Below are positions 1 through 64,000 of a DNA stretch of 64,000 nucleotides, piece by piece. This DNA comes from Dictyostelium discoideum. Its lineage: Eukaryota. A program made the position numbers and the translations under genes. How positions within the stretch are numbered: the first letter of the stretch is position 1; the number at the start of each line of letters is the position of its first letter. The stretch is taken from contig CM000151.3 in assembly GCA_000004695.1 (NCBI GenBank), positions 1,952,001 to 2,016,000 of the forward strand, read 5' to 3'. The notes beneath the pieces were generated by a model that saw nothing but the letters and a program-made list of their open reading frames with translations, was not told where the DNA came from and did not search any database.

Positions 1-611
1 TAATCTTTTTTAAAAAAAATAATAATAATAATAATAAAAAGAAGAAAAAAAGGAAAGAAAAGAACAAAAAAAATAAAAAATTATTAATATTAATCTTTTA
101 TTTTTTAAAAAAAAAAAATAAAAAAAAAATAAAAAAATATTATAATTATAAATGTGTATTATTTAATTGTTCTTTTTATAGACATAAATCACCTCCTCAA
201 AACTCACACACACACTTTGATAAATAAAAACAAATAATTCTCAACGCCATAAACATCTTTTTTTTCAATAAAAATGAAATATGTTGTGACAGAATTTATA
301 TAAAATGTTTTATTTTTAATTTATATCAACTTAAACCATAAAAAAATTTAAAAAAAAAAAAAAGAGCAAATTTGGGGTTTGGTATACAAAATTGGAAAAA
401 AAAACAAAAAAAAACAATTAAATGAAACACATTTTCATAAATTGTTGTGTATATATATATTTTTTATTCTCTTACATGAGATATATATATATATATATTT
501 TTTTTTATAAAATTTATTTATTTATGTTTATATATTTTTTATTTTTTTTTTATTTTTTTTATTTTTTTTTTTTTTTCTTTAAAACAAACTTGAGAAATTT
601 AATAAATAATT

Positions 612-1335
612 TTAATCTAACTTAAGTTCGAATTTCTCCCAATGTACACCATTTTTATCAACGACAACAATATCTGCAAAATCACCAGTGTAAATATCTC
701 TTTCACCAGCAGATGTAATTGAATCCTTTACAAATGAAACAACTTGTTCACATGATACATCTTTATTTCCTTCTACAATTTGTTGATTAAATTTAGCAAC
801 CTTTTTAATTGAAATAGATGTTAAAAATCAATAAATTAATAAATGTGATATAAATATTATTATTATTATTACTATTATTTTATATATAAATTACTTACTT
901 GGTTATCGAGTAATGGAATTACTAATTGATTACCAGAACCTTGAGAAGAGTATTTAACTCTTTCATGACTACCTACAGCATCATAAGTCCAAATCCAACC
1001 TTCACCTTGTTCGTCTACACCAGCAACTAAATTGAAAGTATAGTATGGGAAAAATCTTTTATAGTACAATGTGTTTGATAAGAATTGAGCGATTGCTGGT
1101 GTACTCATTGGTTTACCATGCTCTTTTTCAAATGATTCCAACATTGATTTTAAACGTTTTTGTAATGCAATTGTATCTGCTTGCATACCTGATGTTGCTA
1201 AAACACATTTCTTTGTTCTAAATTAAATTAATTAATTTTAATTTTAATTTTATCAATTACAATTAATCATATTAATAATTATTAAAATATTTTTATTGAT
1301 ATATATGTATTGTTGATTAAATTATCGTAATTATT

Positions 1336-1368
<33 letters not shown>

Positions 1369-1771
1369 AATTAGTTAATATTTTATTAATTTATAATAAT
1401 TATAATAAAAAAAGTTAAAAAAAAAAGTTACATACAATTGAAAAATTTTAGTATATTTTCTAGTTTGAATACCATAACCACCATCAGACATACGTGTATC
1501 ACCAGCAATAACACAATAATCTTTACCAGCAACTGCCAAAACTGTACTATAATTTTTTATATTTTAAAGGGTGAAAAAAAGATAAATAAAGTAATTAGTA
1601 ATTCTAATTCTCTATTTTAAAATAATAATAATAACCATATATCAGGATTAAAGTAGATTCTTTTTATTAATTTACTTACCCTCCATTATCTACATATGCC
1701 TCAAATCTTCCATGACTGATTGGTTGTTGTTTATCTTTTTCTGGTAATGCACTTAATTTTAAAGTTTCCAT
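612..1771 (-). CDS. psmB1: 20S proteasome subunit beta type-1 (PSMB1 orthologue), 4 exons: join(1680..1771, 1436..1546, 899..1217, 612..800) on the minus strand; 236 aa
   Basis: Manual splicing of minus-strand ORFs gives METLKLSALPEKDKQQPISHGRFEAYVDNGG / TVLAVAGKDYCVIAGDTRMSDGGYGIQTRKYTKIFQL / TKKCVLATSGMQADTIALQKRL...FFPYYTFNLVAGVDEQGEGWIWTYDAVGSHERVKYSSQGSGNQLVIPLLDNQ / VAKFNQQIVEGNKDV...AGERDIYTGDFADIVVVDKNGVHWEKFELKLD*. It is collinear with human PSMB1 ([31 protein letters not shown]...; [34 protein letters not shown]...PLLDNQVGFKN...ERDVYTGDAL). Donors are gtaagt/gtatgt and the reading phase is consistent across all junctions. Confidence 0.85.
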
Positions 1772-2019
1772 ATTTAAATATTTTAATATATATATATATA
1801 TACAAGATGATGATAATAATTGATGAAAATAAAAAAAATTAAGAAAAAAAGAGAATGAAATTGTAATATATACAAAATAAAAAAAACAAAAATTAAATTG
1901 ATGAAAATAAAAAAAAAAAAAAAAATAAAAAATTAAAAAAAAATGAAAGTGGTGAGTTCAAAAAAAAAAATTAAAAAAAAATAAATTAAAAAAAAAAAAT
2001 TAAAAAAAAAAAAAAATAA

Positions 2020-2050
<31 letters not shown>

Positions 2051-2200
2051 TATTTTATAAAAAATAAAAAAGAAATAATCTTTAAATTAAAAAACTTAAG
2101 GTTTTTTTTTTTTTTTCAAAATATATTCCAAAGTAATAATTTTATTTCATTTATATATATATATATTTTTGGTGTTTTTTTTTTTTTTTTTGGATGTGTT

Positions 2201-2231
<31 letters not shown>

Positions 2232-2957
2232 TTGGAAATCCATTTTTATGATAAATTGCCAAAACATTAATATATTAATATATTCTTCAACTTTAAACAA
2301 TTGTGAATATCTTTTTTTAGATTATACAAATATCATTAAAATAAATAACTCTAACCCAAGTTTTTTTGTGATCCCAACCATATCCAATTCTCAAATAATT
2401 ATTAATTTGGAAAATAAATAAAATAAAATAAAATAAAATAAAATAAAATAAAATAGAATAAAATAAAATAAAAAAATATGAACATATCAAAAAATAAAAT
2501 AAATAAAAAATAAATTTGAATGAAAAAAAAAAAAAAAAAAAAGTGATTAATAACCGATCAGAGATAGATTAGAGTTTTAAAAAAAAATAAAAAAAAAAAA
2601 AAAAATAAATTTTTGATATTTTTTCAAAATTAAAAAATTAAAAAAAATAAAAAAAAATAAAAAAAAAAAAAAATTTTTTTTGACCACACACAAAAAAAAA
2701 AAAAAAAAAAAATTTTAAAAACAAATACAATAAAGGTTTATAAATCTACCAAAAAAAAAAATAATTTGTTTTTTTTTTTTTTTTTTTTTTTATAAAAAAA
2801 ACAATTTTGCATCTATTTATTATTTATTTATTTATTATAAATAAAACCATTGTTCGATCAAAAACATAATTTTATAAAAAAAGATAAATAAACCTATATA
2901 TATATATTTATAAAAACTCAAAAACCTGTAATATTAGAATCAACAATAAATAATAAA
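1772..2957. promoter_or_regulatory. Divergent intergenic/promoter region between psmB1 (minus) and the PH-domain gene (plus); extremely A/T rich with long poly(dA)/(dT) tracts and an (AAAAT)n array at about 2411-2472
   Basis: Start codons of the two flanking genes face away from each other. The region has no credible ORF, and the ORF-track entry 2194..2421 is low-complexity translation. Confidence 0.35.
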
Positions 2958-3176
2958 ATGACACAAAATGGATTAAAAGAATCTAAAGATGGAAAAGTAC
3001 GTATAAAACTATTTTATATATATATATATATATTACTATACTATTCTCGGTTATTAAATTTTTAATATTAAATATTATATGATTAATTCAAAAAAAAAAA
3101 AAAAAAAAAAAAAAACAAAATTCAAAATTCAAAATGAAATTTTCTATATAAAATAATTAATTAATTAATTAATTAA

Positions 3177-3227
<51 letters not shown>

Positions 3228-4208
3228 ATGAAATTTAGACAATAAAAGAAGGCAGTGTAATTAAACAAGGTGGTAGAATAAAGAATTGGAAAAAAAGATG
3301 GTGTGTTTTAAATGAGGAAGGATTACATTATTTTAAATCTCAACATAGTATAGAAAAAGGTTCAATACTGTTGGCAGAGATAATATCAGTGGAGGGAGAT
3401 GATAAACCTGCAACTAAAAGAAAATATTGTTTCAAAGTTACAACCATCGATAGAAAATATAGAATATGTGCAACTGATTCATTGGATAGAGATGAATGGA
3501 TAAATTCAATTGAAAAACTTTTAAAATCAAAAGGATTATATAATATTGAAAATAATAATAATGGAACTGGTACAATTATAAAGGTACCTATATTATATTA
3601 ATGTATATATCTATACCCCCACCTAATTCACACACATATTAACATATTATGGATGAACATTTTTATTTTGTTTTATTTTTTATTAGACTTCAAAAAATGT
3701 AGATATTAATAAATTAAGGAGTGAAGAAGATGATGATTCAGAATCATCAACACATTCAAATAGTTATTTAGGTAGTAATTCAGTACCATCAATGAAAAAA
3801 ATAATTTTAACACCAATTATGGTATCATTAAAAGAAAAGTTTTCACAAAAAACATTTGCTGCAGAGTTAAATAGAAAGGTTAGTTGTTGTTGTTGTTTTT
3901 ATTATTATTATTATCATTACAAGACAGAGAGAGAGGGTTATTAATATGATGTTATGTTTATTAAAAAAAAAAAAAAAAAAAATTTATAGAAAGATTTATT
4001 ATCATTAGAAGAGACAGAAAGAGTTTTATCACTTTTAGATTCATATATTGATGGCGAAGTTGATGAATCACAAATTGAAAGAGATAGGGAAATTAAATTA
4101 ATTGTTAAACAAATTGCTCAAATGAAACAGGCTGAAATGGATGCAATAGAAAATAAATACAATCAAAAACGATTAGAGATTTTAGAAGAAATTAAAAGAA
4201 GGTCTTAA
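2958..4208 (+). CDS. PH (pleckstrin homology) domain protein, 4 exons: join(2958..2996, 3239..3583, 3687..3878, 3990..4208)
   Basis: Exon 2 encodes TIKEGSVIKQGGRIKNWKKRWCVLNEEGLHYFKSQ...KYCFKVTTIDRKYRICATDSLDRDEWINSIEKLL, a canonical PH fold (basic GG-R-KNWKKRWFVL strand, C-terminal W in the helix). Donors are gtacgt/gtacct/gttagt, acceptors are (t)nAG, and all phases are consistent. The C-terminal exon is coiled-coil-like (QIAQMKQAEMDAIENKYNQKRLEILEEIKRRS*). Confidence 0.7.
3130..3232. repeat. (TAAT)n/(AAAT)n tetranucleotide microsatellite inside intron 1 of the PH-domain gene
   Basis: Direct reading: attaattaattaattaattaataaataaataaataaataaataaataaataaataaataaataaataaatg. Confidence 0.8.
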
Positions 4209-4230
4209 TTAAAATTATAAGCTATCAACG

Positions 4231-4264
<34 letters not shown>

Positions 4265-4373
4265 TCAATTAAACCAATTAATGAATCATTATAAAGAAAT
4301 CAAAAAAAAACCCAAAACCAGTGTAAATCCAAAAAAAAAAATAAAAAAAAAATAAAAAAAAATAATAGAAATT

Positions 4374-4404
<31 letters not shown>

Positions 4405-5483
4405 AAAACATAAAAAGAAATTTATGAACCATAAAATAAAACCCACTTTTCTTCATTTTCTTGGACAATAAAAGATAAAAAAAAGGCAAATTTTTAAAAG
4501 AGGGTGTTAATTGAAATTTCTTTTTTTTTTTTTTGTTTTAAAAGTGATATTGTTTTTTTTTTTTTTATAATAATAGAAATAATTTAAAAATAAAAAAAAA
4601 TAAAAAATAAAAAAAAATCATAAAAGGGTTTAGTTTTTTATTTTTATTCATTTATATGTGTCACTCAACCACAGAGGGTATGACAATATTTTACTTTAAT
4701 ATAATTTTCTTTAAAAAAAAAAATAAAAAAATAAAAAACAAAAAAAAATAAAAAAGAGTGAAAAGAAAGCGATAATTATAATAAAAAAAAAAATTATAAT
4801 TTTTTAAACATTTGGCTATTTATAACCCACAATTAAATCATTTTTTTATTTTTTTTTTTTTTATTTTTTTATTTTTATTATTTTTTTTTTTTTTTTTGTA
4901 TTCTTTTTTTTTTATTATTTACACAATTATTTAGGTAACTATATATAATTAAATATATATTTTTTTTTAAAAATTTATATAAATCTAAATATAATTGTCA
5001 TTTATTAATATAAAAAAAGAAATCTTGTTATCGTTTAAAAAATAAAAGGTGTGTAAAACCAAAAATAAAAAAAAAAAAAAATAAAAATAAAAAAAAAATA
5101 AAAAAAAAAAAAAATCCTAAAAAATTTTTTTTAATTTTTTTTAGGAATCCAATTCATTTCGCTTAGAAAAAAAAAAAAAAAAAAAAAAAAAAATTAAAAA
5201 TAGTTATATAATAAAATTTCATAATAATAATAATAATAACAATTAATTTAACTAATAATACTAATAACAATTAATTATAAAAAAAAAAGAATAATCTAAA
5301 AAAATCAAAAAAAAAAATAATATTTTAAAATAATTTGTAATTTGTAATAATTTGTAATTTTATATTAATAAAGAAAAAAAAAAAAAAAAAAAAACAAAAA
5401 CAAAAACAAAAAAAAAAAATTTTAAAAAAAAAAAAAACATTTTTTTTTAATACATATAAATAAATAAATAAATAAATAAATAA

Positions 5484-7368
5484 ATGAGTGGTGTAGGAGG
5501 TGAATCAGTACATTTGAGAAGATCATCAACAACTGCGACAACCACAGGATCTAGTAAAAGTAGTTTAAATATAAGTAAGTCAGTTTCACCTACTGGTAAT
5601 AAAGCAGTTTCACCCATGAGTTCACCAAACTCATTGCAAAGTGGTGCAACTCCTACAATAGCACAATTACAAAGTTTATTAAAACAACAACAACAACCAA
5701 ATCATTCAATAACAACAAATAATAATAATAATAAATCAGTATCGGTTGAAATTGATGATTTAAAATCTCAACTACAACATTCAAATATAAACGATACCTT
5801 TAATGAAGATGAAGAAATTGAAGAAGTAACAGACGAGGTTATCATTAATCATGATTATCATTCATCTGAAGATGAATATGAAGATGATGAAGATGAAGAT
5901 GAAAATAATAATAGTGTAAATAATAATAGTAATAATAATAGTAATAATAATAATAATAACAATACAAGTATAAGTAGTGCACATAGTTGTGAAAGTATAG
6001 CAGAGGAAGAGGAACTTACAGCATCACCAATTTTATCAAGACAATATAGTTATACAATTGGTCATGGTACAAAACCTGATGTTGTTTTATCAATTGGCGG
6101 TGGATTCCATTCATCACCAAGATCAAATAGATCAGAGAGTACCATAGTTCATGAAGATGATCTCACAAATCAAAATGATAAAGTTATAAATGCAAAAGAT
6201 AAAATCTCTTCAGATTATAAAAGAATGATGGAAGATCCTGAAGCATTTAGAAATGAAAAATTAAAACAACGTAAATCAAAATTCTTTACAAAAAAAGGTT
6301 TGTTAAAAATATATATATATACACATAAAATAATAATATTAACTTTTTTATTTTATTTTTTTTTATTTAAAAAAAAATAGATTTAGAAGAAATACCATTT
6401 AATCCATCATCAGGTACTCAATTAAGATCAACATTATTTCAACAATTTATGAATGAAAAGATACAAATGATATCAGAGAATCCAGAGAAATATAAAAGCG
6501 AATTAATGAAATTTTATAAACAAAATTTGAAACCACAAGTACCTAAATCACCACAATCAAGTGGATCATTATCAACACATTCCGATAAATTAAAGACATC
6601 ATCGTCATTACAAAGAAGTAGATCAGTTAGTCAACCACCAGTTGTGACTGGTAATAGCAAGAATGCAATTGGTTCATTGGATACTATTTTAGAAAAGGAG
6701 AGAAAGAGGGATGGAAATCAAGATAGACAATTACCAATACTATTCACAAAGTGTGTTGATTTCCTCTCAAATGATGAAGCTTTAAAAACTGAAGGTCTTT
6801 TTAGAGTTGCAGGTAATTCAAGTGAAGTTGAAGATTTAATGAAATCAATATTACTCTATGGTTCCGATATTCCAAGTAATTGTTGTTATCATGTAGTTTC
6901 AAATATGTTAAAAAAGTTTTTACGTCAATTATCAACTCCAGTTTTCACTTTTAAATATCATAATGATTTCATCCAAACAATGAGTAAGTTTTAATTAATT
7001 TTATTCAAAATTACATATATATATCTATATTAATTTTATTTTATTAACTTTTTTTATTATTTTTTTTATTATTTTTTTTTCAAGAATTAAATAATGATGA
7101 AGAAAGAATTAAAGCAATTAAAGAGATTTTAAAATTAATACCACCAGTTAATCAATTATTAATTAAAGAGTTGATGAAATTTTTAGTAAAAGTAACTAGT
7201 TTTTCAAATGTTAATATGATGCATGCTCATAATTTAGGTTTAATGTTTGGTCCAAATATGTTAAAGGCGCCATCAGATTCTGAAATGAATGCAATTTCAA
7301 TGTTGGATGCTGGTAATCAAGTAATCACTTTATTAATTGAAAATTATAATTTATTTTATGATAATTAA
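5484..7368 (+). CDS. RhoGAP-domain protein, 3 exons: join(5484..6297, 6381..6983, 7085..7368)
   Basis: Exons 2-3 encode LPILFTKCVDFLSNDEALKTEGLFRVAGNSSEVEDLMKSI...LKKFLRQLSTPVFTF...LIKELMKFLVKVTSFSNVNMMHAHNLGLMFGPNMLK. This is the RhoGAP signature, including the arginine-finger GLFRVAG and the MxxxNLAxVFGP-like motif. The N-terminus is Ser/Thr/Asn-rich low complexity. Splice phases were checked: the exon 1-2 junction rebuilds codon GAT, and exon 3 enters at a ...tttcaag|AA acceptor. Confidence 0.75.
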
Positions 7369-7474
7369 TATTTAATAATTAATTGATTAAAAATAATAAT
7401 AAATTGAAAAAAAAAAAAAAAAAAAAAAAAATCAAATTTGTAACAACACTCACTAAACAATATCAGTTATAAAA

Positions 7475-7484
<10 letters not shown>

Positions 7485-7557
<73 letters not shown>
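7485..7557. repeat. Non-coding (AAT)n microsatellite, about 24 uninterrupted units, in the intergenic region downstream of the RhoGAP gene
   Basis: Direct reading of aataataat... from about 7485 to 7557. It is the same motif that encodes poly-Asn inside neighbouring genes. Confidence 0.85.
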
Positions 7558-7558
<1 letters not shown>

Positions 7559-8283
7559 GATTAATTATTATAATAAAAATAATATTAAAAACTTTTTATA
7601 TAATTAAATTTAATATTGAATAAAATACCATTTATTGAGAAATGATTGGAATGCCGTTTTTTTTATTAATTTTTTATTGTACTAACTTGGAATTAATTTT
7701 AATATTAAAAAAAATAAAAAAAAAAAATAATGTTTATTTTTTTGTACAATTACTTGATTGAATTTAAATTAAGGAACCATAAATGATTTCAATTGATATT
7801 TCTAGTCGGGTAAAAATATCAATGAAATATTTTACAGTTCATTAAAATAAATCCAACAATTATGTTTTTTGTACTTCTAAAAAAAACCTTTTTTTTTTTT
7901 CTTTTATTTTTTATTTTTTTTTTTATATATATATAAAATAAAAATGAATAAAAAAAAAAAAAAAAAATAATTATAAATAGAAAAAACAAAAAGGAAAAAA
8001 AAAATAAAAATAAAATAAAAAAAATAAAAAAAAAATAAAATAAATTATCAAAAATTTATTTATTATTATTTTTTTTTACAAAATGGGATTTTCTTCCCTT
8101 TTTGTAATTTTCATTTAATTTGGTAGTGTCTACACAGAAAATATTGGGTTTTTTTTTGTTGTTCAGAGTCTGAAAAGAAAAAAAAAAAACAGGGGGGGTG
8201 GAGGGGACTAAATATAGTGGTTGACATTTATTTGTGATAAAAATTGAAAAAAACAAAAAAATGAAATTATAATAAAAACAAAT

Positions 8284-8322
<39 letters not shown>

Positions 8323-8672
8323 AAAAAAAAAAAAAAAAAAAAAGGAAACCTTTTTTAAATATCTATTTTTAGGGTATAAAAAATTTTTTTGATAAAAATA
8401 TATAATTATTCAGTTAAATTTTTTTTTTTTTTTTTAACAATAATTTTGAAAATAATTAAAGAAAAAAAAAGGGAAAATAATTAATTCCTTTTTTAATAAT
8501 AAAATCCAATGAAATTTTTAATATGATAAAAAAAAAAAAAAAAGTAGAGGTTTTTTTTGAATTTATGATTTTTTTTTTTTTTTTTAGATGAGGAAACTGA
8601 TGAGAAAACCGATTAGAATTTTTCTTTTTTTTATTTTTTTTTTTTTATTTTTATTTTTAATTTGTTCTCTCT

Positions 8673-10949
8673 ATGGATATTTTATATTTTAAAGTTTTTA
8701 AAAATATATATATAAACAAGAAAATTTGGAGTTTTGTAAAAAGATATGACAAAACATCAAAAAGGTATGATGAAATAATATCAATTAGTGAATTGCTTTC
8801 GCTTCATAATAATAAAAATAGAATGAAAATTACAGATCAAGATAGTAGTTTAATTGAACTATTAAAATATAAAATTAAAAGAGGAGATATAATTTTATTT
8901 GATTTTAATATTCAACAATTAATACAAGTTTTTTCTAAAAATGAACAAATTAAACATGATAGAGAATTCTTTAGATGTTTAGTAACCTACTATAAAGAGG
9001 AATTAATTTTTATACCAAATTTATTAGAATCATTTTGTAAATATGGTAATTTAATAGCATTAGAAGAAATTACAAATTTAGAAAAAAGCAATAACAACAA
9101 CAAATATAGTAATAATAATAATAATAAAATTAATAAAATTATATATTATGAAAATTATAAGGTTTCAAAGAAAGCATTTGATTTAGCAATTGAAGTTGGT
9201 GAATTTAAAATTATGGATTTTTTATTCAAGAATCGTAATGAAGGTTATACAGAAAGAGATATTCTTGAGAATATATTTTTAGAAAGTAATAGTAGTAAAA
9301 TGTGTTTAGTTTTCTTAAAGTATGCATTAAATACAATGTCTATAGATTTGTCAAAATGTAAATCAATTAATATAGATTGTTATTACCATTTACAGGATGA
9401 TTTAGAAATTGCAAATAAATTAAATGAATTTGGGTTAATTCATTTTCAAGGAATATCTTATCTTTATCATAATATACCTTTTCCAATTTTAAATACACCA
9501 AATGAATTATTAAATATAGTTAAATCATTTTTATTTATTTTAAAAAAGTATATTTATATAAAACAAGAAGATTACAATGAAGATTATTTTAATAATGAAA
9601 ATTTTGAATATCCAATACCAAAAAGACCACCAATTGAATTAATTGAAAATTTTATAAATAATGAATGTTTATTTACAAATGAAGAATTAGAATTTGATAT
9701 TATTTTAAATTTTAAAGAAACTGATAAAAGAATTGAAAAATTAATTCATTGGTATATATTATTATTTGAACCCTATGGTTTATTCTCTGAATCTGTTGAT
9801 TTAATTTATTCATATATTGCAAAGTATACTAATGATACAATTGAAGATAAACAATTGGTTAATAGAATTTTTAAAAATTCAAATGATTGGGATAAAAATT
9901 TAATTTTTACAATAATATTTTTAAATTGTAATTTTAATTTATTTAATTCATTTTTTAATCGTTTCAATAATTATAGTTATAATAATATTGCTATAAATGG
10001 TATTAAAATTGGAATTTCTTCTTTATTTTAAATAAATTCAAATGAAAAGATTTTACAATTTCTACAATTATTTTATAATAATTATGATTTTAATAGTAAT
10101 TTAAAAAATGAAATTTTAAATGTCATTTATCAACATTTAAAATCAAAATCAAAATTAGAATTATTTTCTCAATTATTTGATTTATTACCTATAAAATTTA
10201 AAGAATATTGTTTACTCAATTTAAATGATGAAAAGAAAATAAATAATAATAATAATATTAATAATATTAATAATATAACAACAATAATTTTACCACAAAT
10301 AGAAACAAAATTATTAATTGAAAAAAAAATAAATGACAATGATTATGGTTATGATAAAAATAAAAAAATGAAAATTGACCCAATAGAGTTAATTAAATTA
10401 CAAAGATTCGAAGAATTATTTGAAAAATATTTTACTTATTATGATGATAACACTAAAGCTTTACTTGAAAATGAAAAACTTTATATTGAAATTGGTAATA
10501 AATGTGTACAATTTGATGAATTACTTGATAGGTTTATTAAAGTATTAATTAATTTTAATTTATTGGAAAATTCAAAAGAGTTTATAATAAATTCAATTTT
10601 AATTAAATCAATTAAAAATGGATTTTTAAAGAATTTACAATACTTTTTAACAACTGATAATAGAAATTTATTTAAAATTTCAAATGAAATTATTATAAAG
10701 ATTTTATTAAATTCAGCAATTATTAATGATAATATTACAATGGTTTCTTATTTACTTTCAATTTTATTTCCTTTTTTATTTTTTAATAACAATCAAATAA
10801 TATCATCTCAAACAATTCCAAGAATTTCAACAGTAACAAAAGAAGAAAAAGAATTGTTATTAAGTATTAATGAACAATTAAATTCTATAAAATTAATTAC
10901 AAAAATGGAAAATTATTTAAAAAAAACAATACTTTTTTTTGATTTATAA
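8673..10949 (+). CDS. Member 1 of a lineage-specific paralogous family (ILYFKVFKN... N-terminus). A single reading frame is open from 8673 to 10949 except for one in-frame TAA at 10029..10031. The product would be about 758 aa, so the gene is either disrupted or two separate ORFs
   Basis: ORF 8673..10031 and ORF 10368..10949 are in the same frame (all coordinates are 0 mod 3). Codon-by-codon reading of 10032..10367 shows no stop in 112 codons of roughly 80% AT DNA, giving ...INSNEKILQFLQLFYNNYDFNSNLKNEILNVIYQHLKSKSKLELFSQLFDLLPIKFKEYCLLNLNDEKKINNNNNINNINNITTIILPQIETKLLIEKKINDNDYGYDKNKKMKIDP.... That region is therefore coding. The N-terminal motif MDILYFKVFKNIYINKKIWSFV matches the other two paralogues in the window. 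Confidence 0.6.
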
Positions 10950-11586
10950 ATCAAAATTTTAAATATATTTTTTTTTTTTTCCTAATAATATAAAATAAAC
11001 CTATAATTTAATTTCAAAAAAAAAAAAAAAAAAAAAAAAAAGAAATTTCAAGATTTAATTAATTATATCTATTTCCAAGTCTATGTTATCATACTTTTTT
11101 TCATTTTTTTTTTTATAATTAATTATACCAAAAATAATCAGTTTTTAAAAACTGATTATTTACATCATTACCATAATGATCTTCAAAAAAATTTTTTATT
11201 TTATATAATTTTTTTTTTATATTTTTATTTTTATTTTGGTTTTTTTTGGTTTTTTGGTTTTTTTTGGTTTTTTTTTTGGTTTTTAGATGAATTTAAAAAT
11301 ATCTTTTAAAATTATTTTTGGAAAAAATAAAGTTGAAATTAGAAGGATTGGGAGATTGATTCAAGTTAATTTTTTTTTTTAATTATTTTTTATTTTTTAT
11401 TTTTAATTTTTTAATTTTTTTTTTTTTTGGGGTTGAAAATTTTTTTTTTAATTTTTTATTTTTTGTTTTTTAATTTTTTTTAATTTTTTTTTTTAATACA
11501 AAAACAGTACGTTTTTATATCAATGCAGCCAAATAAATACACATACATATATTGCTTTTCATATTAATAATAATAAAAAATAATTT

Positions 11587-11628
<42 letters not shown>

Positions 11629-11631
<3 letters not shown>

Positions 11632-11694
11632 AATAATGAAGACACTATTAACAATAATAGTATTATATTTACCAATAACAACATTATTAATAAT

Positions 11695-11788
<94 letters not shown>

Positions 11789-12501
11789 TTGAAAGCGATA
11801 GTGAAGTTTTATTTTGGAAAGTTTTTCATAATAAATTTTTATTGTATTATATATTGAAATGCGTATCATTGCTACCATTAGAATTTACAGATACTGAATT
11901 GTATTATGTTGGAAATAGATCAAAATTTTCAAATATTAAATCACTTTATTGGATGTTATATCATAAACAATTCACACTTGTAATTGATAAATTAATATCA
12001 AATCAAGTGGTTTATATATCACCAGTTTCAATTGAATATTTAATTGAAAAATGTAAACAACCAACAACAACAACAACAACAACAACTACAACTACAACAA
12101 CTACTACTACTACAATTACAACAAAAACAACAACAACCACAGAAGAACAAGAGAATTTATTAAAACAATATAAACAAATTTATCAACTTTTAATTGAAAA
12201 AAATAAAAAAGAATTACAAAGTGTAAATTTAGTAGATAGCTGTATTAGAAATGATAATACATTAGCATTACCATTATTCTTAACAGATTCAACAAATTTA
12301 ATATTACCACAAACCATTACTACATGTATAAAAAATTGTTCCTCTGATACATTATCATTACTACTTTCATCAATTAATCAAAATTCAACAATACCTTTAT
12401 CAGAATATATAAATCCACGTCAAACAATTTTAGATGCAACTTTTAATGAGCAATATAGAGATGAAATGATTAAATTTATATTGGATTATAAATATAAATC
12501 A

Positions 12502-12587
<86 letters not shown>

Positions 12588-13236
12588 TGATGATGATAAT
12601 GATAATAATAATAATGGTGCAGATGAAAATTTTAAAAAAATATTTGAACCATTAAATAATACAACTATACCAAATTTCTCATTAATAAAATCAAAACAAT
12701 TAAAGTTAAGAATGGTTAAAGAATTTTCAAATTTCTTTTACTTGGATCCAATTTCACCAAGTTATCAAATTTTATCACAATCAATTGAAGAATGTAAATC
12801 ATATATTCAATTATTATATATAAAGATTGGTGTTGGTATACCAAAACATTTATTATCAGAAATTAATCAAATTGAAAAGAAATATAATAATACTGATCAA
12901 AATAATAATCAATTAATAATTCAAAAATTGAAAGCAATTGTTATTAAAGAGACTGGATCATTAGATTTCTATTTACAATATTTATTAGAGTATGATCAAA
13001 TCGTTGAAAATCATCAACATAATCAACCACAGAAATTATTAATTTGTAATTACACATTAGCCTTATTTTCATTAAATGGTTTAAAATATTTAGTTAATGA
13101 AAGATATCAAATTACTGATACATCATATCGTAGAGATGAAATTAATAATATCTTTAAAAAATATCGTGGTCAAATTTTAAAAAATCAATCAAAAATTATT
13201 GAATTCTTTCAATTTTATTTTCAAAAATTAAAAATA

Positions 13237-13297
<61 letters not shown>

Positions 13298-13894
13298 GTA
13301 ATAATAATAGTAATAATAATAATAATAATATAAATAATAATAAAAGAAATTCAGATATATTAGGATTAAAAAAATGGGAAGATATTATTAAATTTTTAGT
13401 AATTAATTGTTCAATTGAAACATTGAATGAATTAAAAGGAATTGAAGGTTTTCCAATTGAACATTTCTTATGTATTAATCATAGGGATATTCATGATCCA
13501 TTGAAATATGATTGGTTTGTTAAATGTATTTTATTGGAGAATAGAAAGATGCCACATTTCAGATCAACATTACAGTATATTAAAGATCAAGAGAATTTCT
13601 ACCCACATTCATGGCAATTAATAACAAAATTAGAATCGAAATTAAAGATTAAATTAACTGACGAATATTATCATTTATTCATTCATTCAATTTTAACTTA
13701 TGATTTAGAATCAATTTTAAAATTGAATACTTTAAATTTAAAATTTAAAGATCAATCTTATTATCAATCAAATGGTAATGTTGGTTTTGCAAGTTCTAAT
13801 AATTCTGTACTTTTAAATAATGTTGTAAATGATGAAAATTATAATAATAATGACCATATTGATGAATATTATCATTATAATAGTAATAAAAATT

Positions 13895-13978
<84 letters not shown>

Positions 13979-15303
13979 GAAGAAATAACAATAATAATAA
14001 GAATAGATATAGATTTAGAAATAGATATGGTATTGATGTTGGTGCAATGATTATTGGTAGTAGTGGTGGTGGTGGTGGAGGTGGAGGTGGTGGAGGTGGT
14101 GTCAATAATGATGAAGAAAATGAGGATAATAATAGTAATATTGATAATATTAATAATAGTGATGAAAATGATGAAAATTGTGAAATTAAAACTAAATTTA
14201 AAATACCAGAAACATTTGATAAAGTTTTAAATTTATTTACTTATTTTAATATAACACAATTTAAATCATTTACAGCACAAATTTTTAAGAATATGATAAA
14301 GCTATTTTTAAATAGTCCTGGTATTACTTTGGAAGAGTTATCAATGGTACCTTGTAATTTCAATATTTTTAAGAGGGAATCATTATATCTATTATTGACA
14401 TTCATTTATCAAATTAAATTTGAAAAGGTTTGTTTCATAATAAAGAATACTAAATTTCAATTCAATCTAAATGGTATTCAATTCCCACCAGATTCAATCA
14501 TTAATAAATTTCATAGAGATCATCAATTCGATGATAATTCAGTTGATCCAAAAACTTTTAAATTACTAAATTTTAAAAATCATTTACAAATAATTCAAAT
14601 TATAAATTCATTATTTGATTGGATATCATTAGTTACAAATTTAGAACAACAACAACAACAACAACAAAATAATAATGGTAATAATAATTTTTATGATCAA
14701 AAGAAAATGTTAACTTTGTTTTTACCAGTTTTTGATTATTTATATAAGAGATTATTACAAACTAGTGGTACAACATTAAAGGATATTGAAATGGTAATAG
14801 TTTTATTTAAAAAGTTTGGTATTACAATTCAAGAGGATTTCTTTAACATTTTCTTTTATTTCCTTATAAAATCAAATAAATTTAAAAAATATTTCAATTA
14901 TAAATTATCAAATCTATTAACAACACCATATGATTTAATTGATAAAAAGAAACAACCAAAATTAGAGAAATATTTTAATAGTAGTGCTTTCTCTTTTAAT
15001 CAAATTTTAAATACAAATTTTTATGATTTATTCTTAATTTTAAAAAATCATTTAAATTATCAAATTAATTTAATGCCACCACAACCTCAACAACCTCAAC
15101 AACCTCAACAACCTCATCATCAACAACAACAACAACACTACCTTAATTTTAATAATTTCATTGAAAATATTAATAATCATAATAATCATAGTATTCAACA
15201 AATTGAAAATCTTTATCATCAAGCTAATAGTATTCATGCACAATATAATAATAATAATAATAACAACAATAATAATAACAATAATAATAATAATAACAAC
15301 AAC

Positions 15304-15361
<58 letters not shown>

Positions 15362-16170
15362 GTGGTAATGATGAAATTAAAAATAAATTAAATCAAAAGG
15401 ATAGAATGATTGAAGATTTGAAATTTTTATTAGATATTGGATTAATTGGTTTAGCATTAAAATTAATTAGAGAGGAAGAAGTTTTATCAAAGGAAGAATT
15501 GAAACAAGTTATTGAAGAAATCTTAAAATCATTAGTATCGATCATATCAGTTGAAGATTTTGAATGTTTTATTCAAGATGGTTTCATTGAAATTAATGAA
15601 TTATTAAGTTTTGCTATAATAACTTCAAGATTAGATTTAATTAAAATAATTTTAGAAGATTATAATAGTGATGAAATTAATAATCAAAATGATAATGATG
15701 ATTTATTATCAAAAATTTCAAATTATTCATGTATATTTGAAACATGCCAAAATGATATTATCATTTATTTATTTTCAAAATTTAGACAACAATTAACAAA
15801 TTATGATCAAAGTAGATGGCAAGTTATTGATTCAAGTGAACCCGATTTATTCGATATTTCATTCATGAATGGTAATTTAGAGATAACTCAATTATTATTA
15901 AGTTTTTATCCAATTTATAGTGGTAATGGTAATGGTAATGGTAATAATAGTAGTAATAATAATAATAATAATAATAATGGTTGTAGATTTAAATTTAAAG
16001 AAGAAATAATTCAAAAAACTTTATTAAAAGGTTGTTTTCCTATTGTTAAATTTTATTATGAAAATGGTTTCTTCAGTAATCAATTGGTTGATTCAATTAG
16101 ACAATTACCAATTTCAAAGTTTTTACCTTGGTTAACAAATAAAAGAAAATTTGAAGAATTAGAATTTTAA
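11629..16170 (+). CDS. Member 2 of the same paralogous family; a single-exon ORF of 1513 aa with five long poly-Asn (AAT)n tracts, a poly-Thr tract, a poly-Gly tract and PQQ repeats
   Basis: It is one long ORF in AT-rich DNA. The N-terminal block SDSEVLFWKVFHNKFLLYYILKCVSLLPLEF...LYWMLYHKQFTLVIDKLISNQ is similar to ILFWKVFKNNFLKRQIFYLMLNMDIEF...FKWMIKNNLLDLIKFKLEKNQ at 24953 and to ILYFKVFKNIYINKKIWSFV at 8673. Leu/Ile/Asn-rich repeat-like modules lie downstream. No recognisable enzymatic motif is present. Confidence 0.7.
11695..11788 (+). repeat. (AAT)n of about 31 units, encoding poly-Asn near the N-terminus of family member 2. Further (AAT)n arrays of 20-35 units occur at about 12496-12594, 13240-13330, 13900-13978, 15247-15360 (same gene), 18274-18345 (FHA-BRCT gene), 23026-23140 (ARM-BTB gene) and 25523-25615 (family member 3)
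   Basis: Direct reading. The minus-strand ORFs over these tracts (poly-L, poly-Y, poly-I and so on) are frame and antisense artefacts. Confidence 0.85.
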
Positions 16171-16946
16171 ATAATAATAATAAATATAATTAATAAATTA
16201 ATAAAAAAGTTATAACAAATATGTTTCCTTTTTTTTTTGTTTTTTTTTTTTTAACAAAAAGTTTATTTTTAGAATTTAATTATTTGTTGCTCTGTACCTG
16301 GAATTTAAAAAACATAAGTACCAATCAAATGATAGAAAAAGGAAAGATTTATCATTATTATTATGGTTAATTATTTGAATACAGTGCCAGAGATTTTTAA
16401 TTACATTTTTGAGCGTATTGTGGTTAATGTCTCTTTTCCCATCTTAATATTTTTCTGCTTTGGCACATTCAACAAACCAACATGGTTAATTAATAAATTT
16501 TTGAAATAAAATAAAAAACAATTATTAAAAAATTTATTTATTAAAAAAAAAAAAAAAACAACTTAAATCTGTTTTGATAAACTTTTTTTTTAATTGTTTA
16601 TTTTTTATTTTTCTTCTTCTTCACTAAATTAATCTTTACCCAAAGAAATATATATATATATTTAAAAAAAATAATAAAAAAAAGTGTTAATTTGTTTTTA
16701 TTAAATATTTTGTTTTTATTTTTATTTTTATTTTTTTTTTTTCCACGAAAAAAAGCGCAAGTTTATTTTTTTTATTTTTTTTTATTTTTTTTATTATTTT
16801 TTAAAAACCAATTATGTCTTTCAGATAGTCGACTATCAAATAATAATTTTCAATTTGCTTAATAAAAAAAGGGTTACAATATAAATAATAATAATAATAA
16901 TACTAAATAATAATAAATAAAAAAAACATTAATATTAATAAAAAAA

Positions 16947-18274
16947 ATGTCAAAAAATAGTAATGTTACAATAGTTGATCCAGTATTAAGATTAAAACCA
17001 ACAATTGGTGGTGACCCATCTCACCCATTCTCTGATTTTAAAATTGAAATAGGTGTAAATAAAATTGGTAGAGCATCATCAAATAATATATACTTAAAAG
17101 GTGATACTTCAGTTTCAAATTATCATGCTCAACTAGGTAATTATTTATTTTTAAAATAAAAAAAATAAAAAATAAAAAAATAAAAAAATAAAAAATAAAA
17201 AAATAAAAAAATAAAAAAATAAAAAAATAAAAAATAAAATAATTCTAACTCATTTATTTATATAATTTATGTGTATATTTTTTTTTAGTATTTAATGGAG
17301 CATTCTTTTTAATTAAAGATTTAAATAGTTTAAATAAAACTATGGTTCAATATAGACCAAATGAAGATACAACTGTCTTAAAACCAAATTTAGAGTATCC
17401 AATTATTAATGGTAGTAAAATTACATTTGGCTCTGCAACAATGACACTCAGTTATATGGAAGTTCATAATAGTAATTATTCAAATGATACAATAAATACA
17501 GAGAAAAATTTTAGTTATACTGATAATAGATTAGTACCTCCATCACCACCTGAACCAAAACAACAACAACAACAACAGCAACAACAAATTAATAAACCAC
17601 AACCAATACAAAATATAAACACCACAACCACAACCACAACTACTACAACTACAACCACAGATACAGGTGCATCACTCCTATCTCCAAAATCATCAAATAA
17701 CAACAACAACAACAGCAACAACAACAGCAATACAACCACCACAACTTCATCATCTCCATCTCACCTTTTAACCACCTCTAATTCTGAAATAAAAGATATT
17801 GAAAATAATGTACACCATATAAATAGCAATAACAAAAGAAAACAAGAAGATGAAAATGTTGATAGTTTAGGTAGTTTTGACGACGATGGCAATCTGGTAA
17901 CTGTTAAAAAGCACAAATTAAATAAAATAATAGATGAAGAACACGAAGAACATGAAGAGTATGAACAAAAAGAACTAAAAGAAAAAGAAAAAGAAAAAGA
18001 AAAAGAAAAAGAAAAGAAAAAAGAAATTAAAAAGACAGTATCAAAATATAATATAGAAATTGAAGATGATTTAGAAATGGAGGAAGATGAAAAATTAAAT
18101 AACAATCAAAGTTATGATAGAACTGAACAACAAAATGATAATAATAATGATAATGATAATATTGATAATATGATGGACGAAGAGGATGATGAAATTTCTT
18201 CATCACCTCAACCAATTAGAAAAGAAAATAAAATAGTTAAAAACGATAAAAAAAAAGAGAAAAAAGAAGAAACC

Positions 18275-18347
<73 letters not shown>

Positions 18348-19369
18348 GTATTAGTAATACAAGTCAAAATAGTATAACAAGTCAACAAAGTGATATTAGC
18401 AATAATAGTAGTGGAAGTGTTTGTAAAAGGGGTAAAAGAGGTGCTGGAAAAGTAAATGATGTATATATCAATAATATAGGTATTGATATTGTAAATAGTA
18501 AAAGAAAAACATCAAAACCTGAAAGATTAGAAGAACAAATTTTACAAAAATCATCTTCATCATTATCTTCATCTTCTTCATTACCCTCGTCATCTTCATC
18601 CTCCTCATCATCATCTTCATTTGATAATAAAGAGAAAGAAGAAATAATTAATAAATCACCAAAAAAACAACAAACACCAAAAACAACAACAACAACAACA
18701 AAAACAACTACAAAAACAACATCATCAACAGCAAAAGCAAATTCAAATATAAAGATATTATTTTCAATGTTTTCAGATGATGTTGTAAAGAATTTTGAAT
18801 CAATTTGTTTAAAACTTGGTGGTTCATTAGCAAATAATTCAAAAGAATGTACACATTTGGTTAGTGATGAAATGAAAAGATCGAAAAAGATATTGGAGTG
18901 TATTTCATTTGGTAAAATTATTGTAACCTCTAAATGGTTAAAGGAAAGTAAGAAATCGAATCATTTCTTACCAGAATCACAATACCTTTTAAAGGATGAA
19001 AAAGCAGAATCAGAGTGGGATTTTAATTTGGAGAAATCTTTATCAATCGCTAGAAATAGGGTTAGTGGTAGTGCTGCTTTAAAACCGTTGTTTAATAATA
19101 TGTTGTTTTTCATAACAAAGAATTCAATACCACCAAAGGAATTCCTTAAAGAGATTATTGAAATCAATGGTGGTAATTTATTGGATGATATCAAAGATGC
19201 TGAGAACCAAGAGAATCAAAAAAAAATTATAGCCGTAATTGCAAATGCTGATAAAGATAAAAGGTCTTTAAAAAAATGGTCTGATAATTCTTATAAAGTT
19301 TTAAAAGGAGATTTCATTTTATTATCTGTACTTTCTCAACATTTAATTTATGAAGGTTGTGAAATTTAA
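16947..19369 (+). CDS. MDC1-like DNA-damage mediator: N-terminal FHA domain, a long Ser/Thr/Asn/Glu-rich middle, and C-terminal tandem BRCT domains. 2 exons: join(16947..17136, 17289..19369)
   Basis: The FHA domain is FKIEIGVNKIGRASSNNIYLKGDTSVSNYHAQLG|VFNGAFFLIKDLNSLNKTMVQYRPNEDTTVLKPNLEYPIINGSKITFGSATM (G-R core, S..HA, NGT-type beta-hairpin, ..I.FG), spanning a 152-nt gtaatt...tttttag intron. The C-terminus KLGGSLANNSKECTHLVSDEMKRSKKILECISFGKIIVTSKWLKESKKSNHFLPESQYLLKDEKAESEWDFNLEKSLSIARNR aligns closely with the gamma-H2AX-binding tandem BRCT of human MDC1 ([62 protein letters not shown]...FGFSLQDALSRARE). A second BRCT follows (MLFFITKNSIPPKEFLKEIIEINGGNLL...). Confidence 0.7.
17158..17236. 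repeat. (AAAAAATAAAAAAT)-type A-rich minisatellite inside the FHA-BRCT gene intron
   Basis: Direct reading: aaaaaataaaaaataaaaaaataaaaaaataaaaaataaaaaaataaaaaaataaaaaaataaaaaata. Confidence 0.75.
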
Positions 19370-21023
19370 AATAATAATAATAATTAAAATAAAATGGAAA
19401 AAAAAAATTAAATTTATAATTAATTAAAAAAAAAAAAAAAAAAAAAAATTTATTTTTTTAATTGTAATAGGTAATCATTAAATTTCTATATACTGAAATA
19501 AATAAAAAAATGAGATAAAAAAAAAAAAAAAAAAAAAAAAACCACATTCCGATTACAACAGATAAAGCCATAAAATTAAATTGAAGTGTGGTAAAGATAA
19601 AAATAAATTAAAAAAATTAAAATGGTGTTTGTGGGGGTGAGAATAAAAAAAAAATAAAAAAAAAAACAATTAAAAATTAAAATAAAAAAAAAAAAAAAAA
19701 ACAATAACATTTTTGACCATATTTTATAAAAAGTTCATAAAAGGAAAAATCGATTTGGTTTTTTTATTTTTATTTTTATTTTTATTTTTTTTTTTTGTTG
19801 ATTTATTATTTTTAATTTTTTTTTTTTTTTTATTTTATTATTTTTTTTTAAAAAAAAATAAATAGTTTTAAAGAAAAAAAAAAAAAATAGTTTTACATAT
19901 TTATTTGCATTCTTTTTTTTATTTTCAAATTATTATTTTTTTTTTTTGTGTGTTCATTGTTTTTAATCAAAAAATAAAAAAATAAAAAAATAAATAAATA
20001 AAAAAATAAATAAAATTTTATTTTCAGTTTTTTTTTTTTTTTTATAATAATCAAATCAGCGATAAATTTGTTTTTTATTAATATTATTATTGTTTTTTTT
20101 TATTTTTTAAATTAAAAATCTTTATTAATAAGAATTAATTATTATATAATTAAATTTTATAAATTTTGGGTTTTTTTTTTTTTTTTTGTCATAAATTATT
20201 TTATTATTTTTTATTATTTTTTTGCATACCCGAATAATTATAATTTATTCAAATTAACGTACGATTTTCAATAGCATGTAAGTTTCATAGTTTTTAACCA
20301 TAGTAGATGTAACAAACCACTTTTTTTTATTTATTTTTTTAATTGTTTTTTTTTTTTCACGTGCAGAAAAAAAAAAAAAAAAAAATGGTGTTTGTATTTT
20401 TGATTTGTTTGTTGCAAATTATTACAAATGTCAAAAAATAATTTTTTTTATTTAATTTAATTTTTTTATTTATTTATTTTTATTTATATTTTTTTTTTTT
20501 TTTTTTAATGTATTAAAATAATTATTTGTTAAAAAAAAATAAAAATTTTGGATATTATTTTTTGGTTTTTTTCAATTTTTTTTTTTTATTGGTTTTTTTT
20601 TATTTTTTTTTTCTAAACATTAATTGTTAAAACCAAAAAAAAAAAAAAAATTAATATCCAAAAAAAAAAAAAAAAAGCAAAAATAGGATAATATTCACAG
20701 GTAAAAATAAATTAAATTGATCAAAAGGGAAATTTTGTCAGGTAAATTATTTTTTTTTTTTCTTTTAGGATTCCTAAAAAAAAAAAAAAGTAAAATAAAA
20801 TAAATAAAAAAAAATTAAAAAAAAATTTTTATTTGTAAATTCAAGTTCTCTTGTTATTACAAATTTAATCAAACAAATAAGGGTTACCACCACACACCCA
20901 ATAAAAAAAAAAAAAAATTATTAACAAACAACTAGTTGGTACATAATTATATAAATTAATATATCAAAAATAATATTAATATACAAAAAATTATCATTAA
21001 AACATTTTCTGTCCACCAAACTA

Positions 21024-21059
<36 letters not shown>

Positions 21060-22053
21060 AAAAAAAAAAAAAAAAAAAAAAATTAATTGTTGTGTGTTTG
21101 AAGTTGGGTGTTTTCGGTAAAAATTTTTTTTTTTTTTTTTGGTGGTGCATTTAATAGAAATGTTGTTTGGGTAGATAGAAAAAATGAGTGGTGTGTGTGA
21201 ATAATCTAATTTTATCAATATATAATAATAATAATTATAATAATAATAATAATAATGCAATATATTTGCACTTTTTTTTTTTTTTTTTAATTTCACTTTT
21301 TTTAATTTTTTTTTTTTTAATATACAATAATTTATTATGTAATAATTTAATAATCACATCAATAATCAATTTATATATATTTAATAATTTTAATAATTAT
21401 TATTTTTACTACACACTATTTTTTTTTTTTTTTTTTTTTTCACTTTAAAAATTACAGATTTATTTTGTCACAAAAAAAAACAAAAACAAAAAAACAATTG
21501 TTATATATGTATATGTATATATATATGTATATGTATATTAAATAAACTTATAAAAAATTAAAATTTCATTTATTATAACATTTTTTTTAAAAAAAAAAAA
21601 AAAAATTAATATTAAATATAAAATTACAAGCGAAAAAAACAAAAAAGAATTTTAAAATATTAAATTACATTCATATAATCAAAGAAATCTCACCACATGA
21701 AAAAATAAAAAAATAAATAAATAAATAAAAAATAAAAAAATAAAAAATAAAAAAATAAAAAAAATAAAAAAAAAAAACAACTCCCAATTCAACCATAATA
21801 ATAAATAATAAATAATACACCCTTTTTTATCTTTTTTTATTTTTTTTTTTATTTTTTTTTATTATTTTTATTTTTTTTAAATTATTATATTATTAATTAT
21901 TAATATCATTATTATTTTAATATTCCCTCAGTAACAATAAATCATTTTTCTTAGTTTGAATTTTTAAATAATAAAAACAAAGCGCTGTAATAATTTAAAA
22001 TTTTCCATTAATAGTTAATAAATAAATTAATAAATAAATATAATAATTAAAAA
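19370..22053. other. 2.7-kb gene-free, extremely A/T-rich intergenic block containing a few complex-sequence islands (about 19545-19640, 20229-20320, 20880-20945)
   Basis: No ORF longer than about 90 aa except homopolymer translations. The islands include ccacattccgattacaacagataaagccataaaattaaattgaagtgtggtaaag and cccgaataattataatttattcaaattaacgtacgattttcaatagcatgtaagtttcatagtttttaaccatagtagatgtaacaaaccac. Confidence 0.4.
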
Positions 22054-22420
22054 ATGATGGCAGAAACAGCAGAGGATTCAGATCCAATCTCAGAAGCAGT
22101 TGGGTAAGATTATAAAGTTATATTAAAGAAAAAAAAAAAAAATAAAATAAAAAACTAGGGTTATATATATATATTATATACTAATTAATATTTTTTTTAT
22201 TTTTATTTTATATTTTTTTTTTTTTTCTAAATTAATTAATGAATTATTAGATTCATTAGTAATATACTATCAAGTGATACAGAATTACAATATAAAGGAT
22301 TAAAAGGGTTAATGATATGTCCAACTTCACTTGTTGTTGAGTTATTCAAAAATCCAGCTTACTTTTATCATATAAAAAAACATCCAAATCATAAATTTAA
22401 TAACCATAATAATCATAATG

Positions 22421-22452
<32 letters not shown>

Positions 22453-23094
22453 CCATCACCAACATCTTCAACTACATCATCAAATGGCTCATCACCTAAT
22501 AATGGAAATTCTCCAAATCATGGTTCATCATCACCTAATAATAATAATAATAATAACAATAATAACAATAATAACAATAATGTATCATCTAATACTTCAT
22601 CATCATCATCCTCTTCATCGCCACATTCATCATCATCACCAACTAATTGCCCATCGACTTTACCTCATGGAGTTGATCCATGTAATCAATGTTCACCAAA
22701 TGGGTCACCAAAATATTCAGATATTGATTTCGATAAAATCACAAAAAAAAGAAAAAGCAATATAAAAAGTTTAATTGAACTTTGTTTATCCGAAAATAGA
22801 AAAGTTCAATCATCTGCATTAAGATTATTATGGCATTTATCTGCACAAGGTATTTTTTAAAAAATTAAAAAAAACAATTTCTAAAAATAATAATAATAAT
22901 TTACTAATTTAATTTTTTTCTTTTCTATAATTAATTTAGCTGATTTAAAAGTTTTATTATTTGAAGAAGGTGTTTTAGATAAATTAAAATCGTTAATGTT
23001 TAGTGATTTTGAAAAATATAATATTAATAATAATAATAATAATAATAGTAAATACCCCAATAATAATAATAACAATAATAATAATAATAATAAC

Positions 23095-23137
<43 letters not shown>

Positions 23138-24440
23138 GTGGTTCAACATCACCAACAGATATTGCAAATGAAAGACAAATCAATGTACATAGAACAGATG
23201 TTCAATTAGCATCATCAGCAATTTTACAGAATATAACAGAATTTAGATTTGAAAAAGGTGAAATTAATCCAAACCAAGTGAAGATCGTTAATGAAGGTAT
23301 AGTTGATTTAATTCTAATACCAAGATCCAAGAGTACAGATAAAAGAGTTCAATTCTTAACAACACTCACTATTGCAAACTTATCAATGAATGATGAAAAT
23401 CATACAGCACTTACAAAATCAAAAGCATTTGATGTGGTTGAAGCATTTGTAACTTCAAATTCTTTACATATGGATTTAGTTTGTCATTGGATAACTTTAC
23501 AACCTCATATACCTTTATTACATTCAAAATATCATCAAGTTCAATTATTTGCATTATATTGTCTATATAATTTAATAAGGAATGGTATGAATTATTTAAG
23601 TAATTTAATTATATTTTTTAAAAAACAAAAAGCATATTTGCTAATTTATTTTTATTTTATTTTTAAAAAGAACAATATAAAGTTGAAGTTTGGAAAGGAT
23701 TAAGTGTAAATAATGGTGTACAAAGTATTTTCATTTTATTACATTCAATGCATCCAAAAGTTGTTGAATTAGCAAAAAAGATAGCAGATCAATTACAGAT
23801 TGAAGAACCATCAGTCACTGTGAATACAACAAAGATTGGTACAGATTTGAAAAAGTTATTTAATAATCAAGAATATTCAGATGTTATATTCACATGTGAA
23901 GGAAAGAAATTGTATGCACATAAAGCGATTTGTGCATCGAGATGCGAACAATTGAGAGCAATGTTCACTTGGGGTAAGGAATCAAAAGAACAAGATATCA
24001 ATCTACCACATACACCCTACTGTGCGATGTATGGTGTGTTAGAGTACATCTATTGTGGTCAAGCTACTATCACTTGGGAGAATGCATGTGATCTATTGCA
24101 ATGGGCTGATTTCTTTTCTTTGGCTGGTTTAAAAAGTAGTTGTGAATTTTATTTATGGCATTATATTGATTTAGAGAATGCTCCTATCATTTTGACTGTA
24201 GCTGATCGTTATCGTTGTACTCAATTAAGAAATGTAGCCGCTAACTTTGTTCTTAGAAATTGGGATAAAATTAAAGATTTTGACGTTTGGATAAATCAAG
24301 TCACTGTTGATGTTAAAAATTATATCTCTGAAAGAATTTATTCTTTAATAACTTGTTCTTGTGGTTGTATTTGTAGTTGTGTTGATGATGCTAAAAATAA
24401 TAATGCAAATTCTCCTTCTCAAATTGTTGATGAAAATTAA
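22054..24440 (+). CDS. Armadillo-like repeat plus BTB/POZ domain protein, 4 exons: join(22054..22103, 22251..22849, 22940..23584, 23671..24440)
   Basis: Exon 1 (MMAETAEDSDPISEAVG) joins exon 2 through a gtaaga...ttattag intron, and the phase was verified at all junctions. The middle part has ARM/HEAT-like repeats (VNEGIVDLILIPRSKSTDKRVQFLTTLTIANLSMNDENHTALTKSKAFDVVEAF). The C-terminal BTB domain is YSDVIFTCEGKKLYAHKAICASRCEQLRAMFTWGKESKEQDINLPHTPYCAMYGVLEYIYCGQATITWENACDLLQWADFFSLAGLKSSCEFYL. The ARM+BTB architecture is as in ARMC5 or plant ARIA. Confidence 0.7.
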
Positions 24441-24498
24441 ATCAATTAATTAAAAATAATAATCAAAATCATAATCAAAATCATATAATCATAATCAT

Positions 24499-24535
<37 letters not shown>

Positions 24536-24952
24536 AAAAAAAAAAAAAAAAAATAAAAAAAAATAAAAAAGAAATAAATAATCATTGAAATTTATAATTG
24601 TTTAAACATTAAATTAAAATGAAATAAAATAAATAAAAAAAATAAATTAAAACTTTATTTAAAAAAAAAATACCAATAGGAGGAAGTCGACTTCCTAATG
24701 CTTTTATTTATAATATTATTAGTTTCTAATGTGTCCATAACCTGATAATTGTTTTTTTTTAAAAACTAAATAAAAAAAAAAAAAAAGTTAAAAAATAATA
24801 TCTCAATTTTGAGACATTAAATATCTTTTTTTTAATTTTTTTTATTTTTTTTTTATATTTTTTTTTTTTTGATTATCTTTTTTTTTTTTCATTTTTTATT
24901 TTCAATTTTTTTTTTTTTTTTTTTTTTAAAAACAATAAGAATACATAAAGAA

Positions 24953-25520
24953 ATGAATGAAGATTTAACAAAATTAAAGAGAGAAATCATACAACAACAA
25001 CCAATGGATTATAACGAAATTTTATTTTGGAAAGTTTTTAAAAATAATTTTTTAAAAAGACAAATCTTTTATTTAATGTTGAATATGGATATTGAATTTC
25101 AAAATCATTCAAAATATTTTACTGAAAATAGAATTAAATTTGAGAATGTTTACTCATTTAAATGGATGATAAAAAATAATTTATTAGATTTAATAAAATT
25201 TAAATTGGAAAAAAACCAATATATTGATATTAGAAATAGTGATATCTGTAATTTCATTAAATCTGTCAAAATCCTCGGTGGACCTTCAAAAATAACAAAT
25301 AATCATTTAATTATCTTTAAATTATTAATTAATCAATACCAAATTCTATTTGAAAATCAACATGTTAGATTATTAGTAAGACTTGATAATCATCAATTTT
25401 TACAAATACTATTATCAGAATCAATTAAAAAATTTAAAATCACTTCAAGTCATATTTCATTTTCAATTAAAAAATGTTCAACATTAACATTAGATTTATT
25501 AAATAAATATATAAATAAAG

Positions 25521-25615
<95 letters not shown>

Positions 25616-28006
25616 TATATTAATAATGATAAAGATAAAATAATAACAAATTATATTAAAACCAACTCAATAGAATGGTGCTTACAATATAATAATAATG
25701 ATAAAGATAGTATGATATCATACATTTTGGAAAATAAAATTTTTTTATATAATCAATATGGGTTTCATAATTATTATAAATATGATTTAGAAATTTTTGT
25801 AGTAAATAATGATAAAGCGTACAATTTAAATCAATGTATCCCAACAACAACAGCAACTGAAGAAGTTACAACAATGGTAAAAGAATTGGAAATTAATTCA
25901 AAAATTAGTGATTATGAAAAAATAAAACAATTTATTAAATCAATTGTTAAAAAGGAAAATTCAATGAAATTATATAGTTTTTATTATTTTAAATATTATG
26001 AATTAATTGAAAAGGATGATGATTTTAAAGGTTTTAATGATAGTGGATTCTTAAGATTAAATACAGTTGGAATATTAAATAAAATTGATAATTTAATTAT
26101 TGATTTAAAAAATAATAAAATTAATACCAATGATATTATTAATTTTATTATTAAATTTTTAAATGAAATTAAATGGAATAATTGGAGAAAGAATAAAGTT
26201 TTATTAAATAGAATTAGAATTTTAATATTTGAAATTGTTAATGATAATAAAGAACTATATGAAAAATCAATAACTAAATTAAAACAATCATTAAACATTC
26301 AATTATATAATTTATTTGAATTTCCTAAAGAATGGAATTCGAATATGATTTCATTAACAATTGAACCAATGAAAAGTAATGACATTTTATTAATGGATAA
26401 AAATAATTATTGGTTAAATGCTATTGATCGTATAAATAATAATAATAGTAATAAAAGTATTGCAACACCATTTATAATAGAATTAAAAAAGAAATTATGG
26501 AAAAATTTAATAGCATTTGATCAAGATGAAAAAATAAATAAAATAAACAATAAAAACAATGTTAAAATTAATAATAATAATAATAAAAATAATAATTTTA
26601 ATTTATATGAACGTTTTCAAAATGAAAATAATCAAAAAGAAAATTTAAAATTCAAAAGTACAATTATAAATTTTAGTCAATTTTTAGATATATCAAATCC
26701 ATTTCCCCTTGAAACTGATATAAAAGAATCATTTGAAACTATCTTTGAATCAATTAATGAATTTGATATTACAAAAATTAAATCAGTAATTAATTCAATC
26801 GATATCTTTTCACCACCAATCTCAAGACAATTCTCAAGATCATGGGAAGCATTTATAAAGAAATTTTTTAATAATCAATTTGAATTAATACAAGACGATG
26901 ATCAACTTGAAATTGTAAAGAATTATTTAAAATTTTGGTTAACTTTAAATCCAAAAATCGTTAAAAAAACATCATCATCATCATCAACAACAGCAACAAC
27001 AACAACAGCAATATCAACAAAACCAAAAAGACCAACAAGACCACTACCAAATTATCAATTTATAATTAATTATTTATTTAAAATTTTGATTAAATTTAAA
27101 GGTATTTCAATTTCAGAATTAATTGAAATTAAAAATCAAATTAAAAAGAAATCAATTTTATTGGAAAATTCAGTTTATCATATTGGATTCTATTTAAATT
27201 TTAAATCTTCAAAATATTTTGCATATTTTAAAAATGATTCACTTTTAGGAAATAAAGCAAATTTAAATGATTTAAATAAAATTTGTACATTTGAATTTAT
27301 ATTTGAAGAAGGTAGATCATTTGATGAAATATTAGAAACAATTATAATCAATAGTACATCAATAACTGATAATACAATCAACTACCTAATTAATATAAAT
27401 AGAATTAAATTATTTAGAAAATATTTCCCAATTTATTTAAAAAATGACAGATATTTCATTTTTAATGAACTTTTACAAATTGGTTTTACCCTTTTAAAAA
27501 AGTTAATTAATTATAGTACAAATTTAGAATATATTCAATCCAATTTAAATGAATATTTACAACAAATTGAATTAAAAGTATTGGATAATAAAATTGATAT
27601 TATAATTTTTAAGAAAATTTTAAGTAATATTTTAGGTTATTCAATAATTTTAAATAGAAAAGATATAGTTTCATTCATTATAAATCAATATAATATAAAG
27701 GAAATTTCAAATGATTTTACTTATTGGAATAATTATCCAATGATTGAATATATTTGTGAAAATCATCCAAATGTTGATATTTCAAAACCTTTTCAAACTG
27801 CCTTTGATAATAGTTTACCATTTCTTTCAAAATCAATACCAATCTTTGATATCCTTATAAAGTATAAACCATCTTTATTCATAATTACACCTTATAATTT
27901 AAACAATGCAATTTCATCCAAAGATTATTATATTTTAAATTATTATTTTAAAAAAGGTTATTTACATAAAGATGAAGATGGTAATTTTAAATTAATAAAA
28001 AATTAA
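24953..28006 (+). CDS. Member 3 of the paralogous family (MNEDLTKLKREIIQQQPMDYNEILFWKVFKNNFLKRQIFYLMLNMDIEF...); a single exon of about 1017 aa with a 30-unit (AAT)n poly-Asn tract
   Basis: The long ORF is listed from 24869, but the upstream MIIFFFFHF... is poly-T translation, so the first plausible ATG is 24953. It shares the N-terminal motif and an overall Leu/Ile/Asn/Lys-rich repeat organisation with 8673 and 11629. All three are on the plus strand. Confidence 0.65.
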
Positions 28007-28097
28007 TAGAAAATAAAAAAATAAAATAAAATAAATAAATTTAATTCAAATATTTTGTTTTTATTAATATTATTTTGATTTTTTTTTTTTTTTTTTT

Positions 28098-28997
28098 TTA
28101 ATCTAATTTAAAATTTGAATTTTTTAAATATTCTCCAAATGTTGTGAATTTTGTAATTTTTGAAGCAATTGATTGATCTAAATCATTGAATACACCAAAT
28201 TCATTGTAAAATTCAAACATTGAAGCTAAATCATTAGCATTTGGGAATCCAAATGTACGGAATATTGAAGGTGGTATAAATTTGAATGTAACAGATTTAC
28301 CAGATACTTTGGAGAAGATATTGGCAATTTCAGGACCAGAAAGAGCTCCACCAGAGAATGGTACAACAACACCAGAATATTTATTTTCATTTAATAGGAT
28401 TTCACATACTATTGCACCGATATTATCAACATCACCCATATCCATTGGTTTGCCATTTGATGGTAAAGAGATTGTATAACCACCATCACCATTTTCATTC
28501 TTTTTTGGTACGAATGATTTAAAATTTTGATAATAAAATGGTGCATAAACGAATGAACTGATAAATGATGGATTGGATTCAGATAATTCTCTAACATATT
28601 CTTCAACTAAATATTTTTGGTCAAAATGTGGTACGATGATACGACCATTTGAAATCTTATTACATGGAGGAAGACCACTGAATACAAAGTGTTTAACACC
28701 AGCACCGAATGCAGCATCAGCTATCTTTTTACCAACATCGGTTTCATTTTGTGCAAAAGCAATTGTTAAAGCAAATACAGCATCACTACCTTTTAAAACT
28801 TCTTGAATAGCTTCTTTTGAATCGGTATCATTTGATTTTACAACTTCAGCTCCCAACTCTTTTAATGATTTTGATGCTTCACTACTTGGATCTCTTGTTA
28901 ATGCACGAACTTTAAAATTACCATTTTTTAATAATTCCCTAACAACTGAACTACCTTGTTGACCTGTTGCTCCAAAAACTGTAACTAATTTTGTCAT
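28098..28997 (-). CDS. NmrA-like family NAD(P)-binding protein (atypical SDR/isoflavone-reductase-like), single exon, 299 aa
   Basis: MTKLVTVFGATGQQGSSVVRELLKNGNFKVRALTRDPSSEASKSLKELGAEVVKSNDTD carries a Rossmann TGATGxxG motif and the NmrA-type N-terminus. The ORF is uninterrupted on the minus strand. Confidence 0.75.
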   Translation of the reverse strand: MTKLVTVFGATGQQGSSVVRELLKNGNFKVRALTRDPSSEASKSLKELGAEVVKSNDTDSKEAIQEVLKGSDAVFALTIAFAQNETDVGKKIADAAFGAGVKHFVFSGLPPCNKISNGRIIVPHFDQKYLVEEYVRELSESNPSFISSFVYAPFYYQNFKSFVPKKNENGDGGYTISLPSNGKPMDMGDVDNIGAIVCEILLNENKYSGVVVPFSGGALSGPEIANIFSKVSGKSVTFKFIPPSIFRTFGFPNANDLASMFEFYNEFGVFNDLDQSIASKITKFTTFGEYLKNSNFKLD

Positions 28998-29005
28998 TTT
29001 TTTTA

Positions 29006-29036
<31 letters not shown>

Positions 29037-29429
29037 CTATTTTATTAATGCTTTATTTTAAATAATAATAAAAATAATAATAAAATTTTTTAGTTTTTAT
29101 AGTTTTTTTTTTTTCAGTCAAATATATTAAAATATGTGTCAGCATCTTAGAACCATTTCAAAAAAAAAAATTTATGGGTTTACAAAGAAGGAGTAATCGA
29201 AAACAAAATGAGAAATAAAAAAAATAAAAAAAAAAAAAAGATATTTTTGGAAAATAAAAAATTAGGTGTTGAAATTTTTCAAAAAAATGTCCCACTAATC
29301 CAAAACACCATTTTCCGACACCTAATTTTTTATTCACATTTTTAAAAATGTTCTAAAAATAAAGTTTTTTTTTTATTTTTATTTTTCATATAATTTAAAT
29401 ATATTTATATTTTAAAAAGATTATTATTT

Positions 29430-31155
29430 TTATTTTATTTTATTTTTTTCTAATTTTTGTTTTTTAAGTGGTTGATCTTTAATTTCAGCATTACTGGCTG
29501 ATGTAGTTTCAGTTGGGGTTGTACTTGAGGTACTTGGTGCAGTACTAGTATTAGTAGTTGAAGTTGATGTTGTATCATTTTGTTGCTCTTGTTTTTGTTG
29601 TTGCTCTTGATGTGGTTGTTGTGGTTGTTGTGGTTGTTGTGGTTGTTGTGGTTGTTGTGGTTGTTGTTGTGTTTGTTGCTCTTGTTGTGGTTGTTGCTCT
29701 TGTTGTGGTTGTTGCTCTTGTTTCTCTTGTTGTAGTTGTTGTGGTTGTTGTGGTTGTTGTTGTGGTTGCTCTTGTTGTTGTGGTTGTTGTGGTTGTTGTG
29801 GTTGTTGTTGTGGTTATTGTTGTGGTTGTTGTTGTGGTTGTTGTTGTGTTTGTTGTTCTTTATTACCTTGATTTAATTTAATTGGTTTATATGGAGTAGT
29901 TGGAGTTAAAATTATACAAGCTCTATGATATAATTTTTCATATTCACTACCTTCATTACCGGTTTTCTCAGTAACTAACTTTTTATAAGATGGAGTACCT
30001 TTTAATGAGCCAACAACTACTTCAACAGGTACCTACCACCTATTTGACCACCCCCAAATTACACATTTCTCCACAATAAATGGAATAAGATACACATTCC
30101 TTAGTTTCACCCAAGTCAGAACTAGGAATATCACTTACACAAGCACGATCTTCATATAAAGTACCTTCCTCAGTGATATGAATAATACCTAATGTAACTT
30201 GAACTGATAATTTTGATTTAATTGAATCGAAAAAACTTGTAAGTACTATATCCCTATTTTTCAATTTCTTGAATCCAAAACTAGCAGGTGGATAACTCTG
30301 ATCAAGTACTAAGAAAAGTGATGAATTTATTTGATTATTTCTTTGTTTTTTTTCAAAATATTCAATAATACCCTCCTCAATAGTTGGTATAATTTTATTT
30401 GATTTAATAATTGATCCAATATCTATAGTTGTTGATGTGGAAGAATCAGATTTAATTAAATTATAAACTAAACATATACGTGTTCCCTCTGTAATTTCTT
30501 TAACTTCATGTTCGCAATCTGCATAGAATGCACAATATTTAATTGTTTTATTGGCACTTTCACCACTACCACTACCAACACCACTAATATTACTACTATC
30601 ATCCATTGATACTTTTACTTCATTACCTGAATGTCTAATATATAAATCACCACCTAAATGAGATGAAGGTAAATTTACAACTAATGTACCAAACATTTTA
30701 TCTTCTTTTTCTGTATCTTTATGTGATAAAAAGAATGATCCTTTATTATAAATTAATAGTTTATATAGGTTTGCTTTAACTTTATCCTTTTTAGCTAACC
30801 CTAAATCTGAGCATACACTTGGTAAAATATATTCTGAAACTATTTTATTGATTATAGTTGGTGTTTTTAATATTTTTGGATCCATTTGCCATACTTTTCT
30901 AACATTAGTATCTACAATGGTTTGTTCACCTTTACCAAATGGTGCTAGTTCACATTTTTCAATTATTTTTTCAATTGATTCATAAGTAACTGGAAATTAT
31001 AATTTAGGACCTTTCTTAACTTCAATATTTGGTATAACTTCACGAACAATTGAACCACTTGAATAATATGAACCAAATGATTCAATATTTTCAGGACTTT
31101 TTGAAACTTTTTGATTCAATTCTATATCACTTAATTCACTTAATTTTGAAATCAT
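29430..31155 (-). pseudogene. 2OG-Fe(II) oxygenase (prolyl-4-hydroxylase-like) gene with a PQQ/EQQ-repeat tail, apparently disrupted. In-frame TAA at 30997..30999, reading-frame break at about 30019..30042, and in-frame TAA at 29814..29816
   Basis: Minus strand from ATG 31153..31155 reads MISKLSELSDIELNQKVSKSPENIESFGSYYSSGSIVREVIPNIEVKKGPKL*FPVTYESIEKIIEKCELAPFGKGEQTIVDTNVRKVWQMDPKIL..., with TAA in frame (31155-30999=156). The frame continues through FLSHKDTEKEDKMFGTLVVNLP...GGDLYIRH...AFYADCEHEVKEITEGTRICLVYNL (HxD...H...R-x-L 2OG-oxygenase motifs) to TAG at 30040..30042. A second frame (first bases 2 mod 3) is open from 30035 to a TAA at 29430..29432: VPVEVVVGSLKGTPSYKKLVTEKTGNEGSEYEKLYHRACIILTPTTPYKPIKLNQGNKEQQTQQQPQQQPQQ*PQQQ...(PQQ/EQQ)n...NDTTSTSTTNTSTAPS...KDQPLKKQKLEKNKIK*. 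This frame has no ATG of its own and carries TAA inside the 9-bp repeat (caa caa TAA cca). The two frames cannot be joined by a normal-length intron. Confidence 0.55.
29588..29850. repeat. Imperfect 9-bp tandem repeat (GTTGTGGTT)n on the plus strand, equal to (CAACCACAA)n on the minus strand, encoding (PQQ)n/(EQQ)n
   Basis: Direct reading: gtggttgttgtggttgttgtggttgttgtgg... with variants ctcttgttg (EQQ). The ORF-track entries 29558..29881 (poly-V) are the antisense translation. Confidence 0.85.
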
Positions 31156-31283
31156 TTTATTTTATTTTTATTTTTATTTTTATTTTATTAAATTTTATTT
31201 TATTTTATTTTATTTTATTTTATTTCTATTGTAACTTAAACTAATTAAATTATTTATTTTTTATTTTTTATTTATTTATTTTT

Positions 31284-31342
<59 letters not shown>

Positions 31343-31839
31343 TTTTAATAAGATTGTTAATTATTCTATAATAATTTTTATTTTAATGTTTTTTTTAAAA
31401 TTAATAAATGTTGGTGGATGGGAAATTAAAAAATTAAATTATTTTTATGAATTTAGTCTTTGTAAAGACTGGAAAAATAAAAATAAAAATAAAAAAAAAA
31501 AAATAAAAAAAATAAAAAAAATCAATTTATTCTTTTTTCATCAAACCCGTTTACTTTGCTGCACTTCTTTTCTTTATTTAGTTTTAATTGATTAAATTTA
31601 TTTTTTTTTTTTTTTTTTTTTTAATCTTAAATTTTTTTTTTTTTTTTTGGATCATATTATTGAAATATCTCAAAAATTGAAAAAAAAAAAAAAAAAAAAA
31701 ATTAATAAAAATAAAAATAAATAAAAATAAAAAAAAACTTTTAAAAAAACGAAAAACGAATTTTTTTTTTTTTTTTTTTTCATTTTCCACAATTACCAAT
31801 AATAATTATTTCAAAACCGACATTGTAAAATATATAGAA

Positions 31840-33207
31840 ATGGCAAAAAAGAAAATAGAAAGCAGTGATGAAAGTAGTAGTAGTAGTGATGAAAGCAGCA
31901 GCAGTATTGAAGTAAAAAAGAATAAAAACAAAAAACCAGAAACTAAAATAAATTCATCAAAAAGAAAACATGAATCATCTTCTTCAGAATCTGAAGTAGA
32001 CTCTAAAAAATCAAAATCAACCTCACACAAACTTTCAAAACTTTCAAAAAAACAAAGTGAAAGTGAAAGTGAAAGTAGTAGCAGTGAAAGTGAAAGTGAA
32101 AGTGAAAAGAGTAGCAGTAGTGAAAGTGAAAGTGAAAGTGAAAGTGAAAATAGTAGCAGTAGTGAAAGTGAAAGTGAAAGTGAAAGTGAAAAAAACCAAG
32201 ATAAAAAAAAGATAAATAAAAGTGATAGCGAAAGCGAAACTGATAGTGATAGCGAAAGCGAAGCTGACAGTGATAAAAAAAAAAAAGAAAGTGATAGTAG
32301 TGATAGTAGTGATAGTGAAAGTAGTGACAGTGATAAAGAAACTGAAAATAAAGATAAAAATAAAACCAATAAAAAAGAAAGCAGTAGTAGTGATGAAAGT
32401 GATAACAACTCATCTGCTGAAAGTTCAAGTGAGGAAGAAGAGGAAGATGAAGAGGAAGTAGATAAAGTTTTAATGGATATTGATACAAAAACTAAAAAAA
32501 GTCAAAAGGGTCAAAAAGAAAATGAAGATGATGAAGAAGAAGAAGAAGGGGATATAATTAAAAGTACAAAAGATTTATTAAATTTATTAGTTAATAATAA
32601 TAATAGTAGTATAACATCATCATTAAATTACCCAAATAAGAAAAGAATCTCAAAGAAAACTGAACAAGAAAAAGATTACTTTATTGACAAATCTTCAATT
32701 CTCTCAACTAGATTATTATTATTATTAAGAAAAACTTTATCATTACAAACTGATAATAAATTCTCATTATCAACATTATTCAATCAGTTATCATTTAATC
32801 AATCTTCCTCCTCTTCCTCCTCCACCTCAAACACAATTTCAACATACAGTGATTTAACACTTTGGAAAGATATTCAAAAAAATAATCAAAATATAATAAA
32901 TCAAACTGATCAACAAATAAAACTAAATGATAAGAAATCAACAAATAAATCTGATGAAAACAATATAAACAATAATAATAATAATAATAATAATAAGATA
33001 AACAAAAGTTTTAGAGACTTTTATGTAGATAGAATGACAAATCAATTTGGTGATGATTTAGATAAATTAAGAGATGACCCATATTATAAAGATAGTATGT
33101 TAACTATGATTTTAGAAAGTATGGAATCTGGTATCGATTTATATACAACTCAAGATAAATTATTATTATTAAAATCAAATAATAATAATAAACAAACAAA
33201 TAAATAA
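31840..33207 (+). CDS. Acidic Ser/Glu/Asp-rich protein ((SE)n, SDSE repeats, K-rich patches) with a short conserved C-terminal module (FRDFYVDRMTNQFGDDLDKLRDDPYYKDSMLTMILESMESGIDLY); candidate nucleolar/ribosome-biogenesis phosphoprotein
   Basis: A 455-aa single ORF. The N-terminal 230 aa is (SESESE)n/(SDSD)n with K-rich spacers, a pattern typical of CK2-phosphorylated nucleolar acidic proteins of the Srp40/Nopp140 or Rsa3 kind. The C-terminal 60 aa is non-repetitive. The family assignment is tentative. The minus-strand ORFs 31806..32408 and 32003..32488 are antisense artefacts of the repeat. Confidence 0.5.
   Translation: MAKKKIESSDESSSSSDESSSSIEVKKNKNKKPETKINSSKRKHESSSSESEVDSKKSKSTSHKLSKLSKKQSESESESSSSESESESEKSSSSESESESESENSSSSESESESESEKNQDKKKINKSDSESETDSDSESEADSDKKKKESDSSDSSDSESSDSDKETENKDKNKTNKKESSSSDESDNNSSAESSSEEEEEDEEEVDKVLMDIDTKTKKSQKGQKENEDDEEEEEGDIIKSTKDLLNLLVNNNNSSITSSLNYPNKKRISKKTEQEKDYFIDKSSILSTRLLLLLRKTLSLQTDNKFSLSTLFNQLSFNQSSSSSSSTSNTISTYSDLTLWKDIQKNNQNIINQTDQQIKLNDKKSTNKSDENNINNNNNNNNNKINKSFRDFYVDRMTNQFGDDLDKLRDDPYYKDSMLTMILESMESGIDLYTTQDKLLLLKSNNNNKQTNK
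32040..32200. repeat. (AGTGAA)n hexanucleotide repeat encoding (SE)n, with interspersed agtagcagt
   Basis: Direct reading: agtgaaagtgaaagtgaaagtagtagcagtgaaagtgaaagtgaaagtgaaaag... Confidence 0.85.
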
Positions 33208-33269
33208 ATTATTATTTTTAATTTAATCTATTATTATTATTATTATTTTTTATTTTTTTATTTTTTTTT

Positions 33270-34069
33270 TTACAAATTTGTCCAAGTGGTAACTTTACTT
33301 TTAGTTTCAAATTTAACTAAAGAACCATTGGTTGGTCTTGAATCAGAGTTTGTTGACCATTCAAATAATTTTTCAGCGACTTCAGAGAGTGGTGTCCAAT
33401 CATCAAAGTTAGCATCAGACATGTATTTACGATTGGTTGGAGTATCTAATGTAACTGGTAAGATACCTAATGAAGTTGAACCGGCTGGGAGACCACCATT
33501 TTCACTTGCTAAATCTTTAATAATGTGATGAGTTGCTGCTTTGGTTGCACCATAGGCAATCATACCTGATGTTCTATTCAATGCTGCTGATGCACCTGTT
33601 AAAACGAATAAACCACCTTGATTTAAAAGTTTAGCTCCAATATGTGCTGATGCAAATGCTGAATATAAATTCATATCGATCATTCCTTTAACTGATTTTA
33701 AAAATTCATCACTTGATGCATTACCACCTGACCAACCACCTGCTGCACATACAAATGTATCAACTTTAATACCTTTTAGTTTTTTTATAAAAAAAAAAAA
33801 AATAATAAATAATAATAAATAATAATAATATTAGTATTTTTTTTTTTTTTTTTTTTTTTCAATAATATAAACTTACTTTTTGAATTGATTTTTTCAATTA
33901 CTGATTTAATTTCTTCTTCACCTGAATCTTTAATTGTAAAAGAATGATCAGCATTTGGATTTTCACGGAAATCAATTGAAATTGTATTCCAACTCTTTGA
34001 TTTAAAAAATTTAACAACTTCAGCACCTAAAGCACCTGATCCACCTAAAACTAATATATTTTTTGACAT
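33270..34069 (-). CDS. qdpr: Dihydropteridine reductase (QDPR, SDR family), 2 exons: join(33877..34069, 33270..33772) on the minus strand, with a 104-nt intron (gtaagt...aaaag)
   Basis: Spliced product MSKNILVLGGSGALGAEVVKFFKSKSWNTISIDFRENPNADHSF...|[129 protein letters not shown]... is collinear with human QDPR ([30 protein letters not shown]...[127 protein letters not shown]). The phase was verified across the intron. Confidence 0.85.
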
Positions 34070-34848
34070 TTTTAAATTATTATTATTAAAATTATTTTAA
34101 AATAATGAAAAAAAAAAAAAAAAATTGGAATTATAAAAAAAAAAAATAAAAAAAAAAAAATTTGAAAAAAAAAAATAAAAAAAAAAACAAAATTTGAAGG
34201 GGTAGATGATCACTCCAGAATCAAAAAAAAATTAAAATATTTCAATTCCATTCCAGAAATTATTTTTAGAAATTTCAATTTGTTTAAAAAAATACACACG
34301 AACGAATTCATTTATAGATTTTTTAAAAACCAAAAAAGGTTCTCATTTTGAAAATTGGAAAAAAAAAAATAAAAAAAAAAAAAAAAAAAAAAATTCTAAT
34401 TTTATTTTATTTTATTTATTTATTTATTTTATTTTATTTCATTAGATTATATATTGTATATGTATTTTTTTTTTTTTTTCTTTTGAAATGAAATAGAGAT
34501 AAATTATTTAATTTATTTTTTTATTTTTTTTATTTTTTATTTTTTTTATTTATTTTTATATAAAAATTAAAATTTCATAAGAAATTAACCCATAATTATT
34601 TCAATTAACTTTTAAAAAAAAGTCAGTACATACATGGTTTTTTTTTTTATTTTATTTAATTTAATTTTTTTTTATTTCATTTTTTTTTTTTTTTTTTTTT
34701 TAATTTTTTTTTTTTTCTTTTTATTTTATTTTATTTTATTTTTTATTTTTTTTTTTTATTTTTTTTTTTTAATTAATACTAAATTTAAATAATTATAAAA
34801 TTAAATATATAAAATTACAATAGAAAATAAAAATAATAATAATTAATA
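34070..34848. promoter_or_regulatory. Divergent promoter region between qdpr (minus) and the PTPMT1-like gene (plus)
   Basis: The start codons face apart. The 779-bp A/T-rich spacer contains poly(dA)/(dT) tracts and a complex island at about 34200-34330 (ggggtagatgatcactccagaatc...acacacgaacgaattc). Confidence 0.35.
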
Positions 34849-35547
34849 ATGAATGAAAATGAAGGAATAATAATAGAAAATATTAATAATGATAGTGGTA
34901 GTACATATTTAATGAATATATTAGGTATATTAATACCAATAAAGATAGTTGTTACAATTTATTTATTTTCAAAAGCAAGATTACCAGTTGGATTTGCAAG
35001 ATATTTTGGTAGGTTATATCATTTTATGACCAACCCAATAAGATTAGGATTACAAATTGCAGGTCTTAGAGGACCTTTCATAAGTCAATTGGATGATAAC
35101 GTTTATTTGGGTGCAATGCCAATGGGATCAGATGTAACATTACTATTTTACAAATATAAAATCAATTCAATCGTTAATCTTTGTGATGAATATCAAGGAC
35201 CAACTCAACATTACACTCAATATGGTATGCAACAATTGTATGTGCCAGTGGTTGATCATTTCGAACCAGATGTTGAAATCATTGAGAAATCAATTCAATT
35301 CATTTTAAAACAAATCGAATTAGGAAATCGTGTTTATATTCATTGTAAAGCTGGTAGAGGTCGTTCAGGTGCAATCGCAATCTGTTGGATAGCTTACTCA
35401 AGACGTGTTTCATTAGAAGTTGCTCAAAAAATTTTATTAGAAAAAAGAAAAATAGTTAGAAAACAATTATATAAACAAAAAAATGTTAATCAATATTATT
35501 CATCTTATTGTTTAAATAGTAATATTAATTCAACAACATCAATTTAA
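34849..35547 (+). CDS. PTPMT1/PLIP-like dual-specificity (PTEN-like) lipid/protein phosphatase with an N-terminal membrane anchor; single exon, 232 aa
   Basis: [99 protein letters not shown] aligns with human PTPMT1 (VLLGALPLRS...GVRGVITMNEEYETRF...LGVEQLRLSTVDMTGIPTLDNLQKGVQFALKYQSLGQCVYVHCKAGRSRSATMVAAYLIQ), including the HCKAGRxRSG CX5R P-loop. The hydrophobic N-terminus ([21 protein letters not shown]) fits a mitochondrial inner-membrane anchor. This may correspond to the Dictyostelium plip gene, but I cannot confirm that. Confidence 0.75.
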
Positions 35548-35713
35548 AAAATAAAAAAAAATTCAAAAAAATTCAGTAATAATAAACAAAACTAAAAAAA
35601 GCGAGAGAAATAGATTTTTCATTTAAAATAAAAAAAAAACAATTTTATTTTTTTAATTTTTTTTTATTTTTTTTATTTTTTTTTATTTTTTTTTTATTGA
35701 AAAAACAATAATT

Positions 35714-35753
<40 letters not shown>

Positions 35754-35847
35754 ATACAACCACATTATCGATAAAGGGATTTATTTGTTTTTTTTTTTTT
35801 TTTGTCTTTTTTTTTTTTTCTTCTATTTAATTATTCAATAAAAAAAA

Positions 35848-36067
35848 ATGAATAAAAATCAAAATGATTGGAAAGTTGAATTAAGAAAAGCAACAAGATC
35901 AAGTTTAATTAGTATAACCAATGAAACAGATTTTCAATTACAAAGAATATCATGTAAATTACAACAGGGAATGTTAAGATTAATCCCACCAGGTATGTTA
36001 ACAAGTTTAATTATTTTATGTTTTTCCCCCCCTACAAGTGGTGTGATTGTTGACATTTTATTTTGTG

Positions 36068-36103
<36 letters not shown>

Positions 36104-39100
36104 ATTATACCACCAAAATCAAGCATAGAATTTGGAACAGAAAGTAATGCATTTATGACAGGTACAAAAGGATCAGTAATTTATATAGTATTACCACCAT
36201 CAAGTTCACCGATTAATGTTGGATCAATTCAATCATTAACTCATTTACAATCATTAAAACTTTGGGATCCATTAGTTTATATTATAATTGAATGGTCAAC
36301 ACCATATTGGTCACAACATAGTTGTAGTATTCAAGTACAACCACAACAAAATTCATCATTATTAAATGTTAAATCAAATTTATCACAAAGAGAAATTAAT
36401 AAACAAATTCATTCAGAAGTTTTAATGTTTATACATAATAATGATAGTAATGGTGAAATTCAATTTAAAATTTATAAAAATTCATTATCAAATAGTGGTA
36501 ATGGTAGTAGTGGTGGTAATAATAATAATAATAATAATAGTTTAAATAATAGTAATAATAGTATAGGTAGCAGTGGTGGTAATGGTGGTGGTGGTAGTAA
36601 TGGTTCATCACCAAGTATGTCACCACAATTTACATCAATTTCAAAAACAAATTCACCACAAATTATTAATACAAGTAGTAATAATTTAAATAGTAGTAGT
36701 GGTAATAATAATAAACCAATATTTTCAATTGTAGATAATGATTATACATCATCACAATCAACATCATCAATACCAGTAGTTGCAGGTATAAATAGTAATA
36801 GTAATAGTAATACTAGTGGTAGTGGTAGTACAAGTATATCATCACCAAATTCATCATTTTCATCAAGTTTACCATCATTTTTTTCAAATAATTTCCCATT
36901 ACCATGGTCAAATGATGGATTTGGAGTTGATGGTGGTTGGAAAGCAAATGTAAAGAGAGGATCACGTGGTCAATTTATAACGATTCGTAATAATACAAGT
37001 AAACATTTAATAAGAAGGAATCAAACATGTTTAAATAGTGGAAGATGGTGTGAACCACCACCAGAGGGTATACCACCCAATTCTATGATTGAATTTGGTT
37101 CGGTTAGTAGTGGTTTCACTACGGGTACTGATGGTGTAATTCATTATCATAGTCAAGGTTCGAAATCTGATTTTAGATTTCAATTTAATAATCCATTAAT
37201 GGGTAAATCATCATTCACCTATCATTGTCCAAATGGTTTCAATGTTGAAGAGAAATATACTGATGGTAATATCTCATCAGTATCATTCACAATTAATGAA
37301 GGTGATAGTCAAACAATTCCAAAACAAATACCTGATTCACCATTACCAATACCACCAATTAAAACTGATCCAAAACAAGTTTTCATAAATGATGATTCAA
37401 TTAGAATATTTTCATTTAATGTTGGTTCAATAAATGTTAAAGAAAGTGGTAAAGAATTAATGAATATTAATAATAATAATAATAACAATAATAGCAATAA
37501 TAATAATAATAATAATGATCAAAATAAAGATAAAGATAATCAAATGTTAAATAATTCAAATTTAATTAATAAAAGAATTGAACAAATTTCAAAGAATTTA
37601 ATTAATTTTTCAGAGAAATATGATATAATATTATTACAAGAAGTATTTTTAGATTCATCAAAAGATATTTTAATAAAGAATTTAAAGATTTATTATCCTT
37701 ATATTATTGATAGATGTGGTGAAAATTCGGGATTATTCTTTGCAAGTAGATTCCCACCACTATGGAATGAATTTAGACAATTTAATAATGGTATTGGATC
37801 TGATGTAAAATATGGTAAAGGTGTACAAGGTGTGAAATTGGATATATCAACCATTAAAGAGAATACTTATCTTTACGTTTTCAATGCAAATTTACAAGCT
37901 AATCCTGATAACTCAATCGCTTGGCAAATGGTGAATGGTGATGATAAGCAAAGGAAAGCAGCAACAGTGCGTACATTACAATTACAATCGATTCGTGATT
38001 TCATTTCAACGGAATTGGCAATGCAATCTTCAACCATTGCAAACTCTGCTCTATTATTAGTTGGTGATTTCAATTTAAATGCAGAGGTTGAGCAAGTCAT
38101 TTCCGATCATGAGAGTAATAGTATCACTCTCTCACAAATCATACCAGAGTTGGCAAAGAAAATCAATAGTAAAGAGATCACCCTAACTTTTAGTTACCAA
38201 TTGTTAGAGTATTTAAATGATTTAAATATTCCAATGAGATATTTAGGCATTCTAAGATCACAATTACAAAATAATCGTATGAAATCTTTGGTACTCACTG
38301 AAATGATCACCTATATCATCAAGAAGGATATCATTGAACATTTAACTCAACGTCATAATCAATATCAGTCAAATATTAATGAAGATGAACAAATCTATAG
38401 AGAGGTGGTATTGGAGACTTTTAATTTAATATTTCATTATACTAGAAAGGATTGTATTCAATTTTGGCGTCATCATCTTAGAAAGAGATTAAGATCCGAG
38501 TTTAGTTCATCCCTATCGGAAATTGAACAACAAGATTGGGTGGATTTAAGAACTCATGTAATTAATCTTCAACTATTTACAAGTTTAAAATATTCTTTAG
38601 AGATCACTTTTAATCCAAAAGCTGTTTTCCAAATTATGAAAGGTTCAAGAATAAATACAAAAGAAATCATACCCATACCATTGATTTTACCTGAACAAAT
38701 CGAAGAAATCATTTTACCACCATTAACTTCTTATTGGGGTTCAGATTCAAATACTGATATAAATTATTTTACAAATATTGATCATTTAAAAGAACAACAA
38801 AAAAAACAAGCTCAATTACAACAATTACAACAACAACAAGCTCAACAACAACAACAAGCTCAACAACAAACCCAACAACAACAAAATTCAAATATAAATA
38901 TAATTAATACAATAGAATCATCACAAATTCAACAAAATAATAATATACAAATTTATTTGAAACAAACTGATGAATATAATAATATGTTAAAGATATTAGG
39001 TAATCCTGTTGATTTATTTAGAGAGTCTAATCCATTTTCACCAGGTTATACAATTCATCAATCTTTAAATCAACGTGTTGAAAAACCTTCACTCAAAGAA

Positions 39101-39280
39101 CGTGTAGATTATATATTAAACTTTAAATTATCTCCAAATTTTGGTGATCATGAAGGTAGAAATCAATTATTAAAATTGGAATGTACTGAAACTAATATAG
39201 TTCCAATGGGTGCAACTCCTCAAACTAGATTATCAAATCATTTTGCATTAGAATGTATATTACATATTAAAAAGAAATAA
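35848..39280 (+). CDS. Large protein with an internal duplicated N-terminal module, a Ser/Asn/Gly-rich linker, an EEP (endonuclease/exonuclease/phosphatase, neutral sphingomyelinase/CCR4-like) catalytic domain and a Clu-like C-terminal region. 2 exons: join(35848..35992, 36102..39280)
   Basis: The gtatgt...aaaaag intron has verified phase (cca g|...|ag = GAG). Repeated module: IPPKSSIEFGTESNAFMTGTKGSVIYIVLPPSS versus IPPNSMIEFGSVSSGFTTGTDGVIHYHSQGS. EEP motifs: IRIFSFNVGS...YDIILLQEVF...YLYVFNANLQANPDNSIAWQMVNGDDKQRKAATVRTLQLQSIRDFI...LLLVGDFNLNAEVEQV (LQEV and GDFN are hallmark Mg-dependent phosphodiesterase motifs). C-terminus: ITLTFSYQLLEYLNDLNIPMRYLGILRSQLQNNRMKSLVLTEMITYIIKKDIIEHL resembles the CLU central domain (...MRYLG...). 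A Gln-rich coiled-coil lies near the end. Confidence 0.6.
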
Positions 39281-40057
39281 AGAAAAAAAAAAAACAAATA
39301 AATAAAAAACACAAATAAAAATTTATTATTTTATATATAAATAATAATTATTACTTTATTTTAAATAATTATTTAAAGAAATAAAAAATAAAAAAGTAAA
39401 TTTTAATCATTTATTTTAATAATAAATATTATTATTATTATTATTATTATCATTTTTTTTTTAATTGACTCTCCTTTCTGTATTTTTCATACTTTAATTA
39501 AAAACACTTTTTTTTTTTTTTTTTTTTTTTTTTTGTTGGTGGGACATGTGTTATTTCTATTTTTATATTAACACATTGGTTTTTTTTTTTTTATTATTTT
39601 TTTTTTTTTTTTCTATTTTTATTTTTATTTTTTATTTTATTTTTATTTTTATTTTATTTTTTTTATTTTTTTTTTTTTTTTTGTAATCTGTTGGATAGAT
39701 ACATAATAAATCTATCACATAAAATTTTTATTATTTATTTTAAACAAATTAAAATTAAAATTAAAATAAAAAGACAATATATATGAAATCAAAAAAAAAA
39801 AAAAAAATAAAATAAAAATATAAATAAAAAAAAAAAAAAAAAAAAAAAGGAAATAAAAAGAAGAAAAATATTAATATCCTTTTAATTGTTGAAACTATAA
39901 TTATAGTTAATATTTATTGATAGTTAAATTGTAATAGTAAATTGTGTAACATAAATTCTTAATTAATTAAAACAATAAAAATAATTAAAAATAATTAAAA
40001 TAATAATAATAATAAAATAAAAATAATAGTAAATATAATAATTTTATAAAAAATAAA

Positions 40058-40121
40058 ATGCCTCGATATTTTTATATATTTAATGAAACAACTTATGATA
40101 TGGATCTTAAATTAGCATGTA

Positions 40122-40164
<43 letters not shown>

Positions 40165-40456
40165 TATTTTTTATTATTTTTTTTTAATTAAAAGATAAAT
40201 AAATAACAAATAATTTAAAATTTTTGATATAGATGTAAGCTTTAAAGACCCATTTTCAAAAATTAGAATATCATTTTGTATTTTATTTTTTATTATATCA
40301 TTTGCAAGTTTATATTTTGGTAAAAGATCATATGATATTAGAAAAAAACCGACCTTTTTTACAGTTATAGCTATAATAGATTCAATAAGTTCTGCTTGTA
40401 TGTTTATTTATTTATTTATTTTTTATTTTTAAAAAATTTTTTTACATCATTATTAA

Positions 40457-40491
<35 letters not shown>

Positions 40492-41555
40492 ATAGTAAAG
40501 GTATTAGTTTTAGGAACCGAATTTATTAAACCAACTTCATTTATACAAATTGGAATTTCATCATTTATTTTTAATTTTAATTATATTTTGGTTCATATAT
40601 CAGTATCAGCTTTGGTATTTTATTGGTTTTATTTTTATTTCTATTTATTATTTTTTTGTTTTTTTGATAAAAAAACAAAATTTAATTTATACTTTTTTTT
40701 ATTTTTATTTTTTATTTAGGATTCATAAATATCATGATCATATAAAAAAACAATCAAAGAGTTGGTCATCAATGTTTATATGTGTAATATTTTTAATGTT
40801 TAATACATTTGGAATTTTAGTTTGTTTTGTTTATGCATATTGTGAAGCAAATAGGTTATGTGATTCTCAATTTTATAGGTCAACAACATATATAGTAAAT
40901 ATAATTTACTTTTTAGCTGATGTTTGTTATGCAGGTTCACTATTTGTTTATGGTTTTTTAATTGGTAAAAATCATAAAAAATCAATGGGTGTATGTATAA
41001 TAATTTTTATTATTTTTATTATTAAATTATAATTATTATAATTTTTATTTTTACATATTAATATTTTTTTTTTAAAAAAATTAAACAAAATAGATATTAG
41101 TTTGTTCAATTGCATTAGGAGTTACATTTTTATATAATGCAGTTGAATTATTTACAACAGCATTTATATCATCATTAAATGAAGTTCAATCAATGTTATT
41201 CGATATAACTGATTTATTAAATATAATTATTATTTATTTATGTGTGATTGGAATTGTTCATTTTGATACAGAAGTAAAAGTTAGATATTTAAAAAAATTG
41301 GAAGTTCCAAATCCTGACAAAGAAGAAAATATCAGTAATTCTCATTATATTCAAAATATAAATAAAATTACAAATGGTGATTTCAATTATAATAATAATA
41401 ATAATAATATTAATAATAATAATAATAACAATTTACATCGTCATCAAAATCATACTGGTGGTGCTGGAGGTATATCACCAATCTCAATTTTTAATAATGG
41501 TAATAATAATAATATTAATAATAATAATAATAATAATGGGAAAACTGCCATTTAA
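40058..41555 (+). CDS. Small multi-exon polytopic membrane protein with an Asn-rich C-terminal tail (about 5 exons; exon borders approximate: 40058..40121, about 40234..40402, about 40497..40632, about 40719..40973, about 41093..41555)
   Basis: Exon 1 is MPRYFYIFNETTYDMDLKLAC followed by gtaagag. Downstream exons are hydrophobic (ISFCILFFIISFASLYFGKRSYDIRKKPTFFTVIAIIDSISSACMFIYL; WSSMFICVIFLMFNTFGILVCFVYAYCEANRLCDSQFYRSTTYIVNIIYFLADVCYAGSLFVYGFLIG; LVCSIALGVTFLYNAVELFTTAFISSLNEVQSMLFDITDLLNIIIIYLCVIGIVHFDTEVKVRYLKK) and are separated by short AT-rich gt...ag introns. Exon borders were not all phase-checked. Confidence 0.4.
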
Positions 41556-41620
41556 TAAACAGTTTATAAAAAGTTTAAAAGAATTATATTTTTTTTAATT
41601 TTTTTATTTTTAATTTTTAA

Positions 41621-41651
<31 letters not shown>

Positions 41652-41874
41652 AACTAGGATATTATTTGTTTGAAAATTAAAAAAATTAAATCTATAATAA
41701 TAATAATAAAAAAAAAAATAAAAAAAAAAAAATTTAATTGGTGTTTTGCAGGAATTGCATGTGTGAGGTCTTGTTTAACTATGACTTTTTAATTTTTTAA
41801 TTGAATCTATTTTTTTTTTATTATTAATAATTTTTTTTTTTTTTTTTTTTTATTTTTGGAAAAGGAAAGTTTAA

Positions 41875-41918
<44 letters not shown>

Positions 41919-42415
41919 TTTTTTATTTTTTTATTTTTTTTTTTATCGATTTGTTTTATTTTTATAACTTCTTCAAACTTAAAGAAATCAAATTCATATA
42001 AAACAAACCTTTTTATTTAAGATTTCAAAGATTTTAAAAAATTTTCAGTCAAAAAGTTTGTTTTTTGGGGGTCAGATTTTTTTAATTTTAAAGGTTTATA
42101 AATATTTTTAAAATCAAATAATTTTCACCCTAATATTCCATAATGTAGCCTACTTTTTCATTTTAATAAGATAAATGAAACCCGTTCATTGATATTATGT
42201 ACCCTATTTTAATAGATTGCTTATAAAAAAAAAAGTATAAATAAAAATCAAAAAAAAAAAATTTTATTCATTAACAACAATAAAAAAAAAAAATATATAT
42301 ATATAGTTTATTTAATTTATTTAATTTAAACAAAAATAATCTCTCTCTCTTTCTTTATAAATTTATTAATATTTTAATTATTTTTTTTAAAAAAAAAAAA
42401 ATAAAAAAAAAAATT

Positions 42416-45400
42416 ATGGAAAACTTTAAATATAGAAATAATGAAAATGATGTTGCAATTATTGGTATTGGATTTAGATTACCAGGTTGTAAAAATTTTA
42501 CACCAAATGAATTATGGAATAATTTAAAAAATGGATTTAATGGAGTGGTTGAATTAAGTAATAGATGGAGTGACAATTTCTATACAATGGGTAAAGTTAG
42601 TAGTGCATATGCTGGTTTATTACCATTTGACGAACTAAAATCGTTTGATCCATTATTTTTCGGTATTAATCCAACAGAAGTGCCAACAATTGACCCACAA
42701 CAAAGAATATTATTAAAATGTACATGGGAAGCATTTGAAGATGCTGGAATTGATCCAATTAAAATCCGTGGTTCAAATACATCGGTTTTCATTGGTACCT
42801 CAACTAATGATTATCAAAGAATCATTAGAGAAAAAGATCAAACAATTACAAATGCATTTGGTACATCTTTACATGCTACATCAAATCGTATTTCATACTG
42901 TTTTGATTTTCGTGGTCCATCAATGACTCTTGATACTGCTTGTTCTTCCTCTTTAAATTGTGTAAAATTAGGTTATCAATCAATTAGAGATGGTACTTCA
43001 AATTTATCAATTGCTGGTGGTGTAAATTTAATTATTGGTAAATTATTATTTTAATAATTAATTAATTATTATTATTGTTATTTTAAATTAATTTTTTTTT
43101 TTTTTTCTTTTTAGATCCATACTTTACTGCTAGTATTTCCGATTTAAATATTCTTAGCAAAACTGGTTCATGTAAAACATTTGATGCAAGTGCAGATGGA
43201 TTTGCACGTGCTGAAGGGTCTGGTATAATTGTTATGAAGAATTTGAAACAAGCAATGATTGATGGTGATAAGATTTATTGTGTAATTAAAGGTGCTAGTT
43301 CAAATGTAGATGGTGGTGGTTTACAAGATAAATCCAATTTTTATGCACCATCATCTTTATCACAATGCAATAATATTAAGATGGCATTAAAATCAACTAA
43401 TGGTACTGTTGAACCAAAAGATATTTCATATTTTGAATGTCATGGTACTGGTACACCAACTGGAGATCCAATTGAAACTAGAGGTATTTCAATGGTTTTT
43501 AATGATGAAAGTCGTTCAAAAGAAAATCCATTATTAATTGGTTCAATTAAATCAAATATTGGCCATTTAGAAGCTGGTTCTGGTATTGCTTCATTAATTA
43601 AATGTTGTTTAATGTTTAAAAATAAATGTTTTGCTCCAAACATTAATTTTAAAGTACCCAATCCTAAAATTAAATTTGAAGAATGGAATTTAAAAGTTGT
43701 AACTGAACCAATTCAATTCACAAAATCAAATACTTGTATTGGGTTAAGTAATTTTGGTGTAACTGGTTCAAATTGTTGTTTAATTTTATCACAATTTAAC
43801 AATAATAATAATGATAATCAAATTGTTGGAAATAATAATAATATCAAATCAAATAAAGAATATCTAATACCATTCTCATCAAATTCTGTTAAATCATTAG
43901 AAAACTATCAACAATTGTTAATTAAAAATGGTGAAAATGAATTTAAATTTTTAGAATTTATTAAACATCAAATTTTTACTAAACCAACCTCACTTTATCA
44001 ACGTTCTGTAGTTATTGCATCAAGTTGGGATCAATTTAATAATGCCAAGATAATGAAAACATCAAATTCAAAATCATCAAATATTTCAATTGAAAGAAAT
44101 AATCCAATAACTGTATTTGTATTTTGTGGTCAAGGTTCACAATATGATAGAATGGGTTTGGAATTATATAATAATGATTTTATTTTTAAAGAATCAATGG
44201 ATTTATTGGATAATAAATTATCAAAATATTATGGTTATTCAGTTTTAGAGAAATTAAGAAATTGTGATTCAAAATCAATTCAGCATCCAATGATTGCTCA
44301 ACCTGTAATGTGTATGTTTAATATATCATTATTTGAATTGTATAAACATTGGGGTATAGAAGTATCATTTATAATTGGCCATAGTTTAGGTGAAATTCCA
44401 GCAGCATATTGTTCAGGTATGATTAATATAGATACTTTATGTTATTTAATTTATCATAGATCAATCGCACAAACTAAAACCCATACCAATGGAAGAATGT
44501 TATCAATTAATATCAGTGCAGATGAATACTTTTCACAATATTCTAAACAATATCCAGATATTGAAATTGCATGTTTCAATTCACCAACTTCAATAGTCAT
44601 TGCCGGTAATGAACAAAAATTAAACGAAATTTCTGAAATTCTAAAAGAAAAAGGTATATTTTCAGCAATGTTGGCTTCACTATCATCATTCCATACAAGT
44701 AGCCAAAATAAAGTAAAAGAGGATATTGTAAATAAACAATTTGATTCTAAACAATCTGAAATTCCAATATTTTCTACAGTTACAACAAATTTATTCGATT
44801 CAGTAACATCACCATTCAACTCTAGTTATGTATTTAATAATATAGTTTCTCCAGTTAAATTTTCACAAACAATTTCAAATTTATATAAACATATAGAATC
44901 AAATCAATTAGGAAATGATATCGTTTTCATTGAATTGGCTCCACATCCAACATTACAATTTTATTTAAAACAAATGATACCAAAACCAACTAATGATGAT
45001 AATTCAATTGAATTTAAAGTTTCAGTTTATTCAGCACTTAATAAGAAAAACAATGATATTGAAGAAATTCAAAGAACCATCTCACAATTATATTGTGATA
45101 ATGGCTATAATGTTAATTTTAAATGTCAATTCCAACATGATGATACCCATGGATCCATCAATTCAAATATCAATCAATTATCTAATATTAGTTTACCACA
45201 TTATCAATGGGATGATGAAAAATATTGGAAAGAAGATCCAAGTATTTCCAAACTTATTGTAAATGGTCCACAAACTGATAATTTAGGTTATTTAAATGAA
45301 AATTCACCAAATTCCAAATCATATGAAACATTTATAGATATTAAGAGACCACCATTCCAATATTTAAAAGGTCATATGGTAAAAGGAAAATACTATTTCC

Positions 45401-48400
45401 CAGGTTGTGGTTATATTGATAATTTATTAAAAATATACAAATCACAAGATTTAACAATTAATCAAATGGGATTTAAATCACCATTAATTTTTATAGAAGG
45501 TGTTAATCAAGCTTTACAAACAAATATATTTAAAAAATCAACTTCTAACACCACCACCAATAATAATGATGAATTTAGAGTTGAATATCATTTTAATGAT
45601 CAAAAAACAAATCGATGGATTTTATCATCATTTGGTGATTTTCAATTATCAAATCATTCAAGTAACTCTGATAATTTAGAAAAGATAAATATTAAACAAT
45701 TAATCCAAAATCAATGTAATTTAACAAAATTATCAAGGGATGAATTGTATAGTCATATAAAATCTAAAACAGGTTTAACATATAATGGTGTATTCCAAGG
45801 TGTAAATAAATGTTATCTTGGTGAAAATTGTTCATTATCAGAGGTTTCATTAGAATTAAAGAGAGAGCCATCATCATTTTTCAATACTGCTGTATTAGAT
45901 ACATGTTTACATGGTATGCTTTGTTTGTTAGAGGAACAATCTCAATTGGTGTTTGATAGAATTGAAGGTTTTAAATACCATTCTTCAAATGTACCAACAA
46001 GTGAAGAAGAAATGAAAATACATTCTAATATTTATGTTTACTCTACTATTAATCCATCAAGAATTGGTGATTCATATTCTGCATCAATTGTAATAATGAT
46101 GGAAGATGGTACGGTTTTAATTGAAATTGAAAATGCAGTTTGTACATCTTTAACTCCAATTAAAGAATCAATATCAGTTAAATATCCAACTAATCAATTA
46201 TTTTCAATGTATCTTCAATCTAAAGATTCACCAATTCCATCACCATTAAATTTCAAATCATTATATAATCAAAACCAACAACAATTAAAAATAGATAAAC
46301 AATTTACAGATTGGATGCAAAAATGTGAAAAATTCATTTCAAATCAATTCTTTAAAAATATTGAAAAAAGAAATCCAGAAATTAATTTAGAAATTTTAAA
46401 TTCAAAAACCATTATTGAATTAAAATCAAAATATTGTCAAAATTTAAAAAATGAAAGATTATTTCAATTTGTTTTTGAAACTATTAAACAACTTGGTGTT
46501 AATGCCTATGATGATGATGATGATTTAACAATTGATTCAAGTGAAGATAGAAAAAGTATTTATGAAATTTTAATAAAATCAACTAAAGTAATTCCAAAAT
46601 TATTATTCCCATTAGAGGATGAAGATTTAACAATTGATTCACCACAATCTCTTTTTGAAAATGGTTTATTGGATAGATTTTATAATAATCCAAATTTAAT
46701 GACAAATCAATGTCAGCTTATTGCTCAAATTATTAAAGAATCTTTAAAACCATTATTAAATAAAAAGATGGTATTTAGAATTTTAGAAATGGGTGGTGGT
46801 ACATGTTCATTATCAGTTGTTGTATTAAATTTAATTAATCAATTACTTTTAGAGAATCCTTCATTTGAAATTGATATAGAATATACTTGGAGTGATATTT
46901 CACCATCGTTCATCTCAGCCGCTAAAGAAAAACTATCACATATAGATAAACGTATAAATATTCTATATCGTTCAATTGATATTGAGCAACCATTTATTGA
47001 AAAGCAAGATCTTAGTCCATCATATTATGATTTTGTAATAATGTCAAATGTATTACATGTTGTAAAGAAATTATCACCAAGTTTAGATGAAATTCATAAA
47101 ATACTCACTCCAAACGGTCATTTATTATTTGTTGAAATTCCATATAAAGAACTTATATCTGATAGTATTTTTGGTGCATTCAATCAATGGTGGGCATTTG
47201 AAGACACTGATATTAGAAAGGATAGATGTAGTATACCACCAAATCAATGGATTCAAGTTTTGTCGAATCACAATTATAAAGATACTATAGTCTCTGATAA
47301 TAAAGAATGTACATGGTGCTGTTTTGTTATTCACTCTCAAAAACCATCACTTTTAGAACTATCAAAAAAAATTGAATGTAATCAATATGATAATATTATA
47401 GTTTTTGGAAATGAAAATAGTCAAGATAATTTCACCAAATCTATAAAATTATCATATAATAATAATATAATTAAATGGGTATCAAATATTGTAGAAATTA
47501 AAAAGTTTATTAAATTAAATATTATTACAAATAATTCAATAATTTATTTTACAAAAGGTATTGAAGAATTAACAATTGATAATTTCAAATTAATTAATTT
47601 CCAATATATTCAAATTAATCAATTATTATTAAAATATGAATCAAAATGTAAAAATGTATTGGTTACTCGTGATTGTGATGGTTCAAATTATTTAGCATCA
47701 TCATTAATCGGTGCAGCAAGATATTTTGATGAATATCGTCAACTTGAATTATTTACTTTAGATTTTGATAATGATACAATTCAATCATGTGATGAATGTA
47801 GTAGTAGTAGTTGTAGCAATTTAATTAAATTAATTGAACCATTAATTGATCCAAAAATTAATATTCAAAGAGAATTTTTAATTAGAAATAATCGAGTTTA
47901 TTTTGAAAGAGCAAAATTAGAAACAAATTTAAAGAAATCTTTTAAATCTGAATCATTTGAAAATAGTAATAAATTAATTTCAACATTAAATTTTAATTTA
48001 GATTATCAATTACAATCCAAACCATTTAAACAATTACTACAAAATGAAATTGAAGTTGAAATTAAAGCAACAGGTATTAATTATAGAGATTATTTAGTAT
48101 TTACTGGTTCTTTACCAATTGAAAAAACTAATCATAATGGAATATCAAATCAACCTGAATTTGGTGTTGATTTTTCTGGTATAGTTACCAAAGTTGGTGG
48201 TGGTGGTGGTAATGGAGAATTTAAAGTTGGTGATAGAGTTTATGGCATTGGACATAATACAACATCATCACATATAACAATTGATTCAAGATATGCTAGT
48301 TTAATACCAAATAGTTTAGATTATATTGAAGCTTCATCAATAACATCTTCATATATATTGTCATTGTATGGTATTTTTGATATTGGTAATTTAGATATTC

Positions 48401-50148
48401 AAGATAATGAATCAATTTTAATTCATTCAGGTACTGGTGGTATTGGTTTATCAGCATTAAATTCATTGAGATGGAAAGGTCATAAATCCCATCTATTCGT
48501 TACTGTTAGTTCAAAAGAAAAAGAACAATACCTTCGTGATAATTATGGTTCGTTCATTACAGGAATTTATTCAAATAAAGATAAGAACTATCCAAAATTA
48601 ATTAAAGAAAAGTTAAATCAATTAGGATCAAATAAACAAGGTGTAGATTTAATATTAAGTAGTTTACCAAATGGTGATGATAATTTAAATTTTAAATGTT
48701 TAGCAAAGAATGGTAGAATAATTGATCTTTCAAATAATATTGATTTATTTAATATTAGTAAAAGTAAAATTAAGAAATTGTTAAATACAATTAATGATGG
48801 GTTTGAAAGTGGTGAATTACAAGTGATACCAATTATTGAATTTTCAAACTCAAATATTAGAGATGCAATTGAATTTATTAATGAACGTCAACATATTGGT
48901 AAAATAGTTATATCTCATGATGATTCAAATCTATTAATTGATTTAATTAATAAACATTCAAACCAACCAAATTATTCAATACTAAAATCAGATTACCAAA
49001 TTTCTCAATCAAATTTAGGTAAAAATATATTAATTACCGGTCAATCAGGTATAGTTTTAGAAATTTTAAAATGGATTATTAAATTTTCAAATTCAATTGA
49101 AAATGTTATAATTTTATCAAAATCATTAATGAAATGGGAATTGGAATTATTAATTGGTAAAACAATGAAAAAAGCAAATAACAAAATTAAATTTCATTTC
49201 AAGAGTGTTGATGTAAGTGATTCAATACAAGTTGAGAATTCAATTAATCAAATTTTAAATGATAATCCAAATATTGTAAATATCGATTCAATTTTTCATT
49301 TTGCATTTACTCAAATAACTAAAAAAGTTGAAGAAATTGATATGGAAAGTTTAAATGTATCTCATAATGCCAAAACTATTGGTGCAATTAATTTACATAA
49401 TCAATCAATTAATAGAAATTGGAGATTGAATAATTTTGTAATGGCATCATCTGCAACATCAATCATTGGTTCAACCGATCAGTGTAGTTATGTTTGTGCA
49501 AATACTGTATTGGATTCATTATCAAAGTATAGAAAATCAATTGGGTTGCCATCAATTTGCACAAATTATGGTGCTATTGAATCAGCAGGTTTCGTATCAA
49601 AGAATGAATCTGTTGCGGCAATGTTTAATGGTATTGGAATTATTTCAATCTCAACCGATTTAATATTGGGTACATTGGATTTACAAATTCAAAATCAACA
49701 ATCTTCAACCAATTTAATGTTGAGTGATTTTAATTTTTTAAATTTTGTAAATAATAATTTACAATTATCATTAATCTCAAAATTTGATTTCCAAACTAAT
49801 TTAGCTAAAAATCAAGTTAATGAAAAATTACAAAACCAAACCCAAAATCAAAACCTTCAAATTCAATCACCATCATCAACAACTGATTGTCAAACAATTA
49901 TTAAAGATTCATTTTTACATAAAATTTCTGAAGTACTATCAATTGATATTTCAAAATTAAATTTGGATTTGAAATTATTAGACTATGGTGCTGATTCTTT
50001 AGCAATTGTTCAAATTAAAAATTGGATCGATATGGAAGTATCACCAAATTTAATTGTCATTCAACAACTTCAAACTTTTACAATAACTTCATCCATTCAA
50101 TATACAATTAATTCATTTTTAAAGAAAAAAGTTCAAAGCCAAGAATAA
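42416..50148 (+). CDS. Type I iterative highly reducing polyketide synthase, 2552 aa, 2 exons: join(42416..43037, 43115..50148). Domain order KS-AT-DH-cMT-ER-KR-ACP
   Basis: KS: [13 protein letters not shown]...[19 protein letters not shown]...[14 protein letters not shown] (active Cys codon 42941..42943), spliced across a 77-nt gtaaat...ctttttag intron (phase checked: g|at = D) to ...[11 protein letters not shown]...[14 protein letters not shown]...[17 protein letters not shown]: [14 protein letters not shown]...[11 protein letters not shown] (44378..44395). DH: [22 protein letters not shown]. cMT: [14 protein letters not shown]...[13 protein letters not shown]: [13 protein letters not shown]...[13 protein letters not shown]: [16 protein letters not shown]...[24 protein letters not shown]: [18 protein letters not shown] (Ser codon 49996..49998). 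No TE or R domain is present, as in many Dictyostelium PKSs. Confidence 0.85.
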
Positions 50149-51095
50149 ATAAAAAAAAAAAAAAAATTAAATTTTGATTATAAATTTTGGTTTTTTTTTT
50201 TTTATTATTTTATTTGGTTTCCTCAAATTGTGAAAAGTAAAAAAAAATAAAATAATGTCACCCCTTACAAATCCAAACACCTTTTTTTCGACACCTAAAT
50301 TTTTATTATTTACAAATTAATTTTTCAATTTTATATATATTTATTTAACTTAAAAAAAAATAATTTCCATAATTTCTTGATCAAAAAATAAAAAAAAAAA
50401 TAAAAAAAATAAAAATAAAAATAAAAAAAAAATAATAAATTTTCATGAAAATTTGTTGTTGAAAACAGTTGCCATTGCAAAAAATTATTTGAAAAAAAAA
50501 ATTTTCAAAATTAATTCAAATAAAAAAAAAAAAAAAAAAAAACATAATCGCAGGGAAAACTGTTGTCTTTTTTTTTTTTTTTTTTTGTTTTTTTTTTTTT
50601 TTTTTTTTAGAAACTAGGGAAATAAAATATACCAAACCATCATTACATTATAAATATAATTTAAATAATAAAAATAAAAAAAAATAAAATAAAAAAATAA
50701 AATAAAAATAAAAAATAAAATAAAAATAGATCAACAAAAAATAAATAAATTAATTTAAAAATAAAATAAAAAATTAATTTGAAAAAATAAAAAAATAAAA
50801 AAATAAAAAATAAAAATAGAATAAAACAAAATAAAACAAAACAAAATCAAATTTATAATCAAATTTTAAATAAAAAAAGAAAAAAAAAATAAAAACATTA
50901 ACTCAGTTTTTTTTTTTTAATAATAATAATAATAAAATAACAGAAAAATTATATTGTTTTTTTATTTTTTTTATTTTTTTTTTTGGAATTTTTTTTTAAA
51001 TTTTTTTTTAAATTTTTTTTTTTTTTCTTTTCTTTTTTTTTTTTTTTTTTTTTTTTAATGAAAATAAAAAGTAAAAATAAATAATAAAAAAAAAT

Positions 51096-51126
<31 letters not shown>

Positions 51127-51224
51127 TATAACTTTCTTCATCATCATAATCACCATCACCATCACCATCACCATCACCATCATCACCTTCATCAAATATT
51201 AAAACCCAAGTTTAAAATTTTAAA

Positions 51225-51384
51225 ATGGTTTTAAATTTAGTCTCTGATGAGAATGGATTGGATATATCATTCATTTCATATAATGTTACTTTTATAGATA
51301 GATGTGCTCAATTCACTGTAACACTAAAATATAAAAATTTATCAAGTTTACCATTACCATTAAAGTACATATTTTAATTAATTT

Positions 51385-51431
<47 letters not shown>

Positions 51432-52583
51432 CACTTTTTACTTTTTACTTTTTTTATTTATTTATTTATTTAATAACTAACAGTCCATTTTCTAAAATAA
51501 ATAAATAAATAAAAAATTTAAAACATAAAAAATAATAATAATAATAAATTTATAAAAATTCAATTTAAATATTTATATATTAAAAAAATAAAAAATAAAA
51601 AATAAAAAAAATAAAAAAGATTTAAGAATGATGGTAGAGATTTAGGAATTTTAATACAATTAGAATCAAAGATTGGTGAAGAAGTAGGAGCATTTAAAAT
51701 AGAGAATTCAAACTTAACAAGTATAGACTATCCATTATTAAAATCATATGGTATGAGTCCTGAAATAGAGAATAGTGGTAGTGGTAGTAGTAGTGGTAAC
51801 AACAATAATAATAATAATAATAATAATAATAGTTTGGTACATGGGGATATAAATATAGAGGAATTAATAAAGAATATGACAATCGATCAATATTACGATA
51901 ACAAAGTATCAATGATGAATATCGTTGATCTTATGCCCGGTAAAGAGATTACAATGATTTCAAAATATTTAAAAGAATTACCAACTATAAAAACTAATAA
52001 CAATAATAATAATAATAATAGCAAACCAAATCCAAATATAGATAGTAGTAATGGAGATGAGATAATATCGATAACCATACCGAAACAGACATCAATAACA
52101 TCACCATTCCCACCAATAAATATAGAGATTACAATCGATGGTGAAGTTAGTATACCACTTCACTCATCGGTATGTCCATCACATCCATCATCAATTTCAT
52201 CATTGACCCTATGTGAGAATATCATATCATCGAAACATGATATCAAAAGTAATTCCTTATTGAATGATGATTTCAATTTACTCATTGGTTTAGAATCAGA
52301 ATTGCATCACAGTGGTTGGACAACATGTACATTATCACCCTCCTCATCACCTCCATTATTATCCTCCTCTCCAAATTCACTACCACCAACCACTGTAATT
52401 TCAACTTTGATAAATTTAAATCAACCAACACCACCACTTGTCGATAGAGTTTCTTTTAACAATGTAGAATATAGTCTAAATAGTTCATCAACAACAACTA
52501 CATCTTATAGTAATAATAAACAAACTATAATTTATAGTTTGAATAATAATGATAATAATACAAATAATACAAATAACAATACA

Positions 52584-52614
<31 letters not shown>

Positions 52615-53955
52615 TAATTTTAAAGTATAATAATAACAAAGAATTTAACCTTTTATTAAAAACCCCAACTTTACCCTCTTCATCGAGTATTTTAAATAAA
52701 TTTTCTTCACTTTCAAAAATTCAACAATTATGTAAAAATAATGATAATAATAGTAATAATAATAATGATAATAATAAAAATAATGATAATAATAATAAAA
52801 ACAATGATAATAATAATAATAGTAATATAGATACAGGTACAGGTTTAGATATAGGTACATTATTGAATATAATATTCACAACATCAAATAATAATAGTAA
52901 TTTAGTAAATAATAATAATAATAGTAGCAATACGATAGTGTCACCACTTTCACAATCAGCACCACCAATTAATAATAATAATAATAGTAATAAAGATATA
53001 TCAATGATTGAACAAAATATAACGACAACATCATCACCACCAACAACAATAACAACAACATCACCACCATTACCAAAACTTCAAGAATCTGGTGAACTTT
53101 TATCAAATATGTTATCGAATTTACCAAAAGCGAAATTAGGGGGATTAAATCAACAAAGTTTAACAGCACCACCATCAGTTGGTAAAGATCTTTCAAATCC
53201 AATTGCAGATTTCATAGCAAGTAGAGCTGCAGCAGGTGGTTCAAGTGGTAGTAATAAACCCAAGAAGGGACCACCACCTAAATTGGGTGGTTTAGGTGGT
53301 GGGTTGAATACCTCAACAGGTGCAGGTGGAATTGGTGATGTTAGAGTACAAAGATTGGCAAGTTATAATAAAGTCAACCAATTATGGAATGTTTCATCAT
53401 CAGATTTTGCACAACGTGTTTCAATTACCCTAAGAGAACTTGAACCCTATGCAATTGATTATGCATTGTCTCATATTAAATCAAAGTGGTGGGACAAGAA
53501 TAGGATAGCAACACTAGCTGAAATCAAATGTATACATTCTATAATCTCTTCAATCATTAATAGTCCAAAAATTAATTTAACATATATTTCTCCATCATCA
53601 TCATCATCAACAAACTCTTCAAATTCAGACGCAAAAGATCAAACATCAACCACTACAACCACCACTACATCATCACCAACTCCAAGTGCTTCAGATGTAG
53701 CAGCAAGTAGATTTTTATTACAAAAAGGTAGTTTTACTGATTTAACAAAATTAATGGGAAAACCACAATCATCATCATCATCATCATTATCACCCTCATC
53801 TTCACTCAATCCTTCACCATCAACCTCATCAAATTCTTTATTATCACCATCATCACCAAGTAAAACGAGAAAAGAGGTAGAGATGGAAATTGATCCAGTA
53901 AAACTGAGATGGATTGTTGAAGAAGTTTTAAATGGTGAAAAAGCGTCAATAGAGA

Positions 53956-53999
<44 letters not shown>

Positions 54000-54919
54000 G
54001 GTAATAAATGGTTTAGTGTAAGTATTGGAGAAACAAAAGGAGGTAGACCTCATATGGAGGATAATCATGTTATTCTTGAGTATCCATATGAATTATATGG
54101 TTTAGAGAAAAAGAAAAGTGTAGATTCAATAGCAGGTGCAAATAGTAATAGTAATAATAATAATAATAATAATAATTGTATAAGTATTTTATCATCAAAT
54201 GAACAATTCTTTTTTGGTGTATTTGATGGTCATAATGGAAAGATAGCAGCTGAATACTCAAGAGTTAATTTACCTTATGAAATTTTTAATAGCTTTATAA
54301 AAATTAACAAAGTTGGCAACAGCGCAAACAATAACAATGTTGATGATTTATGTTTGGAGGCTATCAAACAAGGCTATTTGAATACAGATAAATACTTTTT
54401 AGATTATGCAGAATCTGATAATAAGAAAGCAGGTACAACAGTTGCAACAGTGATCTTGGAAAGAGAAAGATTTATCGTTTCAAATGCAGGTGATACAGAG
54501 GTTGTATTATGTTCAGGAGGCATTGCTGAACCATTGTCAATCATTCATACACCAAAATTAGATACTGAAAGAATACGTATAGAGAGTGCTGGCGGTTCAA
54601 TCATTCATTATGGTACACTAAGAGTCAATGGTTTATTGTCAGTATCTCGTTCCATTGGTGATAAGAATTTAAAAGAATTTATTATACCAAATCCTGATTC
54701 CCACATTCACAATATCAATAAACCCAATGACCAATTCTTAATGATTGCAACTGATGGTCTTTGGGAAGTTTTTAACCATCAAGATGTAGTCAATGAAGTC
54801 CTAAAATTATTACAAGATAAAACTATTCAAAAAGATGATATCTCTTCAATCATTGTTGAAGAAGCAATTAAAAGAAATTCAAAAGATAATATAACTTTAA
54901 TAATTATTTTCTTTAACCA

Positions 54920-54926
<7 letters not shown>
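51225..54926 (+). CDS. PP2C-family Ser/Thr protein phosphatase with a very long low-complexity N-terminal region, 2 exons: join(51225..51364, 51620..54926). Exon 1 is tentative; the unambiguous ORF starts at 51753
   Basis: C-terminal PP2C catalytic domain: GETKGGRPHMEDNHVI...FFFGVFDGHNGKIAAEYSRVNLPYEI...AGTTVATVILERERFIVSNAGDTEVVLCSGG...LSVSRSIGDKNLKEF...FLMIATDGLWEVFNHQDVVNEV (motifs xxDGHGG-like FDGHNG, GTT, NAGDSR-like NAGDTE, SRSIGD, DGLWE). Proposed upstream exon MVLNLVSDENGLDISFISYNVTFIDRCAQFTVTLKYKNLSSLPLPLK ends with a|gtacat donor. The phase rejoins the main ORF at acceptor ...aaaaaag|ATTTAAG (aa+a = AAA, then FKNDGRDLGILIQLESK...), with a 255-nt AT-rich intron. Confidence 0.6.
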
Positions 54927-54963
<37 letters not shown>

Positions 54964-55026
54964 AAATCAAAATCAAAATCAAAAATCAATAATATTAATT
55001 AGGAAAAAAAAAAAAAAAAATAAAGG

Positions 55027-55065
<39 letters not shown>

Positions 55066-55611
55066 TAAAATCAAAAAATAAATAAAAGTTTAAATTTTAA
55101 ATGCAACTTTTATTAAAAATATCAATAAATAAATTTAAAATTTTAAAGTTAATGTTCAAATTATTTTTATTTTATTTTATGATTTTTATCTCGTCATTTG
55201 ACTTTTTCTTTTTTGATTTTTTTTTTTTTAAAATTTTTTTAATTTTTTTTTTATTTTTTTTTTTTTATTTTTCATTTTTTTTCGATTTTTCCACTCACAT
55301 TTATTTATTTTTTTTTTTTTTTTATTTTTATTATTTTTTTTTTTTTAAAATTATTTTTTTTATTTAAATATTATAAAAAAAAAAATAAACAAAACATTCC
55401 CACACACACACACACACACACCAACAATACCAACAACAACGGCAGCAAAAATATATTTTTTTATCACATAAAAAAAAAAAAAAATAAAAAACAATAAAAC
55501 AATACTTTAAAAAAAAGTTCTGTTTTTTTTTTTAATTTTTTAGTTTTTATTTTTATTTTTTCAGAAGGTGGGCAAAAAGCGAATAAAATAATAAAATAAA
55601 ATAAAAACAAG

Positions 55612-56422
55612 ATGATTGTTGATGAAGAAGATGGACCTTTAGTTGGAGAGGAGGTCAATAACAATAATAATAATACTATTGATAATATTACAAATGAAGA
55701 AAGTGATGAAAACAGTGGTAGTGTAAATAATAACAACGATAATGGCAATGGTGTAAGATCAAGATTCAATAAAAAAGATGATCAAACATCAGAGAGTAGC
55801 GATGATCAAACTTTACCACAACCACCACAACAACAACAACAAAGTAACAGTAACAGTAATAATAGCAACAACAATAAAAATGTACCAAAATTAGTAAAGA
55901 TGGTAGTTTCAAGCGATAGTGAATCTGATTTAAATAGTAACAAAAACAATATAAATCCAAACGCTTTAATTGGTGTTTGTGCTGATGGTACTAGATTCCC
56001 ATTACCTTATACAAAGAATCCACTTACATTACATCCAATCAGTGAATGGTCTTTCTTTGATTATGCAAAGAATGCTTCATTAGCAAGTTTATTATTATTA
56101 TTATTCAATTTACCAGGTTGGGTAAGTAAATTTATACACCTATAAATGAAATATATATATACATTTAGAGATAGAGAGAATGAATATTTACTAATTAAAA
56201 AAATAAAAAAAAAATAAAAAGGTTTTCATTGCTTGGTTTATATTTTGGAGATTTATGTATAACATCGGACTTGGTTTATTACTTAGATATCAATCAAATA
56301 CAACATTCATCACCAAATTCGTTAAAACTTGGTCAAATCCTTCTCATCCATTATATCCACATTTAAAACAATTTTGTACTTCAGGTATGGGTTCAGACTA
56401 TGATTTTGATGTAAGTAATTTA

Positions 56423-56458
<36 letters not shown>

Positions 56459-57354
56459 GTCATTAATTTTATTTTATTTTAATTTTTTTTTTTTTTTTAT
56501 AAATACAGAATACTCCAGCTGAATATAATGCATGGTTAGCATTTAGACACATTGTTGATATTGTTTTAGCAAATGATTTAGTAACCTATGTTGTATTTGC
56601 GTTAGCATATTATGAAATTCCAAAAGATGTAGGATTCTCTATTATTCCAATCTATTTGTTAGGTGCATTCTTATGTGCATTCACATTTTGGGCAAAGACT
56701 GATGCATACCGTGTCGTTAAAGATTTCGCATGGTATTGGGGTGATTTCTTCTTTTTAGTTGATCAAAAATTAACTTTTGATAGAGTTTTCTCAATTTCAC
56801 CACATCCAATGTATACAATTGGGTATGTAAAAATAATAATTAATAATTAATAATAATTTATAATACTAATACCAATATATATATATAAATAAATAGGTAT
56901 ACATTTTATTATGGAGCAAGTTTAATAACACAAAGTTATACAGTACTTTATGTTAGTTTATTCGCACATTTTTGTCAATTAATATTTTTAGTACTTGTTG
57001 AAGATCCACATATTCAAAAGACTTATCCAGAGATTGTAGAAGATCCACATATTACACGTGAAAAAGTTAAAACTTATTTCGGTCATGATTTGGTTGTAGT
57101 AAAGAATTTCCAATTCCTTCGTGCAGCTGATCTTTTCACTTTGTTAATTGTAATCTATACATTGGCATTGAATTTATTATCACTTCCAACTTGGTTCTAC
57201 ATTGTTCAAGCTATCTTTTGGAGATGTGTTCTTTCATTTGGTTTAGGTTGGGTACTTAGATTACAATCAAATCAACAATGGTGGACAAATAAATATCAAT
57301 CTGTTCTTGGTAAAGATAAATTCATTTCTTTTGAAAATTGGAAAAAGTAAGTTT

Positions 57355-57386
<32 letters not shown>

Positions 57387-57422
57387 TAATCCATAAATAC
57401 TAATTTATTATTTTTTATTTAT

Positions 57423-57457
<35 letters not shown>

Positions 57458-58203
57458 TTTATAATTTATGTTTAATTATGGCACATATTTCATTTACATC
57501 ATGTTTTTTCAAATATGTTCAAATTGATTTCAATTTCTTTGGATCAATCTTTTGGAGACAAATTTTAGGTTTAATGTTAATTTTAATCAATTTATGGAGT
57601 TCCTTATCAACATTTGAAGTTTTGGGTGAATTTGGTTGGTTCTATGGTGATTTCTTCATTGAAGATATTCCATCCAATCTTTATTATACAGGTATCTATA
57701 GATTTTTAAATAATCCAGATTCTGTAACTGGTTTCGCTGGTTTCTATGGTCTCAGTTTAATTGCCGGTAGTTTCCCATTATTTGCCTTGTCAATATTCTC
57801 ACAAGTTGCCAATTTCCTCTTTATCAAATTCGTTGAGAAACCACATATGAAGAGACTCTATGGAAGTAAAGTACGTTCTCAAAGTGGTATTTCCAAAGGT
57901 ATTCAAGAGATTGTCAATGAATTAACTGAAACTTCACCACCAATTCAAAAATTAGTTACAAAAACTCGTAATCTTACTGAACGTGTTGAAAGAAGAGTTT
58001 CTGATCGTATTAATTCCTTTGTTGATGAACTTCAAAAACATGGTATTCCATTATCAACTGAACAATTTGAAATTTTAAAAACTTTAAAAGAGAAATATAA
58101 TAATAATAATAATACTTCACCAAGTGATAGTGATAATAATAATAGTAATAATAATAATAATAACACTAATAGTAATAATAATAAAAAATCAAAGAAAATA
58201 TGA
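55612..58203 (+). CDS. Phosphatidylethanolamine N-methyltransferase, Cho2/Pem1 type (two PEMT-like membrane domains), 5 exons: join(55612..56121, 56222..56410, 56509..56822, 56897..57346, 57456..58203)
   Basis: All four introns begin gtaagt or gtatgt and end (a/t)nAG, and the phase was verified at each junction. The product contains [64 protein letters not shown] (first PEMT-like SAM-binding membrane domain, HPxY motif) and EVLGEFGWFYGDFFIEDIPSNLYYTGIYRFLNNPDSVTGFAGFYGLSLIAG (second). This is the arrangement of the yeast CHO2 class. The stop is TGA. Confidence 0.65.
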
Positions 58204-58404
58204 TCAAATAATAAAAAATTAAAATAAAAAAAAAAAAATAAAAAATATATATATCAATAATATCGCAAAAGTATCAATTCCACATTTAAAAATAGTAATA
58301 CAACCATACTATTATCGATAATAAATCATTAATTAAATTAATATTTATTTTTAAAAAAAAAACAAAACAAAACTTTTTATTTATATAAAATTGTATTATT
58401 AAAT

Positions 58405-58647
58405 TTATTTATTTTCAATATTTGGAGAATGACAAATTTGTAAATGGAATTTATAATTTTTAATTTGACATTCTTTTGAACAATAATAAACCTTTTTACA
58501 TTTTGAGCATTTTTTTAAAGGAACATTCTTTTTAAAACAAGTTTGACAAACTTTAATTAATGCACTGGTGCTCGAGCTCGATGATGATGATGATGAAAAA
58601 GAGGAGGAAGATGATTTTGAAGGTGATTGGGGTTGTTGTTGCTGTGG

Positions 58648-58712
<65 letters not shown>

Positions 58713-60223
58713 GAATTGGTGAAGAAGGCGAAGGTGGTGAAGAATAAGGTTGAATTGCAGAATCATTTGATTGTTCTAATGAGAATGAAAAGAAATATAA
58801 TTCAGCCATAATTAATAATGAATAACCTAAACTAAGGGAACCAATGAATAACCATTCACCAGTTGAAAAATTTAAAAAGTATTGAATAACTAAAAATATG
58901 AAACCAGTTAAGAATTGTTTAACAGTTTTCTCAACTAAAAGTTTTGATTTTTGATCGATATCTAAATTCTCTTTATTGTTGATTAATGCTAAATTTGCCT
59001 TATAAATTACCATATGAAATAAGAAATGAATGATATAATTCGATAGGAATTGATAGATTCTTGATGGTATGAAATAGTAAACACCAGTTGCCGAAAGAAT
59101 CAATGGTAATGCTATTTTAAAAGGTGAAGATTGGAATAGAATTAACTTTACAATTGAGAAAGCTGGTGGAATTAACCATTCGATTCTTCTACCTGATAGG
59201 AAATCTAAAAACCAAATTGGACCCCAAAATATTAAATAGATGCTAATATCCAATTCGGAATTATTTAATGATGTGAAAATTAATGCCAAAATCGATGAAT
59301 AAAATGATGGACCTGTTTCTGGTTTCTTGAATACATAAATTCCTAATAACAACAATATGATACTACCAAAGATCATAATATTCAAACTTAATAATCTCCA
59401 AAACATTGGATAACCACTACTTATATCGATCTCTCTCAATGAGTCATAAAACATTACAAAAAACCATAAAGTAACTGTGATTGATGAATTCTTTTTCCTA
59501 ATATTTGGCCATAAGAATACAATACCATAAATTATGAAATTGGTTATGAATGGTAATGCTTTAGTTGGTAATATAAAATATAATAATAAATTTGCACCTC
59601 CAACATACACAAAAAATAATAATTCTAATTGTGATCTAGATAAAAATAAAAAATATAATATAAATAATGATACAAATATCCTTTAAAATAAAAATTATTA
59701 TTAGTATATTGATTGATTGATTAATTGATTGATAGATTGATTGATTAATTGATTGATTGATTGATTTATTGATACAATACCATTCTATATAAATTGTAAA
59801 AAAGTGATCAATTATTAAGGATATAACACAAAATGAAATTGATATTAACCATTCTGAGCCTTTACTATCAACATTATTACCAAGTTGATTAAACATTAAA
59901 CCATCATAACCAAATGAATCATAGAATAATTTAGTATCGGGATTCGATAAGATTTGATAGGCTTTATTAATCTCTTGAAATTTATCGACACCATGCGGAT
60001 TCTTGTCAGGATGATATTTTAATGCTAATACTTTATAGGCTTGTTTAATCTCTGATGCATTATCTGTTTTTTCAATTCCTAATATTTCATATGGTGATTT
60101 TAATTCTCCTTCTTTATTATAACTACTATTACTATTGCTATTACTATTGCTATTGGTACCACTGCTATTATTATTATTATTATTATTATCGCTATCACTA
60201 CTAATATTATTACTATTTGACAT
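58405..60223 (-). CDS. DnaJ (J-domain) protein fused to a polytopic membrane region and a C-terminal MYND-type zinc finger, 2 exons: join(59850..60223, 58405..59680) on the minus strand, with a 169-nt intron
   Basis: Exon 1: MSNSNN...YNKEGELKSPYEILGIEKTDNASEIKQAYKVLALKYHPDKNPHGVDKFQEINKAYQILSNPDTKLFYDSFGYDGLMFNQLGNNVDSKGSE|W (J-domain with the HPD tripeptide). The donor is tg|gttaat, the acceptor ttttaaag|G, and the phase is verified. Exon 2 reads continuously into (W)IFVSLFILYFLFLSRSQLELLFFVYVGGANLLLYFILPTKALPFITNFIIYGIVFLW..., with at least 8 hydrophobic segments, a 21-unit (CAA)n poly-Gln, and CQTCFKKNVPLKKCSKCKKVYYCSKECQIKNYKFHLQIC (the MYND C-x2-C...C-x2-C...YCS-x2-CQ-x3-W/Y-x2-H-x3-C pattern). 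The ORF-track start at 59610 is a GTG inside the exon. Confidence 0.7.
58649..58712. repeat. (TTG)n on the plus strand, equal to (CAA)n on the minus strand, encoding a 21-residue poly-Gln in the DnaJ-MYND gene
   Basis: Direct reading of ttgttgttg... . The plus-strand ORF 58560..58811 (poly-V) is the antisense artefact. Confidence 0.85.
59700..59762. repeat. (GATT)n/(TTGA)n tetranucleotide array inside the intron of the DnaJ-MYND gene
   Basis: Direct reading: ttgattgattgattaattgattgatagattgattgattaattgattgattgattgattt. The minus-strand ORF tail (SINQSINQ...) is its translation and is intronic. Confidence 0.8.
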
Positions 60224-60542
60224 ATTATTCTATTCTAGCATATAAAATAAGAATAAATGATATTTATTTGTTTATTTGTTTATTTCTTTTTTTTTTTTAT
60301 TTGTTGGTTTAAAATTTTTTTTTTTTTTATTTAATTTTTTTTTTCCAAAGCTTTTTAAGGTTTCGAATTTTCAAATAAAAAAAAAAAATATAAAAAATAA
60401 ATAAAAAAAAAAAAAAAATTTTGGAAAAAAAAAAAAAAATAAAAAAAAAAAAAATAAAAAATAAAAAAAAAAATTAAATTAAAGTTATCAGATTGTGATG
60501 GGATTGTGTTATTTTATATGATTAATTAAATAAATAAATAAA
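60224..60542. promoter_or_regulatory. 319-bp divergent promoter region shared by the DnaJ-MYND gene (minus) and vps54 (plus)
   Basis: It is a head-to-head gene pair. The A/T-rich spacer has poly(dT)/(dA) tracts and no ORF. Confidence 0.35.
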
Positions 60543-63500
60543 ATGTCTTTAAATAATTACAACAACAACAACAACAACAACCGCAACAATAACAACAACA
60601 ACAATAATAGTAATAATAATAATAATAGTTTTACGAATGATAACTATGCAATTGATACAGAATGGGAAAATAATAAAAATAATAATAATGTAACATCACC
60701 AATATCATCAAATCATAGTTCACCATCTTCGTCATCATTATCAAGATCATCATCTATGTTATTTGGAGAGAACAATGGCACATCACCATTTATATTTGCT
60801 CAATCATTAACATCGGTTTGTTTAGATCCAATGTCACCATTACCAAATGAATGGTCACCCTCAGATTTACAATTACCACAATCATCATCCTCTTCATCCT
60901 CTTCAGCGACAACAGCGACAACAACAAATGGGAATAATGTTATAACATCACCAACATTACAATTTAATAATAGTAGTAATATTAATATTCAATCATTTAA
61001 TAGCTATATTCAAAAGATTAAGCCATATTATAAGATATTCTTAGAGAATAAACAAAAGGATTTAATACCAACAAACAAAAAAACTAAAGAAGAAATCATC
61101 AGTTTAGAGAATATACCAGCATTCTTTTTTAAAAAGGATATGACAGTTAATGAAATTTTAAACTATGCAAATAATGATCCATCACCAATCATATTTCAAA
61201 AGTTGGAACATTATTACACTATAATCGAGGAGAATATAGTTGGTCATGTTCGTGATAAATCTTTATTATTCTTTTCTGCAATGTCTGATTTAAAACAATT
61301 TAGATCTCAATTAATTAATTTATCGAATCATATTAAAAATTCAGAGTAATATATAATTTATAATTTATAATTTATTTTTTAAGTTTTATATATATATTAA
61401 TTTTTTTTAAAAAAAAAAGAGAAACATTAGGTGAAATTGATGATAATATTATACATGGATTAAATATATCAAAATTATTTCTTCAAAAGAATAGAATAAA
61501 GGATACATTAGAAACATTATCATTGGTATCAGAGGTTACACAAGCACAACCCGCATTACAACTTTTACTATCTAAAGGTGATTATATGGGTGCATTGGAA
61601 TTAATCAATAGAACTCAATCAGCTATCTCTTTAGAATTACATTACATTTCATCATTAAAGAATTTATCACCACAATTATTGGAAATGATTAATTTAATCG
61701 AGAAAATGTCATTACAAGATTTTATTAAATATTCATTAAATGATGAAATCCTATTAAGTTCTTCACCAAATAGTAATAATAATTCACCAATTTTTAATAA
61801 ACTTTCTTTAAAAAATAGAAATAGAAATAAAATTAATAGTAGTAATAATGAAGAAAAAGAAGATAATGAAGATTACTATGATGAAGAAGACGATGATGAT
61901 GATGATGATGATGAAAATATAAACTATGAATCATTAAATGAAAATTTAAATAATTATTTATCACCATTAATAATTGTATTATTAAAAGTTGGTAGAATTC
62001 AAGAAGCATTAGAAGAATTTAGAGATGCATCAAATGAATCATTTAAACAACTTTTTAAGAATACTGTTGCAAATATAACCTATCAATTATTGGATAGTGG
62101 TGGTAGTAGTCATCATAAAACACCCACAAACTCATTCAACTCTCAAAATTTCAATTGGAATGATTGTAAATTAAAACTTTTAAAATTATCTTCTAATGAT
62201 TCATTACCATTATTTAAAGCTGTTGAAAAAGCATTTCGTAGGAAATTCATTGTATTTTCAAAAGTTTTAGAATTAATTATAGATATTGTAAATAATAATA
62301 ATGGAATTAATAATAATGGAATTAATAATAATAATAATAAGAATGGTGATAAATCACCAAATATATTTGGTGAAACAGTTATTAATACTTGTAGTACAGT
62401 TGCATATTCAATAATTGAAACTATGCAAGAAAGAATATCATCATTAATGAAAGTTAGGGGTGAAATTAATGCAAAATTGGCATTACCAGATTTTGTATTA
62501 CTCTATAATCAAATTGAATCATTTTTAAAGTTTACTGAATCTTATTCACTTTCAAAAAGAAAAACACCAATCTTAAGATCATCAATATTGGCTCAATTAA
62601 AAATGTTTTTAGATATTCTTCATCAAAATAGATTATCATCATTAAAATTATTATTAGAAAATGAAGATTGGGTACAAGTTAAAGTAGTTTCTGAATTTCA
62701 AAATATTGTAAATAGTATAGTTCAACAATCAACTGATTATAATAATAAAGATAATAATAAAGATAATAATAATAATAATAATAATAATGAAAATAATAAT
62801 ATATCAGATGAAATTTATATAAATAGTGAACCATTTAAAGTTGTAAATACATCATTAATGTTATTGAAATTTATAAATGACTATTTATGTTGTTGTGAAA
62901 AGTTACCAACGATTATTATAGATTCACTTCCAAAGATTATAGAGATTTTAAATACATTTAATAGTATGACTCATCAATTGGTATTGATGGCAGGTGCTAG
63001 ACAAACTATGAAATTGAAAACTATCACTTCCAAACATTTAGGTTATGCATCACAATCATTAAGTTTTCAAATAAAGTTAATACCATATATAAAGGTGATA
63101 GTATCAAGATCATTAACAGTGAAACAGTTATCATTATTGAATGGATTGGATAAGTTGCTACAAGATTTCGTTTCACATAGACAAGAGATTTTCAATAAAT
63201 TTGTGGTTATCATTAAAGAAAGATCAAGTTATCATCTTAAAGTTTTAGGTTCAATAGATTTAAGAGATGATACTTTACCAATTCCAACACCACCAATAGC
63301 ATCACTCTCAAAAGATATTACAACACTTCATAAATTATTAGCTTCAATTTTACCACCTGATCAATTATTTAAAGTATTTACAAATATTTACTTTATGTTT
63401 AATAGTTTATTCATTGAAAATCTTTCAAAGTTTGATATGTCTCATAAATTATCAAAAAGAAGAATACATAATGATGTTTTACATTTATTAAATTCAATTC

Positions 63501-63571
63501 GTAATTTGCCAAATGCTGGTGATCCTGGTAATGATATTGAAGATTATTTAAATCAACATTTTCCAATGTAA
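60543..63571 (+). CDS. vps54: VPS54 (GARP / Golgi-associated retrograde protein complex subunit), 2 exons: join(60543..61345, 61420..63571), with a 74-nt intron
   Basis: ORFs 60543..61349 and 61523..63571 join through ga|gtaatat...aaaaag|A (the phase-2 codon GAA is restored). Exon 2 starts (E)ETLGEIDDNIIHGLNISKLFLQKNRIKDTLETLSLVSEVTQAQPALQLLLSKGDYMGALELINRTQSAISLELHYISSLKNLSPQLLEMINLIEKM. This aligns with human VPS54 (LALTRNNCVKVYNKLKLMATVHQTQPTVQVLLSTSEFVGALDLIATTQEVLQQELQGVHSFRHLGSQLCELEKLIDKM). The remainder is a helical CATCHR-type body with Asn-rich inserts. Confidence 0.8.
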
Positions 63572-63698
63572 TTAAAAATAAAAAATAAATAAAAAATAAA
63601 AAAATAAAATAAAATAAAATTAAAATTAAAAAATTAAATTGTATATTTGTAACATATATATATTTATTTAAAAAAAAAAAAAATAATAAAAAAATTTT

Positions 63699-64000
63699 TT
63701 AATTTAATTTATATTTATCAAAAAAATTTGAATCTATAGTATTTAAAAGATCAGTATTATATGCTAATGAAATTGTTTTTAATGTTGGTGGATATTCAAT
63801 TTTTGGAAAAGTTTTACAGTGAAGTGATAAAAACGTAAAACTTTTTAAAGATGATGGTAAAGCATCCTTTTCTATGGTATTGTTGAAAAAGTTACCCAAT
63901 TCCAAATGAGTTAATGATTGAGGTAAAACATTATTTTTAATTGAATGATTGAAAGATGTGAGTGTTAAAGATGTAATTGATGAAGGTAAATCACCTTCTT
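63699..64000 (-). CDS. FNIP-repeat-containing protein, 3' (C-terminal) part only; the 5' end lies beyond the window edge
   Basis: Minus-strand translation ...EGDLPSSITSLTLTSFNHSIKNNVLPQSLTHLELGNFFNNTIEKDALPSSLKSFTFLSLHCKTFPKIEYPPTLKTISLAYNTDLLNTIDSNFFDKYKLN* shows the repeated about 22-aa LP.S(L/I)T.L.FG..FN unit of Dictyostelium FNIP repeats. The frame is open to the window end. Confidence 0.65.
   Translation of the reverse strand, partial: EGDLPSSITSLTLTSFNHSIKNNVLPQSLTHLELGNFFNNTIEKDALPSSLKSFTFLSLHCKTFPKIEYPPTLKTISLAYNTDLLNTIDSNFFDKYKLN

Follow-up and report, generated by a model that had tools for sequence, protein, structure and literature searches.

Sanger-era reference genomes are known to carry base-call errors that introduce false nonsense codons and split gene models. 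For Dictyostelium discoideum AX4, approximately 1,900 shared differences from the reference are on record: Saxer et al. (2012; PMC3466296) counted 1,916 such sites common to AX4 lines, and the authors blame either errors in the reference or differences in the ancestor clone. Laboratory strains can also carry gene lesions that are absent from their relatives. One example is the axeB/NF1 lesion (Bloomfield et al. 2015; PMC4374526), a selected deletion-insertion whose presence PCR confirmed in multiple stocks. This lesion is identical in Ax2 and AX4, and the two strains are therefore considered to share a common axenic ancestor (PMC4374526).

Here, we describe a gene on AX4 chromosome 2, located in a stretch of 64,000 nucleotides (the window, to which all positions refer), whose reading frame is interrupted by one TAA codon. 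The locus resembles the known class of Sanger errors in several respects: a single-base difference is private to the reference, the sense codon is kept in what appears to be a sister strain and in all relatives, the private differences are clustered and the called base copies its neighbor, and two open reading frames (ORFs) were annotated automatically. It departs from the published AX4 differences in being known by comparison with other assemblies and in its local discrepancy density of approximately 1 difference per kb, several-fold above the ~1.7e-4 per callable site implied by Saxer et al., a genome-wide figure that left out clustered and poorly mappable sites. The resemblance to axeB lies in a lesion of a laboratory strain gene that relatives lack. 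However, the change described here is a point change under no known selection, and whereas Ax2 and AX4 share the axeB lesion, this stop is absent from an AX2-like assembly and sits amid error-like differences.

One reading frame and its stop in the AX4 record

The window is strongly AT-rich, with a G+C content of 12-34%. Translation of the plus strand reproduces the frame given in the preliminary description, open from the ATG at 8673 to the terminal TAA at 10947-10949 apart from a single in-frame TAA at 10029-10031. The closest in-frame stop on the 5' side is at 8658. Over 8673..10949 the gene frame contains 2 stops, versus 38 to 154 in each of the 5 other frames. The first in-frame ATG downstream of the interrupting TAA is at 10368, and the 336 nt (112 codons) between them were said to be free of stops to a degree unlikely by chance. 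This is upheld by the local base composition, under which 112 open codons have a probability of ~9e-7, and the whole run of 306 open codons following the TAA one of ~3e-17. Neither further stops nor frameshifts are found in those 306 codons. Chance fails to account for the open stretch 3' of the TAA.

The features of the locus are as follows.

8673..10949, plus strand: whole gene, a single exon with 758 sense-codon positions plus the terminal TAA, as given by the frame and by intact orthologues in five assemblies
8673..8822, plus strand: first 50 codons (MDILYFKVFKN...), absent from the DDB_G0272692 model and conserved in all orthologues
8823..10031, plus strand: AX4 model DDB_G0272692, 402 aa (XP_644894.1 / Q86IG8), whose protein matches the window translation from M51 onward, up to the TAA
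10029..10031, plus strand: in-frame TAA at codon 453, GAA (Glu) in every other genome; 10029 is T here and G elsewhere
10032..10367, plus strand: 112 sense codons unannotated in AX4, coding in all orthologues
10368..10949, plus strand: AX4 model DDB_G0272821, 193 aa (XP_644895.1 / Q86IG7), whose protein is identical to the ORF

The AX4 annotation thus places two gene models on one frame and leaves the 112 codons between them without annotation. Searches for exact protein matches recovered the reference record alone. Judged by the orthologues described below, DDB_G0272821 is the C-terminal part of the same gene as DDB_G0272692. The 5' end of the latter model also appears to need revision. Since the first 50 codons are conserved and show low omega values (dN/dS of 0.14-0.29 in six of seven pairwise comparisons, and 0.80 in the seventh), translation probably begins at the ATG at 8673, which would mean that the AX4 model starts 50 codons late. 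A literature search recovered no papers on DDB_G0272692 or DDB_G0272821, nor on “dimigraforme,” and the supplements of a de novo transcriptome paper (PMC5282741) mention neither gene.

Orthologues in other Dictyostelium genomes and the predicted product

All five of the other Dictyostelium assemblies compared (L001 to L005) encode the gene as an uninterrupted, unspliced ORF of 758 to 777 codons, in the following forms.

L001 and L002, divergent “D. discoideum” assemblies: 758 and 761 aa, at ~90% nucleotide identity
L003, GCA_054883475.1 (JBTAPE01): a 708-aa model, with an ORF that reaches an upstream ATG and then comprises 758 codons
L004, “D. cf. discoideum”: 758 aa
L005, D. dimigraforme: 777 aa

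The gene order is also common to all five, comprising a proteasome subunit, a PH-domain gene, a gene of ~600 aa, the target gene, and a gene of ~1,500 aa. The segment 3' of the stop, which the preliminary description took to be, or recently to have been, coding, is indeed part of one continuous ORF in each of these genomes. That description had also proposed a comparison of the stop position in related dictyostelids, and this yields a sense codon in every case: opposite the TAA, 5/5 genomes have GAA (Glu), inside the motif GIKIGISSLF-E-(I/L)NSNEK. With GAA in all five and a single conserved ORF around it, the stop is therefore private to the AX4 record, and the gene is intact in the five other genomes.

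Comparison of the intact orthologues gives dN/dS values of 0.2-0.5 before codon 453 and 0.5-1.0 after it. In every lineage, the C-terminal third is the faster-evolving part; it is only weakly constrained, yet it remains open in all of the genomes. These ratios do not separate an error from a recent mutation.

In all respects other than the stop, this is an ordinary single-exon gene of 758 codons, with a product predicted to be all-helical, rich in Asn, Ile, and Leu, and built of degenerate ankyrin-like repeats. No family reaches its gathering score in a Pfam scan; the best match is Ank_3 at residues 677-695, with 13.5 bits against a cut-off of 22.3 and an E value of 0.11. An AlphaFold2 model built on a three-sequence alignment is all-helical and unreliable (mean pLDDT, 40.7; pTM, 0.26). 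When a profile made from three orthologues was compared with 1.84 billion representative proteins, it recovered only its own cluster and, in addition, weak matches in multiple stretches around positions ~107-206 to 12 proteins (E values of 8e-6 to 6e-4). Pfam scans of 6 of those 12 identify bona fide ankyrin-repeat proteins. The likeness to ankyrin-repeat proteins (Pfam clan Ank: PF00023, PF12796, PF13606) accordingly consists of the all-helical prediction and these weak profile matches, whereas the sub-threshold Pfam score, the low-confidence model, and the confinement of full-length relatives to the D. discoideum species group, as found by protein search, set the product apart from them.

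Two genes in the window, at 11629 and 24953, had been regarded as paralogues that could serve for comparison at the stop, but neither has significant similarity to the gene. BLASTP gives E values of 1.0-1.5 against both, and a tblastn search of the window with the gene finds only the gene itself. The two match each other with an E value of 1e-10 and are mutual paralogues. What they have in common with the gene is only an N-terminal motif of ~12 residues, L-x-F-K-V-F-x-N-K-F/Y.

Substitutions private to the reference

The assembly closest to the window is L003, with 99.65% identity over 20,962 bp. It belongs to a project in which Holland et al. (2025; PMC12745789, PRJNA1300491) sequenced the laboratory strain AX2-214 together with wild tropical isolates chosen as divergent, and in which an AX4/AX2 identity of 99.5% is given for another locus. 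From this identity and the project description, we infer that L003 and L006 represent strain AX2-214. Very few real differences would then be anticipated. Substitutions arise at a rate of 2.9e-11 per site per generation (Saxer et al. 2012, PMC3466296), and nitrosoguanidine (NTG) mutagenesis adds just 13-34 variants per genome (PMC5052037). With these published rates and common ancestry, ~0.01-0.05 real AX2/AX4 differences are expected in 39 kb. The AX4 reference and the AX2-like assembly differ by 37 substitutions over that length, namely, 28 in window positions 1-20,962 and another 9 from there to 39,016.

Within the gene, the reference differs from L003 at exactly five sites, all within 902 bp.

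9996: A in the window (AAT, Asn), G in all five other genomes (GAT, Asp)
10029: T in the window (TAA, stop), G in all five other genomes (GAA, Glu)
10194: A in the window (AAA, Lys), G in all five other genomes (GAA, Glu)
10501: A in the window (AAA, Lys), G in all five other genomes (AGA, Arg)
10897: T in the window (ATT, Ile), C in all five other genomes (ACT/ACC, Thr, or TCT, Ser)

L003 matches all four outgroups at each of these sites, and all five changes are therefore derived in the AX4 reference. The same polarity extends beyond the gene. Where outgroups align, at least 19 of the 28 substitutions in the 21-kb overlap clearly arose on the reference side, and none clearly on the side of L003. 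This one-sidedness rules out ordinary polymorphism, since two natural haplotypes would share the derived alleles roughly equally.

In addition, the substitutions carry a distinctive signature, in which the base recorded in the reference is a copy of an adjacent base. This applies to 28/28 substitutions in the first 21 kb and to 34/37 over 39 kb. When each from-to type was kept and its site randomized, the mean number of such neighbor copies in the first 21 kb was 13.3 (sd, 2.4), and 28 was reached in none of 20,000 simulations. An “aC to CC” change occurs seven times (4312, 4318, 4329, 8349, 31936, 32196, and 32366), and a T to G beside a G occurs three times. Both the seven A-to-C and the three T-to-G changes oppose the A/T mutational bias, and each of these types copies a neighbor by chance just 18% of the time. 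Elsewhere, an isolated G or C is flattened into an A/T run, for example, at 3797/3799 (ATGAAGACAATA -> ATGAAAAAAATA). The five gene changes follow the same pattern, being AgA to AAA in three cases, TgA to TTA (the stop) in one, and AcT to ATT in the last; taken alone, neighbor copying in these five is not significant (about 0.09 expected).

The substitutions are also clustered, with 3 within 18 bp, 3 within 20 bp, 4 within 57 bp, and 5 within 902 bp, and a stretch of 8 kb (11688-19741) is free of differences. Such clustering fits segments of low-quality reads. Changes that copy a neighbor resemble peak carry-over in dye-terminator traces, to which we would attribute them on the basis of what is generally known of Sanger artefacts. 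The region as a whole thus shows a large excess of differences private to one assembly, and these bear a nonbiological signature.

We consider it highly likely, judging from the comparison of assemblies, that a base-call or consensus error in the Sanger-era reference for AX4 chromosome 2 gave rise to the TAA at 10029-10031. The change occurs in a single assembly, and the nearest independent one carries a sense codon. A true GAA (Glu-453) would have been recorded as TAA when its G, standing alone between T and A, was called as the base next to it. The false stop would then have led automatic annotation to split the gene into DDB_G0272692 and DDB_G0272821, with 112 codons falling out of both. 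AX4 cells themselves would carry G at 10029, because L003 and L006 appear to be AX2-214, and the stop is most probably present in the record and absent from the organism. A single-base sequencing error was among the explanations offered in the preliminary description and is now the best-supported one, given the GAA in five genomes and the error signature; the true codons suggested there as examples, AAA or CAA, give way to GAA.

Other explanations and the proposed correction

The stop could instead separate two genuine genes, terminate a short isoform that is followed by a separately initiated ORF, or be bypassed by an intron or by readthrough. The two gene models of the AX4 annotation speak for this group of explanations, as does the existence of in-frame GT..AG pairs across the stop, for example, 10000..10158 (159 nt; donor GTATTA). 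However, the 336 nt from the stop to the next ATG show conservation as coding sequence, and in all five genomes the gene is one unspliced ORF that encodes Glu at this codon. There is no noncoding spacer, no feature of an intergenic region between the two parts, and no separate ORF in relatives (5/5 have one ORF), on which grounds two independent genes are rejected. The short isoform raised in the preliminary description likewise falls away, the supposed gap being conserved coding sequence and the split existing merely in the AX4 annotation. As to splicing, it was correctly reported that a GT at 10000 joined to an AG at 10049 (50 nt) disrupts the frame, which then reaches a TAA at 10076, but the in-frame pairs had been missed. 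A systematic scan identifies these pairs, and their candidate donors (GTATTA, GTTATA) match a strong GTAAGT-type donor poorly. Splicing over the stop would remove at least 53 conserved codons, and the pairs are not credible introns because the codons they would remove are conserved and unspliced in every orthologue. A TAA followed by A is a strong terminator and not a readthrough context. Taken together, these possibilities are very unlikely. Least probable of all is an old evolutionary pseudogene or a natural polymorphism of wild D. discoideum, both of which had been entertained earlier and for which the only argument is that the reference contains the stop. GAA is found in the nearest genome (99.65% identical; by our reading AX2-214, from the same progenitor) as well as in the four more distant ones. 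An old pseudogene would be at odds with a downstream region that has neither frameshifts nor further stops, and a natural polymorphism with derived alleles that all lie on the reference side and with a stop that falls within the set bearing the error signature.

A real and very young allele deserves more attention. Here, GAA would have changed to TAA, along with the four nearby missense changes, in the AX3/AX4 laboratory lineage after its split from AX2, one possible source being a mutational cluster caused by DNA damage, from nitrosoguanidine or otherwise. The selection of AX3 followed a mutagenesis. AX4 would then make a truncated protein of 452 residues, with the 3' part of the gene as a decaying remnant. 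Several properties of the five gene changes are in line with such an allele. All are at G/C sites (P ~1e-4 for random sites); four of the five are G:C-to-A:T transitions, which belong to the NTG and the spontaneous spectrum, the fifth being G to T; all are missense or nonsense, none synonymous; and all fall within the final 954 bp, close to or at the stop (P ~0.013 under uniform placement), as expected under relaxed constraint or from a single clustered event. As signs of decay, however, four private missense and no synonymous changes near or after the stop, with no additional stops or frameshifts, are explained equally by errors. The expected number of real lineage-specific mutations in this 2.3-kb gene is ~0.001-0.01, and the Ax2/AX4 split is too recent for drift to have produced four neutral changes. 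The stop itself is a G-to-T transversion and not of the NTG type. Furthermore, the same 39 kb contains 32 other reference-private substitutions with a nonbiological spectrum and the same neighbor-copy signature, and because these 32 share the error signature, it is unparsimonious to invoke a separate biological origin for the five in the gene. On balance, we regard a real AX3/AX4 allele as improbable. Its more specific form, in which the TAA and the four missense changes constitute one strand-biased cluster of G:C-to-A:T damage within 902 bp in the AX3/AX4 lineage, as from nitrosoguanidine or single-strand damage, seems more doubtful again. If it were true, the standard laboratory strain would naturally lack, or carry in truncated form, a conserved ankyrin-like gene that is kept in AX2. 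A real stop would also mean that AX4 and AX2 differ in a conserved gene, which would be relevant for phenotypes that depend on the strain.

Under the preferred reading of a reference base-call error, the main value of the finding lies in correction. Position 10029 and the four nearby bases of AX4 chromosome 2 are suspect, and DDB_G0272692 and DDB_G0272821 (UniProt Q86IG8 and Q86IG7) would be merged into one protein of 758 residues that starts from the ATG at 8673. The affected reference is that of a widely used model organism, and the neighbor-copy signature could flag reference errors across this genome, including those that produce spurious stops, spurious missense “variants,” and gene models broken in two.

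Extent and constraint of the interrupted gene

In the AX4 annotation, the model DDB_G0272692 starts at Met-51 (8823) of the interrupted frame, and the start of the AX2 model is copied from it. The longer form, initiated at the upstream ATG, is annotated in the four remaining assemblies, and the 50 codons from ATG 8673 (8673..8822) are strongly conserved across all orthologues. Downstream of the position of the in-frame TAA, the C-terminal third of the gene (codons 454-758) displays a dN/dS of 0.5-1.0 in every lineage, versus 0.2-0.5 in the N-terminal part, across the orthologous loci of five other Dictyostelium assemblies (L001-L005). Despite this higher dN/dS, the frame of codons 454-758 is open in all five.

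Reference-private changes and neighboring genes

Sites at which the AX4 reference differs from the five other genomes were observed within the PH-domain gene span:

3797, 3799 and 3851, reference-private sites

Here the reference has ATGAAAAAAATA and CAAAAAACA; each of the five other genomes has ATGAAGACAATA and CAAAATACA. The reference bases at these sites are probably additional errors, changing conserved codons.

Two large Asn-rich genes are also present:

11629..16170, Asn-rich gene
24953..28006, Asn-rich gene

They are paralogous to each other across their N-terminal ~190 residues (31% identity, E 1e-10), their sole likeness to the interrupted gene being a short F-W-K-V-F-x-N motif, and a Pfam domain was not found in either. 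The 1,513-codon gene carries three reference-private A-to-T changes (11668, 11684, and 11687) at its 5' end, spaced within 20 bp and located in an AAT-repeat (poly-Asn) tract.

Differences between the AX4 and AX2-like records

The reference and the AX2-like assembly disagree at sites within two ORFs:

26342-26343 and 27965, within ORF 24953..28006
31936, 32196 and 32366, within ORF 31840..33207

AX2 gene models of equal length (1017 and 455 aa, respectively) are on record and the exact AX4 products have no recorded match; thus, the proteins differ between the records, possibly through similar reference error.

Across window positions 1..39016, compared with L003 and L006 of the AX2-like assembly GCA_054883475.1, we observe 37 substitutions, in 34 of which the reference base equals an adjacent base. 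One change, “aC to CC,” recurs:

4312, 4318, 4329, 8349, 31936, 32196 and 32366, reference versus AX2-like assembly

Differences are entirely absent over 8 kb (11688-19741). The substitution pattern in 1..39016 looks like a systematic base-calling artefact, and a genome-wide screen for such neighbor-copy sites is possible.

Follow-up and report, generated by a model that had tools for sequence, protein, structure and literature searches.

Ankyrin-repeat proteins of the Pfam clan Ank (IkB-alpha 1nfi_F, ankyrin-1 7tw3_G, RFXANK 3v30_A and the DARPins) provide the closest known fold for the proteins described here. FNIP-repeat proteins form the largest Dictyostelium-specific repeat family, and their repeats are, by the Pfam description, akin to leucine-rich repeats. 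Effectors in which an F-box is combined with ankyrin repeats also exist, for example Legionella AnkB. We have analysed a stretch of 64,000 nucleotides of Dictyostelium discoideum DNA (the window; GC content about 20%) containing three genes, g1, g2 and g3. Taking identity and evolutionary history together, it is probable that the three belong to one uncharacterised, amoeba-only family of large helical ankyrin-like proteins, and that the local trio is an old, retained arrangement of deeply diverged paralogues, not the product of a recent duplication.

As the first-pass annotation had noted, the three open reading frames form a local same-strand cluster, starting at 8673, 11629 and 24953 and lying within 20 kb. 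Two other genes separate g2 from g3, so the cluster is not contiguous. The ATG of g3 sits inside a TTG-started open reading frame (24869..28006). The genes are:

8673..10949, plus strand: g1, divergent family member, 758 codons (758 amino acids, reading through the one in-frame TAA that breaks them)
11629..16170, plus strand: g2, intact 1513-aa family member (open reading frame list, homopolymer scan)
17342-19369: BRCT gene between g2 and g3
22312-24440: multi-exon gene with a BTB domain at its end, between g2 and g3
24953..28006, plus strand: g3, intact 1017-aa family member (open reading frame list)

The relationship between g2 and g3 holds under composition-corrected statistics: BLASTP with compositional matrix adjustment aligns them over 189 amino acids at 31% identity (52.8 bits, E=1e-10), and hhalign matches their orthologue groups over 167 columns (Prob 99.1%, E=4.9e-19). 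What they have in common is an N-terminal domain of roughly 170-190 amino acids. This domain of g2 scores 121-134 bits with the family HMM; a model built without g1, g2, g3 or P0001 gives 121 bits for g2 and 83 bits for g3. Further matches between the two proteins are colinear but weak, both in the centre (residues 908-1108 of g2 to 583-776 of g3, hhalign E=0.021) and at the C-terminus (BLASTP E=0.015, hhalign E=0.018). The parts of g2 and g3 are:

11797..12378, plus strand: g2 N-terminal family domain, residues 57-250, with a poly-Thr insert (BLASTP, HMM, hhalign)
14716..14913, plus strand: g2 second conserved family block, DYLYKRLL...FFYFLIKSNKFKKYF (motif scan)
15505..16167, plus strand: g2 C-terminal region with ankyrin-like helix pairs, e.g. 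FMNGNLEITQLLLSFYP and LLKGCFPIVKFYYENG (weak matches to g3)
25010..25540, plus strand: g3 N-terminal family domain, residues 20-196, a predicted ankyrin-like helix-pair stack
27050..27235, plus strand: g3 second conserved family block, INYLFKILIKFKGISISELIEIKNQ...VYHIGFYLNFKSSKYFAYF (motif scan, BLASTP)
27551..28003, plus strand: g3 C-terminal ankyrin-like helical repeats

Judged by sequence, the family is defined by an N-terminal domain of about 180 amino acids with the near-invariant opening (E)(I/L)LFWKVF.N..L...I. An exhaustive HMM search found 56 representatives at E<=1e-3 and 26 at E<=1e-10, counted after clustering at 50%; 54 of these 56 have the start of the domain at residue 30 or earlier. 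The proteins are large (about 750-1500 amino acids) and predicted to be all-alpha. Most members, g2 and g3 among them but not g1, also contain a central block, NYL(Y/F)...(F/Y)YL.I(K/R)S.K..KY, and end in ankyrin-like repeats. A motif scan with a strict regular expression finds the central block in g2 and in 20 of 36 long representatives, g3 and P0001 carrying a variant last residue; it does not find the block in the g1 group or in a subgroup that includes P0028, P0031, P0039 and P0054. The second block of g3 recurs in P0002, P0007, P0013, P0035 and others. Neither the LFWKVF.N signature nor the central NYLY...YYL.IKS.K block has a Pfam match in g1-g3 or in 39 members. The proposal that the family is lineage-specific is borne out by the 20 representatives looked up, all of them dictyostelid and all named hypothetical or uncharacterised (D. 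discoideum-complex strains, D. dimigraforme, D. firmibasis, D. citrinum, D. purpureum, Tieghemostelium lacteum and one EukProt entry).

The inclusion of g1 needs separate justification. A shared N-terminal block of about 70 residues had been claimed for all three proteins; it is present in g2 and g3, while in g1 and its three orthologues unrelated sequence takes the place of the YY.GNR.KF..I.SL.WM core. BLASTP finds no significant match of g1 to g2 or g3 (best E=2.2 and 2.5). The g1 protein opens with ILYFKVFKN..I and has LIELLKYKIKRGDII about 60 residues further on, and its domain contains an ankyrin-like FDLAIEVGEFKIMDFLFKNRNEGYT unit:

8673..9452, plus strand: g1 N-terminal family domain, opening with the ILYFKVFKN signature (family HMM, hhalign, dN/dS)

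We place g1 in the family because profiles built without it detect it. Such an HMM gives g1 25-26 bits (E=5.8e-8 among the 94 open reading frames of the window), against only 5 bits for the next unrelated frame. The first 165 amino acids score 31.1 bits, a value reached by none of 3000 shuffles (mean -5.9, maximum 9.6), and hhalign matches residues 2-265 to the family over 217 columns (Prob 97%, E=1e-10).

For the N-terminal domain, structure prediction gives a stack of ankyrin-like helix pairs. In the models, the antiparallel helix pairs have a period of about 33 residues and superpose on solved ankyrin domains. The evidence for the fold comes from predicted structures, not solved ones. The AlphaFold2 model of g3 is all-alpha with a mean pLDDT of 65; residues 20-200 and 700-1017 are mostly at 70-90, about half of the model is below 70 and residues 198-230 are below 50. 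When the family profile is compared with PDB sequences, only ankyrin proteins are matched, at C-terminal and post-signature positions (E=0.004-0.7). P0039 passes the Pfam Ank_4 gathering score within the N-terminal domain (23.6 vs 22.7), and P0046, P0031 and P0023 have sub-threshold Ank matches. The LFWKVF.N.YL signature may itself be a degenerate form of the 'LHLAARNGHL' unit. The earlier statement that the proteins contain no recognisable motif has to be revised, since the shared block and the C-terminus resemble ankyrin-repeat stacks in their predicted fold, although the Pfam Ank models match none of g1, g2 and g3 at E<=1.

It is conceivable, though rather unlikely, that the family is instead a new class of alpha-solenoid repeat (HEAT, ARM, TPR-like or unclassified), with no descent from ankyrin repeats, and that the ankyrin resemblance exists only in the predicted models. 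Ank_2 is matched by only 3 of 39 members even at E<=0.01, Foldseek with the full model returns no PDB match at E<=1e-3, and the repeats of the g1-g3 family contain no TPLH residues. Loose A..G/N.l.i...LL patterns do align to ankyrin repeats, with weak E-values for each stretch (>=0.66). The superposition and the profile matches described above point to the ankyrin-like reading, which we retain.

The premature stop reported for one copy is indeed present in g1:

10029..10031, plus strand: premature TAA stop in g1 (DNA alignment, TAA vs GAA; protein alignment, X vs E)

In the sibling genome the codon is GAA (Glu), and Glu occupies this position in all three orthologue proteins, from three genomes. 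These orthologues, P0058, P0059 and P0060, are intact (758, 758 and 777 amino acids), P0058 being the direct syntenic orthologue. As read, g1 consists of a 452-aa open reading frame (8673-10031) and an in-frame remainder of 305 codons (10032-10949). Either g1 very recently gained a single GAA-to-TAA nonsense change, or the record has a base error there, as the change could be a sequencing error. A genuine TAA would remove the fast-evolving C-terminal 305 residues.

That g1 is a decaying pseudogene, as opposed to a gene whose stop is fresh or erroneous, and the cluster partly dead, is improbable. Besides the TAA itself, the dN/dS of the C-terminal 450 amino acids could be taken as a sign of decay (0.75-1.16 against D. 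dimigraforme; against the sibling genome, 0.87 for the part after the stop), but lineages with an intact reading frame share the high C-terminal values, and the N-terminal 300 amino acids are constrained (0.24-0.29 against D. dimigraforme). The stop is the only disabling change: the 305 AT-rich codons that follow it contain neither a frameshift nor a second stop. Outgroup-polarised amino-acid changes in the window lineage number 8 in 452 positions upstream of the stop and 10 in 305 downstream, compared with 12 and 10 in the sibling lineage, so no excess has accumulated after the stop.

Simple-sequence tracts (poly-Asn, poly-Thr, poly-Gly and PQQ) had been ascribed to all three genes. All of these types occur in g2, where homopolymer runs make up about 13% of the protein; g3 has one poly-Asn tract, and g1 has no homopolymer run of six residues or more. 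The homopolymer scan located:

11698..11787, plus strand: g2 poly-Asn, residues 24-53
12064-12114, plus strand: g2 poly-Thr
12502-12585, 13237-13296, 13897-13977 and 15247-15360, plus strand: other g2 poly-Asn tracts
14065-14100, plus strand: g2 poly-Gly
25523..25615, plus strand: g3 poly-Asn, residues 191-221

The g3 tract divides the N-terminal domain from the remainder of the protein and is 15 residues shorter in the orthologue from L001. Tract lengths evolve fast, as had been suggested: 20 of the 21 indels between g2 or g3 and their orthologues fall in homopolymer or simple tracts, and indels reach 32 residues at a dS of about 0.07, a difference also seen between g2 tracts and those of the sibling genome. 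The poly-Asn, poly-Thr, poly-Gly and poly-Gln tracts are probably replication-slippage inserts in linkers, free to vary in length.

The rapid divergence proposed for the genes is not observed in g2 and g3, which are under purifying selection. The g2 orthologue in L002 is 95.6% identical (dN/dS 0.28), and comparison with the D. dimigraforme orthologue gives 0.16-0.28 in each block, indicating constraint over the whole length. The direct syntenic orthologue of g3, P0001 in L001, is 94.5% identical over aligned codons (dN/dS 0.37).

Membership in the family says nothing about function. The sequences of g1, g2 and g3 show no hydrophobic stretch at the N-terminus. As a tentative suggestion, made by inference, the family might act as intracellular protein-protein interaction scaffolds or adaptors, in which the invariant N-terminal ankyrin-like module would bind one partner shared by all members, each paralogue owing its own specificity to the variable helical rest. 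A more specific version is speculative and has little probability: the module would dock onto one shared machine, for instance a ubiquitin ligase, a coat involved in trafficking or a hub of signalling, several dozen paralogues serving as interchangeable dictyostelid-specific specificity adaptors. Their evolution would be of the birth-and-death type, with copies gained by tandem duplication and lost through nonsense changes while linkers vary by slippage, and conflict with bacteria or with cheater strains might drive it.

It is very unlikely that the EILFWKVF.N..L...I signature is an F-box-like module and the family a set of SCF ubiquitin-ligase substrate adaptors, in parallel to AnkB. The E-I-L...F...L spacing bears a loose likeness to the start of an F-box, and the combination of an invariant N-terminus with repeats that vary behind it is an adaptor-like layout; however, no F-box or F-box-like Pfam model matches g1-g3 (E<=1) or 39 members (E<=0.01), the hydrophobic spacing is one residue off the F-box pattern, LP and V(C/S)K.W elements are both absent, and the model places the two signature helices within the ankyrin-like stack.

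The claim of a recent tandem duplication has to be abandoned: a local event followed by very fast divergence of g1, g2 and g3 is scarcely credible. In its favour are their common strand, their spacing within 20 kb and a recent tandem triplication elsewhere in the family (L005). Against it, the three genes rank 38th to 61st of 61 relatives for one another instead of nearest, g2 and g3 are only about 31-33% identical and this within the N-terminal domain only, g1 already adjoins g2 in D. dimigraforme, and dN/dS values of 0.16-0.37 show no accelerated evolution in g2 or g3. By N-terminal domain distance, g2 is 46th for g3, g3 is 38th for g2, and g1 is 60th-61st for both. Synteny of g1 and g2 extends to D. 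dimigraforme, at a dS of about 0.3. Elsewhere, L005 contains three tandem family copies with identities of about 63-78%, of which one is broken into two open reading frames, and two D. purpureum members lie two genes apart; birth-and-death dynamics are seen in these parts of the family.

If the reading of an old, ankyrin-like dictyostelid family is correct, it adds an undescribed family without a Pfam model, with at least 56 sequence clusters and restricted to social amoebae, whose diagnostic N-terminal domain and likely ankyrin-type fold would help annotate dozens of 'hypothetical' Dictyostelium genes. The locus would be a small natural experiment, in which a nonsense allele of recent origin and hypervariable Asn/Thr/Gly tracts occur together in a conserved gene neighbourhood. 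The value lies mainly in annotation and Dictyostelium comparative genomics; as a gene-family finding it is fairly ordinary and addresses no long-standing question.

Like the FNIP-repeat proteins, the g1-g3 family is lineage-expanded, repeat-rich, uncharacterised and partly clustered; unlike those leucine-rich-repeat-related proteins, it is predicted to be all-helical, and the FNIP repeat (PF05725) matches neither g1-g3 nor 39 family members. A FNIP gene adjoins the family member P0005. With ankyrin proteins the family shares helix pairs of the A..G.lE.vk.LL type, in the C-terminal and post-signature segments, but it has largely lost the TPLH and G-x-hairpin consensus, and its members far exceed them in length and include extended helical and disordered parts outside the repeats. 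The nearest relatives are dictyostelid hypothetical proteins such as ACTFIW_011659, ACTFIR_012599, DICPUDRAFT_97575, DLAC_10447 and RB653_001969, none of which, among those checked, is named, covered by a Pfam model or linked to an experiment. They share with g2 and g3 an N-terminal domain, a central block and C-terminal repeats, and with g1 its first 260 or so amino acids.

Three plus-strand open reading frames, called g1, g2 and g3, were proposed in the first-pass annotation to be paralogues, and all three are present as described there. They are arranged with their neighbours as follows:

8673-10949, plus strand: g1, 758 codons, reading through an in-frame TAA at codon 453
11629-16170, plus strand: g2, 1513 amino acids
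17342-19369: gene with BRCT domains, between g2 and g3
22312-24440, plus strand: multi-exon gene between g2 and g3, three consecutive open reading frames resembling exons, with a terminal BTB/POZ domain (E = 4e-22)
24953-28006, plus strand: g3, 1017 amino acids, its ATG lying within a longer TTG-started open reading frame
28098-28997, minus strand: NmrA-like gene, 299 amino acids (Pfam NmrA, E = 2e-101), directly following g3 in the opposite orientation
36047-39280, plus strand: large Asn-rich open reading frame with an endonuclease/exonuclease/phosphatase domain, unrelated to the g1-g3 family
43234-50148, plus strand: highly reducing type I polyketide synthase, 2304 amino acids, with the C-terminal part of KS, then AT, DH, methyltransferase, ER, KR and ACP
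51753-54926, plus strand: large Asn-rich open reading frame with a C-terminal PP2C phosphatase domain, unrelated to the g1-g3 family

The three genes are not contiguous, with two unrelated genes located between g2 and g3, and an HMM scan and phmmer applied to all open reading frames of at least 80 amino acids in the window returned only g1, g2 and g3 as family members. The tRNA scan found none, and transposon-related Pfam domains were absent from the large flanking open reading frames tested. The GC content of about 13-29% and the abundance of poly-Asn, poly-Thr and poly-Gln in the open reading frames are typical of Dictyostelium. The N-terminal part of the polyketide synthase KS domain is probably encoded by the preceding open reading frame (42416-43054), separated by an intron. 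The BTB/POZ gene contains long poly-Asn and Ser-rich tracts, and the poly-Leu and poly-Ile antisense frames opposite it are by-products of its repeats. A long intergenic GTT-type microsatellite at 29558-29881 reads as a 107-residue poly-Val frame, which is almost certainly non-coding.

The N-terminal block reported as common to all three proteins is well supported for g2 and g3. BLASTP with compositional adjustment aligns 189 residues at 31% identity (52.8 bits, E = 1e-10), the poly-Thr tract of g2 falling in a gap, and hhalign comparison of the two orthologue groups gives a probability of 99.1% over 167 columns (E = 4.9e-19); the pair also aligns colinearly in its central and C-terminal parts, each of these matches being non-significant alone (E about 0.02). 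The likeness of g1 was overstated. This protein has ILYFKVFKN..I at its N-terminus and LIELLKYKIKRGDII further downstream, and lacks the central YY.GNR.KF..I.SL.WM segment; BLASTP found no significant match of g1 to g2 or g3, and direct profile-profile comparison of g1 with g2 was not significant either. A family HMM built without g1 scores it at 25-26 bits (E = 5.8e-8 among the 94 open reading frames of the window), against 5 bits for the best unrelated frame. The first 165 residues of g1 score 31.1 bits, compared with a mean of -5.9 (SD 2.7, maximum 9.6) for 3000 shuffles, and hhalign matches the g1 orthologue group to the first 400 residues of the family over 217 columns (probability 97%, E = 1e-10). 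On this basis g1 is a genuine but divergent family member, its membership holding only via the wider family profile.

An exhaustive HMMER search of 1.84 billion cluster representatives with the three-sequence N-terminal profile yielded 56 proteins at E <= 1e-3, 26 of them at E <= 1e-10. For 54 of these 56 the match begins no later than residue 30, and full-length members measure about 600-1430 residues. All 20 representatives looked up are of dictyostelid origin (D. discoideum-complex isolates, D. dimigraforme, D. firmibasis, D. citrinum, D. purpureum, Tieghemostelium lacteum and one EukProt entry), and they are labelled hypothetical or uncharacterised except for the T. lacteum protein, whose UniRef name is 'Ankyrin repeat-containing protein'. 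A second block, NYL(Y/F)..L(I/L)...G(I/V)...I.L.HS.(Y/F)H.F(Y/F)YL.I(K/R)S.K..KY, occurs in g2 and g3 and in at least 20 of the 36 long representatives; the g1 group lacks it, as does a subgroup including the relatives P0028, P0031 and P0039. Pfam has no model for the N-terminal domain or the second block; on g1-g3 it gave only matches below cut-off to the LRRK2 beta-propeller, Rep_1 and New_glue, which are noise. Literature searches turned up no account of the family or of its motif.

The window is colinear with contigs of GCA_054859355.1 and GCA_054859385.1, its two nearest public assemblies, both labelled "D. discoideum", at 85-96% nucleotide identity in aligned segments and a dS of about 0.04-0.07; no protein identical to those of the window was found in the databases. 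The strain behind the window is therefore either missing from the databases or different from these two isolates. The first-pass annotation had explained the trio by recent tandem duplication followed by rapid divergence. By N-terminal-domain distances, each of g1-g3 has many closer relatives elsewhere than it has in the other two: P0001 (the syntenic g3 orthologue), P0007 and P0013 are closest to g3, and P0004, P0020 and P0005 to g2, while g1 is closest only to its own orthologues. Among 61 ranked distances, g2 comes 46th for g3 and g3 38th for g2. The g1-g2 pair is found in D. dimigraforme with the same upstream RhoGAP and PH-domain neighbours, the g2 orthologue there being 68-92% identical in blocks; therefore, the arrangement is older than the D. 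dimigraforme split (dS about 0.3), and a recent duplication is not supported. Elsewhere in the family, five of six other loci inspected (L003, L004, L006, L007 and L009) are singletons within 10 kb on either side. The sixth, L005 (3-13936 of JBTAPG010000060.1, GCA_054859355.1), has three copies in tandem on the same strand that share about 63-78% identity; its first copy is split into two frames of 676 and 631 amino acids, and an intron or frameshift is needed for the second to be read through. In contrast to the window trio, L005 represents a tandem expansion that is truly recent, possibly accompanied by disruption. In D. purpureum, two members are found two genes apart, and clustering in the family looks non-random, though not universal. 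The family does undergo recent tandem duplication and gene disruption, but not at the g1-g3 locus. The family and the cluster are real and of modest interest; they were correctly noticed at first, and partly misinterpreted.

For g2, dN/dS is 0.28 relative to the sibling genome; relative to D. dimigraforme, each block has a value of 0.16-0.28. For g3 it is 0.37. As a yardstick, the NmrA-like gene has 0.58 relative to the sibling genome, above both. Both g2 and g3 are functional and under constraint over their whole length. In g1, the first 300 residues have a dN/dS of 0.24-0.29, and the last 450 residues 0.75-1.16 relative to D. dimigraforme, where the frame is intact. The C-terminal 450 residues are near-neutral between species (8673-10949 compared with 10001-12334 of locus L008), and the frame is open in three genomes despite this and its AT-rich sequence.

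The premature stop ascribed to one copy is confirmed: the TAA of g1 corresponds to GAA in sibling DNA and to Glu in three orthologous proteins. Downstream of it, outgroup-polarised amino-acid changes number 10 in 305 in the window lineage and the same in the sibling lineage, and no second lesion occurs in these 305 AT-rich codons. Because there is neither an excess of changes nor a further lesion, the stop is either very recent or a sequencing error. If real, it would leave a 452-residue product retaining the constrained N-terminal part, without the fast-evolving tail.

Microsatellite expansion, also suggested earlier, is borne out: of the indels that separate g2 or g3 from their orthologues, 20 out of 21 are in or beside simple tracts, and tract length varies by as much as 32 residues at a dS of about 0.07. 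Ten homopolymer runs of at least six residues (Asn up to 38, Thr 17, Gly 12, Gln 7) make up 12.8% of g2; g3 has one (Asn 31) and g1 none. The tracts fall in linkers of low pLDDT.

An AlphaFold2 model of full-length g3, from a 39-sequence alignment, is all-helical with a mean pLDDT of 65; most of the stretches 20-200 and 700-1017 has values of 70-90, and poly-Asn and other linkers are below 50. The N-terminal 196 residues (33 sequences) are modelled as successive helix pairs (pLDDT 87, pTM 0.73). Foldseek with the full g3 model found nothing in the PDB at E <= 1e-3, only generic solenoids, and the N-terminal profile matched no PDB sequence significantly. Independently of the model, the 39-sequence HMM searched against PDB sequences gave ankyrin proteins alone among the best 60 of 68 matches, albeit weakly (E = 0.004-0.7), at profile positions 101-168 and about 872-946. 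Pfam Ank matches occur at corresponding places in four relatives: P0039 (Ank_4, residues 140-161, 23.6 against a cut-off of 22.7), P0046 (Ank_2, residues 142-212), P0031 and P0023; at E <= 0.01, Ank_2 is matched by only 3 of the 39 family proteins. The family probably descends from ankyrin-repeat proteins, and LFWKVF.N.YL...IF may represent a degenerate 'LHLAARNGHLEVVKLL' helix-turn-helix unit. Pfam on g1-g3 and the 39 family proteins gave no support at sequence level for an F-box reading of the signature, which was rejected, as was a relationship to FNIP-repeat proteins.

The analysis shows homology, taxonomic restriction, an architecture predicted to be all-alpha and ankyrin-like, purifying selection and a gene neighbourhood that is old and conserved. 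No N-terminal hydrophobic stretch is visible on inspection of the g1-g3 sequences, and the proteins would be intracellular. By analogy with other ankyrin-type solenoids, they may be protein-binding scaffolds. A partner common to all paralogues is suggested because the N-terminal module is near-invariant, and paralogue-specific targets because the protein body is divergent; an adaptor combining the two, binding the shared partner via the module and specific targets via the body, is a tentative and rather doubtful proposal. Compared with ankyrin-repeat proteins, g1-g3 fall short of the Pfam criteria for formal membership; the family is most aptly seen as a dictyostelid-specific variant, so far undescribed, of the ankyrin-like repeat proteins, and we conclude that its members are predicted to work like ankyrin-repeat proteins.

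Follow-up and report, generated by a model that had tools for sequence, protein, structure and literature searches.

A Dictyostelium discoideum gene for a probable MDC1-family protein that pairs an FHA domain with a tandem BRCT of the gamma-H2A(X)-reader type

MDC1 joins an N-terminal FHA domain to a C-terminal tandem BRCT through a long disordered middle. This layout is found in the human protein, in Drosophila MU2 and in the FHA plus tandem-BRCT (FHA+tBRCT) proteins of invertebrates and chytrids, and the Dictyostelium protein described here shares it. All 119 of the 119 metazoan MDC1 proteins examined by Lorkovic et al. (2024, PMC11014961) carry an N-terminal FHA domain together with a C-terminal tandem BRCT. 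Contacts with gamma-H2AX in MDC1 are made by the Thr of an L-F-T-G motif (T1898) and by K1936, and the residues of the R1932-R1933-T-V-K1936 motif touch the +2 Glu as well as the C-terminal carboxylate and the phosphate (Wei et al., 2014, PMC4013092). TQxF repeats occur in both invertebrate and vertebrate MDC1; SDTD and PST repeats are specific to vertebrates or mammals and are missing in Drosophila MU2 and invertebrate MDC1 (PMC11014961).

Several other proteins read phosphorylated H2A or H2AX tails with related modules. PTIP, Brc1 and Rtt107 carry a BRCT5-6 pair with the Pfam combination RTT107_BRCT_5 and BRCT_2 and a T/S...R-T/S-x-K pocket, both of which are also present in the Dictyostelium protein, but they have four additional N-terminal BRCTs and no FHA domain, whereas the Dictyostelium protein has an FHA domain and two BRCTs. 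Schizosaccharomyces pombe Mdb1 (7p0j, 7p0l) is a non-animal gamma-H2A reader of the MDC1 family with a C-terminal tandem BRCT and a pocket formed by S392 and K434; its pocket residue is Ser rather than Thr, as in the Dictyostelium protein, which differs in keeping a canonical FHA domain that is not recognisable in Mdb1. Arabidopsis BCP4 and BCP3 (XIP), which we liken to the Dictyostelium protein by description only, are non-animal gamma-H2A.X readers with a C-terminal tandem BRCT that have been proposed as functional counterparts of MDC1; they lack an FHA domain and carry motifs of their own (SQSQ, DWD, DTQ and TQx-phi).

A Dictyostelium MDC1 homologue is already known, both from the literature and from database names. 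Wei et al. (2014, PMC4013092) listed D. discoideum EAL70982, linked to the present gene by its description, and P. pallidum EFA74881 as FHA+tBRCT homologues of MDC1 and Mdb1, and the UniRef name of the dictyostelid orthologues is "Mediator of DNA damage checkpoint protein 1". The evolutionary significance that the initial annotation attached to an amoebozoan MDC1 is thus not new, as the same inference was drawn in the 2014 paper. Its accompanying remark that fungi largely lack MDC1 needs qualifying, since fission yeast Mdb1 and chytrid FHA+tBRCT proteins exist. We found no functional study of the Dictyostelium homologue in the literature.

The gene lies on the + strand of a 64-kb stretch of D. 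discoideum DNA (the window) and has two exons, with a predicted product of 756 aa (Table 1). An A-rich context precedes the ATG. Exon 1 encodes the N-terminal strand of the FHA domain and its first half, with G41-R42 and S57-x-x-H60; the second half is encoded by exon 2, together with the low-complexity linker and the BRCT pair. The intron falls between L63 and V64, contains simple repeats of the A7-8T type, and has the donor GTAATT and the acceptor TTTTTTAG / TTTTTTTTTAG; the spliced frame is open over all 756 codons. The initial annotation had described an FHA domain split by one intron, and the gene model agrees. In D. citrinum the orthologue (P0001, as annotated by NCBI) is 81% identical to the product overall, begins identically (MSKN...) and continues across the same junction, and the donor at the D. 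citrinum locus L001 (CAATTAA/GTAATT) is at the same codon. Flanking gene order is also kept between the two loci. A BLASTN comparison with the D. citrinum locus without the low-complexity filter returned mainly repeat noise, in which the collinear blocks alone are informative. The two-exon gene is real. Minus-strand ORFs across the gene are unsupported low-complexity mirror ORFs. A 1513-aa ORF lies upstream of the gene, and tRNA and Rfam scans of the 64-kb window gave no match.

Table 1. Coordinates in the window of the gene and of the features of its predicted product.
Feature	Position	Strand	Remarks
Exon 1	16947..17136	+	190 nt; aa 1-63 and first base of codon 64
FHA domain	17061..17431 (spans intron)	+	Pfam, aa 39-111
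Intron	17137..17288	+	152 nt; GT..AG; phase 1; interrupts codon 64, within the FHA domain
Exon 2	17289..19369	+	aa 64-756 and stop TAA at 19367..19369
Low-complexity linker	17432..18703	+	about aa 112-535; about 430 aa
Conserved linker island SKRKTSKPERLEEQI	18497..18541	+	aa 467-481; basic
Tandem BRCT module	18746..19366	+	aa 550-756
S556-M557 codons	18764..18769	+	match MDC1 T1898-G1899 (phosphate-binding Ser/Thr and next residue)
K593-R594-S595-K596-K597 codons	18875..18889	+	match MDC1 R1932-R1933-T-V-K1936

The Pfam matches for the FHA domain and for both BRCTs are far above chance. For the FHA domain the E-value is 1.5e-10 (41.8 bits; cutoff 20.7). With an HMM derived instead from FHA domains of FHA+tBRCT proteins outside the dictyostelids, the score is 54.6 bits, compared with 41.8 for the generic Pfam model. 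The canonical phosphothreonine-binding residues G41, R42, S57, H60 and N79 are invariant across six dictyostelids. When a profile of these six domains was searched against the PDB, the top eukaryotic FHA domain was that of MDC1 (1.1e-5), in an alignment that reaches the N-terminal strand; generic FHA domains of bacteria score just as high (about 28-30 bits). The other eukaryotic FHA domains were weaker: KAPP (3e-3), Dun1 (1e-2), Xrs2 (0.075) and Ki-67 (0.8).

The linker consists of poly-Q, poly-T, poly-N (24 Asn) and poly-S tracts and an EK-rich acidic/basic stretch, and alignments of seven and of three species show that it is poorly conserved beyond the genus. It had been likened to the PST/SDT region of MDC1, a comparison that holds for composition and fails for motifs. 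Regex scans of the linker found no SDT[DE] or S[DE]T[DE] motif, no PST repeats, and neither TQxF nor TQx[FYLIV] in the linkers of the product and its Dictyostelium orthologues; acidic CK2-type sites were likewise sought in the linker and are absent. The Dictyostelium protein thus differs from MDC1 in lacking TQxF, SDTD and PST repeats, so that docking motifs for RNF8 and NBS1 are not evident, and at 756 aa it is much shorter than the human protein (2089 aa). That it lacks SDTD and PST repeats does not exclude it from the MDC1 family, as these are also missing in MU2 and invertebrate MDC1. One short stretch of the linker, the island SKRKTSKPERLEEQI, is kept in three Dictyostelium species and is recognisable in one more dictyostelid (P0004, SRRNTKPPEKL). 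It could be a nuclear localisation signal or a docking motif.

The C-terminal module comprises BRCT1 (about aa 551-631), a linker helix (about aa 632-662) and BRCT2 (aa 663-751), which Pfam detects as RTT107_BRCT_5 (aa 536-631, 1.8e-10) and BRCT_2 (aa 663-751, 4.2e-15). The FHA-N, low-complexity middle and tandem-BRCT-C architecture given in the initial annotation is therefore confirmed by Pfam and by the gene model. A phmmer search of PDB sequences with the C-terminal 207 aa gave PAXIP1/PTIP BRCT5-6 (3sqd, a complex with a gamma-H2AX peptide) as the best match, at full length (E 3.8e-23, 32.6% identity). MDC1 (2ado, 2azm) followed with 35.7% identity (E 4e-16) across 129 aa only, from BRCT1 through the linker into the start of BRCT2; Brc1 (6e-12) and Mdb1 (3.5e-8, weaker) were further matches. 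An AlphaFold2 model of the pair, made from a 35-sequence alignment, reached a pLDDT of 95.1 and a pTM of 0.90 (a three-sequence alignment gave a pLDDT of 36). In Foldseek the model's top match was again PTIP BRCT5/6 with gamma-H2AX (TM 0.88, rmsd 2.1), followed by MDC1-gammaH2AX (TM 0.77-0.80; about 210 aligned columns, 28% identity), Brc1-gammaH2A, Mdb1-H2A and MCPH1-gammaH2AX. Each of the top-matching folds is a tandem-BRCT structure that includes a gamma-H2A(X) peptide. Sequence and predicted fold place the BRCT pair in the gamma-H2A(X)-reader class, as had been proposed. The nearest solved structure on both counts is PTIP BRCT5/6 and not MDC1, with which the initial annotation had aligned the pair, and BRCT2 is more PTIP-like.

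The residues expected to contact the ligand are largely in place. MDC1 T1898, R1932, R1933 and K1936 correspond to S556, K593, R594 and K597. The lysine-containing motif that the initial annotation picked out as part of the pocket was thus correctly identified, whereas the T-H-L-V-S-D stretch (aa 585-590), also assigned to the phosphoserine pocket, lies outside the contacts of Wei et al. (2014, PMC4013092). The counterpart of the phosphate-binding loop is instead L-F-S556-M557, which aligns with PTIP as VLFTGF / ILFSMF. Compared with MDC1, this loop between beta1 and alpha1 has Ser for Thr and Met for Gly. All seven dictyostelid sequences have S556, R594 and K597, and the latter two are also invariant in 23/23 FHA+tBRCT and 48/48 PTIP sequences. 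The position after S556 varies among the seven dictyostelids (Met in four, Leu in two, Gly in one); its equivalent is occupied by Gly in 22/23 FHA+tBRCT and 34/48 PTIP homologues, with His, Ala and Ser also found among the latter. Position 593 is basic in 6/7 dictyostelid and 21/23 FHA+tBRCT sequences, compared with only 7/48 PTIP homologues.

We consider the product to be probably a dictyostelid member of the MDC1 family and a scaffold that mediates the DNA-damage response. The assignment is based on the FHA-N/tBRCT-C architecture and on MDC1 as the best eukaryotic FHA match. The combination of FHA, RTT107_BRCT_5 and BRCT_2 is shared by six dictyostelid orthologues and another 26 homologues, among them MDC1 of molluscs and crustaceans and proteins of chytrids; the chytrids with full FHA+tBRCT proteins are Batrachochytrium, Geranomyces, Spizellomyces and Nowakowskiella. 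Homologues of the BRCT pair were gathered by an exhaustive search of representative sequences; in a search with the full-length product, poly-N, poly-T and poly-S words dominated and two Dictyostelium orthologues alone were recovered.

The strongest competitor, which we regard as unlikely, is that the protein and MDC1 are not strict orthologues. The protein would then descend from a BRCT5-6 reader of the PTIP/Brc1 type, or represent the ancestor of the MDC1 and PTIP reader modules before they divided, with the FHA domain gained or kept independently; a phospho-SQ C-terminal tail would still be read, and both pathway and partners might resemble those of PTIP or be particular to the lineage. In addition to the first place of 3sqd by sequence and fold, this reading draws on the dictyostelid tandem-BRCT profile, whose top matches after the dictyostelid orthologues are animal PAXIP1 proteins (P0009, P0010), on group HMMs of the BRCT pair (186.7 bits for PTIP, 169.7 for the FHA group), and on the length of alpha1 at about residue 563, which fits PTIP and not the FHA group. 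A slow-evolving PTIP would, however, draw high scores even if MDC1 were the true sister. The neighbor-joining tree of the BRCT pair places the dictyostelids on the FHA+tBRCT side, with bootstrap support of 49/100 for that side and 51/100 for the PTIP side, and only three columns discriminate MDC1 from PTIP, split between the groups. Thus, the BRCT pair alone does not separate the two families, with the bootstrap at about 50/50. The initial annotation had named, as a finding that would speak against MDC1, a BRCT pair closer to another family and lacking the pocket residues; the pair is indeed slightly closer to PAXIP1/PTIP BRCT5-6 in sequence, profile and fold searches, but the pocket residues are present.

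Other observations count against descent from PTIP. The product has two BRCTs only, and BRCT1-4 of PTIP are absent: the lone additional signal, a PTCB-BRCT match (E 0.014), is below the cutoff and overlaps BRCT1, and a local HMM of PTIP BRCT3-4 that matches 53/150 homologues matches no dictyostelid protein among them. At the R1932 position the product has a basic residue in common with the FHA+tBRCT group, and the FHA domain is nearest to that of MDC1 among eukaryotic structures. Because the same layout is found in chytrids and animals, a single origin is more economical. In favor of the competitor, MDC1-like readers are argued to have arisen independently in plants (Lorkovic et al., 2024, PMC11014961). 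Taken as a whole, the interpretation in the initial annotation is partly supported.

As an MDC1-family scaffold, the protein may act as follows. After a double-strand break, PIKK kinases would phosphorylate the SQ motif at the H2AX C-terminus, and the tandem BRCT would dock on the phosphorylated tail. S556 and K597 would hold the phosphate, R594 the free C-terminal carboxylate and K593 the +2 Glu. The FHA domain, with its G-R, S-x-x-H and N loops intact, may bind phosphothreonine partners or dimerise, as the FHA domain of MDC1 does, and the disordered linker of roughly 430 aa would be a spacer carrying the basic, NLS-like island. In this scheme the binding to gamma-H2AX is inferred, as are the ligands of the FHA domain and the downstream effectors. 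The invariant R594 fits only a ligand whose last residue is at +3, which is the case for the H2AX tail. Dictyostelium forms gamma-H2AX foci, which have been seen with an antibody against human gamma-H2AX (PMC8758696), and the H2A.X of another amoebozoan, Physarum, ends in SQEY (PMC8600027). Since TQxF and SDTD motifs are absent, effectors would not be recruitable through TQxF/RNF8 or SDTD/NBS1.

A further alternative, which we hold to be quite improbable, accepts the reader fold and denies gamma-H2AX binding in vivo; the protein would bind another phospho-ligand or be recruited indirectly. The replacement of Gly by Met or Leu at position 557 in 6/7 dictyostelids and differences in the +3 pocket, which could redirect ligand choice, are in its favor. 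There are precedents in PAXIP1, whose foci rely on MDC1/RNF8 and not on direct gamma-H2AX binding (Lorkovic et al., 2024, PMC11014961), and in plant BCP1, which co-localises with gamma-H2A.X without binding it (PMC11014961). Against it, the carboxylate-binding R594 is invariant, as are S556 and K597, the predicted model superposes on three gamma-H2AX complexes at an rmsd of 2.1-2.9 A, and PTIP homologues themselves have His, Ala or Ser at the Gly position. Stucki and colleagues reportedly found in 2005 that the phosphate is contacted there by the backbone NH only. Nor is either Gly position among the side-chain contacts listed by Wei et al. (2014, PMC4013092). The change from Gly to Met or Leu in the phosphate loop could still tune ligand specificity in dictyostelids.

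An NBS1/Xrs2-type or Ki-67-type FHA protein is effectively refuted by domain order and the match lists: NBS1 also combines FHA and tandem BRCT, but its FHA domain abuts the BRCTs at the N-terminus whereas about 430 aa intervene here before a C-terminal pair, no NBS1/Xrs2 BRCT is among the PDB sequence and fold matches, the FHA profile scores Xrs2 (E 0.075) and Ki-67 (E 0.8) far below MDC1 (1e-5), and the Dictyostelium Ki-67 homologue with an N-terminal FHA domain and a long disordered region proposed in a 2026 preprint is another protein (Q54WT0, 1032 aa).

It is conceivable, if doubtful, that the dictyostelid protein is a near-ancestral gamma-H2AX reader from which MDC1 and PTIP BRCT5-6 diverged, and a mediator that works without the known MDC1 docking motifs. 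If so, it would imply an unrecognised coupling of gamma-H2AX to repair, e.g., via the FHA domain or the SKRKTSKPERLEEQI island. The FHA plus tandem-BRCT mediator layout predates animals, as it is found in Amoebozoa and in chytrid fungi. Gamma-H2AX foci, DNA-PKcs and non-homologous end joining are already under study in Dictyostelium, which offers a tractable system for the role of an MDC1-type scaffold without the vertebrate repeats that dock RNF8 and NBS1.

The gene was assembled from two plus-strand ORFs that lie in different frames within 16947-19369 and are joined by a GT..AG intron into an open frame of 756 codons (see table). The model is supported by the annotated D. citrinum orthologue (P0001), because it has an identical MSKN... 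start and reads through the junction AQL/IFNG as in the window gene; at its genomic locus, a donor lies at the matching codon and the upstream gene in the corresponding position. On the minus strand, the ORFs overlapping the gene mirror its low-complexity tracts; they have no support and were rejected. The window has a G+C content of 21% with long homopolymer and simple-repeat tracts, a composition typical of Dictyostelium. The intron consists almost wholly of tandem A7-8T units (aaaaaaat / aaaaaat), and the D. citrinum intron at the equivalent position is a long (ATT)n run. Thus, the intron sequence turns over fast at a site whose position is conserved.

Features of the MDC1-like gene, its product and the flanking genes
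Feature	Position	Strand	Details
Exons	16947..17136, 17289..19369	+	756-aa product
Intron	17137..17288	+	donor GTAATT; acceptor T-run then AG; phase 1
FHA	aa 39-111		Pfam E 1.5e-10
RTT107_BRCT_5-type BRCT	aa 536-631		Pfam E 1.8e-10
BRCT_2	aa 663-751		Pfam E 4.2e-15
Basic island SKRKTSKPERLEEQI	18497..18541 (aa 467-481)	+	linker
Codons 556-557	18764..18769	+	Ser-Met
Asn-rich ORF, large, upstream	11629..16170	+	no significant Pfam domain
BTB/POZ protein gene, next downstream	about 22312..24440	+	Pfam BTB E 4e-22
Asn-rich ORF, large, downstream	24869..28006	+	no significant Pfam domain

The initial annotation described an N-terminal FHA domain, interrupted by one intron, and a C-terminal tandem BRCT (tBRCT). 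Three Pfam domains with scores far beyond chance bear this out, and the intron falls within the FHA coding region. The phosphothreonine-binding loops of the FHA are intact, with G41, R42, S57, H60 and N79 invariant in six dictyostelids. The gene is conserved across Dictyostelia; product and D. citrinum orthologue share 81% identity overall (95% within the FHA, 88% within the BRCT pair), and the order of the genes is kept.

We compared the last 207 aa of the protein with all PDB sequences. The best match is PAXIP1/PTIP BRCT5-6 (3sqd; E 3.8e-23, 32.6% identity), which aligns end to end. MDC1 is second (2ado, 2azm; E 4e-16, 35.7% identity), but its alignment covers BRCT1 and the linker and then stops early in BRCT2. 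S. pombe Brc1 BRCT5-6 (6e-12) and S. pombe Mdb1 (3.5e-8) follow. The structure of the pair, predicted from a 35-sequence alignment (pLDDT 95.1, pTM 0.90), gave a similar picture in Foldseek against the PDB. The top match is PTIP BRCT5/6-gammaH2AX (TM 0.88, rmsd 2.1 Å), then MDC1-gammaH2AX (TM 0.77-0.80), Brc1-gammaH2A, Mdb1-H2A and MCPH1-gammaH2AX, with BRCA1, BARD1 and TopBP1 below. These rankings assign the BRCT pair to the tandem BRCTs of the type that recognizes H2A/H2AX phosphorylated on its C-terminal tail. The proposed likeness to the MDC1 structure is present, but PTIP ranks above it.

In MDC1, T1898 and K1936 contact the phosphate, R1932 the +2 residue and R1933 the terminal carboxylate (Wei et al., 2014, PMC4013092). 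The aligned equivalents are S556, K597, K593 and R594, and we scored their conservation in an alignment of 136 homologues. R594 and K597 never vary, whether in dictyostelids, in other proteins with an N-terminal FHA and C-terminal tBRCT (FHA+tBRCT proteins) or in PTIPs. Position 556 is Ser in 7/7 dictyostelid sequences and Thr in most other homologues; S. pombe Mdb1 likewise has Ser. S556, R594 and K597 are therefore all invariant in dictyostelids, and the residues for phosphate and carboxylate binding are present. A basic residue occupies position 593 in 6/7 dictyostelid sequences and 21/23 FHA+tBRCT proteins; among PTIPs this holds for only 7/48. The initial annotation was right to assign the K-containing motif to the pocket. 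T-H-L-V-S-D, also assigned to the pocket, is conserved in the alignment, yet holds no contact residue of Wei et al. (2014, PMC4013092); the pocket Ser/Thr lies in L-F-S-M, 30 residues earlier. Residue 557 is Met here and Met, Leu or Gly among dictyostelids, only Acytostelium keeping the Gly that relatives nearly always have. The near-universal Thr-Gly loop is Ser-Met or Ser-Leu in dictyostelids, and this non-Gly residue is a lineage-specific oddity. The Gly is absent from the side-chain contacts given by Wei et al. (2014, PMC4013092).

An exhaustive profile search with the dictyostelid BRCT pair against 1.84 billion representative proteins gave 2177 matches at E ≤ 1e-3. The top matches are orthologues from Polysphondylium violaceum, Tieghemostelium lacteum, Acytostelium subglobosum and one EukProt entry, all FHA+tBRCT, and animal PAXIP1 proteins rank directly below them. 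We surveyed the best 150 matches plus the window protein with locally built HMMs. FHA+tBRCT architecture was found in 32/151, including the window protein, five dictyostelid orthologues, and mollusc, crustacean and chytrid (Batrachochytrium, Geranomyces, Spizellomyces, Nowakowskiella) proteins; 53 others carry a PTIP-type BRCT3-4 pair. One Nowakowskiella sp. JEL0407 protein (P0044, KAJ3123297.1), named 'PAX-interacting protein 1' at NCBI, has an N-terminal FHA and C-terminal BRCT pair and is not matched by the locally built profile of PTIP BRCT3-4. It looks like an MDC1-type protein that has probably been misnamed. In A. subglobosum, a 682-aa protein with an N-terminally truncated FHA (P0006) and a 167-aa BRCT-pair fragment (P0007) lie on different contigs; the former is probably an incomplete gene model and the latter may be a paralogue or a product of fragmented annotation.

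The main rival to MDC1-family membership is a PTIP-derived reader, or one predating the MDC1/PTIP split. The PTIP-group HMM scores higher on the window BRCT pair (186.7 bits vs. 169.7 for the FHA+tBRCT group), and PTIP also ranks above MDC1 in the PDB and fold comparisons. The initial annotation would have been undermined by a BRCT pair closer to another family and lacking the pocket; by sequence, profile and fold the pair is slightly closer to PTIP, but the pocket residues are present. In a neighbor-joining tree of 136 BRCT pairs, PTIPs separate from FHA+tBRCT proteins, and the dictyostelids fall with the latter. In 100 bootstraps, the dictyostelid clade is on the PTIP side in 51 and on the other in 49. 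Only three columns discriminate clearly, and they are split. Thus, the BRCT pair alone does not decide between MDC1 and PTIP, and by its sequence appears to lie near their split. The FHA domain lends some help to the MDC1 assignment. A six-dictyostelid FHA profile matches the MDC1 FHA at 1.1e-5, from the N-terminal strand onward. Among eukaryotic FHAs in the PDB, MDC1 leads by a wide margin (KAPP 3e-3, Dun1 1e-2, Xrs2 0.075, Ki-67 0.8), although its match is no better than those to generic bacterial FHA domains. An HMM built from the FHAs of non-dictyostelid FHA+tBRCT proteins scores 54.6 bits on the window FHA, vs. 41.8 for Pfam FHA, and aligns the C-terminal LKP..Y......ITFG segment. The same layout is common to 119/119 metazoan MDC1 proteins examined (Lorkovic et al., 2024, PMC11014961). 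Taken together, the FHA evidence and the architecture make membership of the MDC1 family the most economical reading and a probable one; the PTIP-derived or pre-split reader is unlikely.

Everything between the FHA and the BRCTs is low complexity (poly-Q, poly-T, a 24-residue poly-N, an EK-rich stretch and poly-S). This linker had been likened to the PST/SDT region of MDC1, which is true of its composition but not of its motifs: neither the window protein nor its orthologues in Dictyostelium contain an SDT[DE], TQxF or PST-repeat motif. SDTD and PST repeats were added in vertebrates or mammals, but TQxF is present in invertebrate MDC1 (Lorkovic et al., 2024, PMC11014961). Thus, whereas MDC1 has RNF8- and NBS1-docking devices, none of those known is recognized in the Dictyostelium protein. 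Within the genus Dictyostelium the linker keeps two short conserved islands, EEDDEIxSSPQP (about aa 360-372) and SKRKTSKPERLEEQI. The latter shows little or no change between three Dictyostelium species, is recognizable in one more distant dictyostelid, and matches no known MDC1 motif. A role of the islands in nuclear localization or docking would be a guess.

The two Asn-rich ORFs flanking the gene are distantly paralogous: they share the motif ILFWKVF.N.FL and align at 31% identity over 189 N-terminal residues (E 2e-10). From their sequences they may be members of a lineage-specific family. Further ORFs of about 1000 aa lie at 36047..39280 and 51753..54926; the paralogy comparison covered the flanking pair only. 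In P0008, a 1404-aa database protein, an MDC1-like tandem BRCT (aa 389-551) is combined with a GH20 hexosaminidase and with a region that has 80-84% identity to the exons of the BTB gene. It is evidently a fused gene model; this suggests a mis-annotation, and also that the MDC1-like to BTB gene order is kept in another genome, most likely that of a dictyostelid. ORF 5484..6380 (+) has a weak, sub-threshold Pfam match (E 5e-4, 21 bits vs. a cutoff of 27) to MBD_C, the C-terminal domain of methyl-CpG-binding proteins 2/3. tRNA and Rfam scans of the whole window found nothing.

The MDC1-like identification is correct in substance and already known. D. discoideum EAL70982 and Polysphondylium pallidum EFA74881 were reported as apparent MDC1/Mdb1 homologues with an N-terminal FHA and C-terminal tBRCT, so the family may be older than Opisthokonta (Wei et al., 2014, PMC4013092). 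The window gene is at minimum the orthologue of EAL70982, and the D. purpureum, P. violaceum and T. lacteum orthologues are named "Mediator of DNA damage checkpoint protein 1" in UniRef. We found no functional study of the dictyostelid protein in the literature; a 2021 review of Dictyostelium DNA repair does not contain the word 'mediator' and is not among the papers with both 'Dictyostelium' and 'MDC1'. Phleomycin induces gamma-H2AX foci in Dictyostelium, as seen with an anti-human gamma-H2AX antibody (PMC8758696), and in Physarum, a related amoebozoan, the C-terminus of H2A.X is SQEY (PMC8600027). The BRCT pair would dock on the H2AX tail once this is phosphorylated, S556 and K597 binding the phosphate and R594 the terminal carboxylate. 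The FHA would bind phosphothreonine partners or mediate dimerization, and the protein may act as a scaffold for repair or checkpoint factors on damaged chromatin. The interest of the gene lies only in this function, which is still a prediction.

Follow-up and report, generated by a model that had tools for sequence, protein, structure and literature searches.

The PHD/EGLN-type and bacterial PPHD prolyl 4-hydroxylases (4iw3, 4j25, 5l9b, 6f0w) share a double-stranded beta-helix, an HxD...H triad and an arginine that follows the distal histidine. Dictyostelium itself has a PHD-like member of the same superfamily, the Skp1 prolyl 4-hydroxylase PhyA (P4H1). Unitary pseudogenes, for their part, are single-copy, syntenic loci with nonsense and frameshift lesions and an intact orthologue in a sister lineage, while related genomes show independent lesions or lack the gene. 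The locus described here resembled both. It was found on the minus strand of a 64,000-nucleotide stretch of the Dictyostelium discoideum AX4 reference sequence (the window), and was interpreted, with a probability of about 0.9, as a unitary, non-processed pseudogene of D. discoideum carrying four lesions. Compared with a typical unitary pseudogene there was nothing unusual save its recency, the rest of the frame and the catalytic residues being intact. A sequence-only reading had taken it for a 2OG-Fe(II) oxygenase gene in decay, disabled by several independent lesions, and this was borne out.

After four bases were repaired, the predicted oxygenase pseudogene could be read as 575 codons in one frame, against 36 and 85 stops in the other two, and it was collinear from start through stop with an intact orthologue, L007 (positions 3440-5605 of that sequence). 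The conceptual protein matched a 538-aa Dictyostelium protein at 83% identity (E = 6e-220) and 405 proteins in all at E <= 0.001; homology was therefore far beyond chance. Against Pfam PF13640 (2OG-FeII_Oxy_3) it scored 25.6 bits, the gathering cut-off being 27 (E = 2.4e-5), and most of its homologues have a precomputed match to that entry. An AlphaFold2 model was examined for the homologue P0002, in place of the pseudogene product (pLDDT 83.6); its best Foldseek matches in the PDB were PPHD, PHD2 and TaPHD (E about 1e-6 to 1e-7, probability 1.0), so that the family, as modelled on P0002, is predicted to have the double-stranded beta-helix fold. Identity between P0002 and the PDB structures was 14-19%, with a target-normalised TM of about 0.41-0.57. 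Sequence and profile searches of the PDB returned no meaningful relative, the sole match being a capsid protein (E = 0.39), and literature searches on the locus, the family and the new assemblies returned nothing specific and no characterised member of the clade.

The iron facial triad (H145, D147 and H216) was retained in the window sequence. The distal histidine stands in the context CEHEV...GTRICLVYN, and R226, about 10 residues further on, is presumed by analogy with PHD2 to bind the C5 carboxylate of 2-oxoglutarate. The family is set apart from the PHD/EGLN/PPHD enzymes by an invariant N-terminal motif of its own, APFGKG, and by a conserved second domain (TGNEG...YHRA); most bacterial members add a C-terminal extension of roughly 300 aa. 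PhyA differs in domain architecture and conserved motifs and is neither an orthologue nor a close paralogue; it was set apart because no AX4 protein occurred among the best 120 of the 405 homologues (all E <= 1.5e-41), the AX4 proteome being within the database. Members of the oxygenase family occur widely in Verrucomicrobiota, Planctomycetota and Bacteroidota and patchily in Dictyostelia, where the genes may ultimately derive from bacterial transfer.

The ancestral gene would have been intronless and about 575-720 codons long. It would have encoded three parts in turn: at the N-terminus a 2OG-Fe(II) oxygenase domain of the PHD/P4H type, with a double-stranded beta-helix; next another conserved domain, rich in beta structure and with TGNEG...YHRA at its end; and last a tail rich in Gln and Pro that finishes in the basic KKQKLE. 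The CAA/CCA repeat is much longer in L007 than in the window. The C-terminal end, ...TETTSASNAEIK..DQPLKKQKLE, was common to the window, L007 and two further orthologues (L001 and L006); the distant homologue P0002 ends in KKQKIE, and KKQK(L/I)E recurs in a homologue of 42% identity in the family alignment (A1). The features of the locus are collected in Table 1.

Table 1. Positions of the predicted oxygenase pseudogene, its putative ancestral features and its lesions within the window
Feature	Position	Strand	Comparison or support
Whole locus, probable unitary pseudogene of a PHD/P4H-like 2OG-Fe(II) oxygenase	29430..31155	-	Collinear with the 721-codon orthologue L007
Ancestral ATG start	31153..31155	-	First 20 codons specify the same amino acids in L007 and L006
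Lesion 1: nonsense TAA, codon 53	30997..30999	-	CAA (Gln) in L001, L006 and L007
HxD iron ligands, H145-K-D147 (cat aaa gat)	30715..30723	-	Invariant columns in 13-sequence family alignment A1
Distal His216 (cat 30508-30510) to Arg226 (cgt 30478-30480)	30478..30510	-	Both invariant in A1
Lesion 2: 1-nt deletion, T lost	between 30055/30054	-	Ancestral TTG TGG GGT, window TTG-GGGGT; four-way DNA alignment
23-nt stretch between the deletions, out of frame with both flanks, encoding (W)GGQIGG(R)	30032..30054	-	
Lesion 3: 1-nt deletion, C lost	between 30032/30031	-	Ancestral GGT A(A/T)G CTA CCT, window GGTAGG-TACCT; four-way DNA alignment
Gln/Pro-rich (CAA/CCA) repeat tail, ancestral coding	29590..29866	-	In frame and unbroken in L007 and P0001
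Lesion 4: nonsense TAA in the (CAA/CCA)n repeat	29814..29816	-	CAA in L001; L007 tail without stop
Ser/Thr-rich conserved C-terminal end with basic KKQKLE motif and ancestral stop region (TAA 29430-29432)	29430..29589	-	
Flanking NmrA-like gene, synteny anchor outside the pseudogene	28098..28997	-	100% identity to AX4 XP_644900.1 / Q86IG4

Four disabling lesions were identified, two of them nonsense codons and the others 1-nt deletions, where the sequence-only reading had counted three by taking the frame break as one event. It had placed the ATG, both TAA codons, the TAG at 30040-30042 and the opening of the tail frame after the TAG at 30033-30035 correctly, and the motifs that it named (SHKD, CEHEV and RICLVYNL) were all present. 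It was also right that no single indel would mend the frame break, which consists of two 1-nt deletions 23 nt apart. Both gaps were unique to the window in a base-level DNA alignment of four sequences (the window, L007, L001 and L006); across lesion 2, L006 and L007 both have AATTTGTGGGGTGG. The third frame of the stretch between the deletions reads GGGQIGG, compared with WGGQIGGM in L007 and GGGQINGK in P0001. The 10-nt segment taggtggtag, previously thought to need removal, is no insertion; its third frame gives part of (W)GGQIGG, and its product matches the WGGQIGG / GGGQING of the orthologues. The two TAG triplets are by-products of the frameshifts rather than separate mutations. Lesions 1 and 4 are both CAA to TAA transitions, as had been proposed for the stop in the repeat, and lesion 1 falls within the conserved block G.KL(Q/S)FPVT, three residues ahead of the invariant Pro55. 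Translation from the ATG halts after 52 residues, and so no functional oxygenase would be made.

The intact orthologue L007, from a GenBank 'D. discoideum' assembly (ACTFIW), is an intronless ORF of 721 codons from a sister lineage about 4% divergent in nucleotides. It shares the N-terminus of the window, has Q at lesion 1 and CNLWGGQIGGMLPVGVV over lesion 2, and its tail is unbroken; the PQQ tail, whose normal association with the oxygenase had been questioned, is here fused to it in frame. L006 has a 2-nt deletion of its own, and L001 has its own 1-nt and 10-nt deletions near the N-terminus. Gene order (DSPc - adh_short - 455-aa gene - oxygenase - NmrA - 1017-aa gene) was kept in four genomes, with the same flanking genes in L001, L004, L006 and L007; in AX4 the neighbours of the locus are DDB_G0272692 and the NmrA-like gene. 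A further NmrA locus, L005 (ACTFIY), was paralogous rather than syntenic and was left out. At the syntenic site in D. citrinum and D. dimigraforme, tblastn found no trace of the gene, and the matches that blastn gave were confined to low-complexity, AT-rich sequence in the intergenic flanks. Of six closely related genomes in the D. discoideum species complex, one had an intact copy, three had copies disabled by different, independent mutations, and two had none at the syntenic site. Intron loss cannot test retroposition where the parent gene is intronless; the position itself is orthologous, however, and the locus appears to be neither a retrocopy nor a duplicate. The suggestion that it was a recently duplicated gene did not agree with its single-copy state at a conserved syntenic position, nor with the lack of an AX4 paralogue among the 120 best of the 405 homologous proteins.

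When substitutions were assigned to branches, L001 serving as outgroup, the branch of the window had 14 nonsynonymous and 6 synonymous substitutions (pN/pS 0.62), and the sister branch 8.5 and 13.5 (pN/pS 0.17). This excess is weak (Fisher p = 0.04-0.07) and non-specific, for on the window's branch the intact NmrA neighbour had 16.5 nonsynonymous against 3.5 synonymous changes. The window lacks a His at a position where 10/10 outgroups have one. Overall dN/dS relative to L001 was 0.33, like that of neighbouring genes, and all invariant family residues were retained. An overall dN/dS below 1 might instead reflect a truncated, partly functional protein, for instance through reinitiation at Met91; the ORF at 30040-30885 is intact, encodes 281 aa and contains the HxD...H...R core with every catalytic residue. 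Such a product would nonetheless lack the invariant N-terminal block (APFGKG..T.VD..VR..W) and the second domain (TGNEG...YHRA), which was found in 65/65 aligned homologues, and the low dN/dS is accounted for by recent inactivation. A gene with such a product was sought in other assemblies and sequencing runs, and none is on record. Retention of a working fragment was accordingly considered very improbable.

The lesions might also be errors of sequencing or assembly, the gene being intact in the organism and the consensus poor in AT- and repeat-rich DNA, as the sequence-only reading had allowed. One deletion does create a G5 run, and elsewhere the window and another, independent assembly of D. 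discoideum (ACTFIT, GCA_054883475.1) differ in the lengths of poly-T and poly-A runs. However, all 1,726 bp of the locus were identical in that assembly. ACTFIT is no copy of the reference, because it differs from the window elsewhere (9 differences in 12.9 kb and 16 in 8.1 kb, or 25 in about 21 kb), including TAA/GAA at 10029. All four lesions are thereby shared by two independently produced sequences with 25 differences elsewhere; two of the lesions are base substitutions, and neither of the deletions corresponds to a miscounted homopolymer in the ancestral sequence (TTGTGGGG to TTGGGGG; GCTACC to G-TACC). An intact orthologue had been proposed as a sign of sequence error. Such a copy does exist, but it comes from another strain, of a lineage about 4% divergent, and the same-species assembly retains every lesion; the intact copy therefore represents the ancestral state and gives no sign of sequencing error. 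The error reading is already largely refuted, and little likelihood was left to it. The TAA at 10029, which had been grouped with the lesions of this locus, is private to AX4 (GAA in ACTFIT) and has a different history.

It was considered just as unlikely that the gene is functional and that very short or unusual introns remove the lesions, as is implied by the 500-residue GenBank model called by the ACTFIT annotators over exactly 29430-31155. Lesion 1 lies within a GT..AG segment of 21 nt and lesion 2 within one of 19 nt, and excision of these segments restores the frame; 15 combinations of three GT-AG introns yield a 500-aa product, although 10/15 of these, looked up by exact sequence, had no match in the collection. 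Against this, the intact orthologue L007 is intronless and the would-be introns align with it codon for codon as coding sequence, which bears out the earlier view that the 21-nt segment is no intron. Any splice at lesion 1 would delete conserved residues beside the invariant Pro55, while lesion 4 has no GT nearby and would require the removal of at least 96 nt of repeat. The candidates are 19-21 nt long, 29-47% GC and exon-like, with donors GTCCTA and GTGGTC; a true local intron, in the adh_short neighbour, is 104 nt long and 5.8% GC (GTAAGT...AAAG). They are thus unlike Dictyostelium introns, which have a typical length, extreme A+T richness and a GTAAGT-type donor. Many GT..AG pairs leave a frame open purely by chance; 24 such pairs do so over lesion 1 and are hence uninformative, and mini-introns were rejected on the orthologues and on composition. 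The same annotation set also spans the frameshifts of L001 and L006 with tiny 'introns'. An alternative genetic code with ciliate-like tiny introns, an idea prompted by the TAA at an expected Q and the 19-21-nt GT..AG segments, was rejected as well: this is D. discoideum, and the long ORFs of the neighbouring genes follow the standard code, with CAA for Gln and TAA as the terminator. Programmed recoding, by stop readthrough and ribosomal frameshifting to a full-length protein, has the good preservation of the frames and nothing further in its favour, and can be dismissed as extremely unlikely, as it needs two TAA readthroughs and two frameshifts per mRNA, relatives encode the same protein conventionally, and the sites are absent from relatives and show no conserved slippery or stimulatory motif.

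Under the unitary pseudogene interpretation, the D. discoideum lineage would have acquired two CAA-to-TAA transitions and two single-base deletions after it had separated from the ACTFIW/ACTFIR lineage (nucleotide divergence about 4%) and before the divergence of AX4 and ACTFIT. The rest of the gene is so well preserved that inactivation must have been recent, and the gene appears, from these comparisons of sequence, to have been dispensable. Taken by itself, the locus is a case of ordinary lineage-specific gene decay, and it should carry a pseudogene label. The GenBank models of 500 aa (ACTFIT), 501 aa (ACTFIR) and 538 aa (ACTFIZ) are unfit for use as protein sequences, because the introns with which they span genuine frameshifts and stops are too short to be plausible. 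AX4, the standard laboratory strain, would be a natural null for a predicted PHD-like 2OG oxygenase that is still intact in a close relative, which is relevant to inventories of oxygen-dependent hydroxylases in Dictyostelium. More tentatively, the locus may show a PHD-like oxygenase family of two domains while its loss is under way, although this was thought rather doubtful; if it is true, the isolates would form an allelic series (ACTFIW intact, AX4 null) with which to seek the target of hydroxylation.

The 2OG-Fe(II) oxygenase gene at 29430–31155 (-) is an ordinary unitary pseudogene; it is neither an artefact, a duplicate nor a gene rescued by splicing. Re-reading of the sequence (GC content of the window, 21%) found all coordinates of the sequence-only reading for this gene to be correct. 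What had been described there as a single, unjoinable frame break is indeed a break, but base-level alignment resolved it into two independent frameshifts, and both TAG codons in this region arise from these. The third frame of the 23 nt separating the two deletions encodes (W)GGQIGG, as in the orthologues. Repair of the four affected bases gave a single 575-codon frame, the remaining two frames containing 36 and 85 stops. Upstream of the ATG, the putative promoter region (31160–31340) contained long (AAATA)n, (AAAT)n and (AAAATA)n microsatellite arrays; a similar array, (AAAAT)n, was present in the ACTFIZ counterpart of this region.

Features of the oxygenase pseudogene (window positions) and of the syntenic locus in relatives (locus positions)
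Feature	Source	Position	Description
ATG start	window	31153-31155 (-)	
In-frame TAA	window	30997-30999 (-)	codon 53
TAG	window	30040-30042 (-)	closes oxygenase frame
TAG	window	30033-30035 (-)	tail frame open only past this codon, in a different frame from the oxygenase
TAA	window	29814-29816 (-)	within CAA/CCA repeat
Lesion 1	window	30997-30999 (-)	TAA; CAA in 3/3 relatives (base-level alignment)
Lesion 2	window	between 30055 and 30054 (-)	T lost; ancestral AAT TTG TGG GGT GGT
Lesion 3	window	between 30032 and 30031 (-)	C lost; ancestral GGT A(A/T)G CTA CCT
Lesion 4	window	29814-29816 (-)	TAA; CAA in L001; intact orthologue tail without stop
Oxygenase	'D. discoideum' ACTFIW, L007	3440-5605	uninterrupted intronless 721-codon ORF
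Oxygenase	'D. discoideum' ACTFIR, L006		single 2-nt deletion in A-run
Oxygenase	'D. cf. discoideum' ACTFIZ, L001		1-nt and 10-nt deletions near N-terminus, giving stop at codon 8
Spacer	D. dimigraforme, L003	7299-8001	~0.7 kb, AT-rich, in place of oxygenase
Spacer	D. citrinum, L008	4932-6001	~1.07 kb, AT-rich, in place of oxygenase
GenBank model	ACTFIT, L002 / L004	3843-5568 / 5843-7568	500 aa
GenBank model	ACTFIR, L006	4019-5585	501 aa
GenBank model	ACTFIZ, L001	6001-7657	538 aa

The best database homologue was a 538-aa protein (P0001) from 'D. cf. discoideum' (ACTFIZ; 83% identity, E = 6e-220), and no AX4 protein was found among the best 120 of 405 homologue matches. The syntenic locus was retrieved from five further genomes using NmrA orthologues as anchors, and showed a conserved order (DSPc phosphatase - adh_short - 455-aa gene - oxygenase - NmrA - 1017-aa gene). 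No oxygenase coding remnant was found at the syntenic site of D. dimigraforme or D. citrinum; since both are outgroups to the gene-bearing clade, gain and loss at this site are indistinguishable.

Within the window, the NmrA-like gene at 28098–28997 (-) was 100% identical to AX4 XP_644900.1 / Q86IG4, and the AX4 protein DDB_G0272692 was an exact substring of the ORF at 8673–10031, with a common stop; on this basis, the window corresponds to the AX4 reference. The same region is present, at 99.6–99.85% identity, in another D. discoideum assembly (ACTFIT locus-tag prefix, GCA_054883475.1; loci L002, L004 and L009), with 9 differing sites across 12.9 kb and 16 across 8.1 kb. None of these differences fell within 29430–31155, the exact 1,726 bp being present in L002. 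Sequencing error is excluded, because neither deletion alters the length of a homopolymer of the ancestral sequence, lesions 1 and 4 are substitutions, and all four lesions recur in the independent ACTFIT assembly. Differences between the two assemblies clustered at homopolymer edges (24533, 31701, 34393, and 31936, 32196 and 32366 within the 455-aa Ser-rich gene at 31840–33207); these included three G/T differences directly beside T-runs, and poly-T lengths that differed by 3–5 nt. Their pattern suggests consensus errors specific to the sequencing technology of one assembly or the other.

Rescue through splicing was rejected on orthologue, conservation and composition evidence. Many GT..AG pairs preserve an open frame by chance, and 15 three-intron combinations yield a product as long as the deposited ACTFIT model (500 aa). 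The segments to be spliced out are coding sequence in the intronless orthologue, and the TAA of lesion 1 lies inside a conserved block, KL(Q/S)FPVT, three residues upstream of an invariant Pro. Candidate intron segments were 19–21 nt long with 29–47% GC, compared with 104 nt and 5.8% GC for the real intron of the adjoining adh_short gene (GTAAGT...AAAG). The ACTFIT, ACTFIR and ACTFIZ models cross real stops and frameshifts via implausibly short introns, such as the 40-nt 'intron' that bridges the L001 frameshift region in its annotation, and their predicted oxygenase proteins are artefactual.

Nucleotide distances gave the topology ((AX4/ACTFIT, (ACTFIW, ACTFIR)), ACTFIZ), D. citrinum and D. 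dimigraforme branching outside this group. For the non-repeat part, the window and L001 gave a pairwise dN/dS of 0.33, inside the range of neighbouring genes (0.10–0.52); most divergence therefore accumulated while the sequence was constrained. When L001 served as outgroup, 14 nonsynonymous changes and 6 synonymous ones fell on the window branch (pN/pS 0.62), including an H-to-Q change where 10/10 outgroups have His, against 8.5 and 13.5 on the ACTFIW/ACTFIR branch (pN/pS 0.17; Fisher p = 0.04–0.07). This excess is compatible with relaxation but weak, and it is not specific to the pseudogene, because the intact NmrA neighbour has 16.5 nonsynonymous to 3.5 synonymous changes on the same AX4/ACTFIT branch. 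The NmrA excess (pN/pS ~1.3, with 0.2 on the sister branch) could be due to relaxed or positive selection, or to gene conversion with one of many NmrA paralogues as donor. Neutral divergence since inactivation was estimated at ~0.018 (95% CI 0.002–0.064) from 2 nonsense hits among 114 nonsense-susceptible sites, comparable in magnitude to the full window branch (20 changes in 1,248 sites). The gene was probably inactivated once the ACTFIW/ACTFIR lineage had separated and prior to the divergence of AX4 and ACTFIT. The 'D. discoideum'-labelled ACTFIR and ACTFIW showed 3.4–4.6% nucleotide divergence from AX4/ACTFIT (NmrA, adh_short and oxygenase), while AX4 and ACTFIT were only 0.15–0.4% different across compared stretches; by this measure, ACTFIR and ACTFIW resemble a distinct cryptic lineage, rather than conspecific strains.

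The TAA at 10029–10031, within DDB_G0272692 (database model, 402 aa), is real; the frame is otherwise open from 8673 to 10949 (+), continuing for 306 codons beyond the stop. This TAA is private to the AX4 sequence, since ACTFIT has GAA and the homologues and orthologues (758–777 aa) have Glu at this codon. AX4 and ACTFIT differ in this frame at 9996, 10029, 10194, 10501 and 10897, in each case at codon position 1 or 2, and AX4 was the odd one out at all four sites compared with relatives (9996, 10029, 10194 and 10897). The stop may be an AX4 strain-specific nonsense mutation or a reference error. The sequence-only reading had combined three premature TAAs in one window into one picture; this grouping mixes unrelated things, because the 10029 stop shares no history with the oxygenase lesions.

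The conceptual oxygenase scored 25.6 bits against Pfam PF13640 (2OG-FeII_Oxy_3), slightly below the gathering score of 27. Family alignments of 13 and 65 sequences contained motifs that were invariant or nearly so (APFGKG..T.VD..VR..W, LYKLL.Y..G.FF..H.D.EK, FYADC.HE....G.R..L.YN, LK..D and TGNEG...E..YHRA), and the invariant columns H145, D147, H216 and R226 are all kept in the window. The Q/P-rich tail and terminal KKQK(L/I)E motif belong to the protein. An AlphaFold2 model of P0002, an intact dictyostelid homologue (pLDDT 83.6), found its best structural matches in Pseudomonas PPHD, human PHD2 and Trichoplax PHD prolyl hydroxylases, at only 14–19% identity and a target-normalised TM of ~0.41–0.57. 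No PDB relative was detectable by sequence search. On these results, the family is an uncharacterised PHD/P4H-like clade whose members abound in Verrucomicrobiota, Planctomycetota and Bacteroidota (typically as ~750-aa proteins) and occur patchily among eukaryotes; its distribution, with few eukaryotes, suggests old horizontal transfer. Dictyostelid members were 31–36% identical to proteins of these bacteria in the 13-sequence alignment, most of which are ~750 aa long and have an additional C-terminal helical region. GenBank gene models at the oxygenase locus are misleading, and an uncharacterised PHD-like oxygenase has been lost repeatedly in the D. discoideum complex.

What the first reader, a model, noticed from the sequence alone, without database searches (positions are those of the whole stretch)
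42416..50148. Stand-alone 2552-aa highly reducing iterative PKS with a C-methyltransferase domain and no release domain
A complete KS-AT-DH-cMT-ER-KR-ACP module with all catalytic motifs intact, interrupted only by one 77-nt intron inside the KS domain. It ends directly after the ACP, with no thioesterase, reductase or chalcone-synthase domain, so product release needs a trans-acting enzyme. No classical tailoring genes (O-methyltransferase, P450) flank it within the window. The nearest oxidoreductases are an NmrA-like reductase at 28098 and the degenerate 2OG oxygenase at 30040, roughly 12-14 kb away. The product is unpredictable from sequence.
Basis: partly seen in the sequence, partly recalled or inferred. 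Interest (0 to 1): 0.6.

Follow-up and report, generated by a model that had tools for sequence, protein, structure and literature searches.

The report
Dictyostelium pks13, a known polyketide synthase
This is the already-annotated Dictyostelium discoideum gene pks13, an intact and evolutionarily maintained giant polyketide synthase of a common local type; its one oddity is a lineage-specific deletion in the enoyl-reductase domain.

Summary
A two-exon gene (42416-43037 + 43115-50148, with a 77-nt GT-AG intron) encodes a KS-AT-DH-cMT-ER-KR-ACP synthase. The protein is 100% identical to D. discoideum AX4 Pks13 (DDB_G0272981, UniProt Q559A9), so the gene is already known, though its product is not. 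The catalytic motifs of KS, AT, DH, cMT, KR and ACP are all intact and conserved in the D. citrinum and D. firmibasis orthologues. Whole-gene dN/dS is 0.17-0.22. Ending at the ACP is ordinary here: 19 of the 40 DdPKSs do, including Pks16 (the fatty acid synthase) and Pks5 (same architecture, 54% identical, makes the dictyodene polyene acids). No thioester-reductase remnant, second PKS or conserved tailoring gene lies nearby, so "stand-alone" holds. One qualification is new. The Pks13 ER keeps its NADPH glycine motif (TGGIG) but has lost about 22 residues, the betaE-betaF excursion and strand betaF of the Rossmann fold. This loss is unique to the Pks13 orthogroup among 106 family members. ER activity, and therefore how reduced the product is, is uncertain. 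Interest is low.

The parts
42416..43037 (+). pks13 exon 1 (codons 1-207 plus the first base of codon 208); N-terminal part of the KS, including the active-site Cys176 (DTACSSS)
   Evidence: The ATG sits in an A-rich context. The translation is identical to AX4 Q559A9.
43038..43114 (+). 77-nt intron (GT...AG) inside the KS domain
   Evidence: Removing it restores the KS sequence 'GGVNLIIDPYFT'. The same position is interrupted in the D. citrinum (135 nt) and D. firmibasis (81 nt) orthologues.
43115..50148 (+). pks13 exon 2 (the rest of codon 208 to codon 2551, plus the TAA stop at 50146-50148)
42446..43650 (+). Ketosynthase domain (aa 11-386; spans the intron): Cys176, His317, Lys353, His358
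   Evidence: Pfam PF00109 236.6 bits and PF02801 107 bits. Motifs are conserved across the family.
44113..44979 (+). Acyltransferase domain (aa 541-829): GQGSQ546-550, GHS631LGE, Arg656, SSFH734 (malonyl-type Phe)
   Evidence: Pfam PF00698 143.4 bits; motif alignment.
45310..46167 (+). Dehydratase domain (about aa 940-1225): H961xxxG965xxxxP970, [11 protein letters not shown]1136xxxH1140
   Evidence: Pfam PS-DH 36.9 bits. Alignments to Pks16 (233 bits) and the CurK/CurF DH structures. Motifs conserved.
46681..47289 (+). C-methyltransferase domain (about aa 1397-1599): SAM motif I ILEMGGGT (1430-1437), Asp1468, His1522, Glu1548
   Evidence: Pfam Methyltransf_12 47.9 bits. It aligns to the active C-MTs CurJ, PsoF, PksCT and LovB (E 3e-18 to 5e-14), with His and Glu in register. 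Pks16-type FAS orthologues are degenerate at these positions, which serves as a control.
47998..48918 (+). Enoyl-reductase (MDR) domain (about aa 1836-2142): NADPH motif HSGTGGIG (1978-1985) intact; TVSSKEK present
   Evidence: Pfam ADH_N 33 bits; ADH_zinc_N_2 scores only 21.8 bits, below the cut-off of 27. Alignments to Pks16, CurK, MAS and JamJ ERs. AF2 model pLDDT 92. Foldseek top hits are 9nju, 5doz and 5bp4.
48712..48747 (+). Junction of the ER deletion: G2074[11 protein letters not shown]2085. About 22 residues ('ITHLNxNEYxNNxxFKYNxGYH' in paralogues), comprising the betaE-betaF excursion and strand betaF, are missing between S2080 and N2081/N2082.
   Evidence: Family alignment. Length census: 60 residues from the betaE 'GR' to 'HIGK', against 80-84 in 95 of 106 relatives; the orthologues have 69 and 71. 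AF2 of Pks13 shows no betaF, while the Pks14 control shows betaF at ER residues 272-275. DNA view.
49030..49581 (+). Catalytic ketoreductase subdomain (aa 2180-2363): TGQSG (2182-2186), Lys2294, Ser2320, Tyr2333, Asn2337
   Evidence: Pfam KR 91.7 bits. Alignments to Pks16, AmphB and EryKR1. Motifs conserved.
49879..50142 (+). Acyl carrier protein domain (aa 2463-2550): phosphopantetheine-attachment Ser2502 (GADSL). The protein ends one residue later.
   Evidence: Pfam ACP_SdgA_C 106.4 bits; motif. No TR-like sequence lies downstream.

Best explanation
The region is the known gene pks13 (DDB_G0272981) of Dictyostelium discoideum, one of about 40 FAS-like iterative type I polyketide synthases in this amoeba. 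It is a functional, selectively maintained gene.

Inferred mechanism, from the domain set and the family:
- The Sfp-type PPTase DiSfp primes Ser2502 of the ACP.
- The AT loads malonyl units.
- The KS (Cys176/His317/His358) extends the chain iteratively.
- KR and DH process the beta-carbon.
- The C-methyltransferase, whose SAM motif and His/Glu dyad are intact, adds an alpha-methyl in one or more cycles.
- The product leaves without an in-cis offloading domain, most likely as a free acid, as in Pks5 and Pks16. Release would be by hydrolysis or by an unidentified trans-acting enzyme encoded elsewhere.

Whether the ER acts is open. Its NADPH glycine motif is intact and conserved, but strand betaF and the preceding loop of its Rossmann fold were lost in the Pks13 lineage. 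The product is therefore either a methyl-branched, largely saturated acyl chain (ER active) or a methyl-branched polyenoic acid resembling dictyodene (ER inactive).

Shown: gene identity, gene model, domain order, motif integrity, purifying selection, the ER deletion, and the lack of a conserved cluster. Inferred: chemistry, release mode and ER status.
For: - Identity: the window protein equals AX4 Q559A9 'Probable polyketide synthase 13'.
- Domains and order.
- Residue-level alignments to solved DH, C-MT, ER and KR structures.
- All KS/AT/DH/MT/KR/ACP catalytic motifs are intact and conserved in four D. discoideum strains and in the D. citrinum and D. firmibasis orthologues.
- dN/dS is 0.17-0.22 for the whole gene, 0.07-0.10 for KS, 0.09-0.15 for KRc and 0.22-0.29 for ER.
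- The intron position is conserved.
- Wild strains carry intact ORFs that are about 95% identical.
- Offloading domains occur in only 21 of 40 DdPKSs (PMC12828403).
- Pks5 has the identical architecture and yields C18 heptaene free acids with one C-methyl (PMC9618038). Pks5 is 54% identical to Pks13.
- DiSfp is needed for all DdPKS products (PMC12625978).
Against: - No experimental datum on Pks13 itself was found: no product, no knockout and no expression profile.
- The ER deletion means one of the seven domains may be non-catalytic.
- dN/dS shows constraint but cannot separate catalytic from purely structural constraint.
- The release mechanism is unknown even for the characterised relatives.
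Confidence: 0.9

Rival explanations
1. ER-inactive sub-case. The loss of betaF and the betaE-betaF excursion has killed enoyl reduction. Pks13 is then effectively a KS-AT-DH-cMT-ER0-KR-ACP synthase that makes a methyl-branched polyene or polyenoic acid, by analogy with Pks5 and the dictyodenes. The ER is retained only as a structural dimer module.
For: - The deletion removes about 22 residues that 95 of 106 relatives keep at fixed length, including every paralogue and the FAS Pks16.
- The AF2 model has no sixth Rossmann strand, whereas the Pks14 control does.
- By spacing, the deleted interval corresponds to the stretch between the proposed proton donors Lys1771 and Asp1797 of animal FAS ER (inference; those residues are cited in PMC4394236).
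- Pfam ADH_zinc_N_2 drops below its threshold.
- There is family precedent for a retained but unused ER in Pks5.
- ER dimers are architectural in these synthases (PMC12828403).
Against: - The NADPH motif TGGIG and the TVSSKEK segment are intact and conserved in all Pks13 orthologues. In the Pks5-9 clade, where the ER is evidently unused, they have decayed to SDGFG and TVxxxETK.
- The NADPH pocket is the most reliable determinant of ER activity, and single 'catalytic' residues are dispensable (PMC7327777).
- ER dN/dS (0.22-0.29) is no higher than for DH, MT or AT.
- The acidic residue of 'NIDL' is retained.
Confidence: 0.45
2. ER-active sub-case. The shortened ER still binds NADPH and reduces enoyl intermediates. 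Pks13 is then a true highly reducing PKS that makes a methyl-branched, saturated or mostly saturated fatty-acyl product.
For: - The glycine motif and 2'-phosphate region are intact and conserved.
- The ER is under purifying selection similar to the other catalytic domains.
- The AF2 fold is confident overall, with TM 0.78-0.85 to solved active ERs.
- AF3 modelling of all DdPKSs reported failure of NADPH binding only for the Pks10 ER (PMC12828403).
Against: - Loss of a core beta-strand and the loop next to the nicotinamide/substrate site.
- AF3 also accepted NADPH in the Pks5 ER, although the Pks5 product is a heptaene, so that criterion is weak.
- No enzyme with this deletion has been assayed.
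Confidence: 0.45
3. A decaying, non-functional paralogue (an incipient pseudogene) in a rapidly turning-over gene family.
For: - The family shows lineage-specific birth and death and includes five pseudogenes (PMC3188802; PMC9618038).
- There is no clear D. purpureum orthologue; the best hit is 53% identical, the same as the paralogues.
- The ER carries a structural deletion.
Against: - The 7.6-kb ORF is uninterrupted in four D. discoideum strains and two sister species.
- dN/dS is about 0.2 throughout.
- All essential motifs are conserved.
- The intron and downstream synteny are conserved.
Confidence: 0.04
4. Core of a biosynthetic gene cluster that uses nearby oxidoreductases (NmrA-like at 28.1 kb, 2OG oxygenase at 30.0 kb) or the downstream PEMT-family methyltransferase as tailoring or release enzymes.
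For: These ORFs exist. A PEMT-fold enzyme could in principle methylate a carboxylate.
Against: - Synteny with D. citrinum and D. firmibasis stops at about 40.2 kb. The sister species have MFS, saposin-GDSL-lipase and PALP genes upstream instead, and none of the window's 28-39 kb genes.
- The PEMT gene is a multi-pass membrane, Cho2-like protein that is 95-99% identical between species. That is far more conserved than pks13 (80-84%) and fits housekeeping phospholipid synthesis.
- The immediate neighbours are a small membrane protein and a PP2C phosphatase.
Confidence: 0.05

Closest known systems
D. discoideum Pks13 itself (DDB_G0272981, UniProt Q559A9, 'Probable polyketide synthase 13')
   Same: 100% identical over all 2551 residues, and the same gene model. 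It is among the 40 DdPKSs that were modelled with AlphaFold 3 in PMC12828403.
   Different: Nothing differs. The annotation is 'probable', and no product, phenotype or ER peculiarity is reported in the papers searched.
D. discoideum Pks5 (DDB_G0271520), the dictyodene synthase
   Same: Identical domain string, KS-AT-DH-MT-ER-KR-ACP, with no offloading domain. It is 54% identical over the full length (PMC9618038). Its C-MT is functional, and its product is released as a free acid.
   Different: The Pks5 ER has a degenerate NADPH motif (HLGSDGFG) but keeps the betaE-betaF segment. Pks13 is the reverse: motif intact, segment deleted. The product of Pks13 is unknown.
D. discoideum Pks14 (DDB_G0272859), the closest full-length paralogue, about 35 genes away on chromosome 2
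   Same: 56% identical, with the same KS-to-ACP architecture and motifs.
   Different: Pks14 has a C-terminal thioester reductase (NAD_binding_4; 2998 aa) and an intact ER with strand betaF. Pks13 has neither, and no TR remnant lies downstream.
D. discoideum Pks16 (PDB 9nju), the primary fatty acid synthase
   Same: It is the best solved-structure match (1533 bits over the whole length), has the same overall architecture and also ends at the ACP.
   Different: Identity is only about 37-40%. The Pks16 lineage has a degenerate, inactive MT and an intact ER segment.
Fungal HR-PKS LovB (PDB 7cpx) and animal FAS (2vz8)
   Same: The same KS-AT-DH-(C)MT-ER-KR-ACP megasynthase layout. LovB is also a precedent for a structurally retained but inactive ER (own knowledge of the LovB/LovC system).
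   Different: LovB ends in a condensation domain and FAS in a thioesterase (PMC12828403). Sequence identity is low, and the alignment to LovB covers only KS-AT-DH(N) strongly.

Membership tests
Iterative type I PKS / FAS-like megasynthase (DdPKS family) | Single module with a KS carrying the Cys-His-His triad | tested here: met
   Cys176 (DTACSSS), His317 (HGTGT) and His358 (NIGH), plus Lys353; PF00109/PF02801 hits.
Iterative type I PKS / FAS-like megasynthase (DdPKS family) | In-cis AT with GHSxG Ser, Arg and His; malonyl-type motif | tested here: met
   GQGSQ546, Ser631, Arg656 and SSFH734; PF00698 143 bits.
Iterative type I PKS / FAS-like megasynthase (DdPKS family) | ACP with a phosphopantetheinylation Ser in a (G)xDS(L) motif | tested here: met
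   GADS2502L; PF23297 106 bits. Actual modification was not testable.
Iterative type I PKS / FAS-like megasynthase (DdPKS family) | Iterative use of the module; actual polyketide production | not testable with these tools
   Inferred from the single-module architecture and from Pks5, Pks16 and Steely precedents (PMC9618038, PMC12828403).
Highly reducing PKS (full beta-processing set) | KR with a Lys-Ser-Tyr(-Asn) catalytic set and a nucleotide motif | tested here: met
   Lys2294, Ser2320, Tyr2333, Asn2337 and TGQSG; this variant of the motif is shared by the whole DdPKS family, including the FAS Pks16.
Highly reducing PKS (full beta-processing set) | DH with the HxxxGxxxxP His and the DxxxQ/H Asp | tested here: met
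   His961/Gly965/Pro970 and Asp1136/His1140; alignments to the CurK and CurF DH structures.
Highly reducing PKS (full beta-processing set) | Competent ER: a complete MDR Rossmann fold with an NADPH-binding GGxG motif | tested here: inconclusive
   The motif HSGTGGIG is intact and conserved. However, about 22 residues including strand betaF are deleted, uniquely in this orthogroup. AF2 shows no betaF, against the Pks14 control. Pfam ADH_zinc_N_2 is below its threshold.
C-methylating PKS (active CMeT domain) | SAM-binding motif I, an acidic post-I residue and the catalytic His...Glu dyad | tested here: met
   ILEMGGGT, Asp1468, His1522 and Glu1548, in register with PksCT, CurJ, PsoF and LovB. 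They are conserved in the orthologues and degenerate in the Pks16 FAS lineage. Activity itself was not testable.
DdPKS subclass without an in-cis offloading domain (Pks5 / Pks16 type) | The protein ends at the ACP, with no TE, TR or CHS domain | tested here: met
   The ACP ends at aa 2550 of 2551. tblastn with the Pks14 TR region finds nothing downstream (best E 0.47, elsewhere in the window).
Steely-type hybrid (type I PKS fused to a type III chalcone synthase) | C-terminal chalcone-synthase domain | tested here: not met
   No such Pfam hit, and no sequence follows the ACP.
Dictyostelid fatty acid synthase (Pks16/Pks17 type) | Orthology to Pks16, with an inactive MT | tested here: not met
   About 37-40% identity to Pks16-type proteins. 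Pks13 has an intact MT, whereas that lineage's MT is degenerate.
Biosynthetic gene cluster | Tailoring, release or transport genes adjacent and conserved in synteny | tested here: not met
   The conserved neighbours are a small membrane protein, PP2C, a Cho2-like PEMT and a DnaJ/zf-MYND protein. Synteny breaks at about 40.2 kb, and the sister species' upstream MFS, GDSL-lipase and PALP genes are absent from the window.

The most novel reading that the evidence does not exclude
The Pks13 orthogroup (D. discoideum, D. citrinum, D. firmibasis) has lost strand betaF and the preceding excursion of the ER Rossmann fold, yet keeps the NADPH glycine motif under purifying selection. If the ER is dead, this is a second, mechanistically independent route to ER silencing in the DdPKS family: a deletion, rather than the motif decay seen in Pks5-9. 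Pks13 would then be a cryptic methyl-branched polyene synthase. If the ER is alive, it is a naturally minimised five-stranded MDR enoyl reductase. Neither state has been described for this enzyme.
Probability: 0.45. Interest if true: 0.35.

Novelty: already known. Interest (0 to 1): 0.2.

Why it matters
It matters little as a discovery. The gene, its family and the absence of release domains are textbook features of the D. discoideum genome. Pks13 is still one of about 35 orphan amoebal PKSs whose products are unknown. The ER deletion gives a concrete, testable hint about product saturation. It also gives a natural experiment on how much of the ER Rossmann fold a megasynthase can lose. The analysis shows, too, that for this family 'all motifs intact' should include fold completeness, not only signature residues.

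Tried and rejected
- **Literature.** I searched for any Pks13-specific datum using 'pks13'+Dictyostelium, DDB_G0272981 and DiPKS13, plus the main text and held supplements of PMC12625978, PMC12828403 and PMC9618038. The hits were only mycobacterial Pks13 or plasmids, or there were none. Ghosh et al. 2008 (JBC) is not held.
- **Lost thioester reductase.** tblastn with Pks14 aa 2561-2998 against the window gave only noise, with best E 0.47 at an unrelated place.
- **PKS fragments or pseudogenes elsewhere in the window.** None at E <= 1e-3.
- **Trans-acting release enzyme by synteny.** The saposin-GDSL lipase upstream of the D. citrinum and D. firmibasis orthologues looked attractive, but it is absent from the D. 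discoideum window. It is therefore not a conserved partner.
- **PEMT-family gene as a tailoring methyltransferase.** Rejected as Cho2-like housekeeping, being 95-99% conserved and a multi-pass membrane protein.
- **Technical problems.** A Biopython NJ tree timed out and was replaced by numpy distances and clustering. The first tblastx synteny run mixed two loci in one file and was redone.
- **Corrections to earlier statements.** I first assumed the window equalled the 100% hit P0001. It actually equals AX4 P0123, and P0001 differs at S2549R. An early notebook entry called P0017, P0019 and P0007 'Pks10-like'; one search shows they are Pks6/7/9, Pks8 and Pks5.


Full report
**Observation.** The window is extremely AT-rich: 13-28% GC, with coding blocks around 24% and intergenic DNA around 13%. 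That is typical of Dictyostelium. On the + strand, an ORF at 42416-43054 and a 2304-codon ORF ending at 50148 join by removal of a 77-nt GT...AG intron at 43038-43114. The resulting CDS is 7656 nt, or 2551 aa plus the stop.

**Identity.** The protein is 100% identical to UniProt Q559A9, 'Probable polyketide synthase 13' (DDB_G0272981, chromosome 2) of D. discoideum AX4.
- The 100% hit in the large database (KAM9951960.1, from a newer assembly) differs at one residue, S2549R.
- Two other D. discoideum strains carry intact alleles about 95% identical.
- The orthologues in D. citrinum (84%) and D. firmibasis (80%) are intact, with the intron at the same position.
- The best D. purpureum hit (53%) is no closer than the paralogues. 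This fits the lineage-specific expansion of the family described in PMC3188802.

**Domains and catalytic residues.** Pfam gives KS, KS-C extension, AT, PS-DH, methyltransferase, ADH_N (ER), KR and a C-terminal HR-PKS-type ACP, with nothing after it. The best solved structure is the native D. discoideum Pks16 (9nju), followed by LovB, MAS and animal FAS. I aligned each processing domain to solved structures, and I aligned the whole protein to 18 orthologues and paralogues. The following are intact and conserved:

| Domain | Residues and motifs |
|---|---|
| KS | Cys176, His317, Lys353, His358 |
| AT | GQGSQ, Ser631, Arg656, His734 with a malonyl-type Phe |
| DH | His961...Pro970, Asp1136/His1140 |
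| C-MT | motif I (ILEMGGGT), Asp1468, and His1522/Glu1548 in register with the PksCT/CurJ/PsoF/LovB C-methyltransferases |
| KR | Lys2294, Ser2320, Tyr2333, Asn2337 |
| ACP | Ser2502 |

As a control for the method, the Pks16-type FAS orthologues show the expected degenerate MT in the same alignment.

**The ER exception.**
- The ER keeps its NADPH motif (HSGTGGIG, aa 1978-1985) and the TVSSKEK segment.
- Directly after strand betaE ('NGRIIDLS'), about 22 residues are missing. Every paralogue and Pks16 has them ('ITHLNxNEY..FKYNxGYH').
- In a census of 106 family members, the distance from the betaE 'GR' to the C-terminal 'HIGK' is 80-84 residues in 95 proteins. It is 60 in all four D. discoideum Pks13 alleles, and 69 and 71 in the D. 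firmibasis and D. citrinum orthologues. In those two species the gap is partly filled with Asn-rich AAT/AAC-repeat sequence. The loss therefore predates the three species and was completed in D. discoideum.
- AlphaFold2 models built on the same family alignment are confident for both Pks13 ER (pLDDT 92) and the Pks14 ER control (pLDDT 93). The control has betaE, then an excursion, then betaF (ER residues 272-275), then a helix. Pks13 goes from betaE through a six-residue loop straight into the helix, with no betaF.
- The overall fold still matches solved ERs, with TM 0.78-0.85.
- By spacing, the lost interval corresponds to the stretch between the proposed proton donors Lys1771 and Asp1797 of animal FAS (inference; the residues are cited in PMC4394236). 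The acidic residue of 'NIDL' remains.

Whether this kills the ER cannot be decided by sequence. ER catalytic residues are individually dispensable, and the NADPH pocket is the best predictor of activity (PMC7327777). That pocket motif is conserved in Pks13 but decayed (SDGFG) in Pks5-9, and the product of Pks5 is a heptaene.

**Selection.** Nei-Gojobori dN/dS among the three species is 0.17-0.22 for the whole gene. It is 0.07-0.10 for KS, 0.09-0.15 for KRc and 0.22-0.29 for ER, the last being similar to DH, MT and AT. The gene is maintained. The ER is at least structurally constrained, which is consistent with ER dimers being architectural in these synthases (PMC12828403).

**Release domain and context.**
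- The protein ends one residue after the ACP domain. No thioester-reductase remnant lies downstream, and there is no other PKS fragment in the window.
- This is normal for the family. Only 21 of 40 DdPKSs have an offloading domain (2 chalcone synthases, and the rest probable thioester reductases) (PMC12828403).
- Pks16 (the FAS) and Pks5, which has the identical KS-AT-DH-MT-ER-KR-ACP architecture and makes the dictyodene free acids, both lack one.

**Neighbours.**
- Immediately upstream is a small hydrophobic protein gene (about 40.2-41.6 kb). Downstream are a PP2C phosphatase (51753-54926), a Cho2-like PEMT membrane methyltransferase (about 55.6-58.2 kb) and a DnaJ/zf-MYND gene.
- Synteny with both sister species covers exactly this block and breaks at about 40.2 kb. 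Upstream, the sister species carry MFS, saposin-GDSL-lipase and PALP genes that are absent from the window. The window's NmrA and 2OG genes (28-31 kb) are absent from the sister loci.

**Mechanism.**
- Shown: a complete, conserved catalytic inventory for chain extension with malonyl units, ketoreduction, dehydration and alpha-C-methylation on a phosphopantetheinyl ACP.
- Inferred: iterative operation, activation by DiSfp (PMC12625978), and release as a free acid by hydrolysis or by an unlinked trans-acting enzyme, as for Pks5 and Pks16.
- Open: enoyl reduction. I put roughly even odds on an active ER (a methyl-branched, saturated or mostly saturated product) and an inactive ER (a methyl-branched polyenoic acid).

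**Comparison and novelty.** The object is a member of the DdPKS family. More precisely, it is the already-annotated Pks13, which was included in the 2025 AlphaFold 3 survey of all 40 DdPKSs (PMC12828403). The closest characterised relative is Pks5 (54% identity, same architecture). The closest paralogue is Pks14 (56%), which has a TR domain and an intact ER. It is not a Steely hybrid, not the FAS, and not part of a conserved cluster. The only element I did not find in the papers searched is the orthogroup-specific ER betaF deletion.

**Verdict.**
- Observation: confirmed.
- Interpretation: largely right but overstated. The ER is not fully intact, and the missing release domain is not unusual.
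- Novelty: already known.
- Interest: low (0.2).

Noticed in passing
window 40200-41600 (+): A small multi-exon gene encodes a very hydrophobic, membrane-like protein with an Asn-rich tail. It is the only conserved upstream neighbour of pks13. One stretch is 93/93 aa identical to D. citrinum (window 40718-40996), and one ORF tested (window 40550-41029) has no Pfam hit. The sister-species gene models are 387 and 374 aa.
   Followed up: partly
window ~40200 (synteny breakpoint); L001/L002 1-7700: Upstream of the pks13 block, D. citrinum and D. firmibasis both carry an MFS transporter, a saposin+GDSL-lipase (564 aa) and a PALP enzyme. D. discoideum instead has an Exo_endo_phos protein (36047-39280), a DSPc phosphatase (34849-35547), an Rsa3 protein (31840-33207) and others. 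A rearrangement therefore separates the species here.
   Followed up: partly
window 55600-58203 (+): A Cho2-like PEMT-family membrane methyltransferase gene (the PF04191 hit is in the last exon, 57478-58203). It is 95-99% identical at the protein level to the sister species, far more conserved than pks13, so it is probably housekeeping phospholipid synthesis.
   Followed up: partly
P0007/P0128 (Pks5), P0017 (Pks6/7/9), P0019 (Pks8): ER domain: The whole Pks5-9 clade has a degenerate ER NADPH motif (HLGSDGFG or HLGSDSFG in place of HSxTGGxG) and an altered TVxxxETK segment. This fits the heptaene product of Pks5 and predicts an unused ER in its tandem paralogues too.
   Followed up: partly
P0004 (D. 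citrinum ACTFIU_008717, 2576 aa) vs P0126 (Pks14, 2998 aa) and P0006 (D. firmibasis, 3019 aa): The D. citrinum Pks14-like protein lacks the C-terminal NAD_binding_4 thioester reductase present in D. discoideum and D. firmibasis (judged by length and Pfam list). Either the offloading domain is gained and lost between close relatives, or the gene model is truncated.
   Followed up: no
P0032, P0041, P0055, P0056, P0058 (MT-less PKSs of 2125-2299 aa): Over the KS-AT region, these methyltransferase-less PKSs are as close to Pks13 as Pks14 is (59-63% identity). They come from D. firmibasis (RB653_010286, 14 gene numbers from the Pks13 orthologue), D. citrinum, D. cf. discoideum and D. dimigraforme. 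No D. discoideum sensu stricto member appeared among the hits, so the gene may be lost or pseudogenised there.
   Followed up: no
L002 18006-19077 (-): D. firmibasis has an extra called gene (327 aa, no Pfam hit) between the pks13 orthologue and the PP2C gene. It has no counterpart in the window or in D. citrinum.
   Followed up: no
window 30040-30885 (-) and 28098-28997 (-): The 2OG-Fe(II) oxygenase-like ORF scores 26.7 bits, just below the Pfam threshold of 27. The NmrA-like ORF is a strong full-length match (340 bits). Both lie outside the block that is syntenic with pks13 in the sister species.
   Followed up: partly
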